Virus record (IMG/VR): IMGVR_UViG_3300028048_000120
Coordinates: 1 to 64,000 of that record
Length of the DNA stretch: 64,000 nucleotides
Reading direction: 5' to 3' (one strand)
Source of the DNA: a virus
Lineage: Duplodnaviria; Caudoviricetes
In this document: piece after piece, positions 1-64,000 of the stretch
Numbering within the stretch: position 1 is the stretch's first letter
Layout of the letters: the number at the start of each line of letters is the position of its first letter
The notes under the pieces: model-generated
The model's database searches: none
What the model was told of the DNA's origin: nothing
The model's input: only the letters and a program-made list of their open reading frames with translations
Position numbers and translations under genes: made by a program

Positions 1-2
1 AG

Positions 3-3000
3 TTGAAGCAAGCCAAAGAGAAACTTGCCGAGTATGAGGAACTGATGAAAGCGGAAATGGCAGAGAAAGAAGCCAAGTATGCAGAAATGGATGCTTCTGT
101 TGAAGCAGCAAAGGGCGTACAACTTTCTGACGAAGACAGCGACGATGTAACAGAGGACACCGCAAAGTACCGCATTGTTGATGATCCTGAGCTGCTGAAT
201 GAGCTGGAGGATGGTGAGTGGGAAGATAAAGAGGTAGAGACAGAAGGAAAACGTACCGCCGAAAGGCTCGGAGGCTCCAAGATTGAATTTGTAGATTCCG
301 TTGATGCTCCTGACAAGGTAAGAGCAATGATAGATAGTGGGAAGAACGTAAAGGGATGGTATGATCCTAATAGCGGTAAGGTGTACGTGCTGAAAGACAA
401 GGCAAAAGGTAAGGAAGATGTGCAGCACACTATCTTCCATGAGAAGTTAGGTCATGAAGGTCTATCCGCTTTGTTGGGTGGCCAAGAGGCTGTCAACAAG
501 TTTGGTAACTTTATCTATCTTAGCGCTGATGCTAATTTGCGAGATCTCATTAACAAAAAAGCAAAAGAACTCGGTAAGAGCGCTCTCGATAAGGATGGTA
601 TGAGTATCGCGGCACAGGAAGTGTTTGCGGATATTGCGGAAAATGGTCCACGTAGTGCAGAGGAATTTAATATATGGCGCAAGGTAAAATACTATCTCAT
701 TCAGGCAGCCAAGAAGATGGGTATTACCTTCCATGGTATGTTCAACGATGACGATATGCGCTACTATATCCTCAAGACCGGTGAAGCCTTGAAGCATTGG
801 GATAATATGGATGCAACGATGAAGAAAGATATACAATATCCTAATATGTATCGTGAAACCTATATCGATGACAAGGGCAACAAACATGATATGCCACCTA
901 AGCCTCACAAGAAAAAGAATGAGAGCTTTATGAATTTCAAGAATAGAATGGAGGAATGGGAAAGGAAATCGGAAGCCCTGAAGGATGTGGACGATCCTAT
1001 TCCTGCGGGGTTCAATATGGATACAGATAAGGAAGCTCAAAAGGAATGGAATGATATTATGGAATCTTGGAAGGAGCGTCACGGGCTTATCGGTGAACAG
1101 CCTGAAAGTATTCCTGACCGTGCAATAGGCCAGAGCGATGAAGATTACCTATCTTCTATCAAGAACTACGAGAAATGGTCTCAGGCAGCGAAGGATAAGG
1201 ATGACCCTATTCCTGATATGTTCGACTTCCTCGGCAAGAAACAAAAGGAATATTACAAGCGCTATTTTGCTTGGAAGGCCCGTCATCAGATCGCTGACGA
1301 GATGAATATGGATTTAGCAATCTATGGTAACGCCACAGAGAAATATCCAGATCGTGGTAAGGTCATTGACGAGCAATATCACCTCCTAGAGGATGAGAAG
1401 ACTCCAGAAGAGAAGGATATAATAGAGAAGGTAAATGATGACATCATCCATGAGATTGGTGATACTCTTGGCGTAGACACATCTCCTGAAGGAGTGAAGA
1501 AGATTGTGAAGTATTCGGTTATAGATCGCCGAAAGGATATAGAGTCTATGAATGCGGAGAACGCCATCGAAATACATAATATCGATAAGGATATTGCGGA
1601 AATTGCTAAGCAGATGGGAATCAGTCCTGAGAAACTGAATTCGGCCCTAATGTTTGATCTAGAGCATGACAGAAGATTGTATGATATTGCCAACAAACTG
1701 AACAATACGATGACTTTCATCTTCGGGCATCTCCGTCCTTTAACTAAGGAAAATATTGAAGCCGTAGAGCCATTATTACGTGAGTTGTCTACAATCGATA
1801 ATAATAGGAATGAAGATGAGCCTATTCCGGAAGAGGTTGAGACAAAGGCAGCACAGATTGCTACAAAATTGAACAGCCTCTATTACAAGTTGTCTGATGA
1901 AGATATGGAAAAGGCAAGAAAGAAGGCTGAGGCTAAGCATGACAGAGTTTTAGCAGGTATTGCTCAGAGTTTGAACAACACACAGACATTTGTGCATGAC
2001 CATCTCACTATCACTCCTTCTGATTTGATGCACGTGGAGAGCATGTTAGAGCATCTGAGGTCTATGGTTGCGGGTCTTGGTGACGGTTTCCGATCTACCC
2101 CTATGAATGATCTAGCCGGAGAGATCGCAAGGTCTATCAATGATTTACATCACGGTGAAGAAGGTTTTATACCATTGTCAGGTGAAGAAATCATGGACGT
2201 GTTACCTGTTATTACAAGAAATACCAAGGTGCCTATGGAAGAAACGTATGCTCCATATTTTGCTGAGGATATTCTTGCCACCTTGTCTATATGGAAACAG
2301 CCGTTAGATAGTGGACTTGATTATGATAAGGAAAAGGTGTTGCCTATCATGCAGAAGATTAGAAGTTGGTATGACCAATTCTATTCGCTCCTAGACGATG
2401 CCGGATTAAAGCGTGATGATACCGGATTTGTGCAGAATTACGTCAATCATATGTGGGATGAGGGAAAGAGTGACCCTAATGCTTATCAGGCGCTTGTAGG
2501 TGAGAACTTCCAGCGTAAGAATTCTCGTAATATGAGAAAGCGTGTTGTCAGCACATACCTGGAAGGTATCGGCATTGGACTTGTACCTCGCTTTGACAAG
2601 ATCACTGATCTGATGGCATTCTATGGAACAGAGAACGCTCAAGCTATTGCTAACAGAAGGATGCTTGACGACCTTGCCGGTGTGAACGTGCTGGAAACAA
2701 ACTCCGACGGAGAGGTAGTAAACAAACTTCCTTTGCTCACCACGCACCAACCTAATGCTTTGGAGATTGAGAAATACTCCTATTATAAGGTACCAGGCAT
2801 TGGAGCGCTATGGTGTTATAATGGTGGTGGTAAAGTGATCAAGGGAGTAAAAGTATCAGGAGGTGTAGACAGTAGATTTGGTACTGTATTCGGTCAGATT
2901 GGTAATCCTGCAGATCATTCGTCACAGAATGTACTATGGCATCTGTATGACCTAGCCGCAGATACAGCAAAAAAAATCCAATTGTCGCTGTCAGGATTCC

Positions 3001-5003
3001 ATGCCGGTGCTTTGACGGAGGTATACATCGCACAGGGTCTGTCACAATTTGGGCCTACCAAGACTGTCAAGAACCTAATGAGATACCTCGTGAACCCAGC
3101 GTTACATGGGGAACTACCGGGATATGCTAATCCTGAGGACTTCAAGATGGCTGCAAAACACCTTGTCAAGTTAGGTGCTACGGACGATTACGCAGCATCT
3201 GAAGTTGAGGCCCTGTCGGAGAAGTTTAAAAACTTCTGGACAAATCTAAGAAAGGAGGCAGAGCAGAAAGGTACAGCCGGTAAGATCGCCGGTGTAGGTA
3301 TCACTGTCCCTGAGTTTGCTGCTGCCATGCTAGATTTTGTCAACAAGGGTACGGATAAGATCCTATGGGATTATTTGCATGATGGACTGAAGATTGCATC
3401 TTTCAAGATGTTCTCGGATGACATCAACAAGCGATTCTCTATGGGTCAATTTGATTCCGTCAAACGTGAGCAGTTGCTCGATGAGGCTGGTCAGTATGTC
3501 AACGATATGTTCGGTGGTCAGTATTGGGAGCTTATCAACGTGTCACCTAAGTTCTTGAAGGGATTGCGAAGACTGTTCCTATCTCCTGACTGGCTTGTTT
3601 CTACCAACCGACACTTCTTAGGTACATTTGGATTCGGAAGTCTATACTCAGATAGTTCGATGAAGAATTATATCAAGTTCAATCTTGACAACCTCAAGAG
3701 GGCCTTTGGCGCAGATATCGAGAAAGACTACAACAGATCGCTCAGAAGTAAGGCATCTAAGCTATGTTACGGTGTAGGTGTATTGTTGTTCTACCAACTT
3801 GCTGCCAATGCGCTCAACGCATATATGCGAAAGACCGACCAACAGAACGAAGCCGAGAAGGCTGCCAAAGATCCGAGCTATGTAGACAAATACAAACTGG
3901 CATATCCTGATGGTATGAAGTGGTATGACTACCTTATGTATTCGAATGCATCAGGTAAAGGTACGCATATCTTCGGTGGTAGATACAAGGATGGCAAGGA
4001 AATGTATATCCGATGGGGTAAGCAGTTCCGTGAATTCCCTGAAATGTTCTTCGATGACAATTGGCATCTGTCATTCCCGGCTCAGATTTGGGAGCGAATG
4101 TTCACAAAGGCAAACCCTATGATTCATTTGGTCAGCGACCTCACCGGTTTCTACAGCGACTATAACAATACCGCTCAGGATGAAGAAATCAAGAGTAAGT
4201 ATGGTAAAGAGGTCGGTACCTTGGTCAAATTGATAAACTACTATCTTCCTTATAGTCTCAATACACAGGACAACAAGGAATTCAGAATGACAGATCTTGT
4301 ATTCCCGTCCTCAAAGGGTTACAACAACCACAAGGCACAGGATGACTTCAAGAAGTATATCATGAACGGAGATACACCGGGTATCAGCAAGACCTATCAG
4401 AATTGTATCCTTAATGGCATTAATCCACAGTTGCAGATGAAGGCTGCGATAGCTTCTATAAAGGCGGATACCAAGACAGAGATGAATGATGGTATCACAG
4501 ATTTGGGCACAGCCAAGGAAGCCTTTGAGAAGGCCAAGACTGTAGAGGAGAAGAAGAACTACAAGAATAAGATTCTGAAGTATCTTGCCAACGAGAACTA
4601 CGGAGACTATTCTATGCAGAATGCCATCGATGAAGCGAAGGATATCTTGACGGGACAAGCTCCGAATAAAGAGAGTAATGATGTATATATCAGCAAGGCC
4701 ACATATCAAGATGTACTTGATGACTATAGATTGAGTTCTATTCGTACAAAGGTGAAGAAGCATACAGATATCATTAACGATTTGAGGGAAACTGACCCAG
4801 CTAAGGCAAAGGCCTATTACGACAGTCACCGAAAATGGTTCGAAATCGATAATGTAATCAAGAAGGCCAACAAGCAGATAAATGCCTACAAGAAACTCAT
4901 GAAGAAGGGAAAAGGTGATGCAAGCACCATGAACAAAATCAGAGAGGTTAGAACGAAGGCATTGAGAGAGCTAGAAGGGCTCAATCCGACTATGTATAAG
5001 TAG
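3..5003 (+). CDS. Large virion-ejected (internal core) polyvalent-type protein, 5'-truncated; N-terminal zincin-like metallopeptidase domain
   Basis: 1666-aa ORF open at the window edge; GWYDP...HTIFHEKLGHEGL motif (DNA 438-455) typical of metallopeptidase domains in phage large polyvalent proteins; mostly helical remainder; upstream of packaging genes. Confidence 0.6.
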   Translation: MKQAKEKLAEYEELMKAEMAEKEAKYAEMDASVEAAKGVQLSDEDSDDVTEDTAKYRIVDDPELLNELEDGEWEDKEVETEGKRTAERLGGSKIEFVDSVDAPDKVRAMIDSGKNVKGWYDPNSGKVYVLKDKAKGKEDVQHTIFHEKLGHEGLSALLGGQEAVNKFGNFIYLSADANLRDLINKKAKELGKSALDKDGMSIAAQEVFADIAENGPRSAEEFNIWRKVKYYLIQAAKKMGITFHGMFNDDDMRYYILKTGEALKHWDNMDATMKKDIQYPNMYRETYIDDKGNKHDMPPKPHKKKNESFMNFKNRMEEWERKSEALKDVDDPIPAGFNMDTDKEAQKEWNDIMESWKERHGLIGEQPESIPDRAIGQSDEDYLSSIKNYEKWSQAAKDKDDPIPDMFDFLGKKQKEYYKRYFAWKARHQIADEMNMDLAIYGNATEKYPDRGKVIDEQYHLLEDEKTPEEKDIIEKVNDDIIHEIGDTLGVDTSPEGVKKIVKYSVIDRRKDIESMNAENAIEIHNIDKDIAEIAKQMGISPEKLNSALMFDLEHDRRLYDIANKLNNTMTFIFGHLRPLTKENIEAVEPLLRELSTIDNNRNEDEPIPEEVETKAAQIATKLNSLYYKLSDEDMEKARKKAEAKHDRVLAGIAQSLNNTQTFVHDHLTITPSDLMHVESMLEHLRSMVAGLGDGFRSTPMNDLAGEIARSINDLHHGEEGFIPLSGEEIMDVLPVITRNTKVPMEETYAPYFAEDILATLSIWKQPLDSGLDYDKEKVLPIMQKIRSWYDQFYSLLDDAGLKRDDTGFVQNYVNHMWDEGKSDPNAYQALVGENFQRKNSRNMRKRVVSTYLEGIGIGLVPRFDKITDLMAFYGTENAQAIANRRMLDDLAGVNVLETNSDGEVVNKLPLLTTHQPNALEIEKYSYYKVPGIGALWCYNGGGKVIKGVKVSGGVDSRFGTVFGQIGNPADHSSQNVLWHLYDLAADTAKKIQLSLSGFHAGALTEVYIAQGLSQFGPTKTVKNLMRYLVNPALHGELPGYANPEDFKMAAKHLVKLGATDDYAASEVEALSEKFKNFWTNLRKEAEQKGTAGKIAGVGITVPEFAAAMLDFVNKGTDKILWDYLHDGLKIASFKMFSDDINKRFSMGQFDSVKREQLLDEAGQYVNDMFGGQYWELINVSPKFLKGLRRLFLSPDWLVSTNRHFLGTFGFGSLYSDSSMKNYIKFNLDNLKRAFGADIEKDYNRSLRSKASKLCYGVGVLLFYQLAANALNAYMRKTDQQNEAEKAAKDPSYVDKYKLAYPDGMKWYDYLMYSNASGKGTHIFGGRYKDGKEMYIRWGKQFREFPEMFFDDNWHLSFPAQIWERMFTKANPMIHLVSDLTGFYSDYNNTAQDEEIKSKYGKEVGTLVKLINYYLPYSLNTQDNKEFRMTDLVFPSSKGYNNHKAQDDFKKYIMNGDTPGISKTYQNCILNGINPQLQMKAAIASIKADTKTEMNDGITDLGTAKEAFEKAKTVEEKKNYKNKILKYLANENYGDYSMQNAIDEAKDILTGQAPNKESNDVYISKATYQDVLDDYRLSSIRTKVKKHTDIINDLRETDPAKAKAYYDSHRKWFEIDNVIKKANKQINAYKKLMKKGKGDASTMNKIREVRTKALRELEGLNPTMYK

Positions 5004-5042
5004 ATTTAAGTTTTATTCACAAATCAGCAATGGTATATTAAG

Positions 5043-5050
5043 TACCTTTG
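5043..5050 (+). promoter_or_regulatory. Bacteroidetes -7 promoter box (TACCTTTG)
   Basis: Matches TAnnTTTG, 5 nt before the ATG at 5056; would drive hypothetical-rhomboid-terL. Confidence 0.5.
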
Positions 5051-5055
5051 CTGAT

Positions 5056-5499
5056 ATGGATAAAAGTGAGAAACATATGCAGAAAGCACAAGGAAAGCAG
5101 AGAACACGGATTATGGAGGAGATGGAGAGGGATCTTATCAAGTTGTATAGACAAGAAACCAGCAAATATACATATATGTTTCAGTCTGATGTCTATAATA
5201 TCATCTTGAATCATCCCGCTCCTCGATACTATGTCACGCCGGAGTGGGCATATAAAAGAATCAAAGGCTTGCAATATGGCGACACAAGTTGTTTGGACGG
5301 TCTGAATCCTCTTAAGAAGGAGATGTACCTAAGTCTTTTTGAGACTGTAAAAAGGTTGTCGGAGAAACCGAGCTTTAGAAAGAAAACGCTGCACTACATC
5401 CTGCAATATGCTGTTCTGGAGCCAGCGCCGAAATTCTACATAGGTATATCACGGATGGGAGTAATATTCCGAAAGAACCGAATGTCGCATCGAAATTAA
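5056..5499 (+). CDS. Hypothetical phage protein (basic, possible DNA-binding)
   Basis: 147-aa ORF after promoter, co-oriented with rhomboid and terL. Confidence 0.55.
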   Translation: MDKSEKHMQKAQGKQRTRIMEEMERDLIKLYRQETSKYTYMFQSDVYNIILNHPAPRYYVTPEWAYKRIKGLQYGDTSCLDGLNPLKKEMYLSLFETVKRLSEKPSFRKKTLHYILQYAVLEPAPKFYIGISRMGVIFRKNRMSHRN

Positions 5500-5505
5500 A
5501 TTAGA

Positions 5506-5970
5506 ATGGAAATAAAATACTATGTTGCGCTCTTTTTGATATTTATATTCGTCCTGTTTCCTCAGACTGGGTATGAGGTAAATGGACCGATAATAAACCA
5601 TTTTACGTGGATATTCTGTCATGCGAATATTTTCCATCTGTTTGGTAATATCGTATGTCTGCTGATGCTCAAGAGAAAATTATTTCTCATACCGGCATTC
5701 ATTATCTCTGTAGTGGCCTCTTTTGTTCCGGTATGGAGCATTGGTGGTTCATACGCCACAATGGGATTCTCAGGAGTGTTGTTTGCTATCATAGGTATTA
5801 AGTACGGGGATGTCGGTAAATTAAAACTATGTGCTAAGAATTGTCTGCCGTGGATAGTGATAAGCATATTTTTCCCTCACATGAACTGGTGTATTCACCT
5901 GTATTGTTTGGCGATAGGATATTTGTATGGAGCAATCAGAAGAAGATATATTACAAGAACTCGTAGCTGA
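5506..5970 (+). CDS. Rhomboid-family intramembrane serine protease
   Basis: Hydrophobic 154 aa with HANIFHLFGN (HxxxxHxxxN), GFSG (catalytic Ser, codon 5770) and IHLYCLAIG (catalytic His, codon 5896). Confidence 0.85.
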   Translation: MEIKYYVALFLIFIFVLFPQTGYEVNGPIINHFTWIFCHANIFHLFGNIVCLLMLKRKLFLIPAFIISVVASFVPVWSIGGSYATMGFSGVLFAIIGIKYGDVGKLKLCAKNCLPWIVISIFFPHMNWCIHLYCLAIGYLYGAIRRRYITRTRS

Positions 5971-8071
5971 GAATAAGAGAAGAAACTATGAGATGTTTGA
6001 GGGGTTTAACCCTTGGACTGGAAGGGGGTGCCCCGGCAAGAGAACGAAGGTTTCGATTGTCGGGTTCCCCTTGAAGTCTTTTCTGATGCCTAATCGCTGC
6101 TGGCGAAACTTGATGTGGCAGAAGATAAGGAAGTATAATGACATCGACAAATTCTTGACTTATGAGATGAAAATGGAAGCAAGCGAGATGAACAGGAAAA
6201 TGGTGATACAGATGATCATCAGAATTCGTGCTACTGAAGACCCAGCATTTGCTTTCGCTTGTTTCTATAAGATACAGTACAAGAAAGATAATAAGTACGG
6301 AAGAGCTGGTACAATGGGACCATTCATCCTTAACTACGGACAACGAAAAATCTTGGAACATTGCGAGAAGATGCGCTTCGCAGGCAAGCCGATTCGGCTT
6401 ATTATCTTAAAGGCCAGACAGGTAGGAGGATCTACATTTTCGCAAGGTTATGAGAAATGGATTTCCGACTTTCTCCATGTGGGATGGAACATTGCTATTC
6501 TTGCCCATGTAAAAGATGCCACAAAGCGTATTAAGGCTATGTTTACGAAAATGCTGGAGAACCAACCAGGGTGGAGCATCGGAGCAGTCGGTGAGCAACT
6601 CCTATTCTCGCCATATGAGAAATCTAGCAACGACTTCATTGTCACAAACACAAAAGGAGAGGTGAGAAGAAATACCGTAGTTTCTGTGGCATCTTTTGAG
6701 AACTACGATTCATTGCGATCTGCAGACTATAAGCAGGCACATTATTCTGAGGTAGCATATTGGAAAGCCACTCCTGGTAAAGAACCGGAAGAGGTGTTGT
6801 CATCTATTGATGGTGGTATACCATTAGACCCTGATACTTGTGAAATCATGGAGTCATCTGGGAAAAACGCCTCCGGACTATTTTACGAATACTATAAGGC
6901 TGCGAAAGACCCCGACATGCCATCTATATGGGATCATCTTGCCATCTTCTATTATATGTCGGAGAACGATAGACTTCCGGTAAATGATCAGATGGGATTT
7001 GCCCGATGGCTATGGGAGAACAGAGAAAATCCTCAGAACCCTAAAGGGTATCTAGAGTCGGGCATATTTTTTTGGAAGCAATGGAAGAAGGGCGCCAGCT
7101 TTGAGGCTATCAACTGGTATCGTGTGCGAAGAAATTCGGTGAGGTCTCATGTGCGCCTTGCTACGGAGGCACCGAGTGATGATGTTGAGGCTTTTCAGAC
7201 ATCAGGAAGTCTTATCTTCGATATGTATTCTCTTGAAGCTATGGAGGAAAAATACCGTAGAGATCCGATTTCCGTAGGTGATATTGTATCGGATTACGCA
7301 GATACCGGTGCCAATGCAATAAAAACCGCGAGATATGAACCCGATGCGATGGGATCTCTTAGAGTATGGAAGTTCCCTGATAATGTTCTGAAGGTGTCAA
7401 ACAGATATGTAGTTTCTGTAGATATCGGTGGTGTACATGATAAGTCGGATTTCACCGTGATGACGGTAATAGATCGACTAGGTCAGATGGCATCTCTTGG
7501 AGGTAGGCCAAAAGTCGTGGCAAGATGGAGAGGACATATTAAGCACTCTCTCTTGGCATGGAAGGCAGCCATGCTTGCGGAATACTATAACCATGCCATG
7601 CTTGTCATAGAAAGTAATACCGCTGATACCGACAAGGGAAAATATACGGAGGATAACATGGGTACGGAGGGCGATCACTTCCTGACAATCATTGAGAAGC
7701 TTGCGCCGTCATATAGTAATATCTATATCCGTCAGTCTACAGAAGACAGTATTACACATGATGTTAAGAATCAATATGGATTCAACACAAACGTAAAGAC
7801 GAAGCAACAGGTTATTGATACTATCTCAGATCTTATTGATGAGCAGGATTACGATGAGCCTGACCATCTATTCTATTCTGAGGCCCGAATATACGAAAGA
7901 CATGAAGATAACAGCCTTGGTAATGCAATTGGCCCGGGAAATCATGATGATATCGTGATGTCAACGGCTATTGGTCTTTTCGTATCTCTTGTCAAGATGC
8001 CTGCACCGGCATTTATCGCTAGAAAGCCAATGGCAATGAATCATAAAGTTATGAACGAATCAACATTCTAA
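5927..8071 (+). CDS. terL: Terminase large subunit
   Basis: IILKARQVGGST Walker A, HYSEVA Walker B-like, IMESSG motif III, YVVSVDIGG and HDDIVMS RNase H-fold nuclease motifs. Confidence 0.92.
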   Translation: MEQSEEDILQELVAENKRRNYEMFEGFNPWTGRGCPGKRTKVSIVGFPLKSFLMPNRCWRNLMWQKIRKYNDIDKFLTYEMKMEASEMNRKMVIQMIIRIRATEDPAFAFACFYKIQYKKDNKYGRAGTMGPFILNYGQRKILEHCEKMRFAGKPIRLIILKARQVGGSTFSQGYEKWISDFLHVGWNIAILAHVKDATKRIKAMFTKMLENQPGWSIGAVGEQLLFSPYEKSSNDFIVTNTKGEVRRNTVVSVASFENYDSLRSADYKQAHYSEVAYWKATPGKEPEEVLSSIDGGIPLDPDTCEIMESSGKNASGLFYEYYKAAKDPDMPSIWDHLAIFYYMSENDRLPVNDQMGFARWLWENRENPQNPKGYLESGIFFWKQWKKGASFEAINWYRVRRNSVRSHVRLATEAPSDDVEAFQTSGSLIFDMYSLEAMEEKYRRDPISVGDIVSDYADTGANAIKTARYEPDAMGSLRVWKFPDNVLKVSNRYVVSVDIGGVHDKSDFTVMTVIDRLGQMASLGGRPKVVARWRGHIKHSLLAWKAAMLAEYYNHAMLVIESNTADTDKGKYTEDNMGTEGDHFLTIIEKLAPSYSNIYIRQSTEDSITHDVKNQYGFNTNVKTKQQVIDTISDLIDEQDYDEPDHLFYSEARIYERHEDNSLGNAIGPGNHDDIVMSTAIGLFVSLVKMPAPAFIARKPMAMNHKVMNESTF

Positions 8072-8073
8072 TT

Positions 8074-10881
8074 ATGGAACATAGAATTAATTTTAAGGCA
8101 GGCATTACTAGGAGCCCGAGCGATTTTCTTAGTGAGGATGGTGAACTTGCAGAGTGCATCAATCTTACTGCTGACGGGCACGAACTAAAGCCTATTCATA
8201 GACCTAAGAAGATCTTTGGTGGGCAGTCGATGAAGGACAGCAACGGACATGTTATGAAGTTAATCTTCATACACAAGTTCAATGGAGTGGAGCATTTTAT
8301 ATTCCAGTCTACAGATGATAAATTGTGGTATTCTGAGGCTGACGTGGAAAATGATTCTATAGAGACTGCCACTAACATGTATAACGGTTCTATACATGTA
8401 ACCAACATCACGGCAATAGGAACAAGAATTGTAATCAGTACTGATGAGGGTCTCCATATTTTTATGTGGAAACAAGACAGCTATAAGGATTACGGGGTAT
8501 CATTGCCAGATCCTGGTATACGATTTTGGATGGAGGATACCTCTGTTAATATCAAAGTCGAATACAAGGATTTCGATCCATTTGTCAGAGAGCGAAGAAA
8601 TAGTGAGTTGTCTGTGTCTAGGGATATGCTTGGATACGATTCCAATGGTAGGTATATCGGACATGGAATTAATACGCCACCTAATGGATCTGCAAATGCT
8701 GAAGTTGTCAGCGATCTAGTTTTTGAGGACAACAAGAAGGATACTATAGATGGATTTAACAATCAGTGTATAGGGTTGATAGAGGAATGTGTACATGATA
8801 TGGAGGAGAAGGGTCGCTTCTGCTTCCCATTTTGGGTAAGATATGCCATAAGGCTATCAGACGGCAAATATGCGATGATATCAAATCCGCAACTTATGTT
8901 ACCTTCCGTAAGAAGGAATGGCATCATATCTCCATACTCCGTTGATGATGACGGGCATCCACATCCTTACAATAACAAAGAATGGCTTTCTCATGCGTTA
9001 TGGACGGCAGATGTAAAATCATCTGTTCTATGTTATGAGGCTACGAATCGTTTTGATTTGGAGAAGTGGGAAGGCGTCATCACGGGAGTGGATATCTTTG
9101 TGTCTGACTGCGTGTATCCATTCGATATGAATGAAGACTGGGAAATCCGTAATCCTGATGGTACAAAGTGGTTGTATAATGACTATGTGTCCTCTACAGG
9201 TGAATATAGACATATGGAATTCGATACCAGCAGTTATATATCTCAGGACTCAGATCAGAAGACGAGAGCCTACAATACGCACTTCATACCGAAGTGGAAG
9301 TCCGATTCTCAGATAATTAAAGAGCTCATCGAGAAATCGCAGTTTTATAAGTTGGCGTCTATAGACTTACAGAAGGTGAACGGCTTGCAGTCAGGTTCAT
9401 TCGGCAACCTAGACCAAGCACAAGTACCGGTAGAGAAAAACGTTATCAGATATATCACAAATCAGACGATACTAGAGAATGATGACTACTATGGTCATAC
9501 CGCTATGACTCCTTCCATGATAACATCATTCAACAACAGACTTCAGTTGACAGGAGTGCGCAGAACATTCTTTGAGGGCTTCGAGCGTTTTTGTCCGATA
9601 AAGTCGACTGGTTCTTACAGTGTCGACAATGGAGATCCAGAAGATATTTATGTCAAGATAGAAACAGACTCGGGTACAAGAGTCGTTAAGAAGGTTTCTC
9701 ATATGTTAGAATGCAGAGGCTATTGGTTCTATTATCCTGATCCTAGAGCCAAGGAAGTAATCTTCAGGTCAGAGGGTGAAAGCCTACATTACAAGCTAAC
9801 AGAACATCCGTATCTGAACGGTGCCTATTATCTAGGCAAATTACCGTCATCAACGGATACCGTCAATTATGCTAATGAGCCTACTCCTACGTTGTCATCT
9901 GAAGCAGAATATCTACAGAACCAGCTGTTAAACTCAAAGGTTGGAAACCCGTGGGTATATACAGCAGACAATGTATCTCACATATCGAATGTGAAGGATA
10001 TCCTTGCTATATCCCCGGTAAAGGCACCATTGTCACAAGACAACTTTGGTTCGCAGCCTTTTGTATGCTATACCAGTGACGGTATTTGGGGTATGAACAT
10101 TGCCAGTGACGGCACGTTTGCAGCAAAGCAAATTGTATCAGGAGATGTTATTATCAACACAGAGGGTATCTTGCAGACGGATGTCGCTACTTTTTTCTTG
10201 TCAAGGAAAGGTCTCATGGCCATCATGGATGGAGGAGTACAATGTGTGAGCGATATGCTGTCTGGAAGTGGCACTGACATTGATGATGAGGTGAATATAG
10301 ACGGAGAATATTTTGATCTTGTCACGGGAGCACACGAAAATGAGCAATTTAAGAAATTCTTAAGAAACTCATTCATGGCATACGACTATGTAGATAAGCA
10401 GATATTCATCATGAAAGGAGGATGCCAATATGGATGGGTATTGAACACAGAAGGCATGCAGATGAGTAAGATAGTATGGAATAAGAGACCTCTAACGGCC
10501 GTGAATAATTACCCGGACTATATTATCGAGGACGAAGAAGGATGCCTGTATTCTCTCTATCAAAAGGAGGACGAAGAAGACTCTAATGAAAGGCAAAAGG
10601 GTTTCCTCTTGACAAGACCCATGAAGTTATCCTCTGCTTTATCCATGAAAGTTATAAAGGACGAACGGCTGTACGGACAATGGTCAGAACGGTATGGTAG
10701 TTCCGTGAGGATGAGCATGATCGTATCTAATGATCTACATATATGGTATCCAAGAGGATCTAAAGGAGGCTCTTCTTTCAAGTTTGTAAGGTTGGCAATA
10801 TACACCAATCTGCTACCTAAAGAGAGATTGTCCGCTGCAGTAATTGTTGATGACACAAGATATGAAGACAAGTTGAGATAA
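8074..10881 (+). CDS. Tail nozzle/stabilisation protein (podovirus-type, beta-rich)
   Basis: 935 aa; N-terminal GITRSPSD...GELAECINL and C-terminal LLTRPMKL as in phage stabilisation proteins; context. Confidence 0.55.
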   Translation: MEHRINFKAGITRSPSDFLSEDGELAECINLTADGHELKPIHRPKKIFGGQSMKDSNGHVMKLIFIHKFNGVEHFIFQSTDDKLWYSEADVENDSIETATNMYNGSIHVTNITAIGTRIVISTDEGLHIFMWKQDSYKDYGVSLPDPGIRFWMEDTSVNIKVEYKDFDPFVRERRNSELSVSRDMLGYDSNGRYIGHGINTPPNGSANAEVVSDLVFEDNKKDTIDGFNNQCIGLIEECVHDMEEKGRFCFPFWVRYAIRLSDGKYAMISNPQLMLPSVRRNGIISPYSVDDDGHPHPYNNKEWLSHALWTADVKSSVLCYEATNRFDLEKWEGVITGVDIFVSDCVYPFDMNEDWEIRNPDGTKWLYNDYVSSTGEYRHMEFDTSSYISQDSDQKTRAYNTHFIPKWKSDSQIIKELIEKSQFYKLASIDLQKVNGLQSGSFGNLDQAQVPVEKNVIRYITNQTILENDDYYGHTAMTPSMITSFNNRLQLTGVRRTFFEGFERFCPIKSTGSYSVDNGDPEDIYVKIETDSGTRVVKKVSHMLECRGYWFYYPDPRAKEVIFRSEGESLHYKLTEHPYLNGAYYLGKLPSSTDTVNYANEPTPTLSSEAEYLQNQLLNSKVGNPWVYTADNVSHISNVKDILAISPVKAPLSQDNFGSQPFVCYTSDGIWGMNIASDGTFAAKQIVSGDVIINTEGILQTDVATFFLSRKGLMAIMDGGVQCVSDMLSGSGTDIDDEVNIDGEYFDLVTGAHENEQFKKFLRNSFMAYDYVDKQIFIMKGGCQYGWVLNTEGMQMSKIVWNKRPLTAVNNYPDYIIEDEEGCLYSLYQKEDEEDSNERQKGFLLTRPMKLSSALSMKVIKDERLYGQWSERYGSSVRMSMIVSNDLHIWYPRGSKGGSSFKFVRLAIYTNLLPKERLSAAVIVDDTRYEDKLR

Positions 10882-10885
10882 AGAG

Positions 10886-10917
10886 AAAGGCTGCTATCCT
10901 CACGGACGGCAGCCTTT
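10886..10917. terminator. Bidirectional intrinsic terminator
   Basis: aaaggctgct-loop-ggcagccttt hairpin between convergent genes. Confidence 0.7.
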
Positions 10918-10959
10918 ATGGTGTAACTTAAAACATAAAACTAAAATCATTAATAACTA

Positions 10960-11280
10960 CTATTCATGTGTCTCTAAATCATTGTCCCATGTACTGAATA
11001 TGCTGTATAGCTTATCCATTTCTTCTTCGTCATGTTTTACGGTAACCTCACGAGGAGGAGCAACGACGAGTTTATTGAGCGCTAGCGAGATTTCGATAAA
11101 TCTATCTCTATCCTTAGGAATTTTGCTGTTGCCAAGTTCCTTGAATCTCTGTTCGAATAGATCCTGTGTGTCGGATAGTAATCCCTCAATAAATATTTTT
11201 TGTTCCTTAGAGACCTTATTTTGAGATCCCTTCGGTCTTCCGGCTTTTCTTGGTTTGGGTATTTTATCTATTTTTCCCAT
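10960..11280 (-). CDS. Probable terminase small subunit
   Basis: 106 aa with KAGRPKGSQNK motif common at TerS N-termini; last gene of the portal operon. Confidence 0.45.
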   Translation of the reverse strand: MGKIDKIPKPRKAGRPKGSQNKVSKEQKIFIEGLLSDTQDLFEQRFKELGNSKIPKDRDRFIEISLALNKLVVAPPREVTVKHDEEEMDKLYSIFSTWDNDLETHE

Positions 11281-11283
11281 ATC

Positions 11284-11793
11284 TTATCTATCAAATGGCA
11301 CAAATGGAGTACTTGTCTGTTTTGTGCGCTGGTTAATATTTACGTTAATTTGTCCAAGACCTTGCTCGATGTCTATACGTAAGGCGTCAACGAGTTGGTT
11401 GTTTGGACCGAAAGCCCTACGAAGGTATTCGTATTCTATTCCGCTAGCTATAACACTATGGATATTGTCTGTAAGGTCTTGTAGATTTGTTTCCGGCCAA
11501 TCCGCTGGCATGTCGATGATGAAAGCCCGAGACTTCCATTCTGTCAATGCATTGTCAGCCTTGTCGGTAGATTCATACTTATATAGATATCTCTGTAATT
11601 GTCGTATTACGGTATTAAAGTATTTGTCCATCCTTCTATTTATGAAGGCTGAATCTTTCTCGTCTGCTGATAATCTGTAGCCTTTGAGTGCAGACGTGGC
11701 TTCCTCAGCTTCCTGCATCTTTGCTACAAATAAGGTGTCATCTTCGATGTCCCTTAATATTTCGTCACGATATATAATAATTTTCTTATGCAT
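11284..11793 (-). CDS. Probable head-tail connector/ring protein
   Basis: 169 aa in portal operon; assignment from context only. Confidence 0.4.
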   Translation of the reverse strand: MHKKIIIYRDEILRDIEDDTLFVAKMQEAEEATSALKGYRLSADEKDSAFINRRMDKYFNTVIRQLQRYLYKYESTDKADNALTEWKSRAFIIDMPADWPETNLQDLTDNIHSVIASGIEYEYLRRAFGPNNQLVDALRIDIEQGLGQINVNINQRTKQTSTPFVPFDR

Positions 11794-12562
11794 ATACTGT
11801 AAATGGTATTTGTTTATATATTTTTGGCTTGTGATAACTGTATATTGTCACGATAGCGGTGCCTACATTTTCACCTTCTACATAGAACGTGCCGTTTTCG
11901 GAAGATACGTTAACGACATCAGAGTGGCATACGATGCATAGATCATCTATAGTTCCATCCTGCCGTGATACATCTATGGCTTTCTTCTCATTGACAGCAA
12001 TTGTGTTTGCGATATCAGCTGTATTAGTTCCGGCAACGACTCCATCTATCGTTGTGTTGAACTCTGTATTTTTAGGGGCAACATATGAATTAAAGTTTTC
12101 TATACTAATGCTGTCGGTGTAGTTGTGTGAAGGAGCAGAAGGTTGCTTCTTGTTGCAAATCATTAGGATAATGTCTTGCATCAATACATCAGCTTTACTC
12201 AGGTAATCCTTCGCGAGTTGAGGCTGTACGCTATCCATCCATTTCCCCATAGTGTACTGGAAGCAATAATCCTCGAAAGTGTTTCCTAGATTTGTAGCAT
12301 TTGCAGTGGTATTTTGGGATAAATTGAATGTGAATATTCCATTCCTATAGCTACTATAAAAATCACGAGTATTCGAGATGATGTTATCAACGGCATCTGA
12401 GATATAATCTTCTATGATATCTAATTCCGCTGATGACAGAGTTATCTTATCGAACAGAGATTCCCCGTTCGCATCGACAATTCTTTTACCGATGATGCTG
12501 AGATGCCTTTTAATGCGATCCTCAATATTACTGATTCTGATATTTACTGTTGTCTCTGCCAT
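11786..12562 (-). CDS. Probable ring/adaptor protein with C-terminal Ig-like strand pattern
   Basis: 258 aa overlapping the portal 3' end; VEGENVGTAIVTI Ig-like pattern. Confidence 0.4.
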   Translation of the reverse strand: MAETTVNIRISNIEDRIKRHLSIIGKRIVDANGESLFDKITLSSAELDIIEDYISDAVDNIISNTRDFYSSYRNGIFTFNLSQNTTANATNLGNTFEDYCFQYTMGKWMDSVQPQLAKDYLSKADVLMQDIILMICNKKQPSAPSHNYTDSISIENFNSYVAPKNTEFNTTIDGVVAGTNTADIANTIAVNEKKAIDVSRQDGTIDDLCIVCHSDVVNVSSENGTFYVEGENVGTAIVTIYSYHKPKIYKQIPFTVYA

Positions 12563-14555
12563 TGTATTGAACTTCGTAAGGGTAATTTTTCATGATGTCT
12601 TGTAGCTCCTGTACTTGCTGTTGATTTGCGCCTGGCACATTGACTGGTTGTTGAGGCATCTGCCCTTGCTGAGCCAGCTGAGCCTGTGAGTCAAGGTCTT
12701 GCAAAATTTCCTCTCTGTGAGGAATATTTGAGGAATACTTGATAAGCATTCTTGCGTCGATAACTTGTTTATCGTACATGTTTTGTAACACCTGATCGAG
12801 AACCATCTGATAAGTAGGCGATGATGCGCTATTATGAATAGATGTAGCAAATGTCACGTCATCAGCGGAAGAATCATAGAACATCTGCTTTTCCGCTCCA
12901 TTCTTGGTGACGTTACGCCCATTTTGGTAGAATTGTTGCATAACCTGGCATTTCTTTTGAGCCACTTGTTCCTTGAATGTGCCAAATCTCTTGATGAGGC
13001 CGTATAGTGTAGTAGTCGCATTCTGAGCCTGTAGATTATATAGCGCTCCTGATGTTCCAGCGACTGGTGCCTTACCTTGCAGCGCACCTTGTACGCCTGA
13101 TATCTCATGAACAAGATTAAGCTCCGTCTGAAGGAGTTCATTGGTTCCAATATTGAAGGCCGAATGTGTTATCATCTCAGGTTTGTTGCGAGATCCTGGA
13201 TGAGTGACATCATCATAGACAAGCACCGCATCGAATGACGTAGCTTGTCTCTTGTATTCTTCTATGGTCATATCAGCAGGCTTCATGGATAGAGGGAGTA
13301 TCTTCCATCCCTTGACGGCCTGTCTCACAGACATATCCTGCATGGTAACCATTCTGTTGATAAGTCGCTGCTGATCTATTGTAATAGCCTGATAAGGAAC
13401 AGGTTTGCCATTGATATAAGGGAAGAACACCACCGTAAATGGGTGAGACTTATGATCATAAGGGGTTTCTCCCTCTGCGAGGATGAATCCATCAGGTGTC
13501 AGGAATTCATAATACCAGTACAAGTCAGGAACAACCTCGTACTCTATAAGCAATCTATCTTCCTTGTCGACGCCATCCATATCATACATGGCATTGCGTT
13601 CCTTGTTTTCTGCAATAATCTCGTTCAATGAATTAGTATCATTCAGTTCGATGCGGTAATACATCTCATCTGCATTCTTGCCTAATGGGTCGAAAACCTG
13701 ATATCTTGCACGAGATTCTTGTTTCCATACCTCGATGACACGGCACATATCCGGAGTATCAGAAACATAAAACGATTTATTCTCGTATTCGTGTGCATGT
13801 TCAGAACTATAGGTTCCAGAGCGATCTTTATAAGGATGATACAGTGCATCGATATCCTTCGTGGTAAGTCCGTATTTTTTGCGAGCGAAGACATTATACA
13901 TCTGTTCCACCGTCATATCGATGAGGCGACCGATGAAATATATATCAAGGTTACGAGGATCATCGCCACATTTCCAGAACATGTTGTATGGATTTACGAA
14001 TTCTGTATATGCGTCTTCGATATTCCCACATCCAGGTATTTTTTTCCATTTCTCGTATGCAAAGCCAGCACCTGAAAGGAGTAATTCTCCGAAGATGGAA
14101 TCCATGAGCAAAGGTTCAAGCGTTTTCTGCCAGTTGCGTTGCAATGCTGATGACATCATCTCACTATACTTCTGAGAGTCTTTTTCATACGCATAGCATA
14201 CTGGTTCTGTTTCCTCCTTTGAATGTAGACCTGTGATAGAGAAATACAAAGGGAACATGACATTATTCTGAAGAGGGATATTACCTTGTCTTCTGATAAC
14301 TTCCTTCTCCAGAGCAATAACACCATCTTGTGATATTGTATCAGACCACTGATCATCGAAAGTGTATCTGATGGTGCGATCTCTTTCCTTGCGGAAATCC
14401 TCTTTGCTTATCCATGCGTTTTCCGCTTCATTGAGCAGCGTAAGGTCTAATCTGTTGTCATTTTGCAGGAGCCGTCTTTCTCTTACCGTATCGACTTCTC
14501 CTTTTCTTTGTCCAATAGGAAGCAGATCTCGCCTAGTATATATAGTATTAGTCAT
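12528..14555 (-). CDS. Portal protein (P22-like)
   Basis: 675 aa, Gln-rich C-terminal tail, divergent from scaffold/capsid; size and position typical. Confidence 0.75.
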   Translation of the reverse strand: MTNTIYTRRDLLPIGQRKGEVDTVRERRLLQNDNRLDLTLLNEAENAWISKEDFRKERDRTIRYTFDDQWSDTISQDGVIALEKEVIRRQGNIPLQNNVMFPLYFSITGLHSKEETEPVCYAYEKDSQKYSEMMSSALQRNWQKTLEPLLMDSIFGELLLSGAGFAYEKWKKIPGCGNIEDAYTEFVNPYNMFWKCGDDPRNLDIYFIGRLIDMTVEQMYNVFARKKYGLTTKDIDALYHPYKDRSGTYSSEHAHEYENKSFYVSDTPDMCRVIEVWKQESRARYQVFDPLGKNADEMYYRIELNDTNSLNEIIAENKERNAMYDMDGVDKEDRLLIEYEVVPDLYWYYEFLTPDGFILAEGETPYDHKSHPFTVVFFPYINGKPVPYQAITIDQQRLINRMVTMQDMSVRQAVKGWKILPLSMKPADMTIEEYKRQATSFDAVLVYDDVTHPGSRNKPEMITHSAFNIGTNELLQTELNLVHEISGVQGALQGKAPVAGTSGALYNLQAQNATTTLYGLIKRFGTFKEQVAQKKCQVMQQFYQNGRNVTKNGAEKQMFYDSSADDVTFATSIHNSASSPTYQMVLDQVLQNMYDKQVIDARMLIKYSSNIPHREEILQDLDSQAQLAQQGQMPQQPVNVPGANQQQVQELQDIMKNYPYEVQYNGRDNSKYQNQ

Positions 14556-14576
14556 ATACCAAAATCTTATTTTCTA

Positions 14577-14584
14577 CAAAAATA
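14577..14584 (-). promoter_or_regulatory. -7 box (TATTTTTG) for portal operon
   Basis: caaaaata on + strand, ~20 nt upstream of portal ATG. Confidence 0.55.
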
Positions 14585-14660
14585 CAAGATAAAAAGCTGA
14601 GTGATTGGATATAAAATACATCAAGACAATTTATATCTAAAACCATCATACGGGAAAAAG

Positions 14661-14668
14661 TAACTTTG
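14661..14668 (+). promoter_or_regulatory. -7 box (TAACTTTG) for scaffold/capsid operon
   Basis: TAnnTTTG match in the divergent intergenic region. Confidence 0.55.
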
Positions 14669-14706
14669 AGAAGTAAAAATAATACAGCACATACACACAT
14701 ATAATT

Positions 14707-15537
14707 ATGGCAAAAGAATTAGATAAAAAGGCAGTTGACCAACAGACACCTGAAGTTGCAGATGCCGTACCTCAGGATGTTGAAGCTCCTGTAGAAGGTC
14801 AACAGGATCAGCCGACTCCGGATGAAGAACCAACGGAGCCTACTGCTAAGGAAAGATATCGTAACAGATATCAGAAAGCACACCCCGACCTTGACCTTGA
14901 TGATGAGGATTCTTTCTACTCACAAGCCAACAATAATCTAGATGAGTTGGAAGGATTCCGCAAAAACAACGAAGAGATTGGCAAGGCTATAGATGCTAAT
15001 CCATTGTTGGCTGGAATGGTCGTAGCAGCCCGTGAGGGAACAAATCCTTGGGTATATCTGGCAAGGAACGGCGGTCTTGATGCAAGGAAACTAGCCGACA
15101 ATGACGAATTCAACGATTCTATGGAGAAGGCTCTTACTGAGTTTAACGACAATATGGAATCGAACAAGCGTATGTCTGAGGCTCGTGACAAGAACTTCGC
15201 AGAGTCTATTTCAGCATTGAAGAGTATCGCTGAGAAACGAGGCCTATCGATGGATGAGGCTAAGAGCAACTACGAATCATTCTTCAAGATGGTAGAGGAT
15301 GCTGAGAACGGAAAGGTTGCCAAGGAAACTTGGGATGCATGGTTTAACTCCAAAAACTATGATGCAGATGTCAAGTCGGCAGCGGACAAAGCCCGTACAC
15401 AAGCTCTTAACGAGAAATTCCGCAACAAGGTGAAGATTCCAGAGAGAAACCTACCTCCTGATGTAGGAGGTGACCAAGGCGGAAGGGAACCTAAGAAGAA
15501 GAAATCAACAAGTTTCGCAGATTTTGGAATGGAATAA
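14707..15537 (+). CDS. Probable capsid scaffolding protein
   Basis: Acidic, helical 276 aa directly upstream of the capsid gene. Confidence 0.55.
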   Translation: MAKELDKKAVDQQTPEVADAVPQDVEAPVEGQQDQPTPDEEPTEPTAKERYRNRYQKAHPDLDLDDEDSFYSQANNNLDELEGFRKNNEEIGKAIDANPLLAGMVVAAREGTNPWVYLARNGGLDARKLADNDEFNDSMEKALTEFNDNMESNKRMSEARDKNFAESISALKSIAEKRGLSMDEAKSNYESFFKMVEDAENGKVAKETWDAWFNSKNYDADVKSAADKARTQALNEKFRNKVKIPERNLPPDVGGDQGGREPKKKKSTSFADFGME

Positions 15538-15550
15538 TAACACAAACACA

Positions 15551-17233
15551 ATGAAAATGAAAAGTTTTTTGAATTTGATGAACAAATCTTTTTGGATGAA
15601 GGGCTTGAACTTTTTTCTTACCCTCATCGCATTGATTACCGCAGGACCTGTTGCCATCGCTGCTGGTGCTGCCGTTGAAGACCCTACACCTGATGCAGGT
15701 GAACCAGGAAGTCAGGCTACTCCTGACAAGTCAACACCTTCTGGTGATGGAACTGCTCCTGATGGTAATGGCGCAGGTAAGCATGGTACCGGTACCGGCA
15801 GTGCTACAGGCATTCGACAGGCTGGATTGGCAGAAGAGGAGTATGATAAGGATATCGTAAGATACAAGGCTCCTGTATTCGTATTGCTTAACCTTGCCCG
15901 AACCGTGGCAACACAGAAGTCAGTAAAGGGTTACGAAGTACCTCACTTCCGTATTGGCGCTTCTTCTCTGAAGTTGAAAACAAAGGCTGCTATAGCCCGA
16001 GCACATACAATATCTCTCACGAACGAAAATGTTGACGGTAACCTAGACCTCGCTATCCCTGGTTCTACACTTGCCGTATGTGGAGTAAGTGGATTTGTTG
16101 ATGGTTCGAAAACCAAGAAGGAAGGTGACTTGCAGTTGTTCGTTACATCTAACACTGGTGATTCCGTTACATGTGTTGCCATCAATGGTGAGGCAAAAAC
16201 AGATGGCCAGATTTCAGAACGTTTGCAAGACTACTATGTACCTGCAATCCCAGCAGACACAACAATTATGATTAGTGGTGTGGCTGGTTCAGAGTCTCAG
16301 AAGGTTGTTGCTCCGGACAATAGTAATCCTACTCCTAAGACTGTATTCCTACAGAAGGAAATCTTCAATGTACGTATTACAGATCACTATAAGGAGATAA
16401 TGAAGAAGATCGGATGGGGTATCTCAGATGTCAAGGAAGACGGTCTCGAGAATTTCTCTCACAAGGCCGAAGTCAGTCTTTGGACAGGTAAACAGAAGCG
16501 ATTCCTTGTCAAGGAGCCAAAGTCTGGTCAGAACGAGTATACATATACTACAGAAGGTATCCTTCGCCAGTTGAGTAACATCTTTGGTACAGATACCCTG
16601 TCTTATGACATCTTGGTAGATATCATGAAGGTAGAATTCGCCAACAACGGTGATTCTAAGGAAGCATATGCACTTTGCGGTCGTGAGAAGATCTCAGAGC
16701 TCTTGAAAATAGACTACATCAAGAATGGTGTTCAGTTTACTCAGGAGACTACAGAATACGGTGTGATCGTAAACCATATCAAGAACAACTTCGGAACATT
16801 GCATGTTGTTCACGCACCAATGTTGGATGAACTTGAGATGAGTGACTTCATGGTGGTCGCTGATTTGAAATTAGCACGCTACTACCATCAGATCAAGAAG
16901 GAGACAACTACAGACAATAACAAACTTGGTGATGATGCAACAGAGAGCTCACGCTATACATATATCGAGAGTATGGCACTCGCACTCCGTGGCTTCAATT
17001 CAATGTTAGTTGGTCCTTCAGCTAAGATCGCTCAACGCAATCTAAGCACTAGTGCTAACCCAATCACATTGGAGAGCAAGTTGCCAGCTACTGCTGCTGA
17101 GGGTACTAAGGTAGTCCTAACAGAGGATTATACAGTAGGTACCGGTAACGAGGCAAAAACCTACGAAAAGGGTAAGGTATATGTATACCACAACAATGCT
17201 TGGGCTTTATTTACTGGTGACGTAACCGATTAA
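15551..17233 (+). CDS. Major capsid protein with N-terminal hydrophobic leader (likely start 15551, not 15470)
   Basis: Follows scaffold and ends at a strong terminator; resembles Bacteroides prophage capsid proteins (KIGWGISDVKEDG, TTEGIL, NNFGTLHVVH). Confidence 0.75.
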   Translation: MKMKSFLNLMNKSFWMKGLNFFLTLIALITAGPVAIAAGAAVEDPTPDAGEPGSQATPDKSTPSGDGTAPDGNGAGKHGTGTGSATGIRQAGLAEEEYDKDIVRYKAPVFVLLNLARTVATQKSVKGYEVPHFRIGASSLKLKTKAAIARAHTISLTNENVDGNLDLAIPGSTLAVCGVSGFVDGSKTKKEGDLQLFVTSNTGDSVTCVAINGEAKTDGQISERLQDYYVPAIPADTTIMISGVAGSESQKVVAPDNSNPTPKTVFLQKEIFNVRITDHYKEIMKKIGWGISDVKEDGLENFSHKAEVSLWTGKQKRFLVKEPKSGQNEYTYTTEGILRQLSNIFGTDTLSYDILVDIMKVEFANNGDSKEAYALCGREKISELLKIDYIKNGVQFTQETTEYGVIVNHIKNNFGTLHVVHAPMLDELEMSDFMVVADLKLARYYHQIKKETTTDNNKLGDDATESSRYTYIESMALALRGFNSMLVGPSAKIAQRNLSTSANPITLESKLPATAAEGTKVVLTEDYTVGTGNEAKTYEKGKVYVYHNNAWALFTGDVTD

Positions 17234-17259
17234 GTGAACCGTTAGATCTATATTTACTT

Positions 17260-17301
17260 GGGCAGGTGCATGGAGGTGAAAGCCCATGTCCTGCCCTTTT
17301 T
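17260..17301 (+). terminator. Intrinsic terminator after capsid gene
   Basis: gggcagg..catgg/ccatg..cctgccc stem followed by ttttt. Confidence 0.75.
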
Positions 17302-17313
17302 AATTAAAAAAAG

Positions 17314-17757
17314 ATGATTAAAAAATATCAATACGACAGAGAACAGAACTTCGTACGAATCGTGATTGATTGCTTTGGTGCGAAACTTCCTATTGAGTTC
17401 AAGGATGGAAACTGTATAAACGGCATCAAGCCTTCATTCTACACTAACAATGAAGTATTTCAGAGAGCTATAGAAGATTCTGATCTCTATAAGTTAGGGA
17501 ACATTATTCTCTGTGATACTATCCCAGAACCAGGAGATAAGAAGAAACAAGAGAAGTTTGTACCGGAGGGCATAAAGGATGCTGGCGAAGTGCAGAAGTC
17601 TTCCCCATCTGGCAGTTCTTCAGACTTGGAATTTGACAGCGTAGCCGATGCAATCATGTATATCGCAGAGAAGTACAGCGAATCTATTGAAACCGAGGCA
17701 GATGCAAGAAAATTCCTCAAGGACAGAGGTTTTAAGGTAACGATTCATAAAGGTTGA
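17314..17757 (+). CDS. Hypothetical virion-morphogenesis protein
   Basis: 147-aa ORF in structural operon. Confidence 0.5.
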   Translation: MIKKYQYDREQNFVRIVIDCFGAKLPIEFKDGNCINGIKPSFYTNNEVFQRAIEDSDLYKLGNIILCDTIPEPGDKKKQEKFVPEGIKDAGEVQKSSPSGSSSDLEFDSVADAIMYIAEKYSESIETEADARKFLKDRGFKVTIHKG

Positions 17758-18431
17758 TGAAGGTAGGAGAGATAAAAACTAGAGTACGTGCAGCAATCGA
17801 TGAGCTAGAAGCCAACAACAGCAAGTTTATCGATGAGGCTACCGATAGCAAGGTGTTGGACAGAATAATAGTGAACAGCATATATCCTTCACTATTTTAT
17901 GTTCTTACCTATGCCCCTAACAGTATGCTAAACGATAGTATTGTAAAAAAATACGATACTGTCGGTAAAATATCAATTGATGCCGATTTTGTAGCTACAA
18001 TAACTCTTCCTAAAAACTTCCTTAGACTGATATCAGCGAGGATGAAATCATGGAAATATGCACCTACTCCTGTTGCGGAGGACTCTATAGAAGCGCTCAT
18101 GCAGAATGATACATATGCTCATGGCACTACAGACAGACCTGTTACCGTGATGATACACGATGATGGAGAACTGAAATTGCAGATGAATAGAGCTAAGGCT
18201 GCTAATGATGAGGCTATCATACATCTTATCGAAAAACCGGATGTAAAAGAAGAGGAGCTTCAGGACGAGGATTATGATATAAATATACCAATTAAGGCTG
18301 AAGCTGCATTCATATATCATATAGCTGCATTATCAACGACGTCACGACGTGACGCAATATCAACGACGCTTATGCAAATCTCTCAGAATTATCTCGGAAT
18401 ATCACAACAGCAATCAACATATAGCGAGTGA
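17754..18431 (+). CDS. Probable head-tail adaptor
   Basis: 225 aa; ITLPKNFLRLISARM pattern like adaptor/ring proteins; context. Confidence 0.45.
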   Translation: MMKVGEIKTRVRAAIDELEANNSKFIDEATDSKVLDRIIVNSIYPSLFYVLTYAPNSMLNDSIVKKYDTVGKISIDADFVATITLPKNFLRLISARMKSWKYAPTPVAEDSIEALMQNDTYAHGTTDRPVTVMIHDDGELKLQMNRAKAANDEAIIHLIEKPDVKEEELQDEDYDINIPIKAEAAFIYHIAALSTTSRRDAISTTLMQISQNYLGISQQQSTYSE

Positions 18432-18466
18432 CAATGTGGTCACTCGCTATGATCAAAGAATGAATT

Positions 18467-18931
18467 ATGAGAAACCTCAAGATAGTTAAAGGAAATGATT
18501 TCAGCATCATCGTACCTCTTGCACAGGCTGTAAGAGATGAGAATGGTGTGACCTATAGCGACCTCAACCTCAGTAACCTTACAATCAACGAATTGAAATT
18601 CGTAAGCAGCTACAAAAAAAACTATGTGCCAACATGGCAAAACGGGCAAGATAACACCTCTATAAAGATTGATATACCTGGTAACTTGCTTCCTATAGGA
18701 ATGTACGATCTAGAGATTGTCGGTATCATGGGTGGAACAAAGCACGTCCGTGCATACTGTAAGAATATTCTAGGCATCGTGAATTCCTCTCAGGATAGTA
18801 ACTTGATGTCTGATACCGTCGATATGGACACCATACCTCTTCCGTCTGTTGGCCCTATCGATATGTCTGGGGTGAACTCGCTAAGAAAATATATAAACAG
18901 AATTATTGACGAGAGACTAGCACAGCAATGA
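18467..18931 (+). CDS. Tail/baseplate upper-protein-like domain (stand-alone paralog of the next gene's N-terminus)
   Basis: MRNLKIVKGNDFSIIVPLAQAVRDE nearly identical to the start of 18928..20772. Confidence 0.55.
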   Translation: MRNLKIVKGNDFSIIVPLAQAVRDENGVTYSDLNLSNLTINELKFVSSYKKNYVPTWQNGQDNTSIKIDIPGNLLPIGMYDLEIVGIMGGTKHVRAYCKNILGIVNSSQDSNLMSDTVDMDTIPLPSVGPIDMSGVNSLRKYINRIIDERLAQQ

Positions 18932-20772
18932 GAAATCTAAAGGTAGTTAAAGGAAACGACTTCAGTATTATCGTCCCTCTTGCACAAGCTGTAAGGGATG
19001 AAACAGGTGTGACCTATAGCGACCTTACGTTGGATCGTCTGAGCATATCTTCTATTAAGTTCGTCAACACCTATTCGAAGGAGTATGACTGCGTATGGCA
19101 TGCTGGCTCAGACAATATTTCCGTGAAGATAGATGTAGGAGGCAATGACCTTCCTGTAGGGAAATATGACTTAGAAATTGTAGGAGTGCTCGATGGTGAC
19201 GATATAAGAGCGACCAGCAAGAATGTGCTGTTCATCGTGAATTCATCTCAGGATAGTAACCTATTGGCAGACCCTGTGGATATGGATGCTATTCCTATAC
19301 CATCTACCGGTCCTATCGACCTTACCGGAAATAATGATATCATCAAGTATATCAATAGACTTCTTGACAGCACACTTCACAACATAGATCCATATGTAAG
19401 GGAATATTTTCTTTCCCGCTTGGAAGATGATACGGCCAATGGAGTCATTACATTTCTTAAAAAAATCTTTGCCCGTGGAGGAGCTGAATTCGGCAACTTC
19501 GTGAAAGGCCTGTATGCCGGAACTGGAGGAGCCATCGATGACAGAGGAAATGCTGAATTTGAATCATTAAGGGTAAGATCTTACCTTGAGGTACTTGAAC
19601 TTGTCGTCAATAGATTGTCAGCTTTGGAGGGTGATCAGATACTTACAGAATCTGATACCATAGAATCAGTTACCAGAAATGATGACGGAACCTATCTGCT
19701 TAAGCTAAAGGAGAAGTACGAAGGATACTTTACGGCACAGCATGTTAATAATGTCTTGAAAGGTATTATCAACACACTGCCTGCACACGCACAAGGAATA
19801 ACAGATGTTACTCGTAGCGATAGCGAACGTGAAGGAGATTCCGGAACGGCATATTACTATACATCATGGATGCTGATCAAGGCTGTGGATACCGTAAAAA
19901 ATGAGATAACGGTAGCGCTATATCCTGACGAGGAAGTACCAGCCGGAAGAAATTTCGCACCTTGCAAGGAGATGAAGATAGCAAGATGGGGAAATGCAGA
20001 TGATAGCAAACCTGAGCTACAGAGTTGTTTGTTCCTGTCATCTGGTGATGGTAAGATCATCCACCTGAAGAGAGTGAATAAGCCTATCATAGATTTCAAC
20101 AATTATGGATTCACGCTTGGTACCATCCCGGAACCACTGCAGAACCTATTGCCGAGATACGCCAATGGTGATGCCGTATACGTAGATACGGTATATGCGC
20201 AAAACTTCCAGAAGATAAACAAGCAGCATCAGCCTATCACGGAGATCGTAGACAGAGGTCAGTGGACTGCAAATCCTTCTGAACCTTATCACTTTAATGG
20301 GAAAAACTCCGGAGGGACATACGAGACTTCTACTGTGTACCACATAGGCTGCAAATGGCAATGTATCCATGAGGGAACGACAAGTGAACCGGTATGGAAC
20401 AGTACCGACTGGATTCTTATTGAGGGTAACAGCAACCTGACATTGGAATTCACGGACGAAGAAGGATACGCTATAACGTATCTAGCAGTAAGACCACAGC
20501 ATGTAGATTTTACCGTATTCGCAAAAGTCTTTCTCGGACATATAGACATAACCAGTGATATAAGAGATCAGGACGTAACATGGACCATAGACAGAGGAAC
20601 CGGTTATGAGGATATGGATAGAGCGTGGAGTATTGCTAAGAGCGGTCATAAAAGTCTGAGAATAACGAATGATGACATGCCATCCACATTTGCTGCGGGG
20701 GACAAGATCAAGATAACGTGTAGCATATTGGTACGTGATGGAAAATTTGTTACGAATGAAATTATAATATAA
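18928..20772 (+). CDS. Tail structural protein
   Basis: 614 aa; paralogous N-terminus; LSRLEDDTANGVITF and GAIDDRGNAEFESLRVR motifs typical of Bacteroides phage tail proteins. Confidence 0.6.
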   Translation: MRNLKVVKGNDFSIIVPLAQAVRDETGVTYSDLTLDRLSISSIKFVNTYSKEYDCVWHAGSDNISVKIDVGGNDLPVGKYDLEIVGVLDGDDIRATSKNVLFIVNSSQDSNLLADPVDMDAIPIPSTGPIDLTGNNDIIKYINRLLDSTLHNIDPYVREYFLSRLEDDTANGVITFLKKIFARGGAEFGNFVKGLYAGTGGAIDDRGNAEFESLRVRSYLEVLELVVNRLSALEGDQILTESDTIESVTRNDDGTYLLKLKEKYEGYFTAQHVNNVLKGIINTLPAHAQGITDVTRSDSEREGDSGTAYYYTSWMLIKAVDTVKNEITVALYPDEEVPAGRNFAPCKEMKIARWGNADDSKPELQSCLFLSSGDGKIIHLKRVNKPIIDFNNYGFTLGTIPEPLQNLLPRYANGDAVYVDTVYAQNFQKINKQHQPITEIVDRGQWTANPSEPYHFNGKNSGGTYETSTVYHIGCKWQCIHEGTTSEPVWNSTDWILIEGNSNLTLEFTDEEGYAITYLAVRPQHVDFTVFAKVFLGHIDITSDIRDQDVTWTIDRGTGYEDMDRAWSIAKSGHKSLRITNDDMPSTFAAGDKIKITCSILVRDGKFVTNEIII

Positions 20773-20773
20773 T

Positions 20774-21913
20774 ATGAAAAGTCAGAATATTTCCACTCCT
20801 TTGGTTGTACATACAATATACCAGCCACTATCAGTTGCTATCGCACTGACACCTAGCATGGATGTCAAGCAGTGGTATTATGTTGCATACGACACATACA
20901 AGGAAGACTGGAGCAAGACACCTATGTTCATTGTACCTACGGTAAAGGTTACAGATCCTGAGAATCCAGGTGTGGTCATACAACCTCAATATGATGTAAC
21001 TTGGTATGAGCGTGTGAATGGCATAGACACAAGGGTAACGGATATTGCAGGCAAGCACTATAGCATAAGGCCTGATGATAAAGCATTGATAGTAGCTGAC
21101 AATATACCACTCGGTACGAGTAGCATCATGCTTGTAGCTAAGATAAGATGGACTGATAGCAGAACACTAACGACTTATGATGTGGAAAAGTCTATAGATC
21201 TGGCAATGATTACGGCCACAGATCCTATATTTCACTTATCTGTACTTACAGCTCCAACAATAACATACAATCCTTTCAGAGATTCATCTACCATCAAGTC
21301 ATTGGAGGCACAGGTCACCTATACGAATAATATAGCAAGTAATATAACTTATAAGTGGTACGCTATGAATGATGATGGCACGCTTCGCAATATCAATACA
21401 GAACCATGTCCATACTACGTAAGTGGCCAAGGAACAAATGTGCTTCGCATAGACATGCAATATATCACTAAGCTGACTGTTGTATGCCGTATTGCCAAGG
21501 CAGATGGTACGGAACTTCCACCACAGGAGACAAGAACACTTATATGGGATTTCACAGGAATTGAAACGACGATATATTCAAGAGCCGGGAATGCTATACA
21601 TCCAACATCTATGTCGGAGATGACTTTTGAACCTATCATAAACTATAAGGGTGCCACTATCACAGACAATTCATGGAAGCAGAAAATGTTACTATTATGG
21701 AAAATGAAGAAAACAAATGAGAATGATTATCATAACCTCATAACAAATCCATCTGTAACCGTAAGATCATCCGATCTGGAATCTCAGCAAGGAGTAAATA
21801 CGATAATCAATGCAGACCAACTGTTCCTTGAGGCAAACCAGCTATTGGTAGACGATGAAGGAAAATATATCGTTGATGGAAATGATAAATATGTATTAGG
21901 ACAAAAATATTAA
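20774..21913 (+). CDS. Tail-associated beta-rich protein
   Basis: 379-aa ORF in tail operon. Confidence 0.5.
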   Translation: MKSQNISTPLVVHTIYQPLSVAIALTPSMDVKQWYYVAYDTYKEDWSKTPMFIVPTVKVTDPENPGVVIQPQYDVTWYERVNGIDTRVTDIAGKHYSIRPDDKALIVADNIPLGTSSIMLVAKIRWTDSRTLTTYDVEKSIDLAMITATDPIFHLSVLTAPTITYNPFRDSSTIKSLEAQVTYTNNIASNITYKWYAMNDDGTLRNINTEPCPYYVSGQGTNVLRIDMQYITKLTVVCRIAKADGTELPPQETRTLIWDFTGIETTIYSRAGNAIHPTSMSEMTFEPIINYKGATITDNSWKQKMLLLWKMKKTNENDYHNLITNPSVTVRSSDLESQQGVNTIINADQLFLEANQLLVDDEGKYIVDGNDKYVLGQKY

Positions 21914-21917
21914 TGAT

Positions 21918-22190
21918 ATGGAGAGTTACGCAAACTATTACAGTGCAAGCAAGGATATTGCTGCAAGGATAAACATTATAGGTCAAAGGTATATTACCAA
22001 GGATGGAAGGTATATATTATCATCTCATGACCTGATGGCAGTAGAATTCAAGCCTGAGGAATATGTCAATGGTCTTGATGTGAAAATGCTTACAGAAGAT
22101 GAGGCTGACCGTCTTATAAGTGAGAACGGGAGACGCTTTGATAATCCTATAGTAGAATCTGACGAAAGAGAAGAGGAGGAACAGAAATGA
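21918..22190 (+). CDS. Hypothetical protein (tail operon)
   Basis: 90-aa coupled ORF. Confidence 0.5.
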   Translation: MESYANYYSASKDIAARINIIGQRYITKDGRYILSSHDLMAVEFKPEEYVNGLDVKMLTEDEADRLISENGRRFDNPIVESDEREEEEQK

Positions 22191-23299
22191 GCATAGTAAC
22201 GAACAAATTCTTCATCAGCGCAGTAGATGACGGAAGTACGATGACGGCTACGTTATCCAAAAATATGGCGCTATCACAATCCTATTCGCCTAATAATGGT
22301 GGAGTATGGATGCCTAACTTCACGACTGATAGTCCTATACTGACTCCATACATTCTTAAAGGAGCTACAAGAGTGCAGCCAACGACGCAGAATTGGTATT
22401 GCAATGGAATTCTTTTGGAATTCGATACTACGACAAAGAAATGTACAACACCAAGATATGTAAACGTATTTCAACTTATCACTGATGCAAACGGATACGA
22501 ATGCCTTAAAATAATTGACAACCTTGCCAAACCGGGTAACCTCGATGCGGATAGCATCATGCTGAAAGGTACAGTAGAATTTAACGGAGCACAGGTAGAA
22601 TTTGCCGTGAGAGAGACTATCATGCTGACAGAAGTACAAGGTAACGGATATTCTTCGACTTTTACTTTTAGCCCAAGCAATACGATTACTGAGCGAGGCC
22701 AGACAATAACGATAACAGGAAAGCTATATGCCAACGGAGCTGAATATACAGGAAATTATGACTGCAATTGGTATCTCAATGATTCATCAACTGTTTCCGC
22801 AACAGGAAAGACACTCACTCTACAGGAAGCCAATGTGGTGGACTATGTCGTAATAAAATGTGAATTTATAATAGTAGGTACGGAGAGAACTAAGGTGTTG
22901 ACAAGCTATACCTCTGTAGATGATGCCAGCGATAATGACCAGATGCAAGTATCGTGCAATATCAGAGGGCAGGGAACTAACAATGGTAACTCGGCAACAT
23001 TGCACGCTGATCAGATAGCTGATATTAAGTTTTGGATGGCTTACGAGACGAACAAGGCTATAGGATCGAATAATAAATTCACGACGTATTCCGTGAAATT
23101 GTTCAACACAAAGATGGAGAGCAATATCGGTGCTCAGTCAATAAACACTATCGTGCTTGGTAGTGATGGATCTGATGGCTACAAGAATGTGACAACGACA
23201 GATAGTGATACAGGTGTACCTATAGGAAGTCTATCCGTATCTTATGATAACGTGATACAATGTGGAGGTAACATAAGTGGAATTTTAAAAGCACAATAA
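22187..23299 (+). CDS. Tail-associated Ig-like/beta-rich protein
   Basis: 370 aa, Thr/Asn/Val-rich. Confidence 0.5.
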   Translation: MSIVTNKFFISAVDDGSTMTATLSKNMALSQSYSPNNGGVWMPNFTTDSPILTPYILKGATRVQPTTQNWYCNGILLEFDTTTKKCTTPRYVNVFQLITDANGYECLKIIDNLAKPGNLDADSIMLKGTVEFNGAQVEFAVRETIMLTEVQGNGYSSTFTFSPSNTITERGQTITITGKLYANGAEYTGNYDCNWYLNDSSTVSATGKTLTLQEANVVDYVVIKCEFIIVGTERTKVLTSYTSVDDASDNDQMQVSCNIRGQGTNNGNSATLHADQIADIKFWMAYETNKAIGSNNKFTTYSVKLFNTKMESNIGAQSINTIVLGSDGSDGYKNVTTTDSDTGVPIGSLSVSYDNVIQCGGNISGILKAQ

Positions 23300-25485
23300 T
23301 GAAAAAGACGGTAACAGGCACTTTCAGCGTAACGGCAGTCAAAGACGGTGCCAAAGGAGACAAAGGAGACAAGGGTGATCAAGGTATCCGTGGCTTGCAG
23401 GGCTTGCAAGGCGAGAAAGGCGACCAAGGAATCCAAGGTCCGAAGGGCGAGAAAGGCGACACTGGTGCTGCTGGTAAGGATGGCGTGAGCACCTACTTCC
23501 ATATTGCATACGCTGACAATGCAACAGGCGGAGGGTTTTCTCAGAACCCAACCGGAAAGAATTATATCGGCACGTATGTAGACCATACGGCCACGGACTC
23601 CACGAACCCCTCTGCCTACAAATGGCAGCTTGTAAAAGGTGCGCAAGGCGAGAAGGGTGACAAGGGTATTCCCGGCACGAACGGAAACGACGGAAAGACT
23701 TCATATTTGCATATTGCCTATGCTAACTCGGCAGACGGAAAGACCGGGTTCGATGTTAGCAACAGCACGGGAAAACTCTATATTGGCCAGTATGTTGATT
23801 TCACAGAATCGGATTCCAACGACCCGACGAAATACTCTTGGACGAAGATAAAGGGAGACAAAGGAGACACTCCACCAATGTATTCTTTAGAAGCATCTTC
23901 GGGAAATAATGATATTGGAAATGATTCTCATATCGCATGTAACGGGCAAATATTACAAACGGCAATCGGACGTGGACATTGGTGTTATTTCATTACAGGC
24001 GGGACTAATCCTGTCGTAGCATTCTCAAGGAATTATGATACATGGGGAACGCCATCATTGGCAACGGACTTGGCAAATTTTCTAACAGGTGACGAAGCTG
24101 CTGCGTACGCTAATGGCGTATTGGTGATTGTCGGATATGACGCAATATCGGTAAACGATGATTTACGGCAAGCATTGAGGAGCTATGGCTATGGAGGGGA
24201 AAACCTACTGTATAATGTAGGGCCAACAAGAGAATCTTTTGTCTTCATCGGACAAAAAGGTATGACAGAAGGAACTGCGTATTACAAAATGTCGAAAAAC
24301 ACGAAAGTAAGTCTTACGGCATCTGTTTCAAATGGGGTTCTTATCGGTATGGGCCATAAAGGTGACAAGGGCGATACCGGTAGCACAGGGCCTATTATGT
24401 ACAATGCAGGAACATGGTCTAGCAATACGCAGTATACCAATAACGGGAAGGCTACCCCTATGGTGATGACAGAATCCTCTAGTGGTGGTATCACCTCACG
24501 TAATTACTGGTATCTTCCTAATGTCGGATCTAGTACCAATCAAGATCCAAGAAATGGAGCACCATGGGAAGAGGTAACAGGATATGCTGCACTCTTTGCA
24601 GAAATGGCCATCATTAACGGAGGTACTCTCAATGATGCAGTGTTCAAGGACGGATGGATGTTCAGCAAGGCAGGAAGATATATGAGTAACGAAAGTTACG
24701 TCTATACAACATATAACGATACCAACTGGACGAATTTTGACCCAACTGTATATAACAGCTCGGATGAGGCTTTATGGAGGCCACTTGTAGCTATAGACTT
24801 CAGAAATGGAAAGGCTTATTATACCGATTCAATTAATGCCACAGGAGGAGAGTTTAATGGTAATTTTTCCGCTTATAGAAATCGTATCATATTAGGGAAA
24901 ATCAAAGCCAACTCTTATGCTGACTCAGATTTGTATGGGATTCGTTTCAGTGACTCTCATGAAACAGAATGTGGATCTATTGATCAATTTACAGATTCTA
25001 ATGTATCACAATGCGCTTTAACTTTAACAGCAAACGATTATTCCTCATCAAGCCCTCAGGAAATTGGCAGACTTGATATAGTACCTACAACTGGTATAGC
25101 GCACACAGCATCAGGTTCGTTTTCTCTCTTGCAGAATTGGAGTATTGGAAAATATGGAGACTGTCTCGGATTAAAATCGAGTACACTTGTAATTCGTTCT
25201 TCAGATTCCTTCGATATAACATCAGGAGATAGTGGGACATTCTACGTTTTTGACAATGACCATGATTTAACCATTAATCTTCCAGAAGAATCACTTGACG
25301 GATTCACATTTGAGTTTAAGGCAATAAATCACCCAATAAATTTGAAAGTAAAAAATAATTCACATAGAATCGTTTTCCAAGACGCAGCACATAGCAATAG
25401 AACAGAACATAGAATAGAAGATTCTGTTCCACGTAAATATATCTACGTACGAGGTAGATGGTTTGAAATGAGTTATCATCATTAA
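23299..25485 (+). CDS. Tail fibre with collagen-like repeats, two HIAYA-type repeats and an ILEI/PANDER-like domain
   Basis: Gly-X-Y runs; YFHIAYADN...KWQLVKG and YLHIAYANS...SWTKIKG repeats; RGH...YDT...VIVGYD...RESFVFIGQKG pattern. Confidence 0.75.
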   Translation: MKKTVTGTFSVTAVKDGAKGDKGDKGDQGIRGLQGLQGEKGDQGIQGPKGEKGDTGAAGKDGVSTYFHIAYADNATGGGFSQNPTGKNYIGTYVDHTATDSTNPSAYKWQLVKGAQGEKGDKGIPGTNGNDGKTSYLHIAYANSADGKTGFDVSNSTGKLYIGQYVDFTESDSNDPTKYSWTKIKGDKGDTPPMYSLEASSGNNDIGNDSHIACNGQILQTAIGRGHWCYFITGGTNPVVAFSRNYDTWGTPSLATDLANFLTGDEAAAYANGVLVIVGYDAISVNDDLRQALRSYGYGGENLLYNVGPTRESFVFIGQKGMTEGTAYYKMSKNTKVSLTASVSNGVLIGMGHKGDKGDTGSTGPIMYNAGTWSSNTQYTNNGKATPMVMTESSSGGITSRNYWYLPNVGSSTNQDPRNGAPWEEVTGYAALFAEMAIINGGTLNDAVFKDGWMFSKAGRYMSNESYVYTTYNDTNWTNFDPTVYNSSDEALWRPLVAIDFRNGKAYYTDSINATGGEFNGNFSAYRNRIILGKIKANSYADSDLYGIRFSDSHETECGSIDQFTDSNVSQCALTLTANDYSSSSPQEIGRLDIVPTTGIAHTASGSFSLLQNWSIGKYGDCLGLKSSTLVIRSSDSFDITSGDSGTFYVFDNDHDLTINLPEESLDGFTFEFKAINHPINLKVKNNSHRIVFQDAAHSNRTEHRIEDSVPRKYIYVRGRWFEMSYHH

Positions 25486-25500
25486 TTAAAAAATACAATT

Positions 25501-26058
25501 ATGACAGCAACAACGAATTTAAGTGCAGCGCTCAAGACAATAGATGCTGCAGTAGAACATAACGAGACACCTTCAGACGGCTTATATGTAGAACTTCACA
25601 ATGCTGATGGCAGTATAGCCTGCAAGAGCACCTTGACGGAGTTTCTGGCCAGTGCTGCAAAAGCTATATTATCTACCAATACGCTGTCTACAGCAACAAA
25701 GATAGCTGCTGTAGACGGAAATACATTCGGTGGAATAGACGGAAATAATCTCGCAACACTTATGGCGGGGAAATGGAAATACCTTTATTTAAATAAAGGT
25801 CAAACGTATTATCCATTAGAAAAAGGAATTTATGTATTGCATGAATTATCAAATGGAGAATATCATATATTTATTGCATCAGGATGGCTTTTTGGATCAA
25901 ATAAGATATTTGGTTCTGGAGCATATATAAGATATAGTGAGCAAGATGACAACAATAACTATGGAATGGTCATCTTGCCAGGCACAAGTGAAGATAAACG
26001 ATTAAGAATATCTGCACATATGAACACCCAATTGCAATTCAAACTTTTGGCATTCTAG
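25501..26058 (+). CDS. Tail-tip protein with switchable C-terminus (orientation 1)
   Basis: Residues HNADG...LMAGK are encoded inside the 179-bp inverted repeat. Confidence 0.7.
   Translation: MTATTNLSAALKTIDAAVEHNETPSDGLYVELHNADGSIACKSTLTEFLASAAKAILSTNTLSTATKIAAVDGNTFGGIDGNNLATLMAGKWKYLYLNKGQTYYPLEKGIYVLHELSNGEYHIFIASGWLFGSNKIFGSGAYIRYSEQDDNNNYGMVILPGTSEDKRLRISAHMNTQLQFKLLAF
25596..25774 (+). repeat. Left arm of perfect 179-bp inverted repeat
   Basis: Exact reverse complement of 26321..26499, checked base by base. Confidence 0.95.
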
Positions 26059-26499
26059 ATGATTGATAATTGTCTACATAGAATTTCAGAATTTCTTTTG
26101 TTTTCTACATTAGCAACTCCTCTATTGATGGTAAGTGATATATACAACCCTTGGAGTTGCTCTTGTATGGAAGTACTAATTATAACATAAGAACTATAAA
26201 GTATTTCCACAATGGCATAATTTTGCCCCCCATCGAACAACATCATCAGTAGCCCATACGTAGCGTTTGGTATTACAGCAGATTCTTTTCCCGGTATTCT
26301 TACGAATGTAGAAGGTTGTAATTTCCCCGCCATAAGTGTTGCGAGATTATTTCCGTCTATTCCACCGAATGTATTTCCGTCTACAGCAGCTATCTTTGTT
26401 GCTGTAGACAGCGTATTGGTAGATAATATAGCTTTTGCAGCACTGGCCAGAAACTCCGTCAAGGTGCTCTTGCAGGCTATACTGCCATCAGCATTGTGA
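26055..26499 (-). other. Silent alternative C-terminal cassette for the tail-tip gene
   Basis: Shares the repeat-encoded segment then a different C-terminus (LQPSTFVRIPGK...LSII); the listed start is a TTG just outside the repeat with no N-terminal domain. Confidence 0.7.
26321..26499 (-). repeat. Right arm of perfect 179-bp inverted repeat
   Basis: Exact reverse complement of 25596..25774. Confidence 0.95.
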
Positions 26500-26569
26500 G
26501 AAATAAGGGCCAATTATTAAAAATATTTAAAATTACCAATTAAAGAGAACAATTTACTGATATGTGATA

Positions 26570-26577
26570 TATATTTG
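26570..26577 (+). promoter_or_regulatory. -7 box (TATATTTG) for membrane protein-HTH pair
   Basis: TAnnTTTG match. Confidence 0.5.
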
Positions 26578-26621
26578 CGTATATAATAATGTGTAACTTA
26601 ATAATCAAAAAATATTTTATA

Positions 26622-27041
26622 ATGACAAGATTAAGAGATCATGAACCTACGCTCCTACAGAAAGAACGTATGAAACTGGAAACACGCTATCTTACTTTTT
26701 CGATTTCAATTTTTCACGCCATCTATGTACTCAACTTGGTATCTAACGGACTACCTCCAAGATGCCCCGATTTTGGTTCTATACTTGTGTATATGGCATT
26801 ACTTCTCATCAACATACATTTATATGATGAGAGTAAGTGCTATTACTATTGTTACTGGCATAGACACCCAATATTGTTCTCTATATATTATGAGATAACG
26901 AGGATATTATTCTCGCTTGGAATCATTAAATGGGATGTTGTAACATGGAATAGTATAGACGTTATAATGTTAGCAGCAATATACGTAACATGGGTAGTTG
27001 GATATATGGCTCATAGCCACTTAATAATCAGGATAAGATGA
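26622..27041 (+). CDS. Multi-pass membrane protein with CxxHR motif (likely start 26622)
   Basis: YYYCYWHRH motif and hydrophobic segments; counterpart of 60951..61343. Confidence 0.65.
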   Translation: MTRLRDHEPTLLQKERMKLETRYLTFSISIFHAIYVLNLVSNGLPPRCPDFGSILVYMALLLINIHLYDESKCYYYCYWHRHPILFSIYYEITRILFSLGIIKWDVVTWNSIDVIMLAAIYVTWVVGYMAHSHLIIRIR

Positions 27042-27343
27042 GTAGGAAGAGCATAGTTGTGAAGATGTTGAGAACCCTTGCTGACAATATAGAGAATGGC
27101 GAACAAAGTAAATATAATTCAAATCTTACGGATGACGAGATAGATATTCTACTGAATGATTATGCGAGAATGAATGACGAGAAATTAAACAAAGTACATG
27201 CGTGTAGGTTTTTGAACATGAGTCGTGCAACATTTGACAGACGTATAGCAGAGGGAAAGATACCGAGAGGTAAGAAAGAAGCAGGATGGAAGGAACTGTA
27301 CTGGTCTAAGCGAGAACTTGAGCAACTTATTACTCACGATTAA
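27038..27343 (+). CDS. AlpA/excisionase-like winged-HTH protein
   Basis: ACRFLNMSRATFDRRIAEGKIPRG..GWKELYW; homolog of 60597..60890. Confidence 0.75.
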   Translation: MSRKSIVVKMLRTLADNIENGEQSKYNSNLTDDEIDILLNDYARMNDEKLNKVHACRFLNMSRATFDRRIAEGKIPRGKKEAGWKELYWSKRELEQLITHD

Positions 27344-27365
27344 TTCTATAGATACCATATATTTC

Positions 27366-27402
27366 AACGGTTTGAGCATTGTTTCCGCTCGGGCCGTTTT
27401 TT
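27366..27402 (+). terminator. Intrinsic terminator
   Basis: aacggtttgagc/gctcgggccgtt stem plus T tract. Confidence 0.7.
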
Positions 27403-27405
27403 ATT

Positions 27406-27427
27406 TACTTTTGGCATGTAACGTTAC
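27406..27427 (+). promoter_or_regulatory. -7 box TACTTTTG plus palindrome gtaacgttac
   Basis: TAnnTTTG at 27406-27413; perfect 10-bp palindrome at 27418-27427. Confidence 0.6.
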
Positions 27428-27430
27428 GAC

Positions 27431-28111
27431 ATGTTTAACCTTTTAAAAACCAAAAGTATGGACGGAAACAACCTTTCTTATGCTGATTTTGCTGCCATGG
27501 CCAATAATGGTGCCAATGGTCAGTGGAATAATCCATTCATCTACTTGTTGTGGATGATGTTCTTTGGTGGTGGTGGCTTCGGGTTCAGAGGTAACGGACC
27601 AGGCGTTGGACCTCAGGTGCAGAATCTGCAAGATCTTATCCAAGACAACCACAACAGTGATTTGACGATGCAGGCTATTAACGGCAACACCGCTGCAATA
27701 ACCCAGCTAGCCAACCTTCTGAACACTAGCACGGATAACATCACGGCAGCTATAAACGCTATGTCACAGAACATGCAGAATAATTGCTGCCAAGTGAAGA
27801 GTGCTATCTTGGAGCAGGGTTATCAAAATCAACTAGCGAACTGTCAGCAGACAAACACCATCTTGCAGCAGGCGCAAGCATTACAGAATTCTATCACTAA
27901 CGGGTTCACACAGATAGGATTCCAGTTGGAGCGCAATGCATGTGATGTAAAGCAGACTTCTACAGAAAACACACAGAGAATTATTGACACCCTAAACAGC
28001 CACTGGACATCAGAGCAACAGGGTATTATCAACTCTCTGAACGCAAAGGTAGCGAGCATGGAGCAGACACAAGCTATTATCTCTGCGCTTAAGCCTGCAG
28101 CAACCACTTAA
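27431..28111 (+). CDS. Conserved phage protein of unknown function (aromatic TM + Gly-rich N-terminus, Gln/Asn-rich coiled coil, CC motif)
   Basis: PFIYLLWMMFFGGGGFG, QAING, NCCQ, NQLANCQQTN; homolog of 58689..59615. Confidence 0.75.
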   Translation: MFNLLKTKSMDGNNLSYADFAAMANNGANGQWNNPFIYLLWMMFFGGGGFGFRGNGPGVGPQVQNLQDLIQDNHNSDLTMQAINGNTAAITQLANLLNTSTDNITAAINAMSQNMQNNCCQVKSAILEQGYQNQLANCQQTNTILQQAQALQNSITNGFTQIGFQLERNACDVKQTSTENTQRIIDTLNSHWTSEQQGIINSLNAKVASMEQTQAIISALKPAATT

Positions 28112-28227
28112 CAAGAGTATTTTATTTCCATCTCGATTGGCTGCACATAAGGAGTTATATCCAATATCATATGGATATTGATACTATCTTTGTGCAGCCA
28201 TGTAAGTATAATCAACATATAAGAACT

Positions 28228-28473
28228 ATGGCAAGTATAACGGACACAATAGAGAAAATTATGATAGAGCATAAGGAGAACAACAATGATAAGTTACAGG
28301 AACAGTTGATGAGGCTTAAAGAGGAACTCCATGAGACCGTGCAATGCCTTGACAACTGTCTTCAAGCTCTACGCCGAATACGCTTGCGCATTAAAGATAA
28401 AGGCTATGAAGAAGGAATGGAACGAGATAAGGGAGAGAATCCTGAAGGATCAGAGCGAAGAAGATTTGCGTAA
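28228..28473 (+). CDS. Small coiled-coil protein (likely start 28228)
   Basis: -7 box TATCTTTG at 28185-28192; positional counterpart of 57590..57790. Confidence 0.55.
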   Translation: MASITDTIEKIMIEHKENNNDKLQEQLMRLKEELHETVQCLDNCLQALRRIRLRIKDKGYEEGMERDKGENPEGSERRRFA

Positions 28474-28894
28474 GATGCTGGGTGCCGTCATGGACGTCAT
28501 GGAGGCACATTGGACGGAAGACAAGCAATTCGACTTCATGAAAAGAGTCCATTACAGAATGTATGGAGGACACTACGACGAATTCCTAGCCATGCAACAG
28601 GTAAGGCACATGTATTGGGAAGACGATAACAGTAACATTCATTACGTTACTCCACTACCTCTAGAACAGGTAAGAACGATATACCAGCGAGTATACAATA
28701 GGTTGAAATATAAGACCTACAATATGTATGACTTCTATGTGGAACTGCACAGAATCAAGTCTGACAGATATCCTAAGGCTACGGACATCACGGACGAGAT
28801 GATTCAGGACACCATCGTATCGCTCAATGATCCTGACAACCCATTTGGGCTGGAAAGAGTTTGGGGATATTTTAACTCTGAAATTAAGAAATAG
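28406..28894 (+). CDS. Conserved hypothetical protein (likely start 28406)
   Basis: YGGHYD..MY..YDFYV..SD..NDPD motifs shared with 57121..57537. Confidence 0.65.
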   Translation: MKKEWNEIRERILKDQSEEDLRKMLGAVMDVMEAHWTEDKQFDFMKRVHYRMYGGHYDEFLAMQQVRHMYWEDDNSNIHYVTPLPLEQVRTIYQRVYNRLKYKTYNMYDFYVELHRIKSDRYPKATDITDEMIQDTIVSLNDPDNPFGLERVWGYFNSEIKK

Positions 28895-28896
28895 AT

Positions 28897-29370
28897 ATGA
28901 ATGACATTAAGAGTCTCTTGGTATGGGGTGGAGGAGCATTACTTACAATGCTCTCACCCATTAAGGATTTTATGCTGGCCGTGATGATCCTTTTTATTTT
29001 AGATTTCACGTTCGGTGTAATAGCCGACAAGTTCAATGGCGAGAAATGGGAATGGGACAAAGCAAAGAACTTTTTCAAGAATGTGTTCTACTGCTGCGTT
29101 ATCATCGTATCCCTGTTCGTGATAGGCTATTTCCTGCACGAGGCAGTTGCAGCGGAATATGCGGTTAAGACATTCTGCCTAGCTGCATTCGTCATTTTCT
29201 TTACGAAGATTGTCAAGAACTGGAGGAAATGCCTAGTACCGGGTACGGAATGGTATAAGCTAGCCGACTTCCTGTATTATCTATTGAGCTTCAGTATTGT
29301 AGACCGACTAAAGGTATACAAGGATTACCAGAAGTTCAAGGAAGATAACGGAAAGGAGGAAAAGAAATGA
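28897..29370 (+). CDS. Holin
   Basis: Several TM segments, basic C-terminus, overlaps lysozyme start. Confidence 0.7.
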   Translation: MNDIKSLLVWGGGALLTMLSPIKDFMLAVMILFILDFTFGVIADKFNGEKWEWDKAKNFFKNVFYCCVIIVSLFVIGYFLHEAVAAEYAVKTFCLAAFVIFFTKIVKNWRKCLVPGTEWYKLADFLYYLLSFSIVDRLKVYKDYQKFKEDNGKEEKK

Positions 29371-29798
29371 ACCCAAGCAAGACCCTTATAGATCACATAA
29401 AACAGGCGGAAGGTTTCAGTGAGAAAGCATACTGGGACCAAGACGGAGGTGTGTGGACGATTGGATACGGGCATACTAGATCTGTGAAAAGAGGAGATGT
29501 AGTATCGAAGTCGGAAGCGGAGAGGCTCATCGTATCTGACTTAAAGAATGTAACAGCGTACCTCAGCACCATAAAAGAGATAAATACCCAAGGCAAGTTT
29601 GATGCCTGTGCAGATTTCTGTTTTAATATCGGCACGGGAGCCTTTAAATCATCTACACTACTGAAGTTGATAAAAACCGGTGCTCCTGACAAGGATATAC
29701 AAGCACAATTCCGCAGATGGGTGTATTCAGGAGGAAAGAAGTTACCAGGATTAGTAACAAGAAGAGGATGGGAGGCAAAGAGATGGGCAGAACGATGA
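29367..29798 (+). CDS. Endolysin, GH24 phage lysozyme
   Basis: EGFSEKAYWD..GVWTIGYGHT; FDACADFCFNIG; LPGLVTRR. Confidence 0.92.
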   Translation: MNPSKTLIDHIKQAEGFSEKAYWDQDGGVWTIGYGHTRSVKRGDVVSKSEAERLIVSDLKNVTAYLSTIKEINTQGKFDACADFCFNIGTGAFKSSTLLKLIKTGAPDKDIQAQFRRWVYSGGKKLPGLVTRRGWEAKRWAER

Positions 29799-30262
29799 TT
29801 GCAATAATTGTAACTGTAATGTTGTGCGGTTGCAAGACCTACGTACCTGTTGAGAGAGTGCATAACACAACAGATACACTATATATAGAAAAGCACGACA
29901 CATTGCGTGTTGAGGCTAAGCATACCGAAATGAGCGACAAAGTTGCCGAACGGGAACATATACGCAGAGACAGTGTATATATGGTAGTTGATGAGGCTGG
30001 AAATGTAAAGAAGACATACGAATACCACTATCTTGGAGACAAGCAACTGGAAAGACAAATCCTTGCGCTTAGAGATAGCGTGAATTACTATAAGATGCTG
30101 AGTGAATATCTTGCGGAGAAGAATACAGATCACCAGCAAGACCGAGTGGTGGAAAAGTTATCTATATGGAGTATGTTTAAGCCATGGATGCTTATTCCAC
30201 TTTTAATTACATTTATAGCAGCAGTATACCTATTAATAAGGAATTTCATAATACATAAATAG
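29795..30262 (+). CDS. Spanin, probably unimolecular (likely start 29795)
   Basis: MIAIIVTVMLCGC lipobox and C-terminal TM helix, directly after the endolysin. Confidence 0.65.
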   Translation: MIAIIVTVMLCGCKTYVPVERVHNTTDTLYIEKHDTLRVEAKHTEMSDKVAEREHIRRDSVYMVVDEAGNVKKTYEYHYLGDKQLERQILALRDSVNYYKMLSEYLAEKNTDHQQDRVVEKLSIWSMFKPWMLIPLLITFIAAVYLLIRNFIIHK

Positions 30263-30271
30263 GTTTCTTTT

Positions 30272-30300
30272 CCGGCTGTCACCGTTATTGGGGCAGCCGG
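30272..30300. terminator. Bidirectional terminator
   Basis: ccggctg/cagccgg stem flanked by T-rich tracts between convergent genes. Confidence 0.7.
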
Positions 30301-30307
30301 TTTTCTT

Positions 30308-30667
30308 TTACTTTTTGGCCCTACTTGTCAAAATGTCTATAAGATTATCTACCTGTTGTTCCTTCTTTTTATAATTCTCTTGTAGCTCTTCTAGCTTATG
30401 CTGCAACACCTGAACAACGCTTTCATCACTGCACTCGTCAGCATCGATAAACATACTTCCTTCTCCACGCATGAGCCATTCGGCTGACAAATCAGGATAT
30501 GAGGATAAAAGAGCCTCTATAAATTCATAAGATGGATTTCTTATACCACGCATGTAGTTATTGACGGAGTTCTGAGGCAATCCAATTTTATGAGCAAGAG
30601 AAGTTTGTGAAATGTCTAATGCATGTAAAAACGCTGTAAGTCGCTGATGTACACTACTTTCCTTCAT
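30308..30667 (-). CDS. CI-like HTH (XRE) repressor
   Basis: ISQTSLAHKIGLPQNSVNNYMRGIRNPS...YPDLSAEWLMRGEGSM; C-terminal coiled coil, no S24 domain. Confidence 0.8.
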   Translation of the reverse strand: MKESSVHQRLTAFLHALDISQTSLAHKIGLPQNSVNNYMRGIRNPSYEFIEALLSSYPDLSAEWLMRGEGSMFIDADECSDESVVQVLQHKLEELQENYKKKEQQVDNLIDILTSRAKK

Positions 30668-30724
30668 TTTGTTATTAATATTGTGTCTAAATAATCACGT
30701 TTGTAGAAAATAATCCCAAAATTG

Positions 30725-30756
30725 TTTGGAAGTTACTCAAAATGTGATTATCTTTG
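30725..30756 (+). promoter_or_regulatory. Canonical Bacteroidetes promoter (TTTG-20 nt-TATCTTTG), rightward early operon
   Basis: -33 TTTG 30725-30728; -7 30749-30756. Confidence 0.75.
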
Positions 30757-30798
30757 CACTGTGATTGATTAATTAATATTGCCTAATGTTGTTGGGCA

Positions 30799-30806
30799 CA
30801 AAGATA
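30799..30806 (-). promoter_or_regulatory. -7 box TATCTTTG for repressor (leftward)
   Basis: caaagata on + strand; faces the rightward promoter. Confidence 0.65.
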
Positions 30807-30832
30807 ATAAAATTTTTTAAAACAAGCAGAAG

Positions 30833-31033
30833 ATGAACGCAAAAAATGTAAACAACAAATCTCTAACACAGACAATAAGAGATCTGGAGCTTGGACAGAA
30901 GATATTCTACCCATTAGAGAGATTCAACAGTGTTCGCAGCATCTGCTGCACAATAGCATATACTTTGCGAAAGAAGTATAAAACTTCTGTAGACAGGGAG
31001 AACGGAACAATCTCTGTAACAAGAATTAAATAG
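30833..31033 (+). CDS. Cro-like small DNA-binding protein
   Basis: 66 aa, first gene divergent from the repressor. Confidence 0.55.
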   Translation: MNAKNVNNKSLTQTIRDLELGQKIFYPLERFNSVRSICCTIAYTLRKKYKTSVDRENGTISVTRIK

Positions 31034-31039
31034 AATGCC

Positions 31040-31351
31040 ATGACACAGCCACAGCAATTATATGTCCTAACGGGCGAACAATTGAACACATTTGTTACGG
31101 AATTAGCCGATAAGGTTACTGAACAAGTTGTAAGAAAACTTCGCCCACAGTACATGACAAGAAAAGAAGTAGCAGCCAAGCTACATGTAGTTCAATCTAC
31201 AATTATCAACTGGGTGGATGCTGGTTTGATTCAAGAATACCGTATTGCCGGTAAGGTATTGTATGATCCGGTAGAGGTGGAATCGCAGATTCGCTCAGGC
31301 AAGGTAAAAACTAAGCCAAAGAAACTGGCTGGTAAAACATTTATAATTTGA
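31040..31351 (+). CDS. Excisionase-like HTH protein
   Basis: YMTRKEVAAKLHVVQSTIINWVDAGLI..YRIAGKVLY. Confidence 0.75.
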   Translation: MTQPQQLYVLTGEQLNTFVTELADKVTEQVVRKLRPQYMTRKEVAAKLHVVQSTIINWVDAGLIQEYRIAGKVLYDPVEVESQIRSGKVKTKPKKLAGKTFII

Positions 31352-31572
31352 AGAAGATGAAAAATATCAAGAACATATTGAAGGTAATGGCGCTAGGCGC
31401 TTTCCTTCTTGCGACATTAGGTATCATCGGTAACGATGAGCACTATGAACAAGTGGCTTACTCTATGGGGTATGAAAAATATCAAGAGATATCTAATCAA
31501 TTGAAATCTGAGAATGGCAAGATACCTACAAGAGAACAAGTAGTGGATAGGTATCTTAAGATGAATAGATAG
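31348..31572 (+). CDS. Small hypothetical protein with N-terminal hydrophobic segment
   Basis: 74-aa coupled ORF. Confidence 0.5.
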   Translation: MKKMKNIKNILKVMALGAFLLATLGIIGNDEHYEQVAYSMGYEKYQEISNQLKSENGKIPTREQVVDRYLKMNR

Positions 31573-31689
31573 TTAAACTTCTAAATATTACCAATTACAA
31601 GTTATATATGTTTATGGCAAGTTAGTATGTCTGTGAAGACAAAAATCTTAGAGAGTGATATTTTTGTATGATCCACTAAGGGCACAGCG

Positions 31690-31851
31690 GTGCCCAATTC
31701 GCCGAATGGGCACAAGGCGCCCTGATGCAAAGGTTGTCGTGAGACAAATTTTCTATTCGCTAATTTTTCATGATATGATTTTAATTTTGCTAACTGTTGG
31801 TTTAGGTGTTAATAATTTTGCATCAACTGGTTCGATCCCGAATTCGGCACT
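31690..31851 (+). ncRNA. tRNA-like structured element with enlarged anticodon arm (not a canonical tRNA)
   Basis: D-arm-like cgcc-gaatgggcacaa-ggcg, T-loop GGTTCGATCC, tgcccaa/ttcggca acceptor-like pairing, 9-bp tgatgcaaa/tttgcatca helix. Confidence 0.35.
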
Positions 31852-32047
31852 AAAATAAATTAATAAAATATAAGACTAAGACAATGAAGTTTGGAAATCA
31901 AGAAAAAGAGCTAGTGTTAACAATATCTAGTTTGTACGCATCACTCTATCAGATATGCGGTACAGATTCTACAACAGAGTTTGAATCTAAAGTTAGATCA
32001 ATTCATCTGCTAAGCCTTAAATTGAATAGACTAAGGAGGAATTCTAT

Positions 32048-32686
32048 ATGAAAGGTTGGATAATTATACCAAGAGACATTCTTGATGAGAAGGTCTTCAA
32101 GAAGTCGAACGTATTCAATGTATTCATCAATTTGCTCATGAGAGCATCATGGTCAGATCATGAATATAATGGCGTGCAACTTAAAGAAGGTCAAGTAGTT
32201 ACGACGCTAAATCAGATAGCAGAATGGTGCAATTTGAGTATGCAAAACGTGAGGACTGTGTTACTAACATTGAAACTAACAAACCTTTTAACCAAGGAGT
32301 CAACCCACCAAAACACAACTATAACTATCTGTAATTATGGAAGTTACAAACTTGGGGATTTGGAAACCGAACAACCTTCTAACAAACGAGCTAACAATGT
32401 TACTAACAAACATAAAAAAGAAAAGATTAATAAAGAAGAGATTATAAAAAAGAAAATAAATAAAAGAAAAAAAGACGAAGATTCGATAACGAAACTCATA
32501 GAGCGAGAACATAATCGAGTTCTGAACAAGAGTAAAAAAGTCGAATCTGAAGTCAACAGGATAGAAGATATGATTAAGTTCGTAGAAGCAAATCCTGACT
32601 CAACGGCAGCAGGAGCGTTGAGGAATCTGAAGGCTAGCGGTAGACTTAAGGAGCTAGGCATTAATTGGTCTGATCAAAAAAATTAA
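32048..32686 (+). CDS. Replication initiator (lambda O-like/replisome organiser)
   Basis: MKGWIII.R..L...F...F..LL.RA...GQVVTT...A.W N-terminal HTH pattern; internal iterons. Confidence 0.7.
   Translation: MKGWIIIPRDILDEKVFKKSNVFNVFINLLMRASWSDHEYNGVQLKEGQVVTTLNQIAEWCNLSMQNVRTVLLTLKLTNLLTKESTHQNTTITICNYGSYKLGDLETEQPSNKRANNVTNKHKKEKINKEEIIKKKINKRKKDEDSITKLIEREHNRVLNKSKKVESEVNRIEDMIKFVEANPDSTAAGALRNLKASGRLKELGINWSDQKN
32379..32480 (+). repeat. Putative origin: three CTAACAA(AC) iterons at 12-bp period plus A-rich tract
   Basis: Copies at 32379, 32391, 32403 (further copies at 32264, 32276), followed by an A-rich run. Confidence 0.5.
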
Positions 32687-32711
32687 GTTAAACCAGGTAA
32701 AACAACGAATC

Positions 32712-33329
32712 ATGATATACGAAAACTTAAATAAACGCTCTGTAAGCGACCAAAACGATAGTAGTCGAGTAACTATAGCCGAGCTGAGAGAAATCCTCTC
32801 AGACGGAAAGAAAAGCGGCTCAAACAGAAAAGTACAACACGAGAGAGACCTACAGATACAATGTGTATCATGGTTCAGGATGAAATATCCCGCCTTTTCA
32901 ATGTTGCTTTTCCATCCTGCTAATGAGACCTCGGAAGGAGTGAAGAAACTCCGGATGAGAGCAGCAGAGGGAGTTGTTGCAGGAGTATGTGATCTGATTC
33001 TCGCTATTCCATCGTCATGGCCTGTAGGAACAGACAGATACGACAAATACGGCAAGGAGATCATTGATATGCTTGAATACAGATCTCTTGGTATTGAAAT
33101 GAAATTCGGCAAGACCAACAATCAGTCGGCAAAGCAGAAGCTGTTTGAGCAGTATTACCAGGCAGCCGGAAACAGATACTGCGTATGTCGCAATTTTGAC
33201 GACTTCAAGAATGCTGTTGACGAGTGGATGACGCACGTACCTAACGGCATCAAGGCTGCGATAAAGTCAATATACAGCGCACCTGATGATTACAACAAAC
33301 AATTGCTCATGCGCATAGCTAAAAAATAG
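32712..33329 (+). CDS. VRR-NUC domain nuclease
   Basis: ERDLQIQCVSWF..LFHPANE..GVVAGVCDL..IEMK..QSAKQK. Confidence 0.85.
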   Translation: MIYENLNKRSVSDQNDSSRVTIAELREILSDGKKSGSNRKVQHERDLQIQCVSWFRMKYPAFSMLLFHPANETSEGVKKLRMRAAEGVVAGVCDLILAIPSSWPVGTDRYDKYGKEIIDMLEYRSLGIEMKFGKTNNQSAKQKLFEQYYQAAGNRYCVCRNFDDFKNAVDEWMTHVPNGIKAAIKSIYSAPDDYNKQLLMRIAKK

Positions 33330-33334
33330 ATACC

Positions 33335-33520
33335 ATGGATAAATTTGAAAAATTTTCTTTAAGCATCATCGCCAGCCTGACTTTGTCTGTGTTGGGCATC
33401 GGAATGGCGATAGACAATTGCGATTTACGCTTCAATATTGGGTTTATGATCGGCATGATAATAGGCATCCCCAGTTTTATTTGGTTCATCGTGACGTGGA
33501 ATTCTGGAAAGGAGGACTGA
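33335..33520 (+). CDS. Small two-TM membrane protein
   Basis: 61 aa with two hydrophobic segments. Confidence 0.5.
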   Translation: MDKFEKFSLSIIASLTLSVLGIGMAIDNCDLRFNIGFMIGMIIGIPSFIWFIVTWNSGKED

Positions 33521-33523
33521 GAT

Positions 33524-34066
33524 ATGGATGCAAATGAATTCAAAAAGACGGTGTACGACATGAGATGCTACGAGAGAGCATATTTTCGTGGCAGAAACGT
33601 GAAAGCACTGAATGCCGTGAATAGATTCAGGAAGTATCTGTCGGAAGAGATTGAGCGCATAAGGAAAGTTATTCCTGCGGATAAGGAAATCACGGATAAT
33701 CCCGATTATGATTTTTTCTGTGTTGTGGAAGAAATGTTGAGGCTCACAGGAAAGTATCTCTCAATGAAGAAACATGGCGGATATGACGGCATATCGATGA
33801 ATGCCGTCATAAAAGATCTATCGAAAAAAGAGAAGGCCGTTGACGGAATACTGGAGAGATGGAATAAGCAAAAGCAAAAGGAAACAGGCAAAGTGACGAA
33901 GTACAAGGTTGTGATGTCTGGAATACTTGGTACCGGATGTGTGTATGAGAGCTTCGACAGATCACTTGTAATCTCAGAATACTACTCACGTCAGCAATTT
34001 GCCGTAGATGGTACCCACTTCAATATGGCTAGCGAAGAGATCCCCCTTGAAGATCTCAAAAAATAG
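33524..34066 (+). CDS. Hypothetical protein
   Basis: 180-aa ORF in early operon. Confidence 0.5.
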   Translation: MDANEFKKTVYDMRCYERAYFRGRNVKALNAVNRFRKYLSEEIERIRKVIPADKEITDNPDYDFFCVVEEMLRLTGKYLSMKKHGGYDGISMNAVIKDLSKKEKAVDGILERWNKQKQKETGKVTKYKVVMSGILGTGCVYESFDRSLVISEYYSRQQFAVDGTHFNMASEEIPLEDLKK

Positions 34067-34223
34067 CAATTATTTTCTAACCCAGATGACGACCCACCGT
34101 GGCAACGTGCAGTGAGACTCTGCAGGATTTTCTATTATTGTGTGGCGGGAATCGTAAAAATAGTGTGAGAAAGAGGTTATCAACTTCCCGTCACGCTTTA
34201 ATGGAAAAACGTAAATAAAAATC

Positions 34224-34766
34224 ATGAAAAAATGGAAGATAGCAATACATAGAATGTTGTTCCCGAATCTGCATAAGAGAAGGGTTCTCTTCATGGATCT
34301 TGACGATACGCTGATAGTGACAATAAGTGGGAAAACATTTCCCGTAGATGAATATGACTGGGAATTTAAGCCTGGCATATTGGATTCCATAGTTAATTAC
34401 AGACCTACATGGATACACATTGTGACTAATCAAGGAGGTATCGCAGCTGGATATATAGACGAAGAAAAGTTTTTGCAAAAGATGGGCAATATTTTGTTTC
34501 AGCTTAAGAAAGACACTTGGACAGAAGATTCTTTTGAAATGTGTACCTCTCTTGACAGGACTGACAAATTCAGAAAGCCCAATCCTGGCATGGTCAACAG
34601 ATTTATTACGATACACAACCTGGCAAGTGATGAATGTCTTATGGTAGGAGATGCAAGCGGAAAGTTTGGAGACTTCTCGGATAGCGACAAGGAATGCGCC
34701 AGGAGAGCAGGAATAAAATATATGGACGTAGATGATTTTATAGAGAAATATGGGAAGAAAAATTAA
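34224..34766 (+). CDS. HAD subfamily IIIA phosphatase (polynucleotide 3'-phosphatase-like)
   Basis: DLDDTLI, VTNQGG, RKPNPGM, MVGDA..SDSD motifs. Confidence 0.85.
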   Translation: MKKWKIAIHRMLFPNLHKRRVLFMDLDDTLIVTISGKTFPVDEYDWEFKPGILDSIVNYRPTWIHIVTNQGGIAAGYIDEEKFLQKMGNILFQLKKDTWTEDSFEMCTSLDRTDKFRKPNPGMVNRFITIHNLASDECLMVGDASGKFGDFSDSDKECARRAGIKYMDVDDFIEKYGKKN

Positions 34767-35484
34767 GTTAACGGGAGAACAGGCAAAAGAGCTTATATCA
34801 GAAGCAGCAAAGAGTTATGACAAGATTCTTGCATCAATGTACTCGATAGTATGCGTAATAAATGATGTTGCTAACTGTCTGATGGTAGACACATATGCAG
34901 AGCTTAAGAAGAGTAAGTACTATAAGCAGAGTGTGAAGAAAAACGCAAATCTTGCCATGAATACATACAACATGTGGTGTAAAAAGAGAATCGAAGAACT
35001 CGATGATAGAGCGTGTCTATGGATGGATCTTGCCAATGCCGTAGCGGATGGTGTAAGCCCACATATCGATAGATGGAGATATGCGATGGAACTTTGTCTC
35101 CAACGTCACAAGGTAGAAGATGCTCACTTGAAGGCGATGATCATGGTAACCTCAAGCATGCTCGAATATGCGTCTGTCTTCTATGATAGATTTATTGATG
35201 GTATGAAAAATGGAGCATTCCAGGTAAAGTTCATTAAGAAGGAGTTCCGAGAATTCAAAATAGATAATGTCTATAAGGCATGGAAAAAGGTAAAAAATGC
35301 TATCTGCATACAACCTGAAGACGATGAAATAGACCTCAACAAGGACGAGATGGTATGCTTAGGATATGATGTTGTTGATCGATATCTAACAGATGCGGAT
35401 AACTTTAATATGGCAGCCGAAACGGCGATTAGTTATAACAAAGAAATTGCAGAAAAATATGAGAAGAGACATAAATATGAATAG
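34750..35484 (+). CDS. Hypothetical helical protein
   Basis: 244-aa coupled ORF. Confidence 0.5.
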   Translation: MGRKIKLTGEQAKELISEAAKSYDKILASMYSIVCVINDVANCLMVDTYAELKKSKYYKQSVKKNANLAMNTYNMWCKKRIEELDDRACLWMDLANAVADGVSPHIDRWRYAMELCLQRHKVEDAHLKAMIMVTSSMLEYASVFYDRFIDGMKNGAFQVKFIKKEFREFKIDNVYKAWKKVKNAICIQPEDDEIDLNKDEMVCLGYDVVDRYLTDADNFNMAAETAISYNKEIAEKYEKRHKYE

Positions 35485-35509
35485 AGATATTTGATGGAGT
35501 AGTAAAAAG

Positions 35510-35818
35510 ATGGATAGAATTACCAGAATGAAGATGGAAAAATATTTTATAGACACAGAGAGCAGTAGTATAGCTACAGATATGCAGAAGGAGTTCAGAG
35601 AGGCAGTGATGAAGAGATATAATCACATTGTGACAGATAACATCGATGCCGTATGGGATGGTGTAAAAAAGATATCTCATGAACTGAAAGAAAAATATAA
35701 TACTTTGTCGGTCATTCAGACTGACGATCACATATTTTGGATGAATTGTCATATGGACAGCTTTTCGATGAGACTTATAGCGAAACAAATTAAAAGAGCA
35801 GAAAATGAAGAAATATGA
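35510..35818 (+). CDS. Hypothetical protein
   Basis: 102-aa ORF. Confidence 0.45.
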   Translation: MDRITRMKMEKYFIDTESSSIATDMQKEFREAVMKRYNHIVTDNIDAVWDGVKKISHELKEKYNTLSVIQTDDHIFWMNCHMDSFSMRLIAKQIKRAENEEI

Positions 35819-36137
35819 ATTTGACAAGAACGGGGAATGTTTGAATCCTGATATTATATCATCCGAGCTACAGCAGGAAGATGGAAGTAGAGTTACATGG
35901 GAAATAGAAGTTGCTGAGGCTCCTAATGGATGGGTAGCAGGAATGAAGTGGAGGAATAAGGGAGAATTTGATGTTTGGAGATATCCATGCTCTCTGAAAA
36001 ATGATAAATATCCATCTCGCCGTAAGGCTGTGATAGTGGCAGCAAGGAAACTCCTTAAAATAAAATATCTCCCTGATCATGAATGGCTAAAGAAATTAAT
36101 ATTCAAAGAGAAACAATTGAATCTGTTCGATGACTGA
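35805..36137 (+). CDS. Hypothetical protein ending in QLNLFDD (sliding-clamp-binding-like motif)
   Basis: C-terminal QLNLF matches the QL(S/D)LF beta-clamp consensus. Confidence 0.5.
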   Translation: MKKYEFDKNGECLNPDIISSELQQEDGSRVTWEIEVAEAPNGWVAGMKWRNKGEFDVWRYPCSLKNDKYPSRRKAVIVAARKLLKIKYLPDHEWLKKLIFKEKQLNLFDD

Positions 36138-36264
36138 CCGGAAGAAGCACATAGAATGTAGATATTCCGTGAATTGTATTAACGGATTATATTGTAGGAG
36201 GCTTAGCAAATATATTGAATATGGTGATATAGATTGTGCTGAGGCTGATAAAGAGAAAAAGTAA
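36130..36264 (+). CDS. Small Cys-rich protein (below ORF track cutoff)
   Basis: MTDRKKHIECRYSVNCINGLYCRRLSKYIEYGDIDCAEADKEKK. Confidence 0.4.
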   Translation: MTDRKKHIECRYSVNCINGLYCRRLSKYIEYGDIDCAEADKEKK

Positions 36265-36427
36265 AATAATATTAAAGAGAATCGAATATGGAATATTTTA
36301 TTTTAGGTGCTTTGCTGCTCCTTGATTTGGTCAGCATAGTTCTATTAATTAAGAGTATGTTTAACGGTTTTAACTATTAAAAAAGAAAATTGCAGAACTA
36401 TATAAGGGAAGAAAGGAGGGAAAGGAA

Positions 36428-36832
36428 ATGAATAGAATCCTAGAAAAGATTAAAAAGAGGATAGACGAAATACAGAGTGATTGCCTTGATGATCACTACA
36501 ATTTCAAGAATTCTCATAATGAAGGTGTTTTTGAAGGATTATCAAAGTTGGAGTCCTATATTGAAAGTCTTGAGACAGATATTGATGTGAAAGAATGGAA
36601 AGATGCACAAGGTAAGGACCTACCAGATATTAATAGAGAAGTAATCGCCTTGGAACAAGATAAAAACGGCTATATGAAGGTAGTATTTGCTCATAGGCCA
36701 AATCCTGATGGATGGAATGGAAAGAATATTGATACAGGTAAGGTTACACGATATTATCCTAAGACTTATGGCAAGGGTGGTTGGAATATACCTAACCTCA
36801 AGTATTGGTTAGATTATCCTCTACCAGAGTAA
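36428..36832 (+). CDS. Hypothetical protein
   Basis: 134 aa; WKDAQGKDLP..REVIAL start of a Bacteroidales phage small domain. Confidence 0.5.
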   Translation: MNRILEKIKKRIDEIQSDCLDDHYNFKNSHNEGVFEGLSKLESYIESLETDIDVKEWKDAQGKDLPDINREVIALEQDKNGYMKVVFAHRPNPDGWNGKNIDTGKVTRYYPKTYGKGGWNIPNLKYWLDYPLPE

Positions 36833-36855
36833 CTAAGAACTGAATTGTTATAACT

Positions 36856-37149
36856 ATGAAGATATTACATTTAGTATTAAAGGCTCAATGGTATAATCTT
36901 ATTGAACAAGGAGAAAAGAAAGAGGAATATCGTGATATTACTCCTTACTATGACAAGAGATTACGTAATGCTGATGGGAGTTTTAAGCACTACGATGCTG
37001 TCTGTTTACATTACGGTTATTCCTCAAAGACCATGACATATAAGGTCGAAGATGTATTTATTGGCGAAGGCGTTTCTTCTTGGGGAGCAGATCCAAACAA
37101 GAAATACTACGTTATTCAGTTAGGAAAGAAATTAAGGAGGAATAAGTAA
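36856..37149 (+). CDS. ASCH domain protein
   Basis: LHLVLKAQWYNLIEQGEKKEEYR..GY motif. Confidence 0.75.
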   Translation: MKILHLVLKAQWYNLIEQGEKKEEYRDITPYYDKRLRNADGSFKHYDAVCLHYGYSSKTMTYKVEDVFIGEGVSSWGADPNKKYYVIQLGKKLRRNK

Positions 37150-37151
37150 CT

Positions 37152-37541
37152 ATGGATGAAATTAAATCATATAGTGACTTAAAACAGTCAAAGGTTCTTA
37201 GCAAGATATTATCAGATGAAAGTGCAGATATGTCTTGGGTTAGTAATGGTTTAGGCAAACCTTTTGCAAGAACAATACCAATTAAGGGAGACCCAGAAGA
37301 ACTATGTGGCTGCTGGAGTCTTTCAGCATTGCTTAGTGTTTTACCTCTTCATCTTATTGTCAATAATCAAAGGTATGCATTTAGTATGATAAAGGGTTTA
37401 GATAAAAATGGTGAAACCTATGCAATTAAATACGCTATATTTAATACAACCTTTTATTTTCACCTAACAGATGCTTATGATAACCCAGTTGATGCTTGCT
37501 ATGAAATTATATTAAAGTTAAACGAATTAAATTTGTTGTGA
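37152..37541 (+). CDS. Hypothetical protein
   Basis: YSDLKQSKVL..SADM..WSLSALL..NPVDACYE pattern of Bacteroidales phage ORFs. Confidence 0.55.
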   Translation: MDEIKSYSDLKQSKVLSKILSDESADMSWVSNGLGKPFARTIPIKGDPEELCGCWSLSALLSVLPLHLIVNNQRYAFSMIKGLDKNGETYAIKYAIFNTTFYFHLTDAYDNPVDACYEIILKLNELNLL

Positions 37542-37729
37542 TTATGAAATGGTTTATATTAATTATATGTACAATATGGATATTCTTAGGGTGTTATGCA
37601 AAACATGTCTATAAATCAAAATGTGTTCCACATAAGAGTGAATTTGACTTTTTACTTGGAAGTATTTTTGCATCAATAGCAGACGGAATTGCATGGTATT
37701 GGTTATTTAAAGTAATAAAAATGTTGTGA
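37538..37729 (+). CDS. Small membrane protein
   Basis: 63 aa, two hydrophobic segments. Confidence 0.45.
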   Translation: MIMKWFILIICTIWIFLGCYAKHVYKSKCVPHKSEFDFLLGSIFASIADGIAWYWLFKVIKML

Positions 37730-37855
37730 TTATGGAAGACCCAAATAAATATGTAGGCTCTGTCTTTGTATGGGAAGAGCAGAAAGTAAAAGAAATAATG
37801 CAAGATATTGTTAATTTTACAAAGCAAAGTGATAATAATATAAACTGGAATAAAT

Positions 37856-39364
37856 ATGGAAACAGAAGAAAAAGCAAAAGCCTATGATAAGGCTTTGAAA
37901 GTAATTAAGGATAATTTAGATGCTCTAAATGAAATTGCTGAAACAGGAGCAAAGATTGTAAATATCCAAACCATTAAAAATTGTTTTTACAGAGCATTCC
38001 CCGAACTCAAAGAGAGCGAGGATGAGAAGATAAGGAAAGCACTTATTAGAACCTTTAATGAGTTAAGGACTAATGAACATATAAATGATGTTCTTGTAGG
38101 GGATATTCTCACTTGGCTTGAAAAGCAAGGTGAGCAGAAACAAGACCCTTGTAATAATTGTAAGGATGTTATGCTTAATTGTCATAACTTCCCTTGCACT
38201 AAAAAGAGAGCATTTAAACAAGGTAAGTCATTACTTGAAGTAATCAATGAAGAAAAGGTGGATAATGCTAATAAAGTTGAACCGAAGTTTAGAATTAAGT
38301 ATGCTGGTAGCGAGTATAATGTGTTTGAAATAAAAAACATTGCAGGCGTAACATTCTATGGAATAGAAGATGAGCCAAATCATATTGATTATGTTAAGGC
38401 AGAGAATTGTGAAAAAGTTGACGGTTATAGCATAAAAGAAAATGGCTCTACATATCCAACTAAGTCTGCTGTGTTTTCGGAGCAAACCACTAATGATAAA
38501 GTTGAGCCAAAGTTCCATGAAGGAGATTGGCTTTGTGAAAATGCGCCAAACAATTATGCTCGATTTATACAAATACTTGAAATAGTCAATTTACAAGGTA
38601 AAGAAAGATATAGAATTTCCAGAGACATTCATAATGACGAAGATATAGTAGAGTGCAGGTTTATTGAAAACGACTACCATTCCTTTACTATTGCCGATGC
38701 AAAGGATGGTGATGTACTCAATTCTCCATCTCATCACCTTATATGGATTTATAAAGATAATGAGCATTTTTATGCTTGTGTAAATATGAATTATGTAACT
38801 GAAAATGTTGCTACAAATGGTTTAATTAAAATTCCTTCTGATGCTTGTCCAGCAACCAAAGAGCAGCGTGATACTCTAATGAAAGCAATGACTGATGCTG
38901 GATATGCCTTTGATTTTGATAAGAAAAAATTGAAAAAGATAGAGGATGAAACAGAAATCCCATTTGGTGCTAAGGATAGTGAATTGCAAGAGGCTACTTA
39001 CTATATTCCTAAAGGTTTTTACGCTGAAATAGACAATGATAAGGTAGTTATTAAGAAGGGTGAAAAGCCTACTGCTTGGAATGAAGATGATGATAAGATG
39101 TTATATACAATTATTGCAGATTTTAAAGGCTTTATTCATAATAATACATCTACACTTGAGTCACATTTCAACGAATGTATAGACTGGCTTAAATCCATCA
39201 AAGACAGAGTTGGTTGTGAAGCAAATTACACAACCACAAAAGAGTGGAAGCCGAGTGATGAGCAGATGAAAGTTCTTTTAAGCGAAGTAACTGCATGGTT
39301 TAAAGGATGTTCAAAACAAAAAGTTTTAAAATCACTCTATGATGATTTAAAGAAATTAAAGTAG
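37856..39364 (+). CDS. Mosaic multi-module hypothetical protein
   Basis: Modules separated by short linkers (KESEDEKIRK, EKQGEQK, KVEPKF twice, AWNEDDD, WLKSIK, WKPSDEQM). Confidence 0.7.
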   Translation: METEEKAKAYDKALKVIKDNLDALNEIAETGAKIVNIQTIKNCFYRAFPELKESEDEKIRKALIRTFNELRTNEHINDVLVGDILTWLEKQGEQKQDPCNNCKDVMLNCHNFPCTKKRAFKQGKSLLEVINEEKVDNANKVEPKFRIKYAGSEYNVFEIKNIAGVTFYGIEDEPNHIDYVKAENCEKVDGYSIKENGSTYPTKSAVFSEQTTNDKVEPKFHEGDWLCENAPNNYARFIQILEIVNLQGKERYRISRDIHNDEDIVECRFIENDYHSFTIADAKDGDVLNSPSHHLIWIYKDNEHFYACVNMNYVTENVATNGLIKIPSDACPATKEQRDTLMKAMTDAGYAFDFDKKKLKKIEDETEIPFGAKDSELQEATYYIPKGFYAEIDNDKVVIKKGEKPTAWNEDDDKMLYTIIADFKGFIHNNTSTLESHFNECIDWLKSIKDRVGCEANYTTTKEWKPSDEQMKVLLSEVTAWFKGCSKQKVLKSLYDDLKKLK

Positions 39365-39440
39365 AAACTTATGATGGTGTGGTGGAATTAGACACTAGAA
39401 TAACTAATTTCACCACCATCATTTTAAAAGAATAATAGTT

Positions 39441-40823
39441 ATGATAGACAAAGAAAAAATTGAGGAGAACATTAGAATGGCAGAAGGCTTTATCTCAGAG
39501 GCAAAAAGGTGTCTGAGAGAAGAATATGACAATTATGCAGATGTTCAAAGGTGGATGAACAAAGCGGAGGATCTAAGGTTGTTAACCACAATCCTTCTAA
39601 GTAAACATTTAAATGGAAAATTGAAATAATAGTTATGAAAGCAAACGAGATTATTGAAGGTATTAAAAACCTAAAAGAACTGACTGCTCGCAATAGCATG
39701 GGATGCTCTGAGAACTGGTATAATTTCTACTATGCAATGAAAGAAACATTTACTCCTGAAGAAATACAAAGTATGACTGATAGAGAATGTGAACTACTTG
39801 AAAGGTTAGCTTATAATATTCAGGAAGGATTATATTAAATAAAAAAGTTGTAAGTATGAAACTAAGAAAAATATTACATGAGTTTTTGTGCACATTAACT
39901 TACAAGTGCCCTAAATGTGGGGAACATCTTGCTTGTAATGATAATGAGCATGAATATGGCAACTGGTATTGCCCTAATTGTGATGGTAATTGTGAAGAAG
40001 AAATAGGCATAAAAGAACCTATTTCTAAGACATTCCTAAGAGTTAATGAATTTGAAAATGATAATAGTTATAGAAGGTAACAACATTATGAAACTGATAG
40101 ACAAAGACACTTTAGTCGCAAAACTTAAAAATAGCATGAGAAAGAAATTCCGTATTATAAATAATGAGGTACATTGTCCTAATGCTTTTCATCCTTATTG
40201 GTATAGAATAGAGCAAAGATATACTATTTTATTCTTTATTCATTGGTGGGGAACTCCGACCTTTGAACCTCCTCATAATTTTGAATTTACTTGCGATGCA
40301 GTAAGACATATAAAGGAACATTATCCTAATGCTATTATATATGATTATTATTTCTGAGAACAAATGTAAAAAATAGATATTATGGCACAGCAATGTTATG
40401 CAAGTATAAGTGACACAGGACTTCATTGTATTTGGTGTGTTACACGTCTTGTAAATTTTGATGGATGTGAATTTACTGAGGCATATTGTGAAAAGCACAA
40501 TTTACCATGTCGGAAACTTAATTACTTCTGTTCCGACTTTATAGGGTATAAGCCAGATTATAGAATGACTGACGAAGAAGAACATGAATTAGTAGAAAGT
40601 TTAAGAAATAAAGAATAATATGGAACTACAAGAAGTGATAGACTATGCAAGGAATGAGCACAAGTCAGACCTTGCAAAGCAGATAGCCGAGGAACTTGTT
40701 ATACTTGGTGCAGAGAACGTTAAGTATAGGAAAGAGGGGAAATATTCTTTTAATTATGGCATGAATGTAGGGCGAATAAATGCCCTATCTTGGGTGTTAG
40801 AACAGTTAAAGAAAGGAGAATAA
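39441..40823 (+). other. Cluster of six small co-oriented hypothetical ORFs (39441, 39635, 39856, 40046/40088, 40382, 40620)
   Basis: Tightly packed + strand ORFs of 62-103 aa; two are Cys-rich (CPKC..CPNC; C..C..C..C). Confidence 0.5.
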
Positions 40824-40955
40824 TTTATGGGAGTATTAGGTGATATAATTAGATTAGTCAGAGATACCACAAAAGATACGTTAGAAGAATGTGGACTTGA
40901 TGACATGAAAGATGAATTAAAAGATATTGTTAGAGCACTGAAAGGGAAATAACAG

Positions 40956-41567
40956 ATGAATAAAAAAGAAGCAATAAAGTATTTAAAGCAACTTTATCCA
41001 AATGGTGGGCATTGTTGGCTTGATGAACAGAGGATGGAGGCTATTGATATGGCAGTAAAGGCTTTGCAAGAAGAGCCTGTAAGCGAGGAGTTAGAAAAGG
41101 CAGCAGATAAGTATTCAAACCATGATTACAATTATTTCGATGTCCTTGTCACTGAATATGATGGTACAGAACATTGGATGGACGATAAAATGTTTATTAA
41201 AGATGCTTTTATAGAAGGTGCTAAATGGAAAGAGCAGCAGTTTGAAACGGAAAGGCTCAAACATTGTGAACTCAAAAAAGAGCCTATAAGCGAGGGGCTG
41301 GAAGAAGCAGCATTTGATTATGCAGAGGCTTGTAAATATGATGGAGGCGAAAAATTATTATGTGTTGAACATTTCAAGGCAGGTGCTCAATGGCAGAAAG
41401 AGCAATTTGAAAAAGAACGGCTCAAACATTGTGATGCACTAACAGAAGAGCAAGCGCAGATGGAGTCAGACTTTGTGGTGGACTTCATTAAAAAGAATAA
41501 TCGTACACCTACATTCATAGATGCTATTGAATATGGAGTAAAATTAAAACTTAAAGATGGAAAATAA
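40956..41567 (+). CDS. Hypothetical protein with internal tandem module duplication
   Basis: EP(V/I)SE(E/G)LE(K/E)AA..Y and GA(K/Q)W..(Q/E)QFE(T/K)ERLKHC each occur twice. Confidence 0.6.
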   Translation: MNKKEAIKYLKQLYPNGGHCWLDEQRMEAIDMAVKALQEEPVSEELEKAADKYSNHDYNYFDVLVTEYDGTEHWMDDKMFIKDAFIEGAKWKEQQFETERLKHCELKKEPISEGLEEAAFDYAEACKYDGGEKLLCVEHFKAGAQWQKEQFEKERLKHCDALTEEQAQMESDFVVDFIKKNNRTPTFIDAIEYGVKLKLKDGK

Positions 41568-41619
41568 ACTATGAGAGCAGAATTTCGGATTGATTTAAAA
41601 TTACCTTATGATTAAAAGT

Positions 41620-41663
41620 AAATGGGGAGAGGGACTGTAGTAGTCCTTCTCTCCATTTTTTTT
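41620..41663. terminator. Bidirectional terminator at convergence of + and - blocks
   Basis: aaatggggagagggact/agtccttctctccattt stem with T tract. Confidence 0.8.
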
Positions 41664-41671
41664 CAGTGAGC

Positions 41672-41956
41672 TTATATAAATATAATACTATAAATAATTG
41701 CTACTAAAAATCCTATTACATCAGCAAGCCAATCATAAGCTTCTGATCCATGGTATCTCAATTCATCACATATTTCTTTTCCCATACCTATAATAAAGGT
41801 TATTATCCAAGAAAATCCTATACCATACCAAATATTATTTGTATATTTAGTAGCTATACTACAGCATACAAGGGAAATAAGAAAAGATAAGGTGAAGTGC
41901 ATTACTTTATCCTTCGGTATACCTATAATCCAATTATATATCTTTATTATCCACAT
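41672..41956 (-). CDS. VanZ/YfiM-like small membrane protein
   Basis: DKVMHF..GKE.CD..DWLADVIG. Confidence 0.6.
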   Translation of the reverse strand: MWIIKIYNWIIGIPKDKVMHFTLSFLISLVCCSIATKYTNNIWYGIGFSWIITFIIGMGKEICDELRYHGSEAYDWLADVIGFLVAIIYSIIFI

Positions 41957-42165
41957 ATATCTACTCCTTCTAATTGCTGTGGTAAATCTACTTCCTTAAA
42001 ATCTTCTACAGATTCATCTTTTGGTTTCTCCAATTTAATTCCATTTTCATAAAATGTTTTACCCAAGAATATTTCTGTACCAAATCTAAGATTATCACTA
42101 ATTCTTATAAACTCTTTTCCTTCATCAGCAATGATATGCTTAGGATTATTTTCATCTATTCTCAT
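41947..42165 (-). CDS. Small tail-fibre-associated protein
   Basis: IIADEGKEF..IFLG pattern found after phage tail fibre genes. Confidence 0.45.
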   Translation of the reverse strand: MRIDENNPKHIIADEGKEFIRISDNLRFGTEIFLGKTFYENGIKLEKPKDESVEDFKEVDLPQQLEGVDICG

Positions 42166-42177
42166 AATTTAATTAAT

Positions 42178-43977
42178 TTAATTATTTTGTGCTTCTATTA
42201 TATTTTTATATTCACTCCAAGTTGAATTTGATTTGTAGGCATCTACTTTATCACTAGGTACATATATATGAGTAAGTGTAGTACCTTCAAATACATTATT
42301 TCCAAGTGTAGGAGGATCACACTTTAATTTCAAAGTAATACTTCCACAATTACTAAGAGCACCATCATCTATTACAATTGAGATGTTATCTACAACTGAG
42401 ATGTAATCTAAAGTGAACCACGTTAAACCTGTGCATCCTTTAAAAGCATTTTTACCTATATAATGTGAATGTCCACAATCTGCTGTTTGAAGTGTAGTAC
42501 AATTTAAACAAGCCTCATCTTCTATTATAGTAGGCATTCTTACTTCTATTTTCTTTAAATTTGAATTGTATAAATCTGATACTTTTTCCTTAGTTGCTTT
42601 TTCTACAGTAACTTGAGAATCATCTGTTAAAGTAACAGTAATCTTATTCCTAGCACTTATTAAATTTTTATAATTCTCTAAATTTGTAACACTACCATAG
42701 GAATTATAAGCATTTGCTGAAACATATAAAGCTCTAAGATTAGTACAGTCTTTAAAAACATCACCAATAAATAAAGGAGGTACATCAGATTCAAATGTAA
42801 CTGTCTTTAAATTAGGACATTGGTTAAATGCTCCATTATCAATTTGTTTAATTGTAGCTGGAATTGTAACTGATTCAAATTCAGCACCAGCTAAACAGTA
42901 ATCAGCAAGTTGAGTTATGGTATAGTTAGGTTTGGTTGCAGTTAAGTCTGTATTAGTACATCCTTTAATCATCTTTCCTGTAGCTTTTTCAACTATATTA
43001 TTACTTATTGATACATAATAAGGATTATTAACATTTACTGTTATAGTTTCAGTTTTTTTACCATGTACATTTGAAGTACCTATTGAAAAAGGATTTAATG
43101 ATATTCTCTCTACAGATGCTGGTATATCTATATTCTCAAAACATCCTATTTTAGCATCTATATATTTTAATGTATTAGGAAATGTAATCTGAGATAAGTT
43201 AGAATCTAAAAATGCATTTACACCTATACCTACAGTATTTTTAGGGAAAACAAAATTAGTTAAGTTTTGTGTTCCAGCACATAACTGCATAGGTATAGAA
43301 CATTCATATTTAAATGTATCTGTAGGATAACTACTAGTAGCAGATGTGTTTAATACATTACCTTCAAATTCTATAGTTGTTGCAGTTGCAGTTCTTAAAG
43401 GATAATTACTAAAATGTGCATTAGCTTCTTTGTGAAAACCTTCAGGAAATACAATCTTTGTAAGATTAGGGCAATTATTAAATAGCTTTTTACTAGGCTG
43501 CCCAGTAGACATTGTCCAATAATAAGGAAATTTAAATTCCTTTAGATTTGGTAAGTTTTGGATATCTATTAAAATGTCCTTATTATAGGGTGCCTTAATA
43601 ATAATTTTATTTACTCTGCTTAAATCTATTTTTTCAAGTTTAGGGCAGTTGGTTATAGTTATATTATTAGCTTTACTATTTTTTCCAAATACTACTTTTT
43701 CTAGATTTGGATAATTCATTATATTAAAAAAGCTACTATTACCAATATATATTTCTTTAACAGTTTCAATATTAGTACTATTTCTTGGAAAAGTAGCTTG
43801 TTCCCCAATTTCTACACTATCATCTGTTCTTATTATTTTATAATAAAATGGATAGTCATAAGTAAATTTTATTTCATTTTCTTGTTCTGCATATCCTATA
43901 TAAGTATCAGGCAATTCTGCTGATTCCTGAAACTCATTTACACTTTGTATATCTTGAAATTTTCTTAAGTATTTCAT
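42178..43977 (-). CDS. BspA-like (LRR_5) leucine-rich repeat protein
   Basis: Repeats such as FPNTLKYI, IPASVERI, IPATIKQIDNGAFNQCPNLKTVTF, IGKNAFKGCTGL. Confidence 0.85.
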   Translation of the reverse strand: MKYLRKFQDIQSVNEFQESAELPDTYIGYAEQENEIKFTYDYPFYYKIIRTDDSVEIGEQATFPRNSTNIETVKEIYIGNSSFFNIMNYPNLEKVVFGKNSKANNITITNCPKLEKIDLSRVNKIIIKAPYNKDILIDIQNLPNLKEFKFPYYWTMSTGQPSKKLFNNCPNLTKIVFPEGFHKEANAHFSNYPLRTATATTIEFEGNVLNTSATSSYPTDTFKYECSIPMQLCAGTQNLTNFVFPKNTVGIGVNAFLDSNLSQITFPNTLKYIDAKIGCFENIDIPASVERISLNPFSIGTSNVHGKKTETITVNVNNPYYVSISNNIVEKATGKMIKGCTNTDLTATKPNYTITQLADYCLAGAEFESVTIPATIKQIDNGAFNQCPNLKTVTFESDVPPLFIGDVFKDCTNLRALYVSANAYNSYGSVTNLENYKNLISARNKITVTLTDDSQVTVEKATKEKVSDLYNSNLKKIEVRMPTIIEDEACLNCTTLQTADCGHSHYIGKNAFKGCTGLTWFTLDYISVVDNISIVIDDGALSNCGSITLKLKCDPPTLGNNVFEGTTLTHIYVPSDKVDAYKSNSTWSEYKNIIEAQNN

Positions 43978-44001
43978 AAATTATCATTTTTAAATTTAAA
44001 A

Positions 44002-45516
44002 TTAAAGACTAAGAACAGGTCTTACAGCTATACCCCAGTATATAGAATCGGCATACTCTGATACAGTTACTCTGTTATTACTATAAGATAGTTTAATACA
44101 TCTACTAGCAAATACTCCTTTTATATTATTACACATCACATAAGCTTCGTCTCTATAAGCAGCATCTCCACTATCATTATTATCATACCAGCAGTTAGTA
44201 CATGGGAAGTATATATACTGACCCGTACTAAAATTTAGTTTTATTACTTTAACTCCATTAATATAAGCTAGTTCAGCACTTGTAGATGCTTGTATTAATT
44301 CATCAAATTGTTCTTTTGTAGGAGTATGCCAAGCACCATTATAAGTATTATAAGCTGGGTCTAAGTATTTCTCCATATAAGTAGTGACATTACCCTTATA
44401 TCCATATCCCAAACAGCTAGGTATATTTCCTGAAGTTGTATCATAATAAATACAATTAGCCATAGTAAAGTCAGCTTTATCATTTCTTATAGTAGGATCT
44501 CCCCACATATATCTATTTCCACCTTCTTCTACTTTTGTAGCTCCTAGATTCTTTACAGCCCAAATAGTACCACTTGATAATTCTAAATCTACATAATCAT
44601 TTGTAGTAACTTTACCAAATATAAGTTTGTTAAGAGTAACTTTGCTTTCAATCAATGCATCAAAGTCATCTTTATTATATCCAAAAGTAAGATGAATTAA
44701 ATCATTATTGGCATGATTATTCAATCTGTCATTAATATCATTTAATGCTTTAGCTAGCACTTCTTCATCATCAAATAACCCATTCCTCAATTCTTGTAAG
44801 GATTCAAAATTCTCTTTATCTGAAGCTGCTGAAGGTATATAAGTCTTAGTAGCATCTTCTCCTTCTCCTGAATGGTCATTAACTATAACATAATTACTAT
44901 CACTATTAGCTCCTTTAGGTAAAGCTAATGATAGTTTATATATAGGATTACCACTAGAATCCTCTCCATCCTTCCTCATAGAAGCACTAGCTGGAGTATT
45001 ATAATCTACAGTAGTAACTCTATCAATAATTAATTGAGGTGTCTTTCCTGTAAATCCTATAGCTCCTGACATATCTACAAGGAATGTATAAGACCCTGGA
45101 GTTCCACTATAAATAAACAACTTAGCGTTATCTTCATCTTCCACATTAGAAGTAATGATAACGAAATCCCCTCCCTTTAAATCATCACCTCTATACTCTT
45201 GCATTGCTGTAATAGAGGGAAATACCTTGCTTATTTTAAATCCTTCCCCTCTTACATAAGAGTTTGTTTTATTATAGGACTTAGTAACAGGATTCCAAAT
45301 ATACACATAATTATCTTCTCCGACATACATTGGATGATCTATAATATCATGTATATCTGCTAGATTTTGAGTTACATCATGATTAAATTCAGATTGCCTT
45401 TTAGATGGATTAAAATTAACATCATCCACTATTTCATCTGCACCTGCAACACATTTATCCATAGCTGCACTGTGTAGTCTTCCTGGAATAGTAATAAGTA
45501 CTTTATTATTGCTCAT
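44002..45516 (-). CDS. Tail fibre-like protein with C-terminal CLec/FGE-like receptor-binding domain (likely start 45516)
   Basis: YVDLELSSGTIWAVKNLGA..YMWG..WHTPTKEQFDEL..IYFP..GIAVRPV. Confidence 0.7.
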   Translation of the reverse strand: MSNNKVLITIPGRLHSAAMDKCVAGADEIVDDVNFNPSKRQSEFNHDVTQNLADIHDIIDHPMYVGEDNYVYIWNPVTKSYNKTNSYVRGEGFKISKVFPSITAMQEYRGDDLKGGDFVIITSNVEDEDNAKLFIYSGTPGSYTFLVDMSGAIGFTGKTPQLIIDRVTTVDYNTPASASMRKDGEDSSGNPIYKLSLALPKGANSDSNYVIVNDHSGEGEDATKTYIPSAASDKENFESLQELRNGLFDDEEVLAKALNDINDRLNNHANNDLIHLTFGYNKDDFDALIESKVTLNKLIFGKVTTNDYVDLELSSGTIWAVKNLGATKVEEGGNRYMWGDPTIRNDKADFTMANCIYYDTTSGNIPSCLGYGYKGNVTTYMEKYLDPAYNTYNGAWHTPTKEQFDELIQASTSAELAYINGVKVIKLNFSTGQYIYFPCTNCWYDNNDSGDAAYRDEAYVMCNNIKGVFASRCIKLSYSNNRVTVSEYADSIYWGIAVRPVLSL

Positions 45517-45537
45517 AAATATAGTAGTTTTATTATG

Positions 45538-45545
45538 CAAAAGTA
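45538..45545 (-). promoter_or_regulatory. -7 box TACTTTTG (leftward tail operon)
   Basis: caaaagta on + strand. Confidence 0.6.
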
Positions 45546-45619
45546 TACTTTATTTCTAAGGTTTCAAGCTAAATTAGAAATATAATAATCATTCCAAAAT
45601 AAATAAGGTATTTATTTAT

Positions 45620-45650
45620 TTTGAGTTTAAGTAAATTACTTATATCTTTG
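45620..45650 (+). promoter_or_regulatory. Canonical Bacteroidetes promoter for the RNAP gene
   Basis: TTTG 45620-45623, 19-nt spacer, TATCTTTG 45643-45650. Confidence 0.75.
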
Positions 45651-45680
45651 TCCTAAAATTAATAATAAAATAATCATATT

Positions 45681-48600
45681 ATGAGTGGAGAAGTTTGCCT
45701 TATTATGACTCCTAAATTGGAGGAATTATACAACAAATTACAGAGTAAATACCCTAAAGAATGTGAAGCATCCTTGGTAAATAAAAATGTTTTTCTAGGT
45801 TGGGTAGAATTATATCAAAAAGATTTTAATAAAACTCCTGACTTTACACCAGATTTAAAATCACTTGTTCCTTATGTTGAAAATCTTAGAAAGAGAGAAG
45901 GAAGATCTTTCCTTAATAAAGAGATAGCTCAAAAAAGTGAAGCTAATTCTACATTGGTACAATTTATAAAGGATATTGAAACTTTAGCTGGTTATTATGA
46001 AGGAGGAGGTAGAGTTCTTTCTGATGATGTACCTAATTTCCCTAATGAATTAGATGATAAATTAAATGACTATTTCATGGAGGGTAAGGAACTTTCTTTA
46101 GATGACTATAGAAAGCTTTGGAAAGTTCTAGAATTTAAAGATGGTAAGGTATATGCAAGAAAACCAACAACAACTGAAGATAATAAGCAAGATATTGTTA
46201 CTCAGCTTATAGATCAATTAAAGGCTTCAGGTATTACTGTTCTTGGTAAAGCTGATATGGAAAAATATCTAACAGAGAAAGGTAAACTAGACCCTGTTTA
46301 CACTTTGCAAGCCATTAAGGAGAATAAAGAAATGCAAGATATTAAAGCCAAAGCTCTTGCTGATGGTACTTTCATGAAAGCTCCTAATGGTAAACCTACT
46401 AATCTTACTGAAAGACAGTGGCTTCAAGTTAGAACTAAAGCTTTTAAAGAATGGTTTGGTGATTGGGAGAATGACCCTACTAATGCTTCTAAAGTAGTAG
46501 ATGAGAATGGTGAACCTAAAGTAATGTTTAGGACTGATGGAGCTAACAAGACTGTTATGGGTAGGGGTGACGAAGGATCTTTTTTTGCTACTGACAATCT
46601 TTCTGTTGCTGGTTCTTATGCTTCAAAAGAAGCAAGTTTATATAAAGGGTTTGTTAGTTTAAAGAATCCATATATTATTAAGGGAGAATCACATGGTTTT
46701 TTCTTTGAATATAAAGGCAAAGAAACTACAGTACAAGAAGCACAATCATCTTTAATAGAAGAAGGATATGATGGTGTTTATTTTGAGCGTACTTGGGATG
46801 TAGGAGATAGGGTAAATGTAGGTAAGGATTATTGGGCAAACAATGTTGCGATGTTTAATCCTAACCAATTTAAATCAGCTACTGATAACAATGGCGAGTT
46901 CTCTACTGAGAATGATGATATTCAGATGTTTATTGGCAAGAAAGCGTATGGCAACCCTCTTACAAGGGACTTGTATTATGCAGAAAATCAATATAAGAAA
47001 ACAATACAGCAAATAAATAGTTTGGAAAGAGAATTAAATAGTAATATCTATGAAGATTCAATTTCAACTAAAAATGGCAGTATTAAGATAGTACAAAATG
47101 AGAGATCAAAAGATTCTTCTGAATATGATAGAGATACTATTACTTTAAGTTCTGGTAGATCTATTTTTGGTAGGGTAAGTATATCTATTCAAGCTAATGT
47201 TAGCAAAAATCTGATAGGTGGTTCTATCCTTTTCCCAAGTATAGAAATTAATAATCCTAACAATAATTATCTCCGTTTAGAAAACCCAATCAGAAGTAAT
47301 CATGCAAGCCTCTTAAAAACAGTATTACAATACTTTATTGACAACGGGCACAATAAACCTCATACACAATGGACTCTATATGCTGGAGGCAAATATGGTA
47401 AAGAGTATAATTATAAAGGAAGAATTAAAAACCTAAGTAAAGTCTTAGGTGTAGATGTATCTCCATATTTCCAGTTTGAAATGAGAGATGGTAAAGAGGA
47501 GAATACAGTAGAAGAGAGAGTTATTGTTGATGCTAAAGGTCTAATAGAGGCACTTCCAACATTAGTTGATACAAAAGCTTTTTCTAAACTTACTGACGTT
47601 TTGCAGTCCAATGAGCAAAACAATGTTGACTATATTCTCAAGAGGAAAAATCTTACTCAACAGCTACATGAGTTAAATAAACAACGTGATGTAGAATGGA
47701 AGAAAGTTCAAGACATTAAAAAGAAGATTAAAAATGAATTAGATGCATCATCTGACCTTCCATTTTTTATAACTCCTGAAGGTGAAGTCTATGGCTTTGT
47801 AGATGAGAAAGGTAATATATATCTTGATGAAACTGTAATCTCTCCAGAACATCCTATTCATGAATACACTCATCTTTGGGATACAATTCTTGCTAAAAAG
47901 AATCCTGCATTATGGAATAGAGGAAAGCAGTTGCTTAAAGATAAGAATCTTAAACTTAAAGGACATGAAAAGAGTATATGGCAAGAAATAGAAGAAGATC
48001 CTAACTATGGTCTAAAATGGGATAAAACAAAAGCACATTATGAAGACTATGTAGCTTCTGAAGTTCATGCTAGACTTACAGGAAAGAAAGGTCTTCAGCT
48101 TTTAGATGAAATAGCTAAGCAGAAAGGTAGTAAAAATATTATTAGTAAACTTAAACAGTGGATTTTGGATGTTTATAAAGAGTTAAAGGCTACTTTCTCT
48201 AAATGGACTCCAGAAGAGCTTGATAAGCTTACTATAAAGGACTTTACTTACATGACTCTTAGAGATTTTACATCTGGTATGGATTTATCTAATGTTCCTA
48301 CAATATTAAAAGAAACTTCTGATCCTAATATTAGTAAGGAACAAATAAATGAAGCTAGAAATGCACTATATCATATCATACAAACTTCTAAATTTAGAAT
48401 AGATCAAATACAAGATAAAATTAAATGGAACAAAGCAACAAATGAAGATATTCAAAATTTGAATAAATACAAAGTAAAACTCAAAGAAGATACAGAACTT
48501 CTTGCTGGCTTAGATACAGGAAAATCTGAAGTATATATAAATGAATATAATACTCCTATGGTAAGATGGGTGAATAAAAAAGAAAAACCATCATCACCAG

Positions 48601-51600
48601 CAGAACAGTCTTTAATTAATAGTGCTGTTCAAAAACATCAAGGTAATTGGTCAAGGCAAGAAGCCCAAAATAATCCAAAAATCCTTTATGTATTTACTGA
48701 TAATACAGACAGAGATAGTGGCTCTGGTATAATTCCTGCTGATAGCTGGTACTCTAAGAAATATGGTGCAGGTCATCATTTTCCAACAATGACTGCTGCT
48801 GTAGTCAGAGGATTGGATAATTCTAGACCTATAAGTACTCAGAGATGGTACCATCAAGGAGCCAAAGGTACTACAGGTAGATGGACTGATGCTGACATAG
48901 AAGAATTTAAAAAAGTAATTCGTGAAGAACTCCAGGAAATAGTAAATGAATTTAATACTGGAAAATATGATACTATCATGTTTCCTGATGGAGATGGTTT
49001 GTTTAATACTCGTATATCTGCCATCTCAAAAACAAGAACTCCTAAACTTTATCAGGCTTTAGGAGAATTGCTGCATGAATTTGGGTTTGACAGCTTAATC
49101 CCTTCTGATATTACAATTTCTAATTCTACTGCTCCTACTAGTACATTAAATATCACACCTGCAAAACCCGTTGATAAGAAAGCAGCAGCTAAAGGTTCTA
49201 TATCTAATAAGTTTATAGGATTTGCTGAGGGAATTGCTGGCTCCTCTACTGCTGAGTATGCAAGACAAGCAGGGGACAAGGCTAATGTTGGCAGTTATAA
49301 CGTTAATGATGTTGTGTTTGTATCAATTCCAGGTTTAAGAGGGAATGAGATTGTAAGACACCAACAGCAAGATAAAACTATTGCAGAAGCTTTAAAGGCA
49401 CTAGAAGCTGGAGCTACTTTGGTAACAGATAACAAAGCCTATACACAGAGCAGTACTTATAATGAAGGTGAAAAAAAGCTTGCTAAAGCTCTTGAAAAAG
49501 CTGGGGCTGTTTATTCTGAGAAAATTGTTAATAACCAAACATTAGGAATATGGATTTTACCTAGTACTAAAAATACTGGTTTAAATAATATTACTGCATA
49601 TAATTCTGATAATGTTGTAGATAAAACTCCTAAACCAGCAATACAAAAGAAGGAAGTAAAAGAGATAAGTAATCCTAGATCTGAAGCTATAAAATCTGCT
49701 CTTGAAATAAGTAAGAATGAGGATAGGGAATATCATGAAGCATTTTCACCTAGACAAATAGCTGATTTAGGAGAATATTTTGGTAAGGTATTTAGTCGTA
49801 AGCTTGATGTAATAGAAGGAGACAGAATTGATGAATTAAATGAATTACTATCTGATGATAGTTATACTAAAAAAGAAAAAGAAGAGATAAGGGAAACTCT
49901 TAATAAGTTTGAAGATCCTATAAAAGGTAGACAACTTATAGCTCAGGAATATGGTATTAATAACCTTATTAATGATGTATTAAAAGAAGTAAAAGGAAAT
50001 ATTGAGGATGCTGAGGAATATAATAATGAAGATGAACTTGTATTATGGACTAATGCAAAAAAGTACTTTACTAAAATATTCAATGAGCAGACAACCTTAA
50101 ATATTGAAGAAGCTGAAGGTATCAGAATAGTAGACTTAGAAGTTAAAGAAAATACTACAGATGATCCTAATAATGATGAAGATGAAGATGATGACACTTC
50201 TCAGTATGCTGATAAAGAAGCCAGTGGTTGGTTATATAAAGCACGTTATACAGACCCAGCAAGTACTCTATCTAAAAAAGTTAAGAGGTTATTTAGTTAT
50301 ATAGAAAAGGAGGTTTTAGTAATAGATAAAGATGGTAATGGTAAATATGTAACAGAGAAGAATAGTATAGGAATGCCTAAATACTATTCTACTAGTCAGG
50401 TATATGCAACTTTCCTTTCTTACTTCTCTAATAATGTGAAAAACCCTGATTCTTTCATGTATATATGTAAAACATATAATGAACTGGTAGAAGCTATAGG
50501 AGAGGATGAAGTTAAAGAATGGGTAGCTGAAGATGAGGAAGAATTTAAAGAAGAGTATCCTTATGGCTATCCTTTGTTCCCAGCTCTTGAAGAGATGGAA
50601 AAACAGTATCCTTGGGTAAAGGGAATAATTGGAAAGCTTACAAATGATTTTTGGAAGGGTAATACTTACCATACCTATGGTACATTAAGTTCTCAAATGT
50701 ATTCAGGATTAAAATTAGCATTCATTCCTTATGATAAGTATGATAAAACTGCTGGTAGATTAAGGTATCTTAATCATGATATGGCTGAACAAGTAATGCT
50801 TGAAAAGCTTAAAACCAATTATTATAATGGTATTACTCTTACTAATACATCTATTTATAATAGTGATGGGAGTATCAATGTTGAGCATCTTCAGGAATTA
50901 AAAGAGAATGGCTATGGTCATGTGGATACAGGCTTAAAGCCACTTACTACAGATGCTTCAGAAGAGGAAATAAAAATTTATAATGAAGTCATTAAGGAGT
51001 ATCTAAATTATATAAGATCTTTTGGTATTGATATGAATGCAAATGCCGTAGTTGCCTTAGTTGCTTCAGAAAGAATAGGTGGCTTCCTCAGGAGACTAGG
51101 ATATATACAAGATGTTATAAGTAAACAAATAGAAAGTGGGGCAAAGAGTGCAGATACCTTTGATTACATGGTAGACGTCAGACACCTCAAGAGTGATGTA
51201 AATCTATGGAAAGACTTATTCACAGGAGCAGGTATAATCACTGATGACCAATATGTACAGAGTTTCCGTGATTCAGCTACTAAGAAAACTAAGTATAGTT
51301 ACTCATCAGATAACTATATTATGAATACTTTCAGAAGTATAGGTATGGGAAGTCTCGAAGACAGAAGAGCATATATTGATGAACACTATAGTAAATATGA
51401 ATGGTTCAGAAATCAGAAAACAGGAGAATGGAGAAATTATTGGCTTGATATATTCTATAATAGAGGAATAGATAATTTGAAAGGATCTGTTGATGAGTTC
51501 CTTTTACCAGCTTATAGAAATGTAGATAATGTAGAGGATGAGAAAAAAGGCAAACCTGTAGTAAGAAAATACTCTAAATGGACTGCTGAGGATATATTTG

Positions 51601-54600
51601 ATATTCAGCAAAGTGGTTATGACCAAAAAAAGAATTGGGCATTTTATCTTGCTCCTATCTTCTCTGATAGTCCTATGTCTTTAATGGTTAGGGGTCCTAA
51701 ATTCACTATGAAGGAGCTTATTGAAAAACATAAGGATCAGATACTTAAAGGTAATAGACTTGTTGATGTAGATAGAAGGGGTGCTTTTGTTGAACTTGTA
51801 AGACAGGAATTAGTTAGAATTAAGTATGAAGTGGAGAGACAAAAAGCTATTAAAGCTGGTAAGATTCTACCAATAGATAATTTTGATTATGGTAATGCTC
51901 TTAAATTTTGCTTTATTCCTGAATTAAATGACTATACAATTAATGGTAAGACTCTTAAGGAAGCTATAGCAAATGCACAGAAAGACTTAGCCACTGATGA
52001 TGAGATAGATGATATTATAAGAGAGTATGTAAAAGAAGTTTTAGAGCCTAATTTTATAAATTATTACTCTACTAATATGAAAGGTTTTGATGATATAAGT
52101 GACTTTAAAAAAGACCAATTGAGAGTAAGATACTATAATATGGTATATGCTAATGCTTCAATGATTCAATTACTTACTGTTGATTTAGCTTTCTATAAGA
52201 ACTTTATTGACTTTCAAAAGAGATGGAAAGAAGTGTACTCAGGAGGCAACAAGCCTAATACCAGCTCTAGATTTGGTAAGAAGACAGAGAATGTTGCTGT
52301 ACTAAGGGATATTATCATTACTTCTCCTTCATACTCTCGTGTTGCTGCTGCTGTAGATAGAAATCAAAATCTAAGTAAGGAAGATAAGGAGCATATCAAG
52401 GGTATATTTAAAAATGTAAATGTAGCAGATGCACAAGCTATCAGAAGCCTAAAGAGCTTTAGGGCTGTAATGGATATGCTTGGAAAGTGGTCTCTAGCAC
52501 ATGATAAAGCTCTTGAGAACTTTAGTAATAATAACTGGAATAGAGCAGACTTTGATGCCATCATGAATATCCTAAAACCATTTCTGTATGGTGTCATAGA
52601 TACTCCTGATGGTCTAGGTAATCATATACCTATGCCAGTACAGCATAAGAACTCTGAGATATGTGCTTTGATGATGTATAGCCTTGTAGCAAATAGTCTT
52701 AATAATTCCCCAGTATACAAGGCATTATCTAGATTCATGGATGAGACAGTAGGCTCTGATGGTGAATCTTTGATAGATATGATTGAATTTGAATCTGCTA
52801 GTAAAGTATGTAATCAAGGTGTAATCAATATATCTTTTTCTCCTAAGAAAGTTAAAAACTTTATTGCACATGGATTTGATACTTATGGTATTAAAATGGA
52901 CCCTATAAAAGATGACAATGGTAAAATAATACCTGTTAACAGTAATACTGTTGAAACCTATTATAGTTATATTAAGGATAGTCTTGATAATATGCTTGAT
53001 AAAGGAACTATTACTCAAGATAAATATAATGAGATTATGTCAAAGCTTGCTCCTTCAGAGGATGAAATAATCAGTATACTTAAATCTGCAACAACAATTG
53101 TAGATAATGACGGTAATACTGTTATAAATCCCCAAAGAGTAAAGACTATTCCATTTGATTATTATTCAGAATCACAACATGTTCCCCTTCACCATGAAGA
53201 TGCTAAAGTACCTCATGGTTCTCAGGCAAGAAACCTTGCAGTAGCAGATATATCTGATAACACATCAATAGAACTTAAAGGTAAGGGAGAAAAACAGCAA
53301 TTCAAGGGTCAAGATATAGTAGATTTCTACTATAAACTACTCAATGAGAATCTATTGGAAGATTATTTTGGTGCTGATGGTAAAGGAGGTTTATCTGAAA
53401 TCTTTAGTAGCAATGAATCACTTGCTGAAGCTATAAAGGATGTTGTAAGAGGTAATCCTAAATATGATAGAGGATTTATGGAAGCACTAGAATTACATGA
53501 TGGAAAGTTTAATTTATCATTAAACTCTCCTACAATGTTCAGTGCAATACAGAGTATTGTTACAGCATTCTTCAGAAATAGAATAACCAAACAGAAGGTA
53601 GATGGTGCTACTTTGGTGCAAGCAGCAGGTGTAGGTTTGAACAAAGACCTTAGACTTAAATTTGATGATAATGGTAAACTTATAGGATTGGAGTGCTATC
53701 TCCCTGTTACTTCCAAAGCTTTATTTGAACCTCTTCTTACTACTGATGCAGAAGGCAATACAATACTTGATCCTAAGAAGCTAGAGGAGTTTGGTCTTAA
53801 TGAAGCTGTAGGTTATCGTATTCCTACTGAGAATAAATCTAGTATGGCTCCTCTTATTATTAAAGGATTTACTCCTATACAAAATGGTTCAGTGATAATA
53901 TTACCAGCAGAAATTACTGCATTGGCTGGTTCTGATTTTGATGTTGATAAATTGTTCCTCATCCTTTCATCCTTTAGTGTAAGAAACTATAATATGGCTA
54001 AGGCTTGGGAAGATTTTGCAAAGGAAAATAATATTAAAGTCAATATCACTAATAGTATAGATATAAGTCGTATTTCAGATGAGGAGTTCTTTTCTTATCT
54101 AAATGAGATTGGTTTTGATGAATCATTTAACAAATGGTTTAATAGAAAAACTGGAAATAAAACAGTTGCAGGTATAGCAATTATTAATAAGGACCAGTAT
54201 CTCTTAAGAGATAAGAAGACAGGTGAACCTAAGCCTGAGGTATTTGCTGTTAAATATGATTTCAATAAATCCCCTAAAGAGAATGGAAGGAAAGCTAGGA
54301 ATAATATGATTCTTCAAATTACTAATCAGATACTTCGTTCTAAGGAAGGTTCTGAAGCTTTCTTAAATCCTCAAGGATTCAAGGATGTAGAGGATGCTGC
54401 AAACTTCATGCGTGTATTAAATGCATTTAAGTCTGGATCTTCTGAAATTATAGACCTTATCCCAGGAGAGACATATACAGAAAAATTAAGTAATTTAACC
54501 AAGCTAGAATCTAAGGAATTAAGTGCTTTAACTAAGAAGATTAAAAATCCTGTAGCTCCAGTATATCCACAAACTTTTGCAAAGCTTCATGCTCAAAATA

Positions 54601-56699
54601 TGGCAGGTGTAGAGCAACTTTGTATTTATGCTGTACAAGCTTCTATGAGTGCTAAGCACCAAAGAGCTAATATTGTGATCAAACCTTACTTACAATTTAC
54701 TATTAATGGTAGGACTATAGATAGAATTGATACTTCTAGAGGAGGTAGGACAGTAAAGAATACTAACCAAATGGTAGGTGCTGCTGCTGATAATGGTAAA
54801 AATCCTACCCTATCAGCTATGGGTTCTACAAGTAATACTGCTTCTGTTATAGGTACTCTATTAAGGGAAGGTCTTACACACAAAGAAGCTGCTCTTATAG
54901 TAAACTCTCCTTATATGCAATTATCTAAGGAGAAACTAATGAGACTCATGAATGGTAAATTTCCTGAAAAGAATGAGGTTACTACCGATATGCTTATACG
55001 TGTTTATGTAGATTCAAATGGTACTAATAAAATAGCAAGTGAGGATGATATTTACAATGTAATGGCTTTATGCTACAAAGTAAAAAGTCAACATACTTCT
55101 ATTGAGTTTGTCAATAAGGTTTCAAGAGCAGATTCACCTAATGGAGGTATGAAGAGTTCTTATGCAGGATGTCGTGTTCAGAGATATAAGGTAGATGTGC
55201 TACAAGCTATGATGGGTCAGAAAACCTTTGCTTTTGAGCCTATTAAGGAAACTCTAAGCAATGATGCTATAAATATGACTGGTTCTGAAGATGAGATAAG
55301 AAAGCAGTTATACAATCAAAGAATGGGATTGCTTCATGGTATGTATGCTTTGGGTATTAATTCTTTTGACACATTAACAAAAAACTTCTTCTTTGGTTCT
55401 CAAAAGTGGTTTGATGATAAGATTATAAAACCTATCTTATATAATCTTCCTGTAGATACTTCGGACAATACACTGATAGATATTGTAAATAGTGTATATA
55501 AAGCCTATGTAGTATACAGACTATCCGATTCTAAATTATTTGGTAATGATGACCAGTATACTATGGAGGAAAAGAGAAAGTACTACACAGAGAAATTCCC
55601 TGAGGATTTCAAGAAACTTATAGCAAGTAATAAAGAAGTGCGAAATCTATTAGGTAATATCTTTACTGTAAAGATGGGCAGAATCATGTTCCTTGATGCT
55701 AGTAATATTAATAAAAAACAAATGGCTATAGTTAGAACTAGGGTAGGAGACCTAAGATATAGCAAGGATGAGGAAGTAAGAAAACTGGCAACTGATTTAC
55801 TTCTATACTCTTATTACGAGAATGGATTGCAGTTTAGTAATACTTCAATATCTTCAGCTTTCAGTACAGACTTCCTAATGAGTTTTAAGGAGTATAGCAA
55901 AGTATTGGAAGATATGAATAAAGAGGTTAGTGAAGAAGATACTAGGAACTTCATTCATCAATTCCTATCATTTAACCATGAAATGGCTGTACTTGTTCCC
56001 CCTTCATTAAGGGATAATTTAATGTGGGACAAATCTACTGGAGACCTGCTTATTATGAATAATGGTAAGAATACAATCAAAAAGATGACAAGTCCTATAC
56101 TTTCTCCTAATCCTAATGGTGATATTAATATGTACAAGTATGTTATATGGATGGGACAGATTTATATCTATGATAAAGAAGCTACTGAAAACCAAGGTTA
56201 TGCGTCCTTGGTATATCATAGAGTGCCTATTTATAGTAACTCTAAAATGCATCCTGTTTTCAATAGTAATTTAAAGGTTTCAGATTTGGAAAGTCTTTAC
56301 TCTATTACAGCAAAAGAGGGGAGAAAGAAAGAAGATAAGGATATACATGATGAAGGTCTTATACAAGAGGCAAAGAATAGACAAGGATTAGGTAAAGTAG
56401 AAGATAAGAATATGCTATATGATTATGAGGATATGGAGAATGAACCATTTAATTATATGGATGTGGCTACTCAAGACTATAATATAGAAGATCAAAATAC
56501 AGATGACTTATCAGGAAAAACTGATATATCTGTAAATCCAAAATTTGACCATGATCTTAATGAAGATTATCTAGAAAATCTACTTAAAGAGGCAGGTACT
56601 AAGACAATTAATGTAGATGTATCTGATAATATGTCGGATACTTCCCAGTATAGTAAAGAAGGCAATGATACTCTAGATACACAAATGTGTATTGGTTAA
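45681..56699 (+). CDS. crAss-like virion DNA-dependent RNA polymerase with N-terminal accessory domains
   Basis: 3672 aa; GYRIPT and LAGSDFDVDKL (DxDxD at 53934-53948) as in the phi14:2 gp66-type RNAP; HGSQAR motif. Confidence 0.88.
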   Translation: MSGEVCLIMTPKLEELYNKLQSKYPKECEASLVNKNVFLGWVELYQKDFNKTPDFTPDLKSLVPYVENLRKREGRSFLNKEIAQKSEANSTLVQFIKDIETLAGYYEGGGRVLSDDVPNFPNELDDKLNDYFMEGKELSLDDYRKLWKVLEFKDGKVYARKPTTTEDNKQDIVTQLIDQLKASGITVLGKADMEKYLTEKGKLDPVYTLQAIKENKEMQDIKAKALADGTFMKAPNGKPTNLTERQWLQVRTKAFKEWFGDWENDPTNASKVVDENGEPKVMFRTDGANKTVMGRGDEGSFFATDNLSVAGSYASKEASLYKGFVSLKNPYIIKGESHGFFFEYKGKETTVQEAQSSLIEEGYDGVYFERTWDVGDRVNVGKDYWANNVAMFNPNQFKSATDNNGEFSTENDDIQMFIGKKAYGNPLTRDLYYAENQYKKTIQQINSLERELNSNIYEDSISTKNGSIKIVQNERSKDSSEYDRDTITLSSGRSIFGRVSISIQANVSKNLIGGSILFPSIEINNPNNNYLRLENPIRSNHASLLKTVLQYFIDNGHNKPHTQWTLYAGGKYGKEYNYKGRIKNLSKVLGVDVSPYFQFEMRDGKEENTVEERVIVDAKGLIEALPTLVDTKAFSKLTDVLQSNEQNNVDYILKRKNLTQQLHELNKQRDVEWKKVQDIKKKIKNELDASSDLPFFITPEGEVYGFVDEKGNIYLDETVISPEHPIHEYTHLWDTILAKKNPALWNRGKQLLKDKNLKLKGHEKSIWQEIEEDPNYGLKWDKTKAHYEDYVASEVHARLTGKKGLQLLDEIAKQKGSKNIISKLKQWILDVYKELKATFSKWTPEELDKLTIKDFTYMTLRDFTSGMDLSNVPTILKETSDPNISKEQINEARNALYHIIQTSKFRIDQIQDKIKWNKATNEDIQNLNKYKVKLKEDTELLAGLDTGKSEVYINEYNTPMVRWVNKKEKPSSPAEQSLINSAVQKHQGNWSRQEAQNNPKILYVFTDNTDRDSGSGIIPADSWYSKKYGAGHHFPTMTAAVVRGLDNSRPISTQRWYHQGAKGTTGRWTDADIEEFKKVIREELQEIVNEFNTGKYDTIMFPDGDGLFNTRISAISKTRTPKLYQALGELLHEFGFDSLIPSDITISNSTAPTSTLNITPAKPVDKKAAAKGSISNKFIGFAEGIAGSSTAEYARQAGDKANVGSYNVNDVVFVSIPGLRGNEIVRHQQQDKTIAEALKALEAGATLVTDNKAYTQSSTYNEGEKKLAKALEKAGAVYSEKIVNNQTLGIWILPSTKNTGLNNITAYNSDNVVDKTPKPAIQKKEVKEISNPRSEAIKSALEISKNEDREYHEAFSPRQIADLGEYFGKVFSRKLDVIEGDRIDELNELLSDDSYTKKEKEEIRETLNKFEDPIKGRQLIAQEYGINNLINDVLKEVKGNIEDAEEYNNEDELVLWTNAKKYFTKIFNEQTTLNIEEAEGIRIVDLEVKENTTDDPNNDEDEDDDTSQYADKEASGWLYKARYTDPASTLSKKVKRLFSYIEKEVLVIDKDGNGKYVTEKNSIGMPKYYSTSQVYATFLSYFSNNVKNPDSFMYICKTYNELVEAIGEDEVKEWVAEDEEEFKEEYPYGYPLFPALEEMEKQYPWVKGIIGKLTNDFWKGNTYHTYGTLSSQMYSGLKLAFIPYDKYDKTAGRLRYLNHDMAEQVMLEKLKTNYYNGITLTNTSIYNSDGSINVEHLQELKENGYGHVDTGLKPLTTDASEEEIKIYNEVIKEYLNYIRSFGIDMNANAVVALVASERIGGFLRRLGYIQDVISKQIESGAKSADTFDYMVDVRHLKSDVNLWKDLFTGAGIITDDQYVQSFRDSATKKTKYSYSSDNYIMNTFRSIGMGSLEDRRAYIDEHYSKYEWFRNQKTGEWRNYWLDIFYNRGIDNLKGSVDEFLLPAYRNVDNVEDEKKGKPVVRKYSKWTAEDIFDIQQSGYDQKKNWAFYLAPIFSDSPMSLMVRGPKFTMKELIEKHKDQILKGNRLVDVDRRGAFVELVRQELVRIKYEVERQKAIKAGKILPIDNFDYGNALKFCFIPELNDYTINGKTLKEAIANAQKDLATDDEIDDIIREYVKEVLEPNFINYYSTNMKGFDDISDFKKDQLRVRYYNMVYANASMIQLLTVDLAFYKNFIDFQKRWKEVYSGGNKPNTSSRFGKKTENVAVLRDIIITSPSYSRVAAAVDRNQNLSKEDKEHIKGIFKNVNVADAQAIRSLKSFRAVMDMLGKWSLAHDKALENFSNNNWNRADFDAIMNILKPFLYGVIDTPDGLGNHIPMPVQHKNSEICALMMYSLVANSLNNSPVYKALSRFMDETVGSDGESLIDMIEFESASKVCNQGVINISFSPKKVKNFIAHGFDTYGIKMDPIKDDNGKIIPVNSNTVETYYSYIKDSLDNMLDKGTITQDKYNEIMSKLAPSEDEIISILKSATTIVDNDGNTVINPQRVKTIPFDYYSESQHVPLHHEDAKVPHGSQARNLAVADISDNTSIELKGKGEKQQFKGQDIVDFYYKLLNENLLEDYFGADGKGGLSEIFSSNESLAEAIKDVVRGNPKYDRGFMEALELHDGKFNLSLNSPTMFSAIQSIVTAFFRNRITKQKVDGATLVQAAGVGLNKDLRLKFDDNGKLIGLECYLPVTSKALFEPLLTTDAEGNTILDPKKLEEFGLNEAVGYRIPTENKSSMAPLIIKGFTPIQNGSVIILPAEITALAGSDFDVDKLFLILSSFSVRNYNMAKAWEDFAKENNIKVNITNSIDISRISDEEFFSYLNEIGFDESFNKWFNRKTGNKTVAGIAIINKDQYLLRDKKTGEPKPEVFAVKYDFNKSPKENGRKARNNMILQITNQILRSKEGSEAFLNPQGFKDVEDAANFMRVLNAFKSGSSEIIDLIPGETYTEKLSNLTKLESKELSALTKKIKNPVAPVYPQTFAKLHAQNMAGVEQLCIYAVQASMSAKHQRANIVIKPYLQFTINGRTIDRIDTSRGGRTVKNTNQMVGAAADNGKNPTLSAMGSTSNTASVIGTLLREGLTHKEAALIVNSPYMQLSKEKLMRLMNGKFPEKNEVTTDMLIRVYVDSNGTNKIASEDDIYNVMALCYKVKSQHTSIEFVNKVSRADSPNGGMKSSYAGCRVQRYKVDVLQAMMGQKTFAFEPIKETLSNDAINMTGSEDEIRKQLYNQRMGLLHGMYALGINSFDTLTKNFFFGSQKWFDDKIIKPILYNLPVDTSDNTLIDIVNSVYKAYVVYRLSDSKLFGNDDQYTMEEKRKYYTEKFPEDFKKLIASNKEVRNLLGNIFTVKMGRIMFLDASNINKKQMAIVRTRVGDLRYSKDEEVRKLATDLLLYSYYENGLQFSNTSISSAFSTDFLMSFKEYSKVLEDMNKEVSEEDTRNFIHQFLSFNHEMAVLVPPSLRDNLMWDKSTGDLLIMNNGKNTIKKMTSPILSPNPNGDINMYKYVIWMGQIYIYDKEATENQGYASLVYHRVPIYSNSKMHPVFNSNLKVSDLESLYSITAKEGRKKEDKDIHDEGLIQEAKNRQGLGKVEDKNMLYDYEDMENEPFNYMDVATQDYNIEDQNTDDLSGKTDISVNPKFDHDLNEDYLENLLKEAGTKTINVDVSDNMSDTSQYSKEGNDTLDTQMCIG

Positions 56700-56710
56700 T
56701 ATGGTTATTT

Positions 56711-56739
56711 AAAAAGGAGGGTTGAAAAATCCTCCTTTT
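56711..56739. terminator. Bidirectional terminator
   Basis: aaaaggagg/cctcctttt stem between convergent genes. Confidence 0.75.
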
Positions 56740-57139
56740 ATTTTTTAATATTCTTAAATATAGAATACATTCTACTTACTATATACCCTATAGTATAAGC
56801 TGCATTTTCTCCTATATCATCTACTGAATATGCTCTAAGTAAAGCTTGTTTTACATGTTCTGCTTCATGTACTATAGAATTGATATAATCTATATCATTA
56901 CTATGATTACCAAATAATACTATACTTACTCTCTCTTCAATGCTGTTACAAGTTGCAGCTTTAACCTTTCCACTTTTTATTTTATTGAAAATATCATCTA
57001 TAGATTCTTTTGAAAAATTTAGTAAACGTAATTCAAAATAAATATCATCAAAGAAGCTATAATCTATATTATAATAAACTATAATTTTCCAATATTTTTC
57101 TATTTTGAACATCTGTTTAATCATAGCATTTCTTCCCAA
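56738..57139 (-). CDS. Small HExxH metallopeptidase-like protein
   Basis: IVHEAEHVKQ..ENAAY (DNA 56855-56869). Confidence 0.6.
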   Translation of the reverse strand: MGRNAMIKQMFKIEKYWKIIVYYNIDYSFFDDIYFELRLLNFSKESIDDIFNKIKSGKVKAATCNSIEERVSIVLFGNHSNDIDYINSIVHEAEHVKQALLRAYSVDDIGENAAYTIGYIVSRMYSIFKNIKK

Positions 57140-57537
57140 TCTATAGGATTATTCATAAATATAGTATCAGCATAGAATCTATTAAATATAAATCCTTCAG
57201 TAGCATCAGGGTCATCTATTAAATCTTTTATATACATAGCCAAGTATTTATCTGAGGGTAAGGACTTACCTAAGAAATCAGCTTTAGCCATATTAGCTAC
57301 ATATACATAATCATATAGTTTATTTCTATCTAAAACTATATTATTATTACGTAATAGTGAATCAACCTGTTCTTTAGTATATGGTACTATGTACTTTTTT
57401 ATACCATTTTCCATAGTATACATTCTACTAGCAGCTTCTTCACAAAGCTTCCTATTAAAATGACAACCATAGTTATTTATATAACTCTTCATTCCTAATG
57501 GAATTTCATCATAACTTCCTGTATTCTTTTGATACAT
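57121..57537 (-). CDS. Conserved hypothetical protein, homolog of 28406..28894
   Basis: YGCHFN..RMY..YDYVYVANMAKADF..DDPD. Confidence 0.7.
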   Translation of the reverse strand: MYQKNTGSYDEIPLGMKSYINNYGCHFNRKLCEEAASRMYTMENGIKKYIVPYTKEQVDSLLRNNNIVLDRNKLYDYVYVANMAKADFLGKSLPSDKYLAMYIKDLIDDPDATEGFIFNRFYADTIFMNNPIDWEEML

Positions 57538-57550
57538 AATATTAATATTT

Positions 57551-57580
57551 AAAAGGCAGCTGATAGTATCAACTGCCCTT
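57551..57580 (-). terminator. Hairpin/terminator
   Basis: aaggcag/ctgccctt stem. Confidence 0.5.
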
Positions 57581-57589
57581 GATTAAACA

Positions 57590-57790
57590 TTACCTTCTTC
57601 TAGTATATCGGTAGTCATATCTACCTTCTTTCATATCATCATAATTCCTATGATAATCATCTCTATACTCAACATCATCCATAGCATCTTCTAGACACTC
57701 TTCAAGATCTTCTGCAAATTCTTTCATCTTTTTAATCTTTTCAAGCATCTCTTTGTGCTCTCCACTACTTCTAAATCTTACTATTTTCAT
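57590..57790 (-). CDS. Small acidic coiled-coil protein
   Basis: 66 aa; EDLEECLEDA, Tyr/Arg-rich tail. Confidence 0.6.
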   Translation of the reverse strand: MKIVRFRSSGEHKEMLEKIKKMKEFAEDLEECLEDAMDDVEYRDDYHRNYDDMKEGRYDYRYTRRR

Positions 57791-57794
57791 ATCT

Positions 57795-58283
57795 TTAAAT
57801 TGTTTTATTATTACTTTTTAAAAGAGCTAAAGCTTCCTTTAATTGAGCTTGCATACTCTCAACTTGCCCTTTTAATTCCTTTACTGCATTATTATCTACC
57901 ATGCTGGGATTTAATTGCTCTAAAACTTTTTTATATTGCTCAATAAGAATTTCATGTTTATCTTTAGAGTTTACTATATCAATACTTTTTTGAAGTTGTC
58001 CATTAATATAATTTACTAAAGATTCCTTATTATCAGCAATAACAAAAGTATCAGGACCAAAATCAGCTATAGTGTTATTACTAGGTACTTGCTTAAATTC
58101 TCTCTTCTCTCCATTTATTACAGCTATTATATCTATAACTGTTTCTGGAATTTGACCAAAAGTATTCTGCATATACCTAGATCTAGGTAAGGATATTGAG
58201 TCTATAGGTGCAGTGAAAAACTTAATATCACCTTTAGTATCTAGACCATATAATACACTTCCTTTACTTAAATTTGAAAACAT
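57795..58283 (-). CDS. Hypothetical protein with C-terminal coiled coil
   Basis: 162 aa within the conserved module. Confidence 0.6.
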   Translation of the reverse strand: MFSNLSKGSVLYGLDTKGDIKFFTAPIDSISLPRSRYMQNTFGQIPETVIDIIAVINGEKREFKQVPSNNTIADFGPDTFVIADNKESLVNYINGQLQKSIDIVNSKDKHEILIEQYKKVLEQLNPSMVDNNAVKELKGQVESMQAQLKEALALLKSNNKTI

Positions 58284-58320
58284 AGCCTCTTAATTAAAAC
58301 CTTTTATTTTATTCTCTTCT

Positions 58321-58674
58321 TTATGCTGTAGTAGGATTAAGCAACTGAAGAATGTTACTATTCTTATCATAATAAATAAGATAGATTCCAGTTCCTGACA
58401 TTTCTGAAGCAGTAGCTGCTATTCCACCAACCACAGTAAGAGGTTGAGTAAAATCACTAGATTCAAACAAAATAGGTAAGGTACCAGCAGTACTAGGAAT
58501 TTCGGTATTTAGTCTAAATATCATTATACCATTAGTACTTAGAAATCTAAATGCCCTTCTAGGAATACCTATTACTACATTTTCAGTAGTAACATTTACA
58601 CAGGTACTCTCAATCATAGGTATACCATTCCTATTGGCAAAGTTAAAAGGATAATTAGTAGTTGCTCCAAACAT
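58321..58674 (-). CDS. Hypothetical beta-rich protein
   Basis: 117 aa directly downstream of the Gly-rich gene. Confidence 0.6.
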   Translation of the reverse strand: MFGATTNYPFNFANRNGIPMIESTCVNVTTENVVIGIPRRAFRFLSTNGIMIFRLNTEIPSTAGTLPILFESSDFTQPLTVVGGIAATASEMSGTGIYLIYYDKNSNILQLLNPTTA

Positions 58675-58688
58675 AGGTATATATTTTA

Positions 58689-59615
58689 TTAGTTAAAGAA
58701 ATTGGTTTGAGGATAACTATACCCTAAATAAGGAGTAGCATTTGCAGCTATAATATTAGGGTACTGTACAGGTACTGTGTTAGGCTGTCTTGCAGCAATG
58801 CTATTGATTTTTTCATTTAGAGATTCAAAAGCCTTATTGAAAGCTTCTGTCTGTTTATCATTACTAATCTGACCTCTAAGCTGAGTAATAATGTCACCTT
58901 GAGTATTTATTTTATTCTGTAATTCCCTCTCTTTAAGGTCACAGAACTCTTTAGTTATAAGGGTATTCTGACCAGCAATAGCATTGAGAATACTATTAGT
59001 ATTTCTATCAGCCTGAGAACCTAATTGATTAGTCTGTTGACATACAGCTAGTTTATCAGCAGCTTCTGCCTGAGAAGTTTGTAGTGTACTAGCAGCAAAA
59101 TTAGATGCCATCTGACTCTGTAATGCATTAGTCTGATTACATATAGCCAATCTATTTTCACAACAACACTGAGCTATTTGAGAACCCAGAGAAGCATTAC
59201 CAGCTTGTACAGCATTAATAGTCTGAAGACCTGACATGCCTACTTGATTACCTACCTGATTAATAGAGTTCTGTAAAGTCATGATACCATTCTTCACTGC
59301 TTCTACAGAGGTATTGGTAATAGATGCCAATTGAGCAGCAGCATCAGCCCTACCATTAATAGCTTGCAATAGTAAATCCCTACCCTCAGAGTTTGAAATC
59401 TGATTAGCTAAATAGCCAGTGCCATTATTGCCTCCAAAGCCGTTATTACCCCAGCCATTGTTACCCCAAATCATCCAAAGGAAAATAATCCATATCCAAT
59501 TACCATTACCACCAAAACCCCCGTTATTGTTAAGGGCAAGTAATAAGTTAGGATCAATGCCAGTAGCTTTAGATACTGCATCAGGGAAAACATAAACACT
59601 TTCATCTTGTGCCAT
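58689..59615 (-). CDS. Conserved Gly-rich/CC protein, homolog of 27431..28111
   Basis: WIWIIFLWMIWGNNGWG, LLQAING, QCCCENRLAICNQTN. Confidence 0.75.
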   Translation of the reverse strand: MAQDESVYVFPDAVSKATGIDPNLLLALNNNGGFGGNGNWIWIIFLWMIWGNNGWGNNGFGGNNGTGYLANQISNSEGRDLLLQAINGRADAAAQLASITNTSVEAVKNGIMTLQNSINQVGNQVGMSGLQTINAVQAGNASLGSQIAQCCCENRLAICNQTNALQSQMASNFAASTLQTSQAEAADKLAVCQQTNQLGSQADRNTNSILNAIAGQNTLITKEFCDLKERELQNKINTQGDIITQLRGQISNDKQTEAFNKAFESLNEKINSIAARQPNTVPVQYPNIIAANATPYLGYSYPQTNFFN

Positions 59616-59650
59616 AATTTAAAAAATTTAGTTGTTAAATAATAAATGAT

Positions 59651-59675
59651 TGTATTTAAATACATGGTAAAGATA
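59651..59675 (-). promoter_or_regulatory. Near-consensus -7 box (TATCTTTA) plus 14-bp palindrome tgtatttaaataca
   Basis: Minus strand reads TATCTTTA-CC-ATGTATTTAAATACA. Confidence 0.5.
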
Positions 59676-59759
59676 CACTATAATATATAACAACTAAAAC
59701 AATGCTTTAAATTAGGCTAAGACACTAATACATAGGTAGTTATACAATCATATAAATAC

Positions 59760-59793
59760 CAAAAAAATAGTCAGACCTTTTGAGCCTGACTAT
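59760..59793 (-). terminator. Intrinsic terminator
   Basis: atagtcag/ctgactat stem with T7 on minus strand. Confidence 0.7.
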
Positions 59794-59814
59794 GCAATAA
59801 TGTTTAATTTAATT

Positions 59815-60594
59815 TTAGTAATCCATTTCAATATCAATATTATAAGTACCAGCAGAATAAGTATTTAAAGATTCTAGTACTGTATAATCACCTACAACTG
59901 TTCTGTTTATAGGTATTTCATAACCATTCATGTCTACTCTTTGGAAATGACTCATTACAGAGTTAGGAATAACTACATATATATGTTCATCATTTCCCAC
60001 AACTACATCAAAATTAGACCTTGTAACTTTATAAAATTCTTTTCTATGCTCTTCATTAATAACATCTGTGTATGCAATACCTGCTCCTATATAAAAAGGT
60101 ACCTTAACAACACATTGTAATTCCCTAATAATAGTTCTACCCATCAATACAGCTTCTGCTTTAATAGTAACAGTACTATCAGTAGTTATTGTTGTAGTAG
60201 CAGTTCTAATATTTCCACCAATATATTTAAGTTCATCATTTACATAAAACTTAATACTTGTAAAAGGTTCAAAAGCATTAATACAACTTGCAGTACATAT
60301 ACATCTTACATTTCCGTCAGCAATAACAAATGAAGGATCTATAGTAAATGTATAATCCATGTACCCTTTACCTGTAATATATGACAAATCATCAGCTATA
60401 GTATATATTATATCAATTAGTTCTTGATTTAATTTAGGAAGAGTTATTGATTTATCCTGTATATGTTCTGTAGTAATTGAGTTATCTGCTATGTGTTCTG
60501 AATGTATAGCATGCTCTTTTATTTTAAATTTGAATGCTTTATTTGGAGTCTTATTTAATTCAGACTTTCCTATTTCTTTATTTGTACCCGTCAT
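59815..60594 (-). CDS. Structural/fibre-like protein
   Basis: EHIADNSITTEHIQDKSITLPKL short repeats; beta-rich C-terminus. Confidence 0.5.
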   Translation of the reverse strand: MTGTNKEIGKSELNKTPNKAFKFKIKEHAIHSEHIADNSITTEHIQDKSITLPKLNQELIDIIYTIADDLSYITGKGYMDYTFTIDPSFVIADGNVRCICTASCINAFEPFTSIKFYVNDELKYIGGNIRTATTTITTDSTVTIKAEAVLMGRTIIRELQCVVKVPFYIGAGIAYTDVINEEHRKEFYKVTRSNFDVVVGNDEHIYVVIPNSVMSHFQRVDMNGYEIPINRTVVGDYTVLESLNTYSAGTYNIDIEMDY

Positions 60595-60596
60595 TG

Positions 60597-60890
60597 TTAT
60601 TTCTTTTTAGTAGTTATATAATTAGATAGCTCATCTTTATACCAAACAAGTTCTTTGAATCCTACTCTTTTCCTTCCTTTAGGTAATTTATTTAGATTAA
60701 TCATACTATCAAATTTACTTCTTGACATATTGAGATAATTACAGGCTGTCTCTTTACTCATAACATGATGGGTAAGCAGTGACATTATATCCATTGCTTC
60801 AGATTCTGATAACTCAGAGTTTCCTGAATCTAATTTATTAGCAATTTCTCTTAATAATTTAGCTACTAATTTAATCAATGATGTCTTCAT
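60597..60890 (-). CDS. AlpA/excisionase-like winged-HTH protein
   Basis: ACNYLNMSRSKFD..KLPKG..GFKELVW; homolog of 27038..27343. Confidence 0.75.
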   Translation of the reverse strand: MKTSLIKLVAKLLREIANKLDSGNSELSESEAMDIMSLLTHHVMSKETACNYLNMSRSKFDSMINLNKLPKGRKRVGFKELVWYKDELSNYITTKKK

Positions 60891-60950
60891 ATTTTTATAT
60901 TTTGTTTCTACAAAAATACATATAAAAAAGATATGGTTATCTGTGATAAT

Positions 60951-61343
60951 TTATTTGTTTATTCTTAATATGTTTTTATACTTGTTACTCCTATATAATA
61001 TAAGAAATATAAATAGTCCTGTTATTATCAAGTAAAACATTAAAAGTTTTTTATCTGATAAAGGTATTCCAATATAATAATCATATATATTAAGTATCCA
61101 GTTAAGAGATACATAATGTAGAAATAATCTATGATAACTACAAAATTTAAAAGCATAACTAGATATATACAAGAACATCATAGGCAATAAAGAAACTCCT
61201 CCTAAATAAGAGAGTATAAAAGTATCTACATTTAAGTAGGAAAGTAATATGTTTAACAGCACAATGAGGGATAATACCATTGGAATTACTTTAAGTACCC
61301 AGAGTTGTATTTTATGAATATTTCTTATAGGTAGTGTTTCCAT
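60951..61343 (-). CDS. Multi-pass membrane protein with CxxHR motif
   Basis: FKFCSYHRL motif; counterpart of 26622..27041. Confidence 0.65.
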   Translation of the reverse strand: METLPIRNIHKIQLWVLKVIPMVLSLIVLLNILLSYLNVDTFILSYLGGVSLLPMMFLYISSYAFKFCSYHRLFLHYVSLNWILNIYDYYIGIPLSDKKLLMFYLIITGLFIFLILYRSNKYKNILRINK

Positions 61344-61353
61344 ACTATTAAAT

Positions 61354-61387
61354 AAAAAGAGGATGTGCCTAAGTAAGACACACCCTC
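61354..61387 (-). terminator. Probable terminator
   Basis: gaggatgtg/cacaccctc stem with T5 on minus strand. Confidence 0.5.
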
Positions 61388-61504
61388 AAGAGTTCTTTAA
61401 TTACTTTTTTATTTCTTTCTTTTTTACATCATTAGTAAGACCTGCTTTAGGTGTAAGTGGCTTTGGTCTTTTTTCTTCTTTACAACTTTTCATATTCATT
61501 AGTA

Positions 61505-61789
61505 TTAAGGATTATTAGTATGGTTTTCAGGGTGCTCTTTAAAGCTCTCTAGCTGTTGCTCCACCCATTCTTTTAAATCAGTTATACGTTTATTCAACCC
61601 CTTTAGTGTTAGGTCTAAACTACTATCATTATCAGTTCCTATAATTTCATTTTTTAAAGTAGTAGTATCAATACTAGTTCCTCCTTCACCCTTTATAGCC
61701 TTAACCTGTCCTCCATCAATGAAGTGCATTTCAATATTATCTCCTACAGGTTTTAGCCATATACCATTATCTATTTCAGGCTGATTCAC
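61505..61789 (-). CDS. Hypothetical protein
   Basis: 94 aa; EIIGTDNDSSLDLTLKG. Confidence 0.5.
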   Translation of the reverse strand: MNQPEIDNGIWLKPVGDNIEMHFIDGGQVKAIKGEGGTSIDTTTLKNEIIGTDNDSSLDLTLKGLNKRITDLKEWVEQQLESFKEHPENHTNNP

Positions 61790-61837
61790 TGATAAAAAAT
61801 CTTCTTATATATAATCATAAGATATAAATTTAAATAT

Positions 61838-63988
61838 TTATCCTCTACATTTTACATACTGTTCTTTCTCTTCAAGACTCATATTATCATAAGCTTCCTT
61901 AAAAAGTCCTGATTCTTTTATATTCTCTTTAATAGTATTATTAAGATTATCCCATTGATACCTCTTATTTTGTACATTTCTAATCTCTCTTAATACTACC
62001 TCTTTATTTTCTTTTTCCCCCTCTGCTGCTGTAGAAGTATTAGCAAAATGACCATTATTTATTTCCCAAAATAGTTGGTTAATAGTAGTATCTGATATTC
62101 TATTATATCTATTAATTTTATCCATTAGCTTTCTTATCCACTTCTTAATAGTACCAACAATACCAGTATCTTCAGAATCAATTACATATCTTCTAAAGTC
62201 ATTTGCTAATCTTTCTTCTATTTCCCATTTATCTGTTAAACCATATTCTTTACCAGCTATATTGAAAATGTTTCCTTTCTCTTCTTGAGTCATTAGCATA
62301 TCTATAACATAGTGGAAAGCTTCATGATAAACAGTACCCCTAGGAGCTTTTTTAAGTACTTCAATAACTCCAGCTTTATATGTAGCCCACATATCACTAT
62401 TACCTCTAACAAGCTTTCCTACAAACTGAGTTCTTTCTTTAGTACTTAGAGAAGGAAGATTTTTAGATAACCAATGCCTTGATCTTCTTTCCTTTTCCCT
62501 CTCCAATGACTTTGTTTGTTTTGTCATAGGCTTTACATTATTGGGAACTTCCTTTACAGTAAATTTCCTAACTCCTACAAAGTTAGATAAAATATTATTA
62601 ACTTCCTTTTTTGTAATTGAATTAATTACATAAGTTTTAGTTTCTCTACTACTTAATTGTACAGAAGATTCTCCATTAGCTAATTTTACTTTAAGCTCAT
62701 TAGGTATTTTATCCCATATCTTTTTATACCTTTTTTCCAGAAAAGAACTCACTTCCTTTTCTACATCTTCAATAGTAAGTTTAGTAGAGGAAGTTTTTGT
62801 TTCTTTCTTTTCTAGTTTATCATTACTAGCTTTATCTTTTTCAGTACTGTTACCTTCTGTACTTTTTTCTTTATTTACCTCCTTTTCTTTATCACTAGTT
62901 ACAGTGTTTTCAACTTTAGTTTCTGTGCCTGGTCTTTGTACAAATTTATCTTCTGCTTTATTATAATAGTAGTTTTCTCCATTTATAACAACATATACTA
63001 CCTCTTTATTTTTATATTCTGCCCTTTCTGCAAAAGCTCTTGCATAAAATTTATATAAATCCTCATGTCCTTTAAATTCTACAGGGTTATCTCCTTTGTT
63101 CCTAATAGTATGACTATTGAAGTTTAAAGTATAAGGTGTATTATTTAATGTTATTATCTGTACACCATCTGCCTTTGGAGACGTCTTTTGTCTTTCAGTA
63201 GAACTATTTGGATTATATTCAAGTGTAAACCAGTTGTTGATAACCTGAGTAGTACCCTTAGGTAAAGGAGCTTTAGCTAACTCCCCTATGATTTTATTAT
63301 ACTCTATTTCTTCTGTTTCTACTTTACCATTCTTTACAGTTACAAGAGGTATATTCTTATTTATATAATGAGTACTTATTTGGATAGGTATATGCTTCTT
63401 TGCTAATCCTTCTAGAATCATGTCTGCTAATGTATCCAAACTAACACCCCTTACACTCTCAATGGTAAAGGAGTAATCTGTACCATTTTCCTTACTAGGG
63501 TTATCAACTCCTGCTTTATATAGATTTACAGTAAGAGTATTTTTTCCATTTGATTTTTTGAATAATCCCCTTTCCTTATTGTTCTTGAATCTATCTACTT
63601 GTAGTAAACCTGATAATAAATCACAAACCTGAAAGAAAGTCTGTTTTGATATATCTGCATTTTCATTATACTTAAGTGCTTCTACTAAAGCTGTATGAAG
63701 TACTCTATAAATCAAAGAATCCTTATCAGCAACAAAAGTATCTGTTACTATAGGTATAGCTACTTGTTTTTCTGATGGAGAATTTAATAGCATTACAGGT
63801 CTACCTGTTTTAGCTTGAGGTATCCTTACTTGTTCCCCTGGAATTAATGTAATATGCTTATTTTCTCTATAATTATAACCAGTAGCAACTCCCTCATTGG
63901 TAATAACACCTAATTGTAATCCATTACCAGCAATTATTTCATTGACAGTATTGTACTCTTGTGATGTAGGTACTAAACCATTATACAT
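61838..63988 (-). CDS. 3' part of a large crAss-like virion protein with zincin HExxH domain (frame probably continues beyond the window)
   Basis: GTVYHEAFHYV..EERLANDF (DNA 62312-62326); ORF runs to the window edge. Confidence 0.7.
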   Translation of the reverse strand: MYNGLVPTSQEYNTVNEIIAGNGLQLGVITNEGVATGYNYRENKHITLIPGEQVRIPQAKTGRPVMLLNSPSEKQVAIPIVTDTFVADKDSLIYRVLHTALVEALKYNENADISKQTFFQVCDLLSGLLQVDRFKNNKERGLFKKSNGKNTLTVNLYKAGVDNPSKENGTDYSFTIESVRGVSLDTLADMILEGLAKKHIPIQISTHYINKNIPLVTVKNGKVETEEIEYNKIIGELAKAPLPKGTTQVINNWFTLEYNPNSSTERQKTSPKADGVQIITLNNTPYTLNFNSHTIRNKGDNPVEFKGHEDLYKFYARAFAERAEYKNKEVVYVVINGENYYYNKAEDKFVQRPGTETKVENTVTSDKEKEVNKEKSTEGNSTEKDKASNDKLEKKETKTSSTKLTIEDVEKEVSSFLEKRYKKIWDKIPNELKVKLANGESSVQLSSRETKTYVINSITKKEVNNILSNFVGVRKFTVKEVPNNVKPMTKQTKSLEREKERRSRHWLSKNLPSLSTKERTQFVGKLVRGNSDMWATYKAGVIEVLKKAPRGTVYHEAFHYVIDMLMTQEEKGNIFNIAGKEYGLTDKWEIEERLANDFRRYVIDSEDTGIVGTIKKWIRKLMDKINRYNRISDTTINQLFWEINNGHFANTSTAAEGEKENKEVVLREIRNVQNKRYQWDNLNNTIKENIKESGLFKEAYDNMSLEEKEQYVKCRG

Positions 63989-64000
63989 ATTTTTAATACT

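Follow-up and report, generated by a model that had tools for sequence, protein, structure and literature searches.

A membrane-type leader on an HK97-fold phage capsid protein co-occurs with a phage-encoded rhomboid

The window, that is, the whole 64,000-nucleotide stretch of DNA analysed here (positions 1 to 64,000 of IMG/VR record IMGVR_UViG_3300028048_000120), comes from a gut Prevotella/Bacteroides phage. Its packaging and head genes include a small rhomboid and a major capsid protein precursor that starts with a membrane-type leader, laid out as follows.

5056..5499, plus strand: small conserved neighbour of the rhomboid gene (phrog_27246), possibly the small terminase subunit, judged by position only
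5506..5970, plus strand: phage mini-rhomboid, 154 aa, six transmembrane (TM) helices; overlaps terL by 44 nt
5620–5649, plus strand: rhomboid TM2 motif His39/His44/Asn48 (HxxxxHxxxN)
5770–5772, plus strand: rhomboid catalytic Ser89 in GFSG (GxSG on TM4)
5896–5898, plus strand: rhomboid catalytic His131, on TM6
5927..8071, plus strand: large terminase subunit (terL); PHROG terminase E 4e-4, weak direct family support
12528..14555, minus strand: portal protein (P22_portal, phrog_156)
14707..15537, plus strand: scaffold-like protein (phrog_22323), encoded immediately ahead of the capsid gene
15551..17233, plus strand: major capsid protein precursor gene, 560 aa, HK97 fold, SU10_MCP family
15551..15604, plus strand: leader n-region, residues 1–18, four Lys; usual start in the family alignment is Met3 (15557)
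15605..15646, plus strand: leader h-region, residues 19–32, LNFFLTLIALITAG, terminating in a family-conserved T-[G/A]-G helix breaker
15647..15661, plus strand: leader c-region PVAIA, residues 33–37; predicted scissile bond between Ala37 and Ala38 (15661/15662)
15662..15838, plus strand: disordered acidic Gly/Ala/Thr/Pro linker, residues 38–96, net charge −6
15839..17230, plus strand: folded HK97-type body and C-terminal extra domain, residues 97–560

The terL call is based on position, on more than 547 relatives in IMG/VR and on homology to a gene with the BS-TP4/BF1-TP2 structure annotation ‘Terminase’. In the window, the rhomboid and capsid genes lie 9.6 kb apart, with terL, a gene for a 935-aa protein and the portal gene between them; in genomes like that of BS-TP4, rhomboid, scaffold and capsid are all encoded within one block of approximately 3.5 kb. 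Searches of the 18 ORFs between 5056 and 26058 with Pfam and PHROGs gave no canonical prohead protease (S78, U9/U35, S49 or S21), and the sole protease of the head module appears to be the intramembrane one. The head module has no other conserved membrane protein; other membrane proteins are encoded in the genome.

The product of the ORF at 15551–17233 is an HK97-fold capsid protein, scoring 45.6 bits against SU10_MCP (Pfam PF17236, cut-off 24.1), and its gene comes after the scaffold-like gene and near the portal gene. Against PDB sequences, a capsid-family profile returned noise only; a fold search was needed, in which the best Foldseek matches of the capsid model were the capsids of VP1 (2e-19), phicrAss001, SU10 and HK97. 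An earlier note on this DNA had described a basic start and a 24-residue hydrophobic segment at 15605–15676, and translation reproduces these coordinates exactly, with MKMKSFLNLMNKSFWMKG as residues 1–18 and LNFFLTLIALITAGPVAIAAGAAV as residues 19–42. Viewed as a signal, this is a basic n-region followed by a hydrophobic stretch of approximately 19 residues that closes in PVAIA. The Pro/Gly/Thr/Asp-containing linker described ahead of the folded body is present too, but at 59 aa (13 Gly, 10 Ala, 7 Thr, 6 Pro, 5 Asp and 4 Glu) it is longer than the approximately 45 aa given. In the AlphaFold2 model, residues 5–30 form a helix, residues 30–96 are disordered (pLDDT <50) and the folded body begins at approximately residue 97.

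The ORF at 5506–5970, which had been read as the phage's own rhomboid, is a genuine member of that family with an intact catalytic apparatus. Its product scores 23.7 bits against Pfam Rhomboid (PF01694, MEROPS S54, cut-off 22.6), and PF01694 is precomputed for most of its homologues. Ser89 is kept in 112/112 unique phage homologues and His131, His39, His44 and Asn48 in 111/112 each, with H39, H44 and N48 invariant in the family alignment. The AlphaFold2 model (pLDDT 88, pTM 0.85) has a GlpG-like six-helix core, and its best 38 PDB matches are all rhomboid-fold chains, nearly all of them GlpG; the GlpG matches have query TM-scores of approximately 0.5–0.68, and the Foldseek E-value is only 8.5e-3. 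Of the Lys/Arg residues in the loops, 13 fall on the side predicted to be cytoplasmic and none on the opposite side, a distribution from which Ser89 is predicted to lie at the periplasmic face. Single-protein scans of IMG/VR with the rhomboid or the capsid protein gave no match, and alignment-based searches were needed; tblastn of the window rhomboid against INPHARED likewise gave no match, the rhomboids of BS-TP4 and BF1-TP2 being too diverged for that search.

The same n/h/c leader is found in all 120 database homologues of the capsid protein, save evident truncations, and in 133 unique versions overall, including those of the cultured Bacteroides phages BS-TP4 and BF1-TP2, and is therefore not due to chance. 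It is kept at the protein level down to approximately 25% identity of the capsid body, and its hydrophobicity, Gly-Gly and Ala persist through many substitutions. Across the 133 leaders, the n-region has a net charge of +2.7, the uncharged stretch averages 23 aa and the region after the helix has a net charge of −6.0. Gly occupies positions −8, −7 and −5 (the Gly-Gly being −8/−7), and position −3 is Ala, Cys or Ser in 100/133 leaders and Met, Leu or Phe in 24/133. Ala at −1 (P1) is fixed by the choice of anchor, with independent support from Ala37, which is invariant in a 34-sequence capsid alignment. The +1 residue is Glu in 71 leaders, Asp in 39, Pro in 3 and Gln in 0. P4 is Val, Ile, Met or Leu in 95 of the 133, and P2′ is Gly in 43, Ala in 35 and Val in 25. 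A lipoprotein reading (signal peptidase II) of the frequent Cys was rejected, as the Cys lies at −3, occurs in only 41/133 leaders and is preceded by Val or Ile.

A start downstream of the helix, which would have undone the idea of a leader, is implausible because the window capsid ORF has no in-frame ATG, GTG or TTG between residues 28 and 93 and because the leader is conserved as protein to such low identity; a TTG at residue 93 is the sole downstream candidate. An internal-start (‘precore-like’) reading was discarded on the same lack of start codons and on the lack of a conserved Met past the leader.

The leader and the rhomboid show a strict co-distribution, with both or neither at every informative locus. 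Approximately 100 informative loci have both and 0 have one alone, and a large sister clade contributes 71 loci with neither (the clade being also counted as 68 loci, with 34 unique N-termini and 40–100% identity); whole records of this clade, including one that is 100% complete, give no Rhomboid match at E ≤ 1. Searching from the capsid protein, the rhomboid is found in 14/15 IMG/VR records, including 6/6 of those at least 90% complete, and the single miss is a 10-kb fragment. Searching from the rhomboid, the capsid family is found in 38/43 records (13/13 of those at least 90% complete); of the five misses, two have a capsid gene that bears a leader but is more diverged, and three are incomplete records. 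For two records with a rhomboid and no capsid match, G037 and G038 (70% and 23% complete), a read-through six-frame search near the rhomboid found no hidden capsid gene, and their complete relative G039 has a leader-bearing capsid gene far from the rhomboid. Searching from TerL, both features occur in 97 loci, neither in 3 and one only in 0 informative loci. Both are also present in 3/3 Prevotella MAG prophages and in cultured BS-TP4 and BF1-TP2, where capsid identity is just 25%.

The leaderless capsid proteins begin with MAE, MSE or MAA, aligned exactly on leader positions −2/−1/+1, which marks the Ala junction as a functional N-terminus; they look like a naturally ‘pre-cleaved’ form. The early mature region has a net charge of −6.0 in proteins with the leader and −1.6 in those without. 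The TerL tree interleaves the two states, with five changes, at least four of them forced by supported branches, and the leader switches together with the rhomboid in 4/4 independent pairs (sign test, p = 0.125). On the capsid tree, the leaderless proteins form one clade and one transition is visible. Few independent events lie behind the co-distribution. A single nested loss, suggested by a first, smaller TerL tree, gave way to interleaving through mosaicism once more leaderless genomes were added, and with this interleaving no direction, gain or loss, is claimed.

The orientation of the leader in the membrane can be predicted from its charges. With +2.7 before the helix and −6.0 after it, the leader is predicted to be type II, that is, N-in/C-out. 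An N-in orientation would put the scissile site, and not the folded body, at the periplasmic face, which is also where the rhomboid active site is predicted to lie. We infer a sequence of membrane insertion, cleavage and release. The leader would insert in the inner membrane with its basic N-terminus inside and its Gly-Gly/Ala end at the periplasmic face. The mini-rhomboid, whose active site is predicted to face the periplasm, would cut at or beside the invariant Ala–Glu/Asp junction (Ala37/Ala38 here), and the mature capsid protein, now starting with the flexible acidic linker, would assemble with scaffold and portal in the cytoplasm. Loop insertion could reconcile this with a cytoplasmic capsid: the membrane or translocon would take up no more than the leader and a portion of the long disordered linker, while the folded body would stay inside and the linker would slide back after the cut. 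That a capsid precursor with a membrane-inserted leader is cut by the phage rhomboid, and the mature protein released to cytoplasmic assembly, is the reading we put forward, tentatively and as a real possibility. The earlier proposal of capsid subunits tethered to the membrane and released by the rhomboid appears partly supported, and three findings that bear on it (the co-occurrence of leader and rhomboid, the lack of a downstream start and the lack of a prohead protease) did not come out against the rhomboid idea.

The fit of the leader to known rhomboid substrates is partial. Rhomboid recognition involves a small P1, a hydrophobic P4, a large hydrophobic P2′ and helix-destabilising residues, and the leader has Ala at P1, mostly hydrophobic residues at P4 and Gly-Gly nearby, but Gly or Ala at P2′. 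Established rhomboid substrates, namely TatA, Spitz and GlyGly-CTERM proteins, have a polarity opposite to that predicted for the leader. Canonical substrates of the TatA/Spitz type are N-out and carry the site at the N-terminal end of the helix, whereas the conserved site of the capsid protein is at the C-terminal end. In Providencia stuartii, the rhomboid AarA removes a short N-terminal segment by the TM helix of TatA and so activates it. The small P1, hydrophobic P4 and nearby helix-destabilising residues are shared with the capsid leader; however, TatA is N-out, loses approximately 8 residues and remains a membrane protein, whereas the leader is predicted to be N-in and would lose the whole helix, the protein it precedes is a soluble HK97 capsid protein of 520 aa and the enzyme is a phage-encoded protein of 154 aa with a very short L1 loop. 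The rhombosortase/GlyGly-CTERM system (TIGR03902) offers a second likeness, in which a minimal rhomboid of approximately 150–190 aa has as its partner a sorting signal that combines Gly-Gly with a TM helix and clustered basic residues, in the same membrane geometry, with the Gly-Gly at the outer end and the basic residues inside. There, the signal is C-terminal and on exported proteins, whereas the capsid leader is N-terminal, with the chain polarity mirrored. The window rhomboid has no match to TIGR03902 (cut-off 84) and those of BS-TP4 and BF1-TP2 score 27 and 17 bits, below the cut-off, so the phage rhomboids are not rhombosortase members.

The main competitor for the cut is the host's own signal peptidase I. 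The leader has all the hallmarks of a classical Sec/signal peptidase I signal: the n-region is positive, an h-region and a helix breaker follow, the residues at −3 and −1 are small, the early mature region is acidic and Pro is rare at +1. Signal peptidase I cleavage is therefore equally supported by sequence, and the rhomboid is not needed to explain cleavage. Host signal peptidase I would then cut at the Ala–Glu/Asp junction, and the phage rhomboid would clear the tens of thousands of leaders that each burst leaves in the membrane, as a ‘signal peptide peptidase’, or act on a stalled translocation intermediate. The in-helix Gly-Gly is the type of helix breaker used by intramembrane proteases, and leader and rhomboid would still co-occur, so that the co-distribution fits equally well. 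Several details of the leaders speak against it. Pro at +1 blocks signal peptidase I, and three leaders, such as L120, have Pro there; position −3 is Met, Leu or Phe in the 24 leaders noted above. The leaders also fail the Bacteroidetes Q-rule, with Gln at +1 in 0/133, where Gln is found at +1 in approximately 71% of Bacteroidetes signal-peptidase substrates (phylum mean; PMC5837995), which suggests that the product is not a resident periplasmic protein. Nor is the passenger of an extracytoplasmic type, being the HK97 capsid protein of a phage that encodes terminase and portal. Moreover, hosts already own signal-peptide-clearing enzymes and rhomboids of their own, with glpG listed for P. gingivalis. 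On balance, we consider host cleavage with a clearing role for the rhomboid rather unlikely, while still a serious contender. Whichever of the two enzymes cuts, it would do so at the periplasmic face, which makes any route back to the cytoplasm for the product an unproven construct.

Phages do make coat proteins with cleavable leaders, as in the procoat of the filamentous phage M13; here, by contrast, the leader precedes an HK97-fold capsid protein, the phage is a tailed one whose terminase packages DNA in the cytoplasm, and the leader differs from ordinary Sec signals of the phylum in the missing Gln at +1 and in co-occurring with a phage rhomboid. HK97-fold capsid proteins are textbook soluble cytoplasmic proteins, and some are trimmed: the delta domain of HK97 gp5 is removed by gp4, T4 gp23 is processed by gp21 and the capsid protein of Staphylococcus phage 80alpha by the host protease Prp. 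Like these propeptides, the leader is an N-terminal extension ahead of the N-arm that would be removed in morphogenesis; the known ones are soluble and are processed by soluble proteases, which in HK97 and T4 work within the assembled prohead, whereas the capsid leader is a membrane-type helix. In print, signal peptides on Bacteroidota phage capsid proteins have been noticed in ‘Nixviridae’ prophages of P. gingivalis, whose capsid proteins have SignalP-predicted signal peptides (PMC10367356). The authors assume that these are cut by the phage prohead protease, and their table lists S49 prohead proteases and gives ‘rhomboid’ only among host genes, including P. gingivalis glpG (PMC10367356). Compared by published description, then, those phages have an S49 protease where the present ones have a phage rhomboid.

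The P. gingivalis phages, with predicted signal peptides on their capsids, S49 prohead proteases and no phage rhomboid, also lend some weight to a reading in which neither enzyme cuts the leader, or the leader is not inserted in the membrane at all. It might then help to control assembly, form a hydrophobic element of the interior or permanently tether some of the subunits, and the rhomboid would cut a different membrane protein of phage or host, for which the genome offers other membrane proteins; the two genes would travel together only through ancestry and through linkage in the block of head and packaging genes. The single transition on the capsid tree and the non-significant sign test leave room for this, and the ~3.5 kb block of BS-TP4-type genomes means that linkage could explain co-transfer. 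Against this, the pair is kept in the window although 9.6 kb apart, Ala at −1 is invariant in the 34 sequences, the c-region is conserved far beyond the needs of membrane anchoring, the leaderless clade begins precisely at the Ala junction and the head module lacks another conserved membrane protein for the rhomboid to act on. We regard an uncut leader as unlikely. That the ‘leader’ is an annotation artefact, untranslated or of another frame, with the true start downstream, is barely credible: it has in its favour only that a capsid protein is an odd place for a signal peptide, and the one candidate TTG, and against it the conservation as protein in 133 unique sequences, the upstream gene that stops 13 nt before the capsid ATG and the stop codons that lie 1–14 codons upstream of the start in relatives truly without the leader.

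A stronger version of cleavage by the phage rhomboid can be imagined, in which capsid assembly throughout this large clade of gut Bacteroidales phages is coupled to the membrane, all capsid subunits being loop-inserted, cut and slid back, and the leftover leaders, accumulating with capsid output, could jam host export or time lysis. This is a speculative extension that we hold to be improbable.

We found no description in the literature of a phage rhomboid tied to a capsid protein, and the pairing may point to a membrane-linked, undescribed step in the building of tailed-phage capsids. To our knowledge, very few natural substrates are known for bacterial rhomboid proteases. If the two are enzyme and substrate, they would represent a new route of capsid maturation, a rare defined prokaryotic rhomboid substrate and a handle on membrane-level assembly in these phages; were the membrane-coupled reading true, the enzyme would be the first intramembrane protease in tailed-phage morphogenesis and the leader a naturally occurring rhomboid substrate of type II. 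The pairing lends itself to direct testing, as three relatives (BS-TP4, BKO1-TP3 and BF1-TP2; PMC12694917) are in culture and the leaderless, rhomboid-less sister clade provides a natural control. A clade of abundant human- and animal-gut phages retains an active-looking rhomboid next to its packaging genes when, and only when, the capsid protein bears a leader, and for one of its cultured members, BS-TP4, the reported occurrence is 31% among 930 Chinese gut viromes (PMC12694917).

The major capsid protein of this gut phage carries a signal-like N-terminus, hereafter the leader, ahead of its folded body. Its gene and the neighbouring head genes are as follows.

15551-17233, plus strand: capsid ORF, SU10_MCP match, HK97-type fold
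14707-15537: scaffold-like gene, directly before the capsid ORF
12528-14555, minus strand: P22-type portal gene, adjoining the capsid ORF

The Pfam SU10_MCP match scores 45.6 bits (cut-off 24.1), and the solved structures closest to the capsid body are the capsids of Vibrio phage VP1, phicrAss001, SU10 and HK97. The N-terminal anatomy described in the earlier note proved base-exact on translation: residues 19-42 (15605-15676) are LNFFLTLIALITAGPVAIAAGAAV, and the 18 residues ahead of them include four lysines. After the leader comes a 59-residue linker rich in Gly, Ala, Thr, Pro and Asp, with a net charge of -6. An AlphaFold2 model based on 34 homologues has a helix at residues 5-30, disorder at 30-96 with pLDDT below 50, and a folded body from approximately residue 97. 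The upstream gene ends 13 nt before the capsid start, and a scan of the ORF found no in-frame ATG, GTG or TTG between residues 28 and 93.

The same type of N-terminus is present in 120 database capsid homologues at 37-87% identity, the only exceptions being obviously truncated gene calls. Adding IMG/VR relatives, the cultured Bacteroides phages and remoter members brings the set to 133 unique leaders, which we aligned on the last Ala preceding the first charged residue. An n-region of net charge +2.7 is followed by some 23 uncharged residues, with Gly at positions -8, -7 and -5, Val, Ile, Met or Leu at -4, and Ala, Cys or Ser at -3 (100 of the 133). Ala at -1 is set by the anchoring, and the same Ala is also invariant in an independent 34-sequence alignment; Glu or Asp occupies +1 in 110/133, and the 30 residues after the junction carry a net charge of -6.0. 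Judged from sequence, the architecture is that of a classical cleavable Sec signal, from which it departs in one host-specific respect: Gln, present at +1 in 71% of Bacteroidetes signal-peptidase substrates on average (PMC5837995), is absent from that position in all 133 leaders. The L049/L120 lineage of compared loci (IMGVR_UViG_3300031998_000056) has Pro straight after the conserved Ala (…GGGCMA before the junction, PGTIENP after it), a position that is Val in its close relatives. Signal peptidase I is blocked by a Pro at +1, which makes this variant a natural discriminator.

The rhomboid genes of the window and of two cultured temperate phages, BS-TP4 (locus L129) and BF1-TP2 (locus L130), are located as follows.

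Window 5506-5970: phage rhomboid ORF, 154 residues, overlapping the terL start by 44 nt
L129 12924-13442: BS-TP4 rhomboid
L130 9719-10186: BF1-TP2 rhomboid, with GASA in place of GxSG

The window protein passes the Pfam Rhomboid threshold narrowly. Its AlphaFold2 model (pLDDT 88) has rhomboid-fold chains as all 38 of its best PDB matches, nearly all of them GlpG, with GlpG TM-scores of about 0.5-0.68. Relatives provide strong evidence: all 112 unique phage homologues retain the serine of GxSG, and 111 retain the histidine of TM6, with the same count for the His/His/Asn motif of TM2. The loops carry 13 Lys/Arg on one side and none on the other, which predicts the GlpG topology (N-in, C-in) with an active site open to the periplasm; the L1 loop is very short. 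By the curated model TIGR03902, the window protein is not a rhombosortase. That model, 154 positions long and thus the size of the phage rhomboids, gives the BS-TP4 and BF1-TP2 proteins their only NCBIfam match, a weak one (27 and 17 bits; cut-off 84). In an abundant IMG/VR subgroup (L151-L185, L054-L068), the rhomboid lies about 3 kb from terL on the opposite strand rather than adjacent to it, and the gene is kept through this module rearrangement.

The expectation that leader and rhomboid co-occur across related genomes was borne out, with no locus that covers both positions having just one. A capsid-first search of IMG/VR found the rhomboid in 14/15 records, the miss being a 10-kb fragment, and in 6/6 records at least 90% complete. 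Conversely, a rhomboid-first search found the capsid family in 38/43 records and 13/13 near-complete ones; three of the five misses are incomplete records, and in the other two (L092, L096) the capsid gene is beyond profile reach and still begins MKKIKFFVYVLVGVLMSTLSIAFGGVCMA, with GA after the junction. A TerL profile scan returned the best 80 of more than 547 relatives; among 139 TerL-bearing loci examined, 97 have rhomboid and leader, 3 have neither, and none covering both positions has only one. Both features occur in all three prophages of Prevotella or Prevotellaceae MAGs, and both are missing from two prophages of SU10_MCP type in other Bacteroidota genomes. BS-TP4 and BF1-TP2 (PMC12694917) share one gene block: small protein, rhomboid and terL, with the scaffold and capsid genes following divergently. 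The capsids of these two phages, only about 25% identical to that of the window, start MKKTMSFFCRITLMILAFVTGASSGVMMA followed by EAS and MRSKSFFNYLGGLVLTVLAVMLGATTGCGMCMA followed by VPT, respectively; the BKO1-TP3 capsid is 95% identical to that of BS-TP4. GenBank names the large terminase gene beside the rhomboid 'tail spike protein' (PQ571277.1, 10838-12934, for BS-TP4; PQ571263.1, 7675-9702, for BF1-TP2) and the capsid gene of both records 'DUF2951/DUF5309 protein'. A decayed Bacteroidota prophage remnant (L144, G360:C21, 9164-11386) retains only the scaffold gene, a capsid gene that has the leader and three genes further downstream, with no terL, portal or rhomboid and with apparent host metabolic genes on its flanks.

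A search with a leaderless capsid protein as query yielded a control clade of 68 loci (34 unique N-termini, 40-100% identity), all leaderless and none with a rhomboid within 10 kb; here, terL comes directly after the small conserved protein. Whole records of three of these genomes, one 100% complete, gave no Rhomboid match at E <= 1, whereas 14/14 control genomes matched. The leaderless capsids start with MAE, MSE, MAA and similar, preceded by a stop at a distance of 1-14 codons, and their Met-Ala-Glu aligns exactly with the -2, -1 and +1 positions of proteins that carry the leader. On this alignment they amount to a naturally pre-cleaved version of the protein, which supports the junction as the functional N-terminus, a leader unneeded in shell building and a rhomboid dispensable where the leader is absent. 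Their early mature region has a net charge of -1.6, as opposed to -6.0 in leader-bearing proteins, and the acidic stretch is thus tied functionally to the leader.

No prohead protease is recognisable in the head module. Leader removal could fall to either of two candidates, the rhomboid of the phage or the signal peptidase I of the host, both of them compatible with the sequence. The charge distribution of the leader predicts an N-in helix, so that the Ala junction would lie on the periplasmic side of the membrane, the side on which both enzymes are active. The earlier note had capsid subunits tethered through the leader and freed by the rhomboid, and direct cleavage by that enzyme is the reading we tentatively favour, at somewhat less than even confidence. 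Rhomboids recognise a small P1, a hydrophobic P4, nearby helix breakers and a hydrophobic P2′; the leader site fits all but the last, and its predicted N-in polarity would be non-canonical for a rhomboid substrate. The site also conforms to the -3/-1 rule, and signal peptidase might remove the leader; the rhomboid would then have the leader peptide or an intermediate as its substrate. We consider this reading somewhat less likely. With either enzyme, the capsid body must finish in the cytoplasm. The only scheme found to be consistent is loop insertion, in which the leader would insert as a loop together with a portion of the linker, itself long, disordered and acidic; the cut would fall at the outer face of the membrane, and the linker would then retract, leaving the capsid body in the cytoplasm.

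How independent the association is differs between trees. On the unrooted capsid-body tree, the leaderless proteins form a single clade between two leader-bearing groups, with one transition visible. On the TerL tree, both states are interleaved, with five changes, at least four forced by well-supported branches; this interleaving also reflects mosaicism. Leader and rhomboid change together in 4/4 independent pairs (sign test, p = 0.125; four pairs cannot reach significance). Physical linkage could account for joint inheritance of rhomboid and capsid in BS-TP4-type genomes, where both genes sit with those for the small protein and the scaffold in a single block of some 3.5 kb. In the window lineage, the two genes stay paired even though 9.6 kb separates them, a stretch that contains terL, the portal gene, a 935-aa gene and three small ones. 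Linkage of this kind would suit a rhomboid with an unrelated target, a reading we regard as improbable. A 74-aa ORF at window 31348-31572 has another basic and hydrophobic N-terminus (MKKMKNIKNILKVMALGAFLLATLGIIGNDE…); its product, by this feature another small protein of membrane or secreted type, could likewise serve as a protease substrate.

Among known systems, those that come closest are AarA and its partner TatA; the pairing of rhombosortase and GlyGly-CTERM, in which the Gly-Gly/helix/basic signal is a mirrored version of the leader; Sec signal peptides, M13 procoat among them; and the N-terminal propeptides, all soluble, on the capsid proteins of HK97, T4 and 80alpha. An intramembrane protease paired with an HK97 capsid protein occurs in none of them. 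Predicted signal peptides have been noted on capsid proteins of Porphyromonas gingivalis 'Nixviridae' prophages, where the authors assume that the phage prohead protease cleaves them; the annotation tables for these prophages list S49 prohead proteases, and 'rhomboid' among host genes only (PMC10367356); the paper describing BS-TP4 and relatives does not mention a rhomboid (PMC12694917).

Elsewhere in the genome, the C-terminal 2339 aa of a 3672-aa ORF (window 45681-56699) have no match in five complete capsid/rhomboid phage relatives, and the record measures 83.7 kb compared with 55-75 kb for those genomes. The right half may therefore derive from another phage, through mosaicism or chimeric assembly. 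Two further genes probably form a lysis cassette, as judged from their predicted products.

28897-29370: holin-like 157-aa protein with three hydrophobic segments
29717-30262: spanin-like 181-aa protein with a lipoprotein-type N-terminus (…MLCGC…) and a C-terminal TM segment

Follow-up and report, generated by a model that had tools for sequence, protein, structure and literature searches.

A two-orientation cassette with perfect 179-nt coding repeats very probably switches the C-terminal domain of a putative tail protein in a BF1-TP2-like Bacteroides phage

In the C segment of phage P1 (Cin/cix) and the G segment of phage Mu (Gin/gix), a constant N-terminal coding part lies outside the invertible DNA, and alternative C-terminal parts are inverted and thereby swapped in frame. 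Both systems have an adjacent serine invertase, short cix or gix sites at the ends of the arms, and, as is typical of the Hin family, a Fis-dependent recombinational enhancer; they contain about 3 kb of unique DNA, with a second gene (U/U') in each half. The arms of the P1 C segment are 636 nt long, 98% identical, and coding, with cixL and cixR at their outer ends and cin adjacent. The sap inversion of Campylobacter fetus is recA-dependent. In Anabaena cyanophages, a segment of about 30 kb flips between repeats of 400–700 nt by a mechanism that is unresolved (bioRxiv 10.64898/2026.02.14.705889); both isomers occur in nature, no dedicated recombinase has been identified, and general recombination has been proposed. 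A survey of bacterial genomes and prophages by Milman et al. (2023, PMC9881135) recognized long repeats (at least 44 bp) as an attribute of gene-altering programmed inversions, found recombinase genes to be enriched nearby and tail-fiber genes to be enriched among the targets, and also noted invertible regions without a nearby recombinase. The Rin shufflon has 11-bp rix sites and an adjacent tyrosine recombinase (PMC6109161). In the Bifidobacterium prophages 689b-1 and Bb423phi2, a locus of about 500 bp is inverted without a flanking recombinase, and an invertase acting in trans has been proposed (Mavrich et al. 2018, PMC6109161).

The locus analyzed here lies in the first 64,000 nucleotides (the window) of the 83,743-bp IMG/VR record IMGVR_UViG_3300028048_000120. 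Its parts are as follows.

23299–25485, + strand: upstream tail-fiber gene, 728 aa, with a collagen-like repeat; context, not inverted
25501–26058, + strand: gene A, 185 aa
25501–25595, + strand: constant 5' part of gene A, codons 1–32, outside the repeat
25596–25774, no strand: left arm, encoding gene A residues 33–91
25775–26058, + strand: expressed variable half, A-type, 94 aa, WKYLYL...LLAF and stop, in gene A
26055–26320, − strand: silent variable half, A'-type, 88 aa, LQPSTF...LSII and stop, in ORF A'
26055–26513, − strand: ORF A', 152 aa (TTG start, repeat, then 88 codons)
26321–26499, no strand: right arm, inverted copy of the left arm, 179 nt
26500–26513, − strand: right flank, TTG and four codons (LALIS), leading the silent copy, without the conserved N-terminus

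The two arms (179 nt each) are 100% complementary with 546 nt between them, and self-BLAST of the whole 83,743-bp record returned them as its sole inverted repeat. An earlier note on this DNA had described this perfect repeat, and it was recovered exactly as claimed, coordinates included. The note had also placed two different C-terminal coding halves tail to tail inside it, which proved correct: the stop codons of gene A and ORF A' overlap in the palindrome CTAG, and the variable halves share no sequence similarity (BLASTP E = 7.5), on which ground their reading as diverged paralogues was rejected. Read in the frame of the arm, the A' half runs for 88 codons without a stop, a length matched in only 11 of 20,000 shuffles, and the 546-bp core has 4 and 7 stops in the two coding frames versus 9–14 in the others. 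The second half was said to have no proper start, and ORF A' indeed opens with TTG and the LALIS flank codons, not with the conserved N-terminus; the MALIS lead of the silent copy is also present in the relatives P0012 and P0005. No TAnnTTTG motif was found upstream of the silent copy on its − strand. Past either arm end there is no decayed homology, and the identity breaks off abruptly. The cassette is real and well formed.

The layout of the Hin family, a constant N-terminus outside and opposed C-terminal parts within a repeat-bounded segment, is found here, and the cassette belongs to a known kind, the in-frame tail-protein switch of the Mu/P1 type. It differs from the P1 and Mu segments in having one gene only, 546 bp of unique DNA, arms that are 100% identical, and an unrelated protein family. 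The six-frame search found no Hin-family serine invertase (Resolvase domain) beside the segment, and no 26-bp gix/cix/hix site of the Hin type (AAACCNNGGTTT, with up to two mismatches) is present in 25400–26700; nor does the cassette contain an Mpi-type site motif. The attributes listed in PMC9881135 are seen in the length of the repeat (179 bp against at least 44 bp), the distance between the coding parts (at most 2,588 bp; here the halves abut), and the asymmetry of the coding pair (185 aa full versus 152 aa partial). The inversions of that survey lie in bacterial genomes with recombinases enriched nearby, whereas this one is on a phage contig with none in view. The Bifidobacterium locus, in which related gut phages differ by the inversion of a small gene together with the 3' end of the adjoining one, likewise has dissimilar segments and lacks a flanking recombinase; the exchange there takes place at an 8-bp sequence, in contrast to the 179-nt arms here, and the host phylum and the proteins differ. 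In the Rin shufflon a short asymmetric crossover site precedes every cassette; here the arms measure 179 nt, and each holds a dyad with an asymmetric spacer (see below). No armless tyrosine invertase of the Rin type was found flanking the cassette or elsewhere in the record (PF00589). The cyanophages are alike in their long inverted repeats, in the occurrence of both isomers, and in the lack of an identified dedicated recombinase, but their flip and that of C. fetus sap move gene blocks or a promoter, whereas here the coding sequence is spliced in frame. The earlier note had set the cassette against known systems on the ground that these use short sites, which is incomplete given the 636-nt, 98% identical, coding arms of P1 with cix at their outer ends.

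Gene A starts 15 nt past the stop of the 728-aa gene, which has a Pfam Collagen match (4.9e-11), falls in PHROG host-range/adsorption and tail-fiber families (down to 3e-43), and matches anti-receptor and tail-fiber genes by tblastn. The gene A protein itself has no Pfam, PHROG, or PDB match, and a profile search for annotated relatives added nothing. A scan of 1.84 billion representatives gave three matches only, all from its own small family; the A' half has no relatives outside its own cluster in the same set, and the ESM Atlas returned unnamed clusters only. The AlphaFold models are poor (pLDDT 52.6 for gene A and 41.2 for the hybrid described below) and suggest an N-terminal helix, a hairpin, and helices followed by a β-rich C-terminal domain. 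The 32-aa N-terminus is 88–100% identical in all full-length relatives, even where the next segment is 54–61% identical. The A-type domain is 55–79% identical among strains whose arm-coded part is 95–100% identical, and the A' domain is 97–99% identical in P0012 and P0013. The GC content is 0.31 (A) and 0.35 (A') in the variable halves (GC3 0.23 and 0.27), compared with 0.44 in the constant part and 0.41–0.44 in neighboring genes, which suggests that both halves may be imported, exchangeable modules. From the position at the end of the fiber operon, the conserved N-terminus, and the hypervariable, low-GC C-terminus, we infer that the gene A product is a virion tail or receptor-recognition component. 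Its placement at the fiber tip, as in the "tail-tip protein" of the earlier note, would follow from position only. DGR-type diversification of the hypervariable A half was considered and rejected, because the record contains neither a second copy nor a template. In phage BF1-TP2 the equivalent position is occupied by the small gene gp48, which is unrelated to gene A, and BF1-TP2 has no comparable repeat.

When the cassette was flipped in silico, the frame was kept. The expressed product became a 179-aa hybrid of the constant N-terminus, the arm-coded segment, and the A' domain, in which KWKYLYL...LLAF is replaced by KLQPSTF...LSII as the earlier note had predicted, and the silent product became a 158-aa ORF of LALIS, the arm-coded segment, and the A-type domain. 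The hybrid has a counterpart in P0013 (ENA, 179 aa, two contigs, the longest of 14,134 bp), which was located in the 90% identity cluster of the silent ORF and is identical to the prediction at 175 of 179 residues. P0005 (ENA, 158 aa) is the reciprocal silent form, with MALIS, the arm, and the A-type domain. All four junction types expected from inversion are thus on record, as predicted proteins from short-read assemblies.

Left flank, arm, and A (window orientation, expressed): P0001, P0002, P0003, P0004, P0014
Right flank, arm, and A' (window orientation, silent): P0010, P0012
Left flank, arm, and A' (flipped, expressed): P0013
Right flank, arm, and A (flipped, silent): P0005

For P0002 and P0012, both in the window orientation, the longest contig is given as 9,624 bp, and the two presumably share one contig. 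The A' domains of P0013, where it is expressed, and P0012, where it is silent, differ at 1 of 88 residues, which means that phages of nearly the same sequence have the segment in opposite directions. The occurrence of both orientations in close relatives, a further attribute in PMC9881135, is accordingly seen at the protein level (P0013 and P0005 versus P0001, P0002, P0010, and P0012). The protein sequences indicate that both arrangements occur in nature, and the two-state C-terminal switch proposed in the earlier note is supported by the finding of the hybrid and its reciprocal silent form in independent assemblies. The cassette very probably flips.

The orientation calls are made at the protein level from short-read assemblies, in which a 179-nt repeat can be mis-threaded by the assembler and k-mers alone are insufficient. 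The calls could therefore be arbitrary, or the cassette itself could be a mis-join. Several relatives lie on very short contigs (552, 805, 849, and 1,402 bp), as expected where an assembly graph breaks at a repeat, and at about 36 kb the record passes from one phage to another, unrelated one (see below). However, the same architecture was seen in independent assemblies from ENA, JGI, and Logan, a mis-join would not yield two in-frame domains with overlapping stops, one of them open for 88 codons, and a foldback artefact would not contain two distinct unique halves. We regard an assembly artefact as highly improbable. The DNA of the relatives had no match in viral contigs, metagenome contigs (peptide and degenerate DNA pattern), genome contigs, or GenBank phages (megablast and tblastn), and the upstream tail gene had none in viral contigs.

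The two orientations could also be the relics of a few historical inversions between duplicated segments, frozen or slow, with the silent half a decaying spare. The family is tiny, the distant relatives P0006–P0009 have no silent partner in the protein databases, and the silent half of P0011 carries a −1 frameshift in its G6 run. Against decay, the silent half is intact and 97–99% conserved in three other records, the arms are perfect, the packing is compact with overlapping stops, and opposite orientations are found in phages that differ by the 1 of 88 residues given above. A frozen arrangement without a working switch is thus unlikely.

What is absent from the record has to be read in light of its makeup. 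Positions 1 to about 36,000 have a GC content of about 0.41 and resemble the Bacteroides phage BF1-TP2: the terminase is 37–39% identical to those of BF1-TP2, BKO1-TP3, and BS-TP4 (Bacteroides phages with genomes of 64–68 kb), and the contig opens with a truncated giant ORF that matches BF1-TP2 gp68. Positions 36,000–83,743 have a GC content of about 0.31 and are crAss-like, with their own structural genes, a 3,672-aa ORF, and 43% identity to the cr116_1 structural protein over 98% of its length. Judged from its sequence, the record combines two unrelated phages, joined at about 36 kb, and is probably a chimeric assembly. The CheckV estimate of "88% complete" is consequently misleading, and only about half of the phage that carries the cassette is present, a point to bear in mind wherever genes seem "absent." In a six-frame search of the 83.7-kb record, of which about 36 kb belongs to this phage, no match was found to Resolvase (PF00239), the large serine recombinase (PF07508), the tyrosine recombinase/phage integrase (PF00589), the IS110/Piv-type recombinase domain, RecT, ERF, AAA_24 (Sak4-type), or RecA. 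A PHROG scan of the early genes gave a repressor-like regulator, an excisionase-like HTH protein, and a DnaD-like loader, and no SSAP. A 101-aa HTH protein encoded shortly downstream of the cassette (27038–27343) was rejected as a recombinase, since its only matches, to HTH_17/HTH_8, are weak and it lacks a catalytic domain. The annotation of BF1-TP2 includes a tyrosine recombinase (gp77), a repressor, an Erf-like SSAP, NinB, and RusA, all in regions without a counterpart in the record. Absence from the record is therefore not absence from the phage, because half is missing and the recombinases of the relative lie in the part that is absent. The earlier observation that no recombinase is in view extends to all 83.7 kb, but it is weak evidence for a phage that is half present and whose relative encodes recombinases. 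With this and the long arms of P1, the arguments first made for the unusualness of the cassette are weaker than stated.

As our preferred reading, to which we give about an even chance, we propose that the cassette is flipped by homology-dependent recombination, with gene conversion between the arms. The gene A protein has three parts: the conserved N-terminus of 32 aa, the 59 aa that the repeat encodes, and a variable C-terminal domain, β-rich in the models. A second, unrelated C-terminal domain is encoded downstream on the other strand; it follows an identical copy of the 59-aa segment and has neither an N-terminus of its own nor an evident promoter. Recombination between the arms would invert the DNA between them, joining the constant N-terminus to the other domain and parking the first one. 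The exchange would depend on the 179-nt homology itself and would be performed by general recombination, either by phage functions of the Erf/NinB/RusA kind seen in the relative or by host RecA. Gene conversion accompanying the exchange would keep the arms identical, and a dedicated adjacent invertase would then be unnecessary. The switch would be expected to alter adsorption specificity, because the protein is inferred to be a virion tail or receptor-recognition component.

Several features favor this homology-driven mechanism. The arms are identical at 179 of 179 positions, synonymous sites included, compared with 98% in P1, and their identity ends abruptly. They also co-vary by strain, with Thr46 in both arms here and Ser46 in P0002 and P0012, at one amino-acid position; such co-variation needs gene conversion between the arms. 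The lack of an adjacent invertase and of a Hin-type or Mpi-type motif in the cassette points the same way, and the Erf/NinB/RusA set of BF1-TP2 indicates that this phage group carries general recombination functions of its own. On the other side, no SSAP or RecA-like gene is in the record, the half of the phage that is missing may encode an invertase, and every characterized phage tail-fiber switch is site-specific (Gin, Cin, Pin, Min, and Rin; bioRxiv 10.1101/2022.07.24.501295; PMC6109161).

The last two points, which count against the homology-driven mechanism, speak for its main rival, the same switch operated by a site-specific recombinase in trans at a short core site within or at the ends of the arms. 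The enzyme could come from the missing phage half, as a dedicated invertase or a tyrosine recombinase like BF1-TP2 gp77, or from the Bacteroidales host. As in P1, which combines long coding arms with a short cix site, the remainder of the repeat would represent a duplicated stretch of coding sequence. The Bifidobacterium phage locus without a recombinase has been attributed to a trans invertase (PMC6109161), and trans-acting invertases are abundant in Bacteroides hosts (PMC6109161, PMC9881135). A possible core site is also present in each arm.

25686–25716, no strand: dyad element GTCTACAGCA, 11 nt, TGCTGTAGAC, in the left arm; candidate core site
26379–26409, no strand: the same dyad with its spacer inverted, in the right arm

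The dyad has perfect 10-bp half-sites around an asymmetric 11-nt spacer, or alternatively a 12-7-12 arrangement with one mismatch. A dyad arm of at least 12 was attained in 2 of 2000 codon shuffles, and within the window the pattern occurs in the two arms only. It looks like a tyrosine-recombinase core site in shape, as a candidate only, and this unusual element counts against the homology-driven mechanism and for a recombinase in trans. However, no recombinase was found beside the cassette or anywhere in the 83.7 kb, and the Hin-type and Mpi-type motifs are lacking in the cassette. A crossover in the center of the arms would leave the outer half of the right arm never expressed, yet it is perfectly conserved, and site-specific exchange alone fails to explain the 100% nucleotide identity. 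We consider a recombinase in trans less likely than not. Between the alternatives offered in the earlier note, a host invertase or homologous recombination, we lean toward recombination driven by the homology of the arms.

If homology does drive the switch, a perfect coding repeat of 150–200 nt that is flipped and kept identical by phage or host general recombination would constitute a self-maintaining, enzyme-free programmed switch. The wider proposition that invertase-less gut phages run receptor-tip switches on homology alone is put forward tentatively, with somewhat less than an even chance. Switchable tail proteins let one phage genotype address two types of host surface; Bacteroidales hosts phase-vary their surfaces, and a switch on the phage side would be the counterpart. 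What is new here is the phage group, BF1-TP2-like Bacteroides phage, to which the Mu/P1 principle is extended, and the orphan protein family. With one gene, 546 bp, and perfect arms, the cassette is a convenient test case for homology alone versus a dedicated invertase.

Some smaller features of the region were noted. In the antisense direction to the coding sequence, the dyad spacer reads TATCTTTG (26391–26398, + strand; 25697–25704, − strand). This sequence fits TAnnTTTG, the −7 promoter motif of Bacteroidetes, and in either arm it faces out of the cassette. The match is possibly due to chance, with seven such motifs in 5.2 kb. A palindrome is located next to the left arm.

25781–25800, no strand: perfect 20-nt palindrome ACCTTTATTTAAATAAAGGT, 7 nt inside the inner end of the left arm

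Among palindromes without a spacer it ranks as the longest in the 83.7-kb record, the runners-up being 16 nt. Other strains do not conserve the encoded residues, and the palindrome may therefore be strain-specific. A C6/G6 run lies at 26226–26231 within the silent A' half, and P0011, a JGI relative on a 1,402-bp contig, reads as frameshifted by −1 exactly at the G6 run and terminates early. A sequencing error, decay, or slippage could account for this; slippage-type variation at polyG tracts has been reported for Campylobacter phages, as cited in PMC12247996. In the structural region of BF1-TP2 (PQ571263.1, 32639–34116), an inverted repeat of 36 nt (89% identical) brackets the annotated transposase gene gp52, and this repeat-bounded element looks like an insertion sequence. 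In the tail region of the record, direct repeats make up the 5' ends of two adjacent genes, of 154 aa and 614 aa (18467–18564 and 18928–19025, 87% over 98 nt; 18761–18861 and 19219–19319, 74% over 101 nt), which thus have an N-terminal module in common.

Follow-up and report, generated by a model that had tools for sequence, protein, structure and literature searches.

Lysis inhibition in phage T4 involves the holin T, the antiholin RI, which is tethered by a releasable anchor, and the cytoplasmic protein RIII. In the PBSX lysis cluster of Bacillus subtilis, XhlA, a membrane-associated coiled-coil protein of under 100 aa with a C-terminal membrane segment, is encoded beside the holin. We compared these systems, as well as the two-component spanins, with a gene cassette that occurs twice in one stretch of viral DNA (positions 1 to 64,000 of IMGVR_UViG_3300028048_000120, further referred to as the window). 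Copy 1 lies at 26570-28894 and copy 2 at 56738-61343. The products are designated M, H, G, A, B, C, D and E, with the number of the copy where needed. To our knowledge, PF25223 (DUF7841), PHROG 16490 and PHROG 668, which are matched by D, G and H, respectively, are catalogue entries without a function, and we know of no Pfam model for the G family.

The cassette resembles T4 RI/RIII in consisting of accessory, dispensable late genes, with one partner predicted to be membrane-tethered and one cytoplasmic. The hydrophobic segment of G is unusually Gly-rich, as in releasable signal-anchor segments, and D is encoded immediately 5' of the holin in several phages. It differs in that there was no RI/RIII-type family match in Pfam or PHROGs and no PDB match of the D model above Z 3.5. 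Moreover, G is a protein of 200-340 aa whose long helix bears a Cys cluster, the cassette can include up to six further genes, one of them for a putative zincin, and it is also found in phages of Gram-positive hosts. G shares with XhlA a membrane segment combined with a coiled coil, a position beside holin and endolysin and a probable accessory role, but differs from it in size and in the place of the membrane segment, and G had no Pfam XhlA match. Like the Rz-type inner-membrane subunit of two-component spanins, G has an N-terminal membrane segment, a long helix with conserved Cys and a lysis-cassette position. Unlike in those systems, no lipoprotein partner was found beside G (C1, D1, A2 and B2 have no signal peptide or lipobox by sequence reading), copy 1 already has a separate unimolecular-spanin-like gene 3' of the endolysin, and the G family is also present in Firmicutes/Actinobacteria-type phages, the hosts of which have no outer membrane. 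A separate gene for a 'lysis regulatory protein', in our view LysB-like, is already present in relatives among the crAss phages.

Results

Two copies of the cassette in the window

ORF reading placed all five copy 1 frames and their copy 2 counterparts at the following coordinates.

Copy 1 and the adjoining lysis genes
26589..27041, plus strand: M1, small membrane protein with four transmembrane (TM) segments and a C..WHR motif (ORF; 8 homologues; start probably at 26622, the Met where homologues begin)
27038..27343, plus strand: H1, protein of about 100 aa with a probable C-terminal helix-turn-helix (HTH) (BLASTP against H2, 1e-20; matches phrog_668; its start overlaps the M1 stop by 4 nt)
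27431..28111, plus strand: G1, Gly-rich hydrophobic segment, then a Q/N-rich long helix with a CC cluster (phrog_16490, 3e-6)
28228..28473, plus strand: C1, small coiled-coil protein with a charged tail (ORF opens at 28171; start probably at 28228)
28475..28894, plus strand: D1, DUF7841 protein (PF25223, 3.8e-9, 37.2 bits; alignment A1; ORF opens at 28331; start probably at 28475, immediately past the C1 stop)
28897..29370, plus strand: holin-like multi-TM protein, immediately 3' of D1 (phrog_15037; weak Phage_holin_4_1 match, E 0.0014, under the cut-off)
29367..29798, plus strand: endolysin of lysozyme type (phrog_7, 2.8e-46)
29783..30262, plus strand: unimolecular-spanin-like protein, N-terminal signal with a lipobox-like Cys and C-terminal TM segment (sequence reading; no family match in PHROGs)

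Copy 2
60951..61343, minus strand: M2, 4-TM membrane protein with a C.YHR motif (alignment A2; model pLDDT 91.7)
60597..60890, minus strand: H2, probable HTH protein (BLASTP against H1; phrog_668)
59815..60594, minus strand: T2, tail-fibre-like insert between H2 and G2 (phrog_892 tail fibre, 2.2e-6, over a short stretch)
58689..59615, minus strand: G2, Gly-rich membrane segment, long helix with a CCC motif and GY-rich tail (phrog_16490, 5.1e-33; alignment A6)
58321..58674, minus strand: A2, beta-rich protein of 117 aa (phrog_31654, 3.7e-14; alignment A4)
57795..58283, minus strand: B2, protein of 162 aa with a coiled coil at its end (phrog_28898, 1e-17)
57590..57790, minus strand: C2, acidic protein of 66 aa with an Arg/Tyr-rich tail (family present in 54 loci)
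57121..57537, minus strand: D2, DUF7841 protein (PF25223, 9.5e-28; model pLDDT 88.8)
56738..57139, minus strand: E2, small HExxH...E metallopeptidase-like protein (phrog_1365)

Copy 1 is thus a reduced M-H-G-C-D set at the front of a lysis operon composed of the holin, endolysin and spanin-like genes. Copy 2 has in addition the fibre-like T, A, B and the putative zincin E; T2 is outside the shared core of the cassette. The G tail, A, B and E are missing from copy 1 and its relatives, which nevertheless keep the position in the lysis operon.

The sequence-only reading had claimed that the same order and motifs recur in both copies. This stands for the order, which is colinear (M-H-G-C-D), and for four of the five shared genes (H, G, D and M), which are homologous. 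For the coiled-coil pair C1/C2, a possible fifth homologous pair, we obtained BLASTP 0.02, an hhalign probability of 9% and 13 bits in hmmsearch. H1 and H2 matched at 1e-20 with 39% identity. G1 and G2 matched at 1e-7 and have phrog_16490 in common, of which G1 covers positions 16-214 and G2 positions 7-265 out of 286. For D1 and D2 the BLASTP value was 1e-3, and the PF25223 scores (37.2 and 97.2 bits, respectively) were both above the gathering cut-off of 25.2 bits for the whole-protein score. M1 and M2 gave no significant match by BLASTP alone (E 11); comparison of their family profiles with hhalign gave a probability of 89.9% and E 1.7e-6 over 70 columns, including the C..(W/Y)HR motif. A search of IMG/VR and GTDB genomes for more M1-family loci found none. 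There was no nucleotide similarity between the copies (best blastn E 0.38), so their divergence must lie long in the past; their GC contents were 0.40 (copy 1) and 0.29 (copy 2). By these sequence comparisons, the two unrelated gut-phage segments in the window carry diverged copies of one widespread cassette.

The terminator and own promoter that had been ascribed to copy 1 were not confirmed; the consensus scan gave nothing above shuffled expectation. Inspection of copy 1 by eye showed only a Bacteroides-type -7 box, TACTTTTG, at 27406-27413. In copy 2 there is a clear hairpin with a T-run at approximately 59792-59761, upstream of G2.

Gene order and spread among phages

We surveyed the neighbourhoods of 87 IMG/VR loci. 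Since these loci are related by phylogeny, counts of loci are not independent. In crAss-like phages the order M-H-G-A-B-C-D-E was conserved. Other Bacteroidales phages had a reduced G-(B)-D core immediately 5' of holin and endolysin, like copy 1. M-H is separable from G-E: IAS virus and cr128_1 have M-H but not G-E, and in about 9 loci M-H stands after E instead of before G. H was always paired with M. Fused forms join D, an RGG tail, A and G (P0028, P0075, P0097, P0104, L071).

The portability of the cassette was supported, as it is found in many phage lineages at differing genome positions and is present in cr116_1 and absent from crAss001 of the same subfamily. In crAss001 not one of the eight families (M, H, G, A, B, C, D and E) was matched. 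Since the whole set is absent there, the cassette is accessory. The G family alone comprises 2,829 clusters at 50% identity and extends to Firmicutes-type phages, with homologues in C. perfringens and Butyrivibrio phages. In Firmicutes-type loci, G is accompanied by families of 159, 73, 168 and 184 aa, with no detectable relation to A-E and no Pfam match; for this reason a reading of these loci as BclA/exosporium genes was dropped. A small gene family, F73, recurs upstream of G in temperate-type Firmicutes contigs. Divergent D proteins aligned very variably, and single-protein scans with D yielded few further loci.

Recoding of TAG in cassette genes

In crAss-like phages, recoded stop codons mark late structural and lysis genes (bioRxiv 10.1101/2021.08.26.457843; PMC10136315). 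In TAG-recoded relatives, in-frame TAG was as frequent in the cassette genes as in the terminase and portal genes nearby, so that the cassette falls under the late translation regime. Only TAG read-through restored G, A, B, D, E and H to full length in 26 fragmented loci. The share of TAG among Gln codons was 34-44% for A, B, D and E, 53% for H and 29% for flanking late genes. In locus L026 the cassette lies 3' of recoded terminase and portal genes. Since H is the most TAG-recoded of the set, its synthesis must await the switch to the late code. H as an early regulator was dropped on account of this heavy recoding.

Features of the cassette proteins

In the M2 alignment A2, P21, C68 and D88 were invariant and H71 and R72 near-invariant. 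The model of M is a confident, plain 4-helix membrane bundle, and its fold searches returned generic 4-helix membrane bundles only (Z < 8, Foldseek E > 2). The sequence-only reading had M as a sensor that, together with H, regulates the G operon. This gained no support: M-H is separable, H is recoded late and the fold of M is uninformative. A small HTH gene immediately 5' of G is nevertheless recurrent, even as another HTH form, so a dedicated DNA-binding partner is still plausible. H itself likely carries an HTH, and its HTH_17 (PF12728) scores of 19.3 bits (H1) and 14.9 bits (H2) missed the gathering cut-off of 27 bits.

Every G in alignment A6 had one 19-mer favourable for membrane insertion (-4 to -16 kcal/mol, octanol scale) in the same place; in G1 it was the single such 19-mer (-10.2 kcal/mol). 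The CCC motif in the helix was found in 111 out of 121 representatives. Charges flanking the segment were few, with K/R excess on the C side in 44 proteins, on the N side in 18 and equal in 59. Fusions of D with G point to the reverse orientation, and this conflict over the predicted topology of G weighs against a role in lysis. The partners of G in the window's copies are soluble, with no recognisable signal peptide or hydrophobic segment.

The D model had no match in the PDB (Foldseek E > 0.4, VIA Z <= 3.5), and its fold matches in BFVD were DUF7841 or unnamed phage proteins. A CE-clan protease, to which the top VIA rows pointed, was rejected, as these rows were too weak and D has no invariant Cys. 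In E, residues H91, E92, H95 and E111 were invariant in 26 sequences. E, present in copy 2 only, has by its motif the HExxH and the conserved downstream Glu ligand of gluzincins; no PDB sequence match was found for it. Alignments of D, E and A used as profiles against PDB sequences gave nothing meaningful, and the protein atlas returned unnamed viral clusters only. Scans of ten cassette proteins with PADLOC and NCBIfam gave noise-level matches only, which lend no support to a known defence system.

Position of the cassette relative to lysis genes

A connection with lysis, suggested earlier from the position of copy 1, gained support: both sub-blocks repeatedly adjoin holin and endolysin genes. 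D or the G-B-D block lies immediately 5' of holin/endolysin in Parabacteroides phage PD691P3, Dulem virus 42 and copy 1 of the window, and the order in locus L004 is G-B-D-endolysin. In B. fragilis phage BF503P2, in which no G was found, the genes 3' of D encode a multi-TM protein and, after it, an M15-type peptidase. In cr273_1 the endolysin comes after the cassette. In IAS virus, cr128_1 and cr116_1 the genes for holin and L,D-carboxypeptidase are immediately followed by M-H, and G is 3' of the endolysin in Firmicutes/Actinobacteria-type contigs and Butyrivibrio phage Ceridwen.

Other loci count against a role in lysis. No lysis gene was found near copy 2, nor near the cassette in its closest relatives. 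The G gene of C. perfringens phage XP41-N3 is located approximately 4 kb from the holin, amid early-type genes, and in locus L078 G lies between a minor capsid gene and a scaffold gene. The late-operon end is a common insertion spot for unrelated cargo, therefore adjacency alone is weak evidence. The cassette proteins showed no resemblance to known holins, antiholins or spanins in Pfam, PHROGs, PADLOC or NCBIfam.

Discussion

We put forward, tentatively, that the cassette could be a late, membrane-associated accessory controller of lysis, a candidate function that we consider quite possible though somewhat short of probable. It would be an old late-gene cassette that moves horizontally among gut phages as two sub-units, mostly travelling together. 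One of them, M-H, would provide the 4-TM membrane protein and then the small HTH protein, with H as the DNA-binding partner of the unit and possibly its regulator. In the other, G-(A,B,C)-D-(E), G would be inserted via its one Gly-rich hydrophobic segment, followed by the Q/N-rich Cys-cluster helix, and would form the membrane-tethered part. D, encoded immediately 5' of the holin gene, may serve as its cytoplasmic partner. The site of action would be the cytoplasmic membrane and its time the end of infection, roughly in the mode of the T4 RI/RIII antiholin pair or of PBSX XhlA beside its holin. We infer an effect on holin triggering or lysis timing, and likewise the topology of G and the contacts among G, D, C and A. 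A bolder version seems to us improbable: G, D and their partners would make up an undescribed, phylum-spanning late membrane device, in which G is held in the membrane by its Gly-rich and possibly releasable segment and assembles with DUF7841, a zincin and an RGG-tailed peptide. The device would set or sense the moment of lysis by a mechanism different from that of known antiholins, with M as a small membrane partner acting on the Cys cluster.

Some of the same observations could be read in terms of the virion. The cassette might be an optional virion or assembly accessory (decoration, fibre-associated or ejected), with G as a structural coiled coil and A as a beta-rich binding domain. This is suggested by the recoded late block of L026, where the cassette stands just past the terminase and portal genes, by the site in L078 between the genes of minor capsid protein 2 and scaffold, by the fibre-like gene between H2 and G2 and by public records that call G 'spike protein/glycoprotein' or 'outer capsid protein/viral fiber'. 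Those names, however, rest on coiled-coil likeness. Absence from crAss001 means that it is no core virion part, G has a membrane-favourable segment and lies outside the structural genes in C. perfringens phages, and no structural family match was found in Pfam or PHROGs; we regard this explanation as rather unlikely. H could also be taken for a small terminase subunit and the remainder for unrelated neighbouring cargo, as the H homologue is entered under the name 'terminase small subunit' in the records of cr116_1, cr111_1, cr106_1, cr112_1 and IAS virus. Such a subunit is expected group-wide and encoded with the large terminase gene, whereas H is absent from crAss001 and lies away from the large terminase gene, after lysis genes or next to G. 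Considering also its constant pairing with M and its HTH_17 score under the Pfam cut-off, we find this very improbable.

The membrane anchor of G, together with the dispensability seen from crAss001, would also suit a membrane blocker of superinfection or progeny re-adsorption, formed by G with or without its partners, as cargo gathering at the late-operon end. In temperate-type Firmicutes contigs G lies between the endolysin and a serine recombinase, which is a classic cargo site, without A-E. The carriers among crAss-like phages are virulent, however, and have the late TAG code and five soluble partners including an intact zincin, and a receptor-specific role fits poorly with a CCC helix so strongly conserved across host phyla. 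We therefore give this possibility a low probability. We are equally doubtful about a self-assembling intracellular or membrane-attached body unrelated to lysis, built via Cys clusters and low-complexity Gly/Tyr/Arg regions. The RGG or Arg/Tyr-rich tails in C, the D of L071, P0028 and P0104, the GY-rich or CGC-rich tails in G and the nearly invariant CCC motif agree with it, and the fused forms show that the parts belong together. This argument is one of composition alone, and copy 1 with its relatives is in the lysis operon even in the reduced form described above.

In gut phages, this cassette ranks with the unexplained gene sets that are shared most widely, G ranging over crAss-like, other Bacteroidales and Firmicutes phages. 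Since cultured carriers exist, Bacteroides phage C3_41T2LP on B. uniformis MB20-41 being a candidate, the question of its function is directly testable. If the cassette acts as a late controller of lysis, proper names would become available for several families whose present annotations ('spike glycoprotein', 'viral fiber', 'terminase small subunit') are misleading. Control of lysis timing would, in turn, bear on the role of stop-codon recoding in holding back late functions, on burst size and on the gut persistence of crAss-like phages.

Gene order and homology of the two cassette copies

We denote the cassette genes by letters: M, a 4-TM membrane protein; H, an HTH protein; G, a Gly-rich membrane-anchored long-helix protein; A, a beta-rich protein; B and C, coiled-coil-type proteins; D, a DUF7841 (PF25223) protein; E, a zincin-like HExxH protein. 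Suffixes 1 and 2 mark the copies.

Genes of the two cassette copies in the window
26589-27041, + strand, M1 (likely start 26622)
27038-27343, + strand, H1
27431-28111, + strand, G1
28228-28473, + strand, C1
28475-28894, + strand, D1
Copy 2, - strand, in order: M2, H2, T2 (fibre-like insert), G2, A2, B2, C2, D2, E2

Directly 3' of D1 there were a holin-like gene, an endolysin (match to phrog_7, 2.8e-46) and a spanin-like gene, in that order. The spanin-like product has a lipobox-like Cys and, at its C-terminus, a membrane segment. The T2 insert of copy 2 (59815-60594, - strand, 259 aa) lies between H2 and G2, has a short tail-fibre-type N-terminal match and is followed by a clear hairpin with a T-run (~59792-59761). 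Fibre-like genes related to T2 were found upstream of M in several relatives.

Near copy 1, the collagen-like fibre gene (23299-25485) is closely followed by a perfect 179-nt inverted repeat (25596-25774 and 26321-26499). Its arms lie inside two opposed ORFs, 25501-26058 (+) and 26055-26513 (-), which share ~60 identical N-terminal residues and diverge thereafter. Judged from the sequence, the region looks like an invertible segment by which a tail-fibre-associated protein would exchange its C-terminal tip.

Comparison of the two copies at the DNA level revealed no similarity. At the protein level, H1 and H2 were 39% identical (E 1e-20), G1 and G2 aligned with E 1e-7 and both matched phrog_16490, and D1 and D2 aligned with E 1e-3 and both exceeded the PF25223 cut-off. 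M1 and M2 gave no significant match by BLASTP; their family profiles (8 M1 relatives, 26 M2 relatives) gave an alignment that spans the conserved Cys...His-Arg stretch, with a probability of 89.9% (E 1.7e-6). The homology of the two sets, proposed in the sequence-only reading, was thus supported by profiles for four of five pairs (H, G, D and M), while the coiled-coil pair showed no more than a weak likeness.

The contig from which the window comes is 83,743 bp long, and the window covers its first 64 kb. The GC content steps from ~0.41 to ~0.32 near 36 kb (about 36100-36430), and across this step the gene content changes from that of a temperate-type phage (portal, tail genes, collagen-like fibre, lysis operon, CI-type repressor, DnaD-type loader) to that of a crAss-like phage with a 3,672-aa ORF. 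The left part also exists alone, because a 33,984-bp contig on record encodes an M1 homologue of 99% identity. Probably, two phage genomes are joined in the 83.7-kb contig, and the two copies would therefore belong to two different phages, as had been assumed from the sequence. Both ORFs flanking copy 2, the 3,672-aa ORF (45681-56699, +, HEYTH) and a 716+-aa ORF (61838-64000, -, HEAFH), carry HExxH and may contain embedded metallopeptidase domains.

Distribution of the cassette

We fetched IMG/VR loci with relatives of G1 (4 loci) and of G2 (80 loci), read annotated phage records and made iterated profiles for every cassette gene. The order M-H-G-A-B-C-D-E was kept nearly without exception in crAss-like loci. 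In ~9 loci M-H was placed after E, not before G, and therefore we consider the set to be two sub-blocks. M and H were always paired in public phage records, and M-H was present without G-E in IAS virus and cr128_1. Non-crAss Bacteroidales phages contained a shorter core, G-B-D (L004, Dulem virus 42, PD691P3), and B. fragilis phage BF503P2 contained D alone. A search of crAss001 with all cassette families gave no match, whereas cr116_1, of the same subfamily, carries the cassette between lysis genes and capsid genes. Because of these variable sub-blocks and this difference between relatives, we regard the cassette as accessory and mobile; its suggested portability is supported by its recurrence across phages. 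Independent assortment of the genes was partial, not free.

M-H is followed by a 'VOG3488' protein in IAS virus (L101, ~5700-6800) and cr128_1 (L102, 5622-6737). In the records of IAS virus and cr116_1, M has no annotation and H bears the name 'terminase small subunit'; the record of cr128_1 lists H as 'hypothetical protein'.

Several ORFs in public data combined cassette parts. P0028 contains D, an acidic/RGG stretch and an A-like domain; D is joined to a whole G protein in P0075 and P0097; an RGG-repeat region (~180 aa of NEMRGG-like repeats) precedes D in P0104; and D carries a C-like tail in locus L071 (6320-6823). The fusions may be natural or may stem from gene calling. Because some may be assembly or gene-calling products, they are hints at most, which would support a tie between the cassette parts. 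BF503P2 (L089), in which the search for G was negative, has a short ORF (3173-3415, 80 aa) a few genes upstream of D. This ORF is rich in Cys, Gly and Arg (CCGCG...GCGCGG) and resembles G tails and RGG tails in composition.

Features of the cassette proteins

A profile search of 1.84 billion representatives assigned 2,829 clusters to the G family (E <= 1e-3), and no Pfam family covers G. In each of 20 aligned sequences, from Bacteroidales and Firmicutes-type phages, a single 19-mer is membrane-favourable (-4 to -16 kcal/mol), and its position is shared by all. Gly residues flank it or are mixed in, and it is followed by a Q/N-rich helical region with a nearly invariant triple Cys. The CCC motif was present in 111 of 121 family representatives and is CC in copy 1. 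The tail of G is rich in GY in crAss-like phages and in CGC in Firmicutes phages; the copy 1 group has none. Flanking charges failed to settle the membrane topology.

The model of D (pLDDT 88.8) is a small helical domain with one hairpin and invariant Asp residues, and a fold search with it found no PDB counterpart. The M model (pLDDT 91.7) is a bundle of four membrane helices in which Pro, Cys, His, Arg and Asp residues are conserved; fold searches gave no specific match. In E, HExxH and a Glu are invariant. Upstream of G in L005-L007, C3_41T2LP and L063 we found a small, different-looking HTH protein that matches H over its N-terminal part (probability 71%, E 3.7e-5). Therefore an HTH gene ahead of G is a recurring trait.

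TAG recoding of the cassette genes

Cassette ORFs were broken in 26 related loci. Reading TAG through restored full-length G, A, B, D, E and H in these loci, and reading through TGA or TAA did not. In-frame TAG numbered 0-11 in G (24 of the 26 loci had one or more), 1-6 in B, 1-4 in H, 0-4 in A, 0-3 in E, 0-2 in D and 0 in M. H was the most recoded gene, with TAG at 53% of its Gln codons; the share was 34-44% for A, B, D and E, 29% for 53 flanking long ORFs and 13% for G, which is very rich in Gln. The recoded loci are mutually related, so that the Fisher p-values overstate significance. Relatives with TAG as a sense codon were L012, L024-L031, L035-L039, L042, L045, L046, L048, L050, L058, L061, L064-L066, L069, L071 and L001. 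Their terminase and portal ORFs, like the cassette ORFs, were whole only with TAG read-through; in L026 the large terminase gene and the portal gene are among the flanking recoded ORFs.

In crAss-like phages recoded stops mark late structural and lysis genes, and replication genes use the standard code (bioRxiv 10.1101/2021.08.26.457843; PMC10136315). Therefore we place the cassette, H included, in the late regime. This speaks against H as an early regulator.

Position next to lysis genes and possible function

D was the last gene ahead of holin or endolysin in copy 1, L004, PD691P3, Dulem virus 42 and BF503P2. In cr273_1 endolysin and then the terminase gene come after the cassette; M-H comes directly after holin and L,D-carboxypeptidase in IAS virus, cr128_1 and cr116_1; and G stands shortly after endolysin in Firmicutes- and Actinobacteria-type contigs and Butyrivibrio phage Ceridwen. 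Thus, in several phage groups and across host phyla, both sub-blocks repeatedly border lysis cassettes. The arrangement differed in C. perfringens phage XP41-N3, in C3_41T2LP, in L078, whose cassette stands between a minor capsid gene and the scaffold gene, and in copy 2 with its close relatives, where the giant ORF and the 716-aa protein flank the cassette.

The cassette could alternatively be a virion accessory, act as an exclusion protein (one candidate of the sequence-only reading, next to lysis timing), or encode proteins of a self-assembling body. H could also be taken for a small terminase, but this label fails two defining features.

In summary, these results describe a cassette that is accessory, belongs to the late coding regime, and has a membrane-inserted lead protein and soluble partners. 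The most economical mechanism would be that the cassette acts at the cytoplasmic membrane as an accessory control of lysis, a reading that we propose tentatively and consider somewhat short of probable. G would be its membrane-tethered element and D a cytoplasmic element adjoining the holin. Such a mechanism would be comparable in logic, although not alike in sequence, to T4 RI/RIII or PBSX XhlA.
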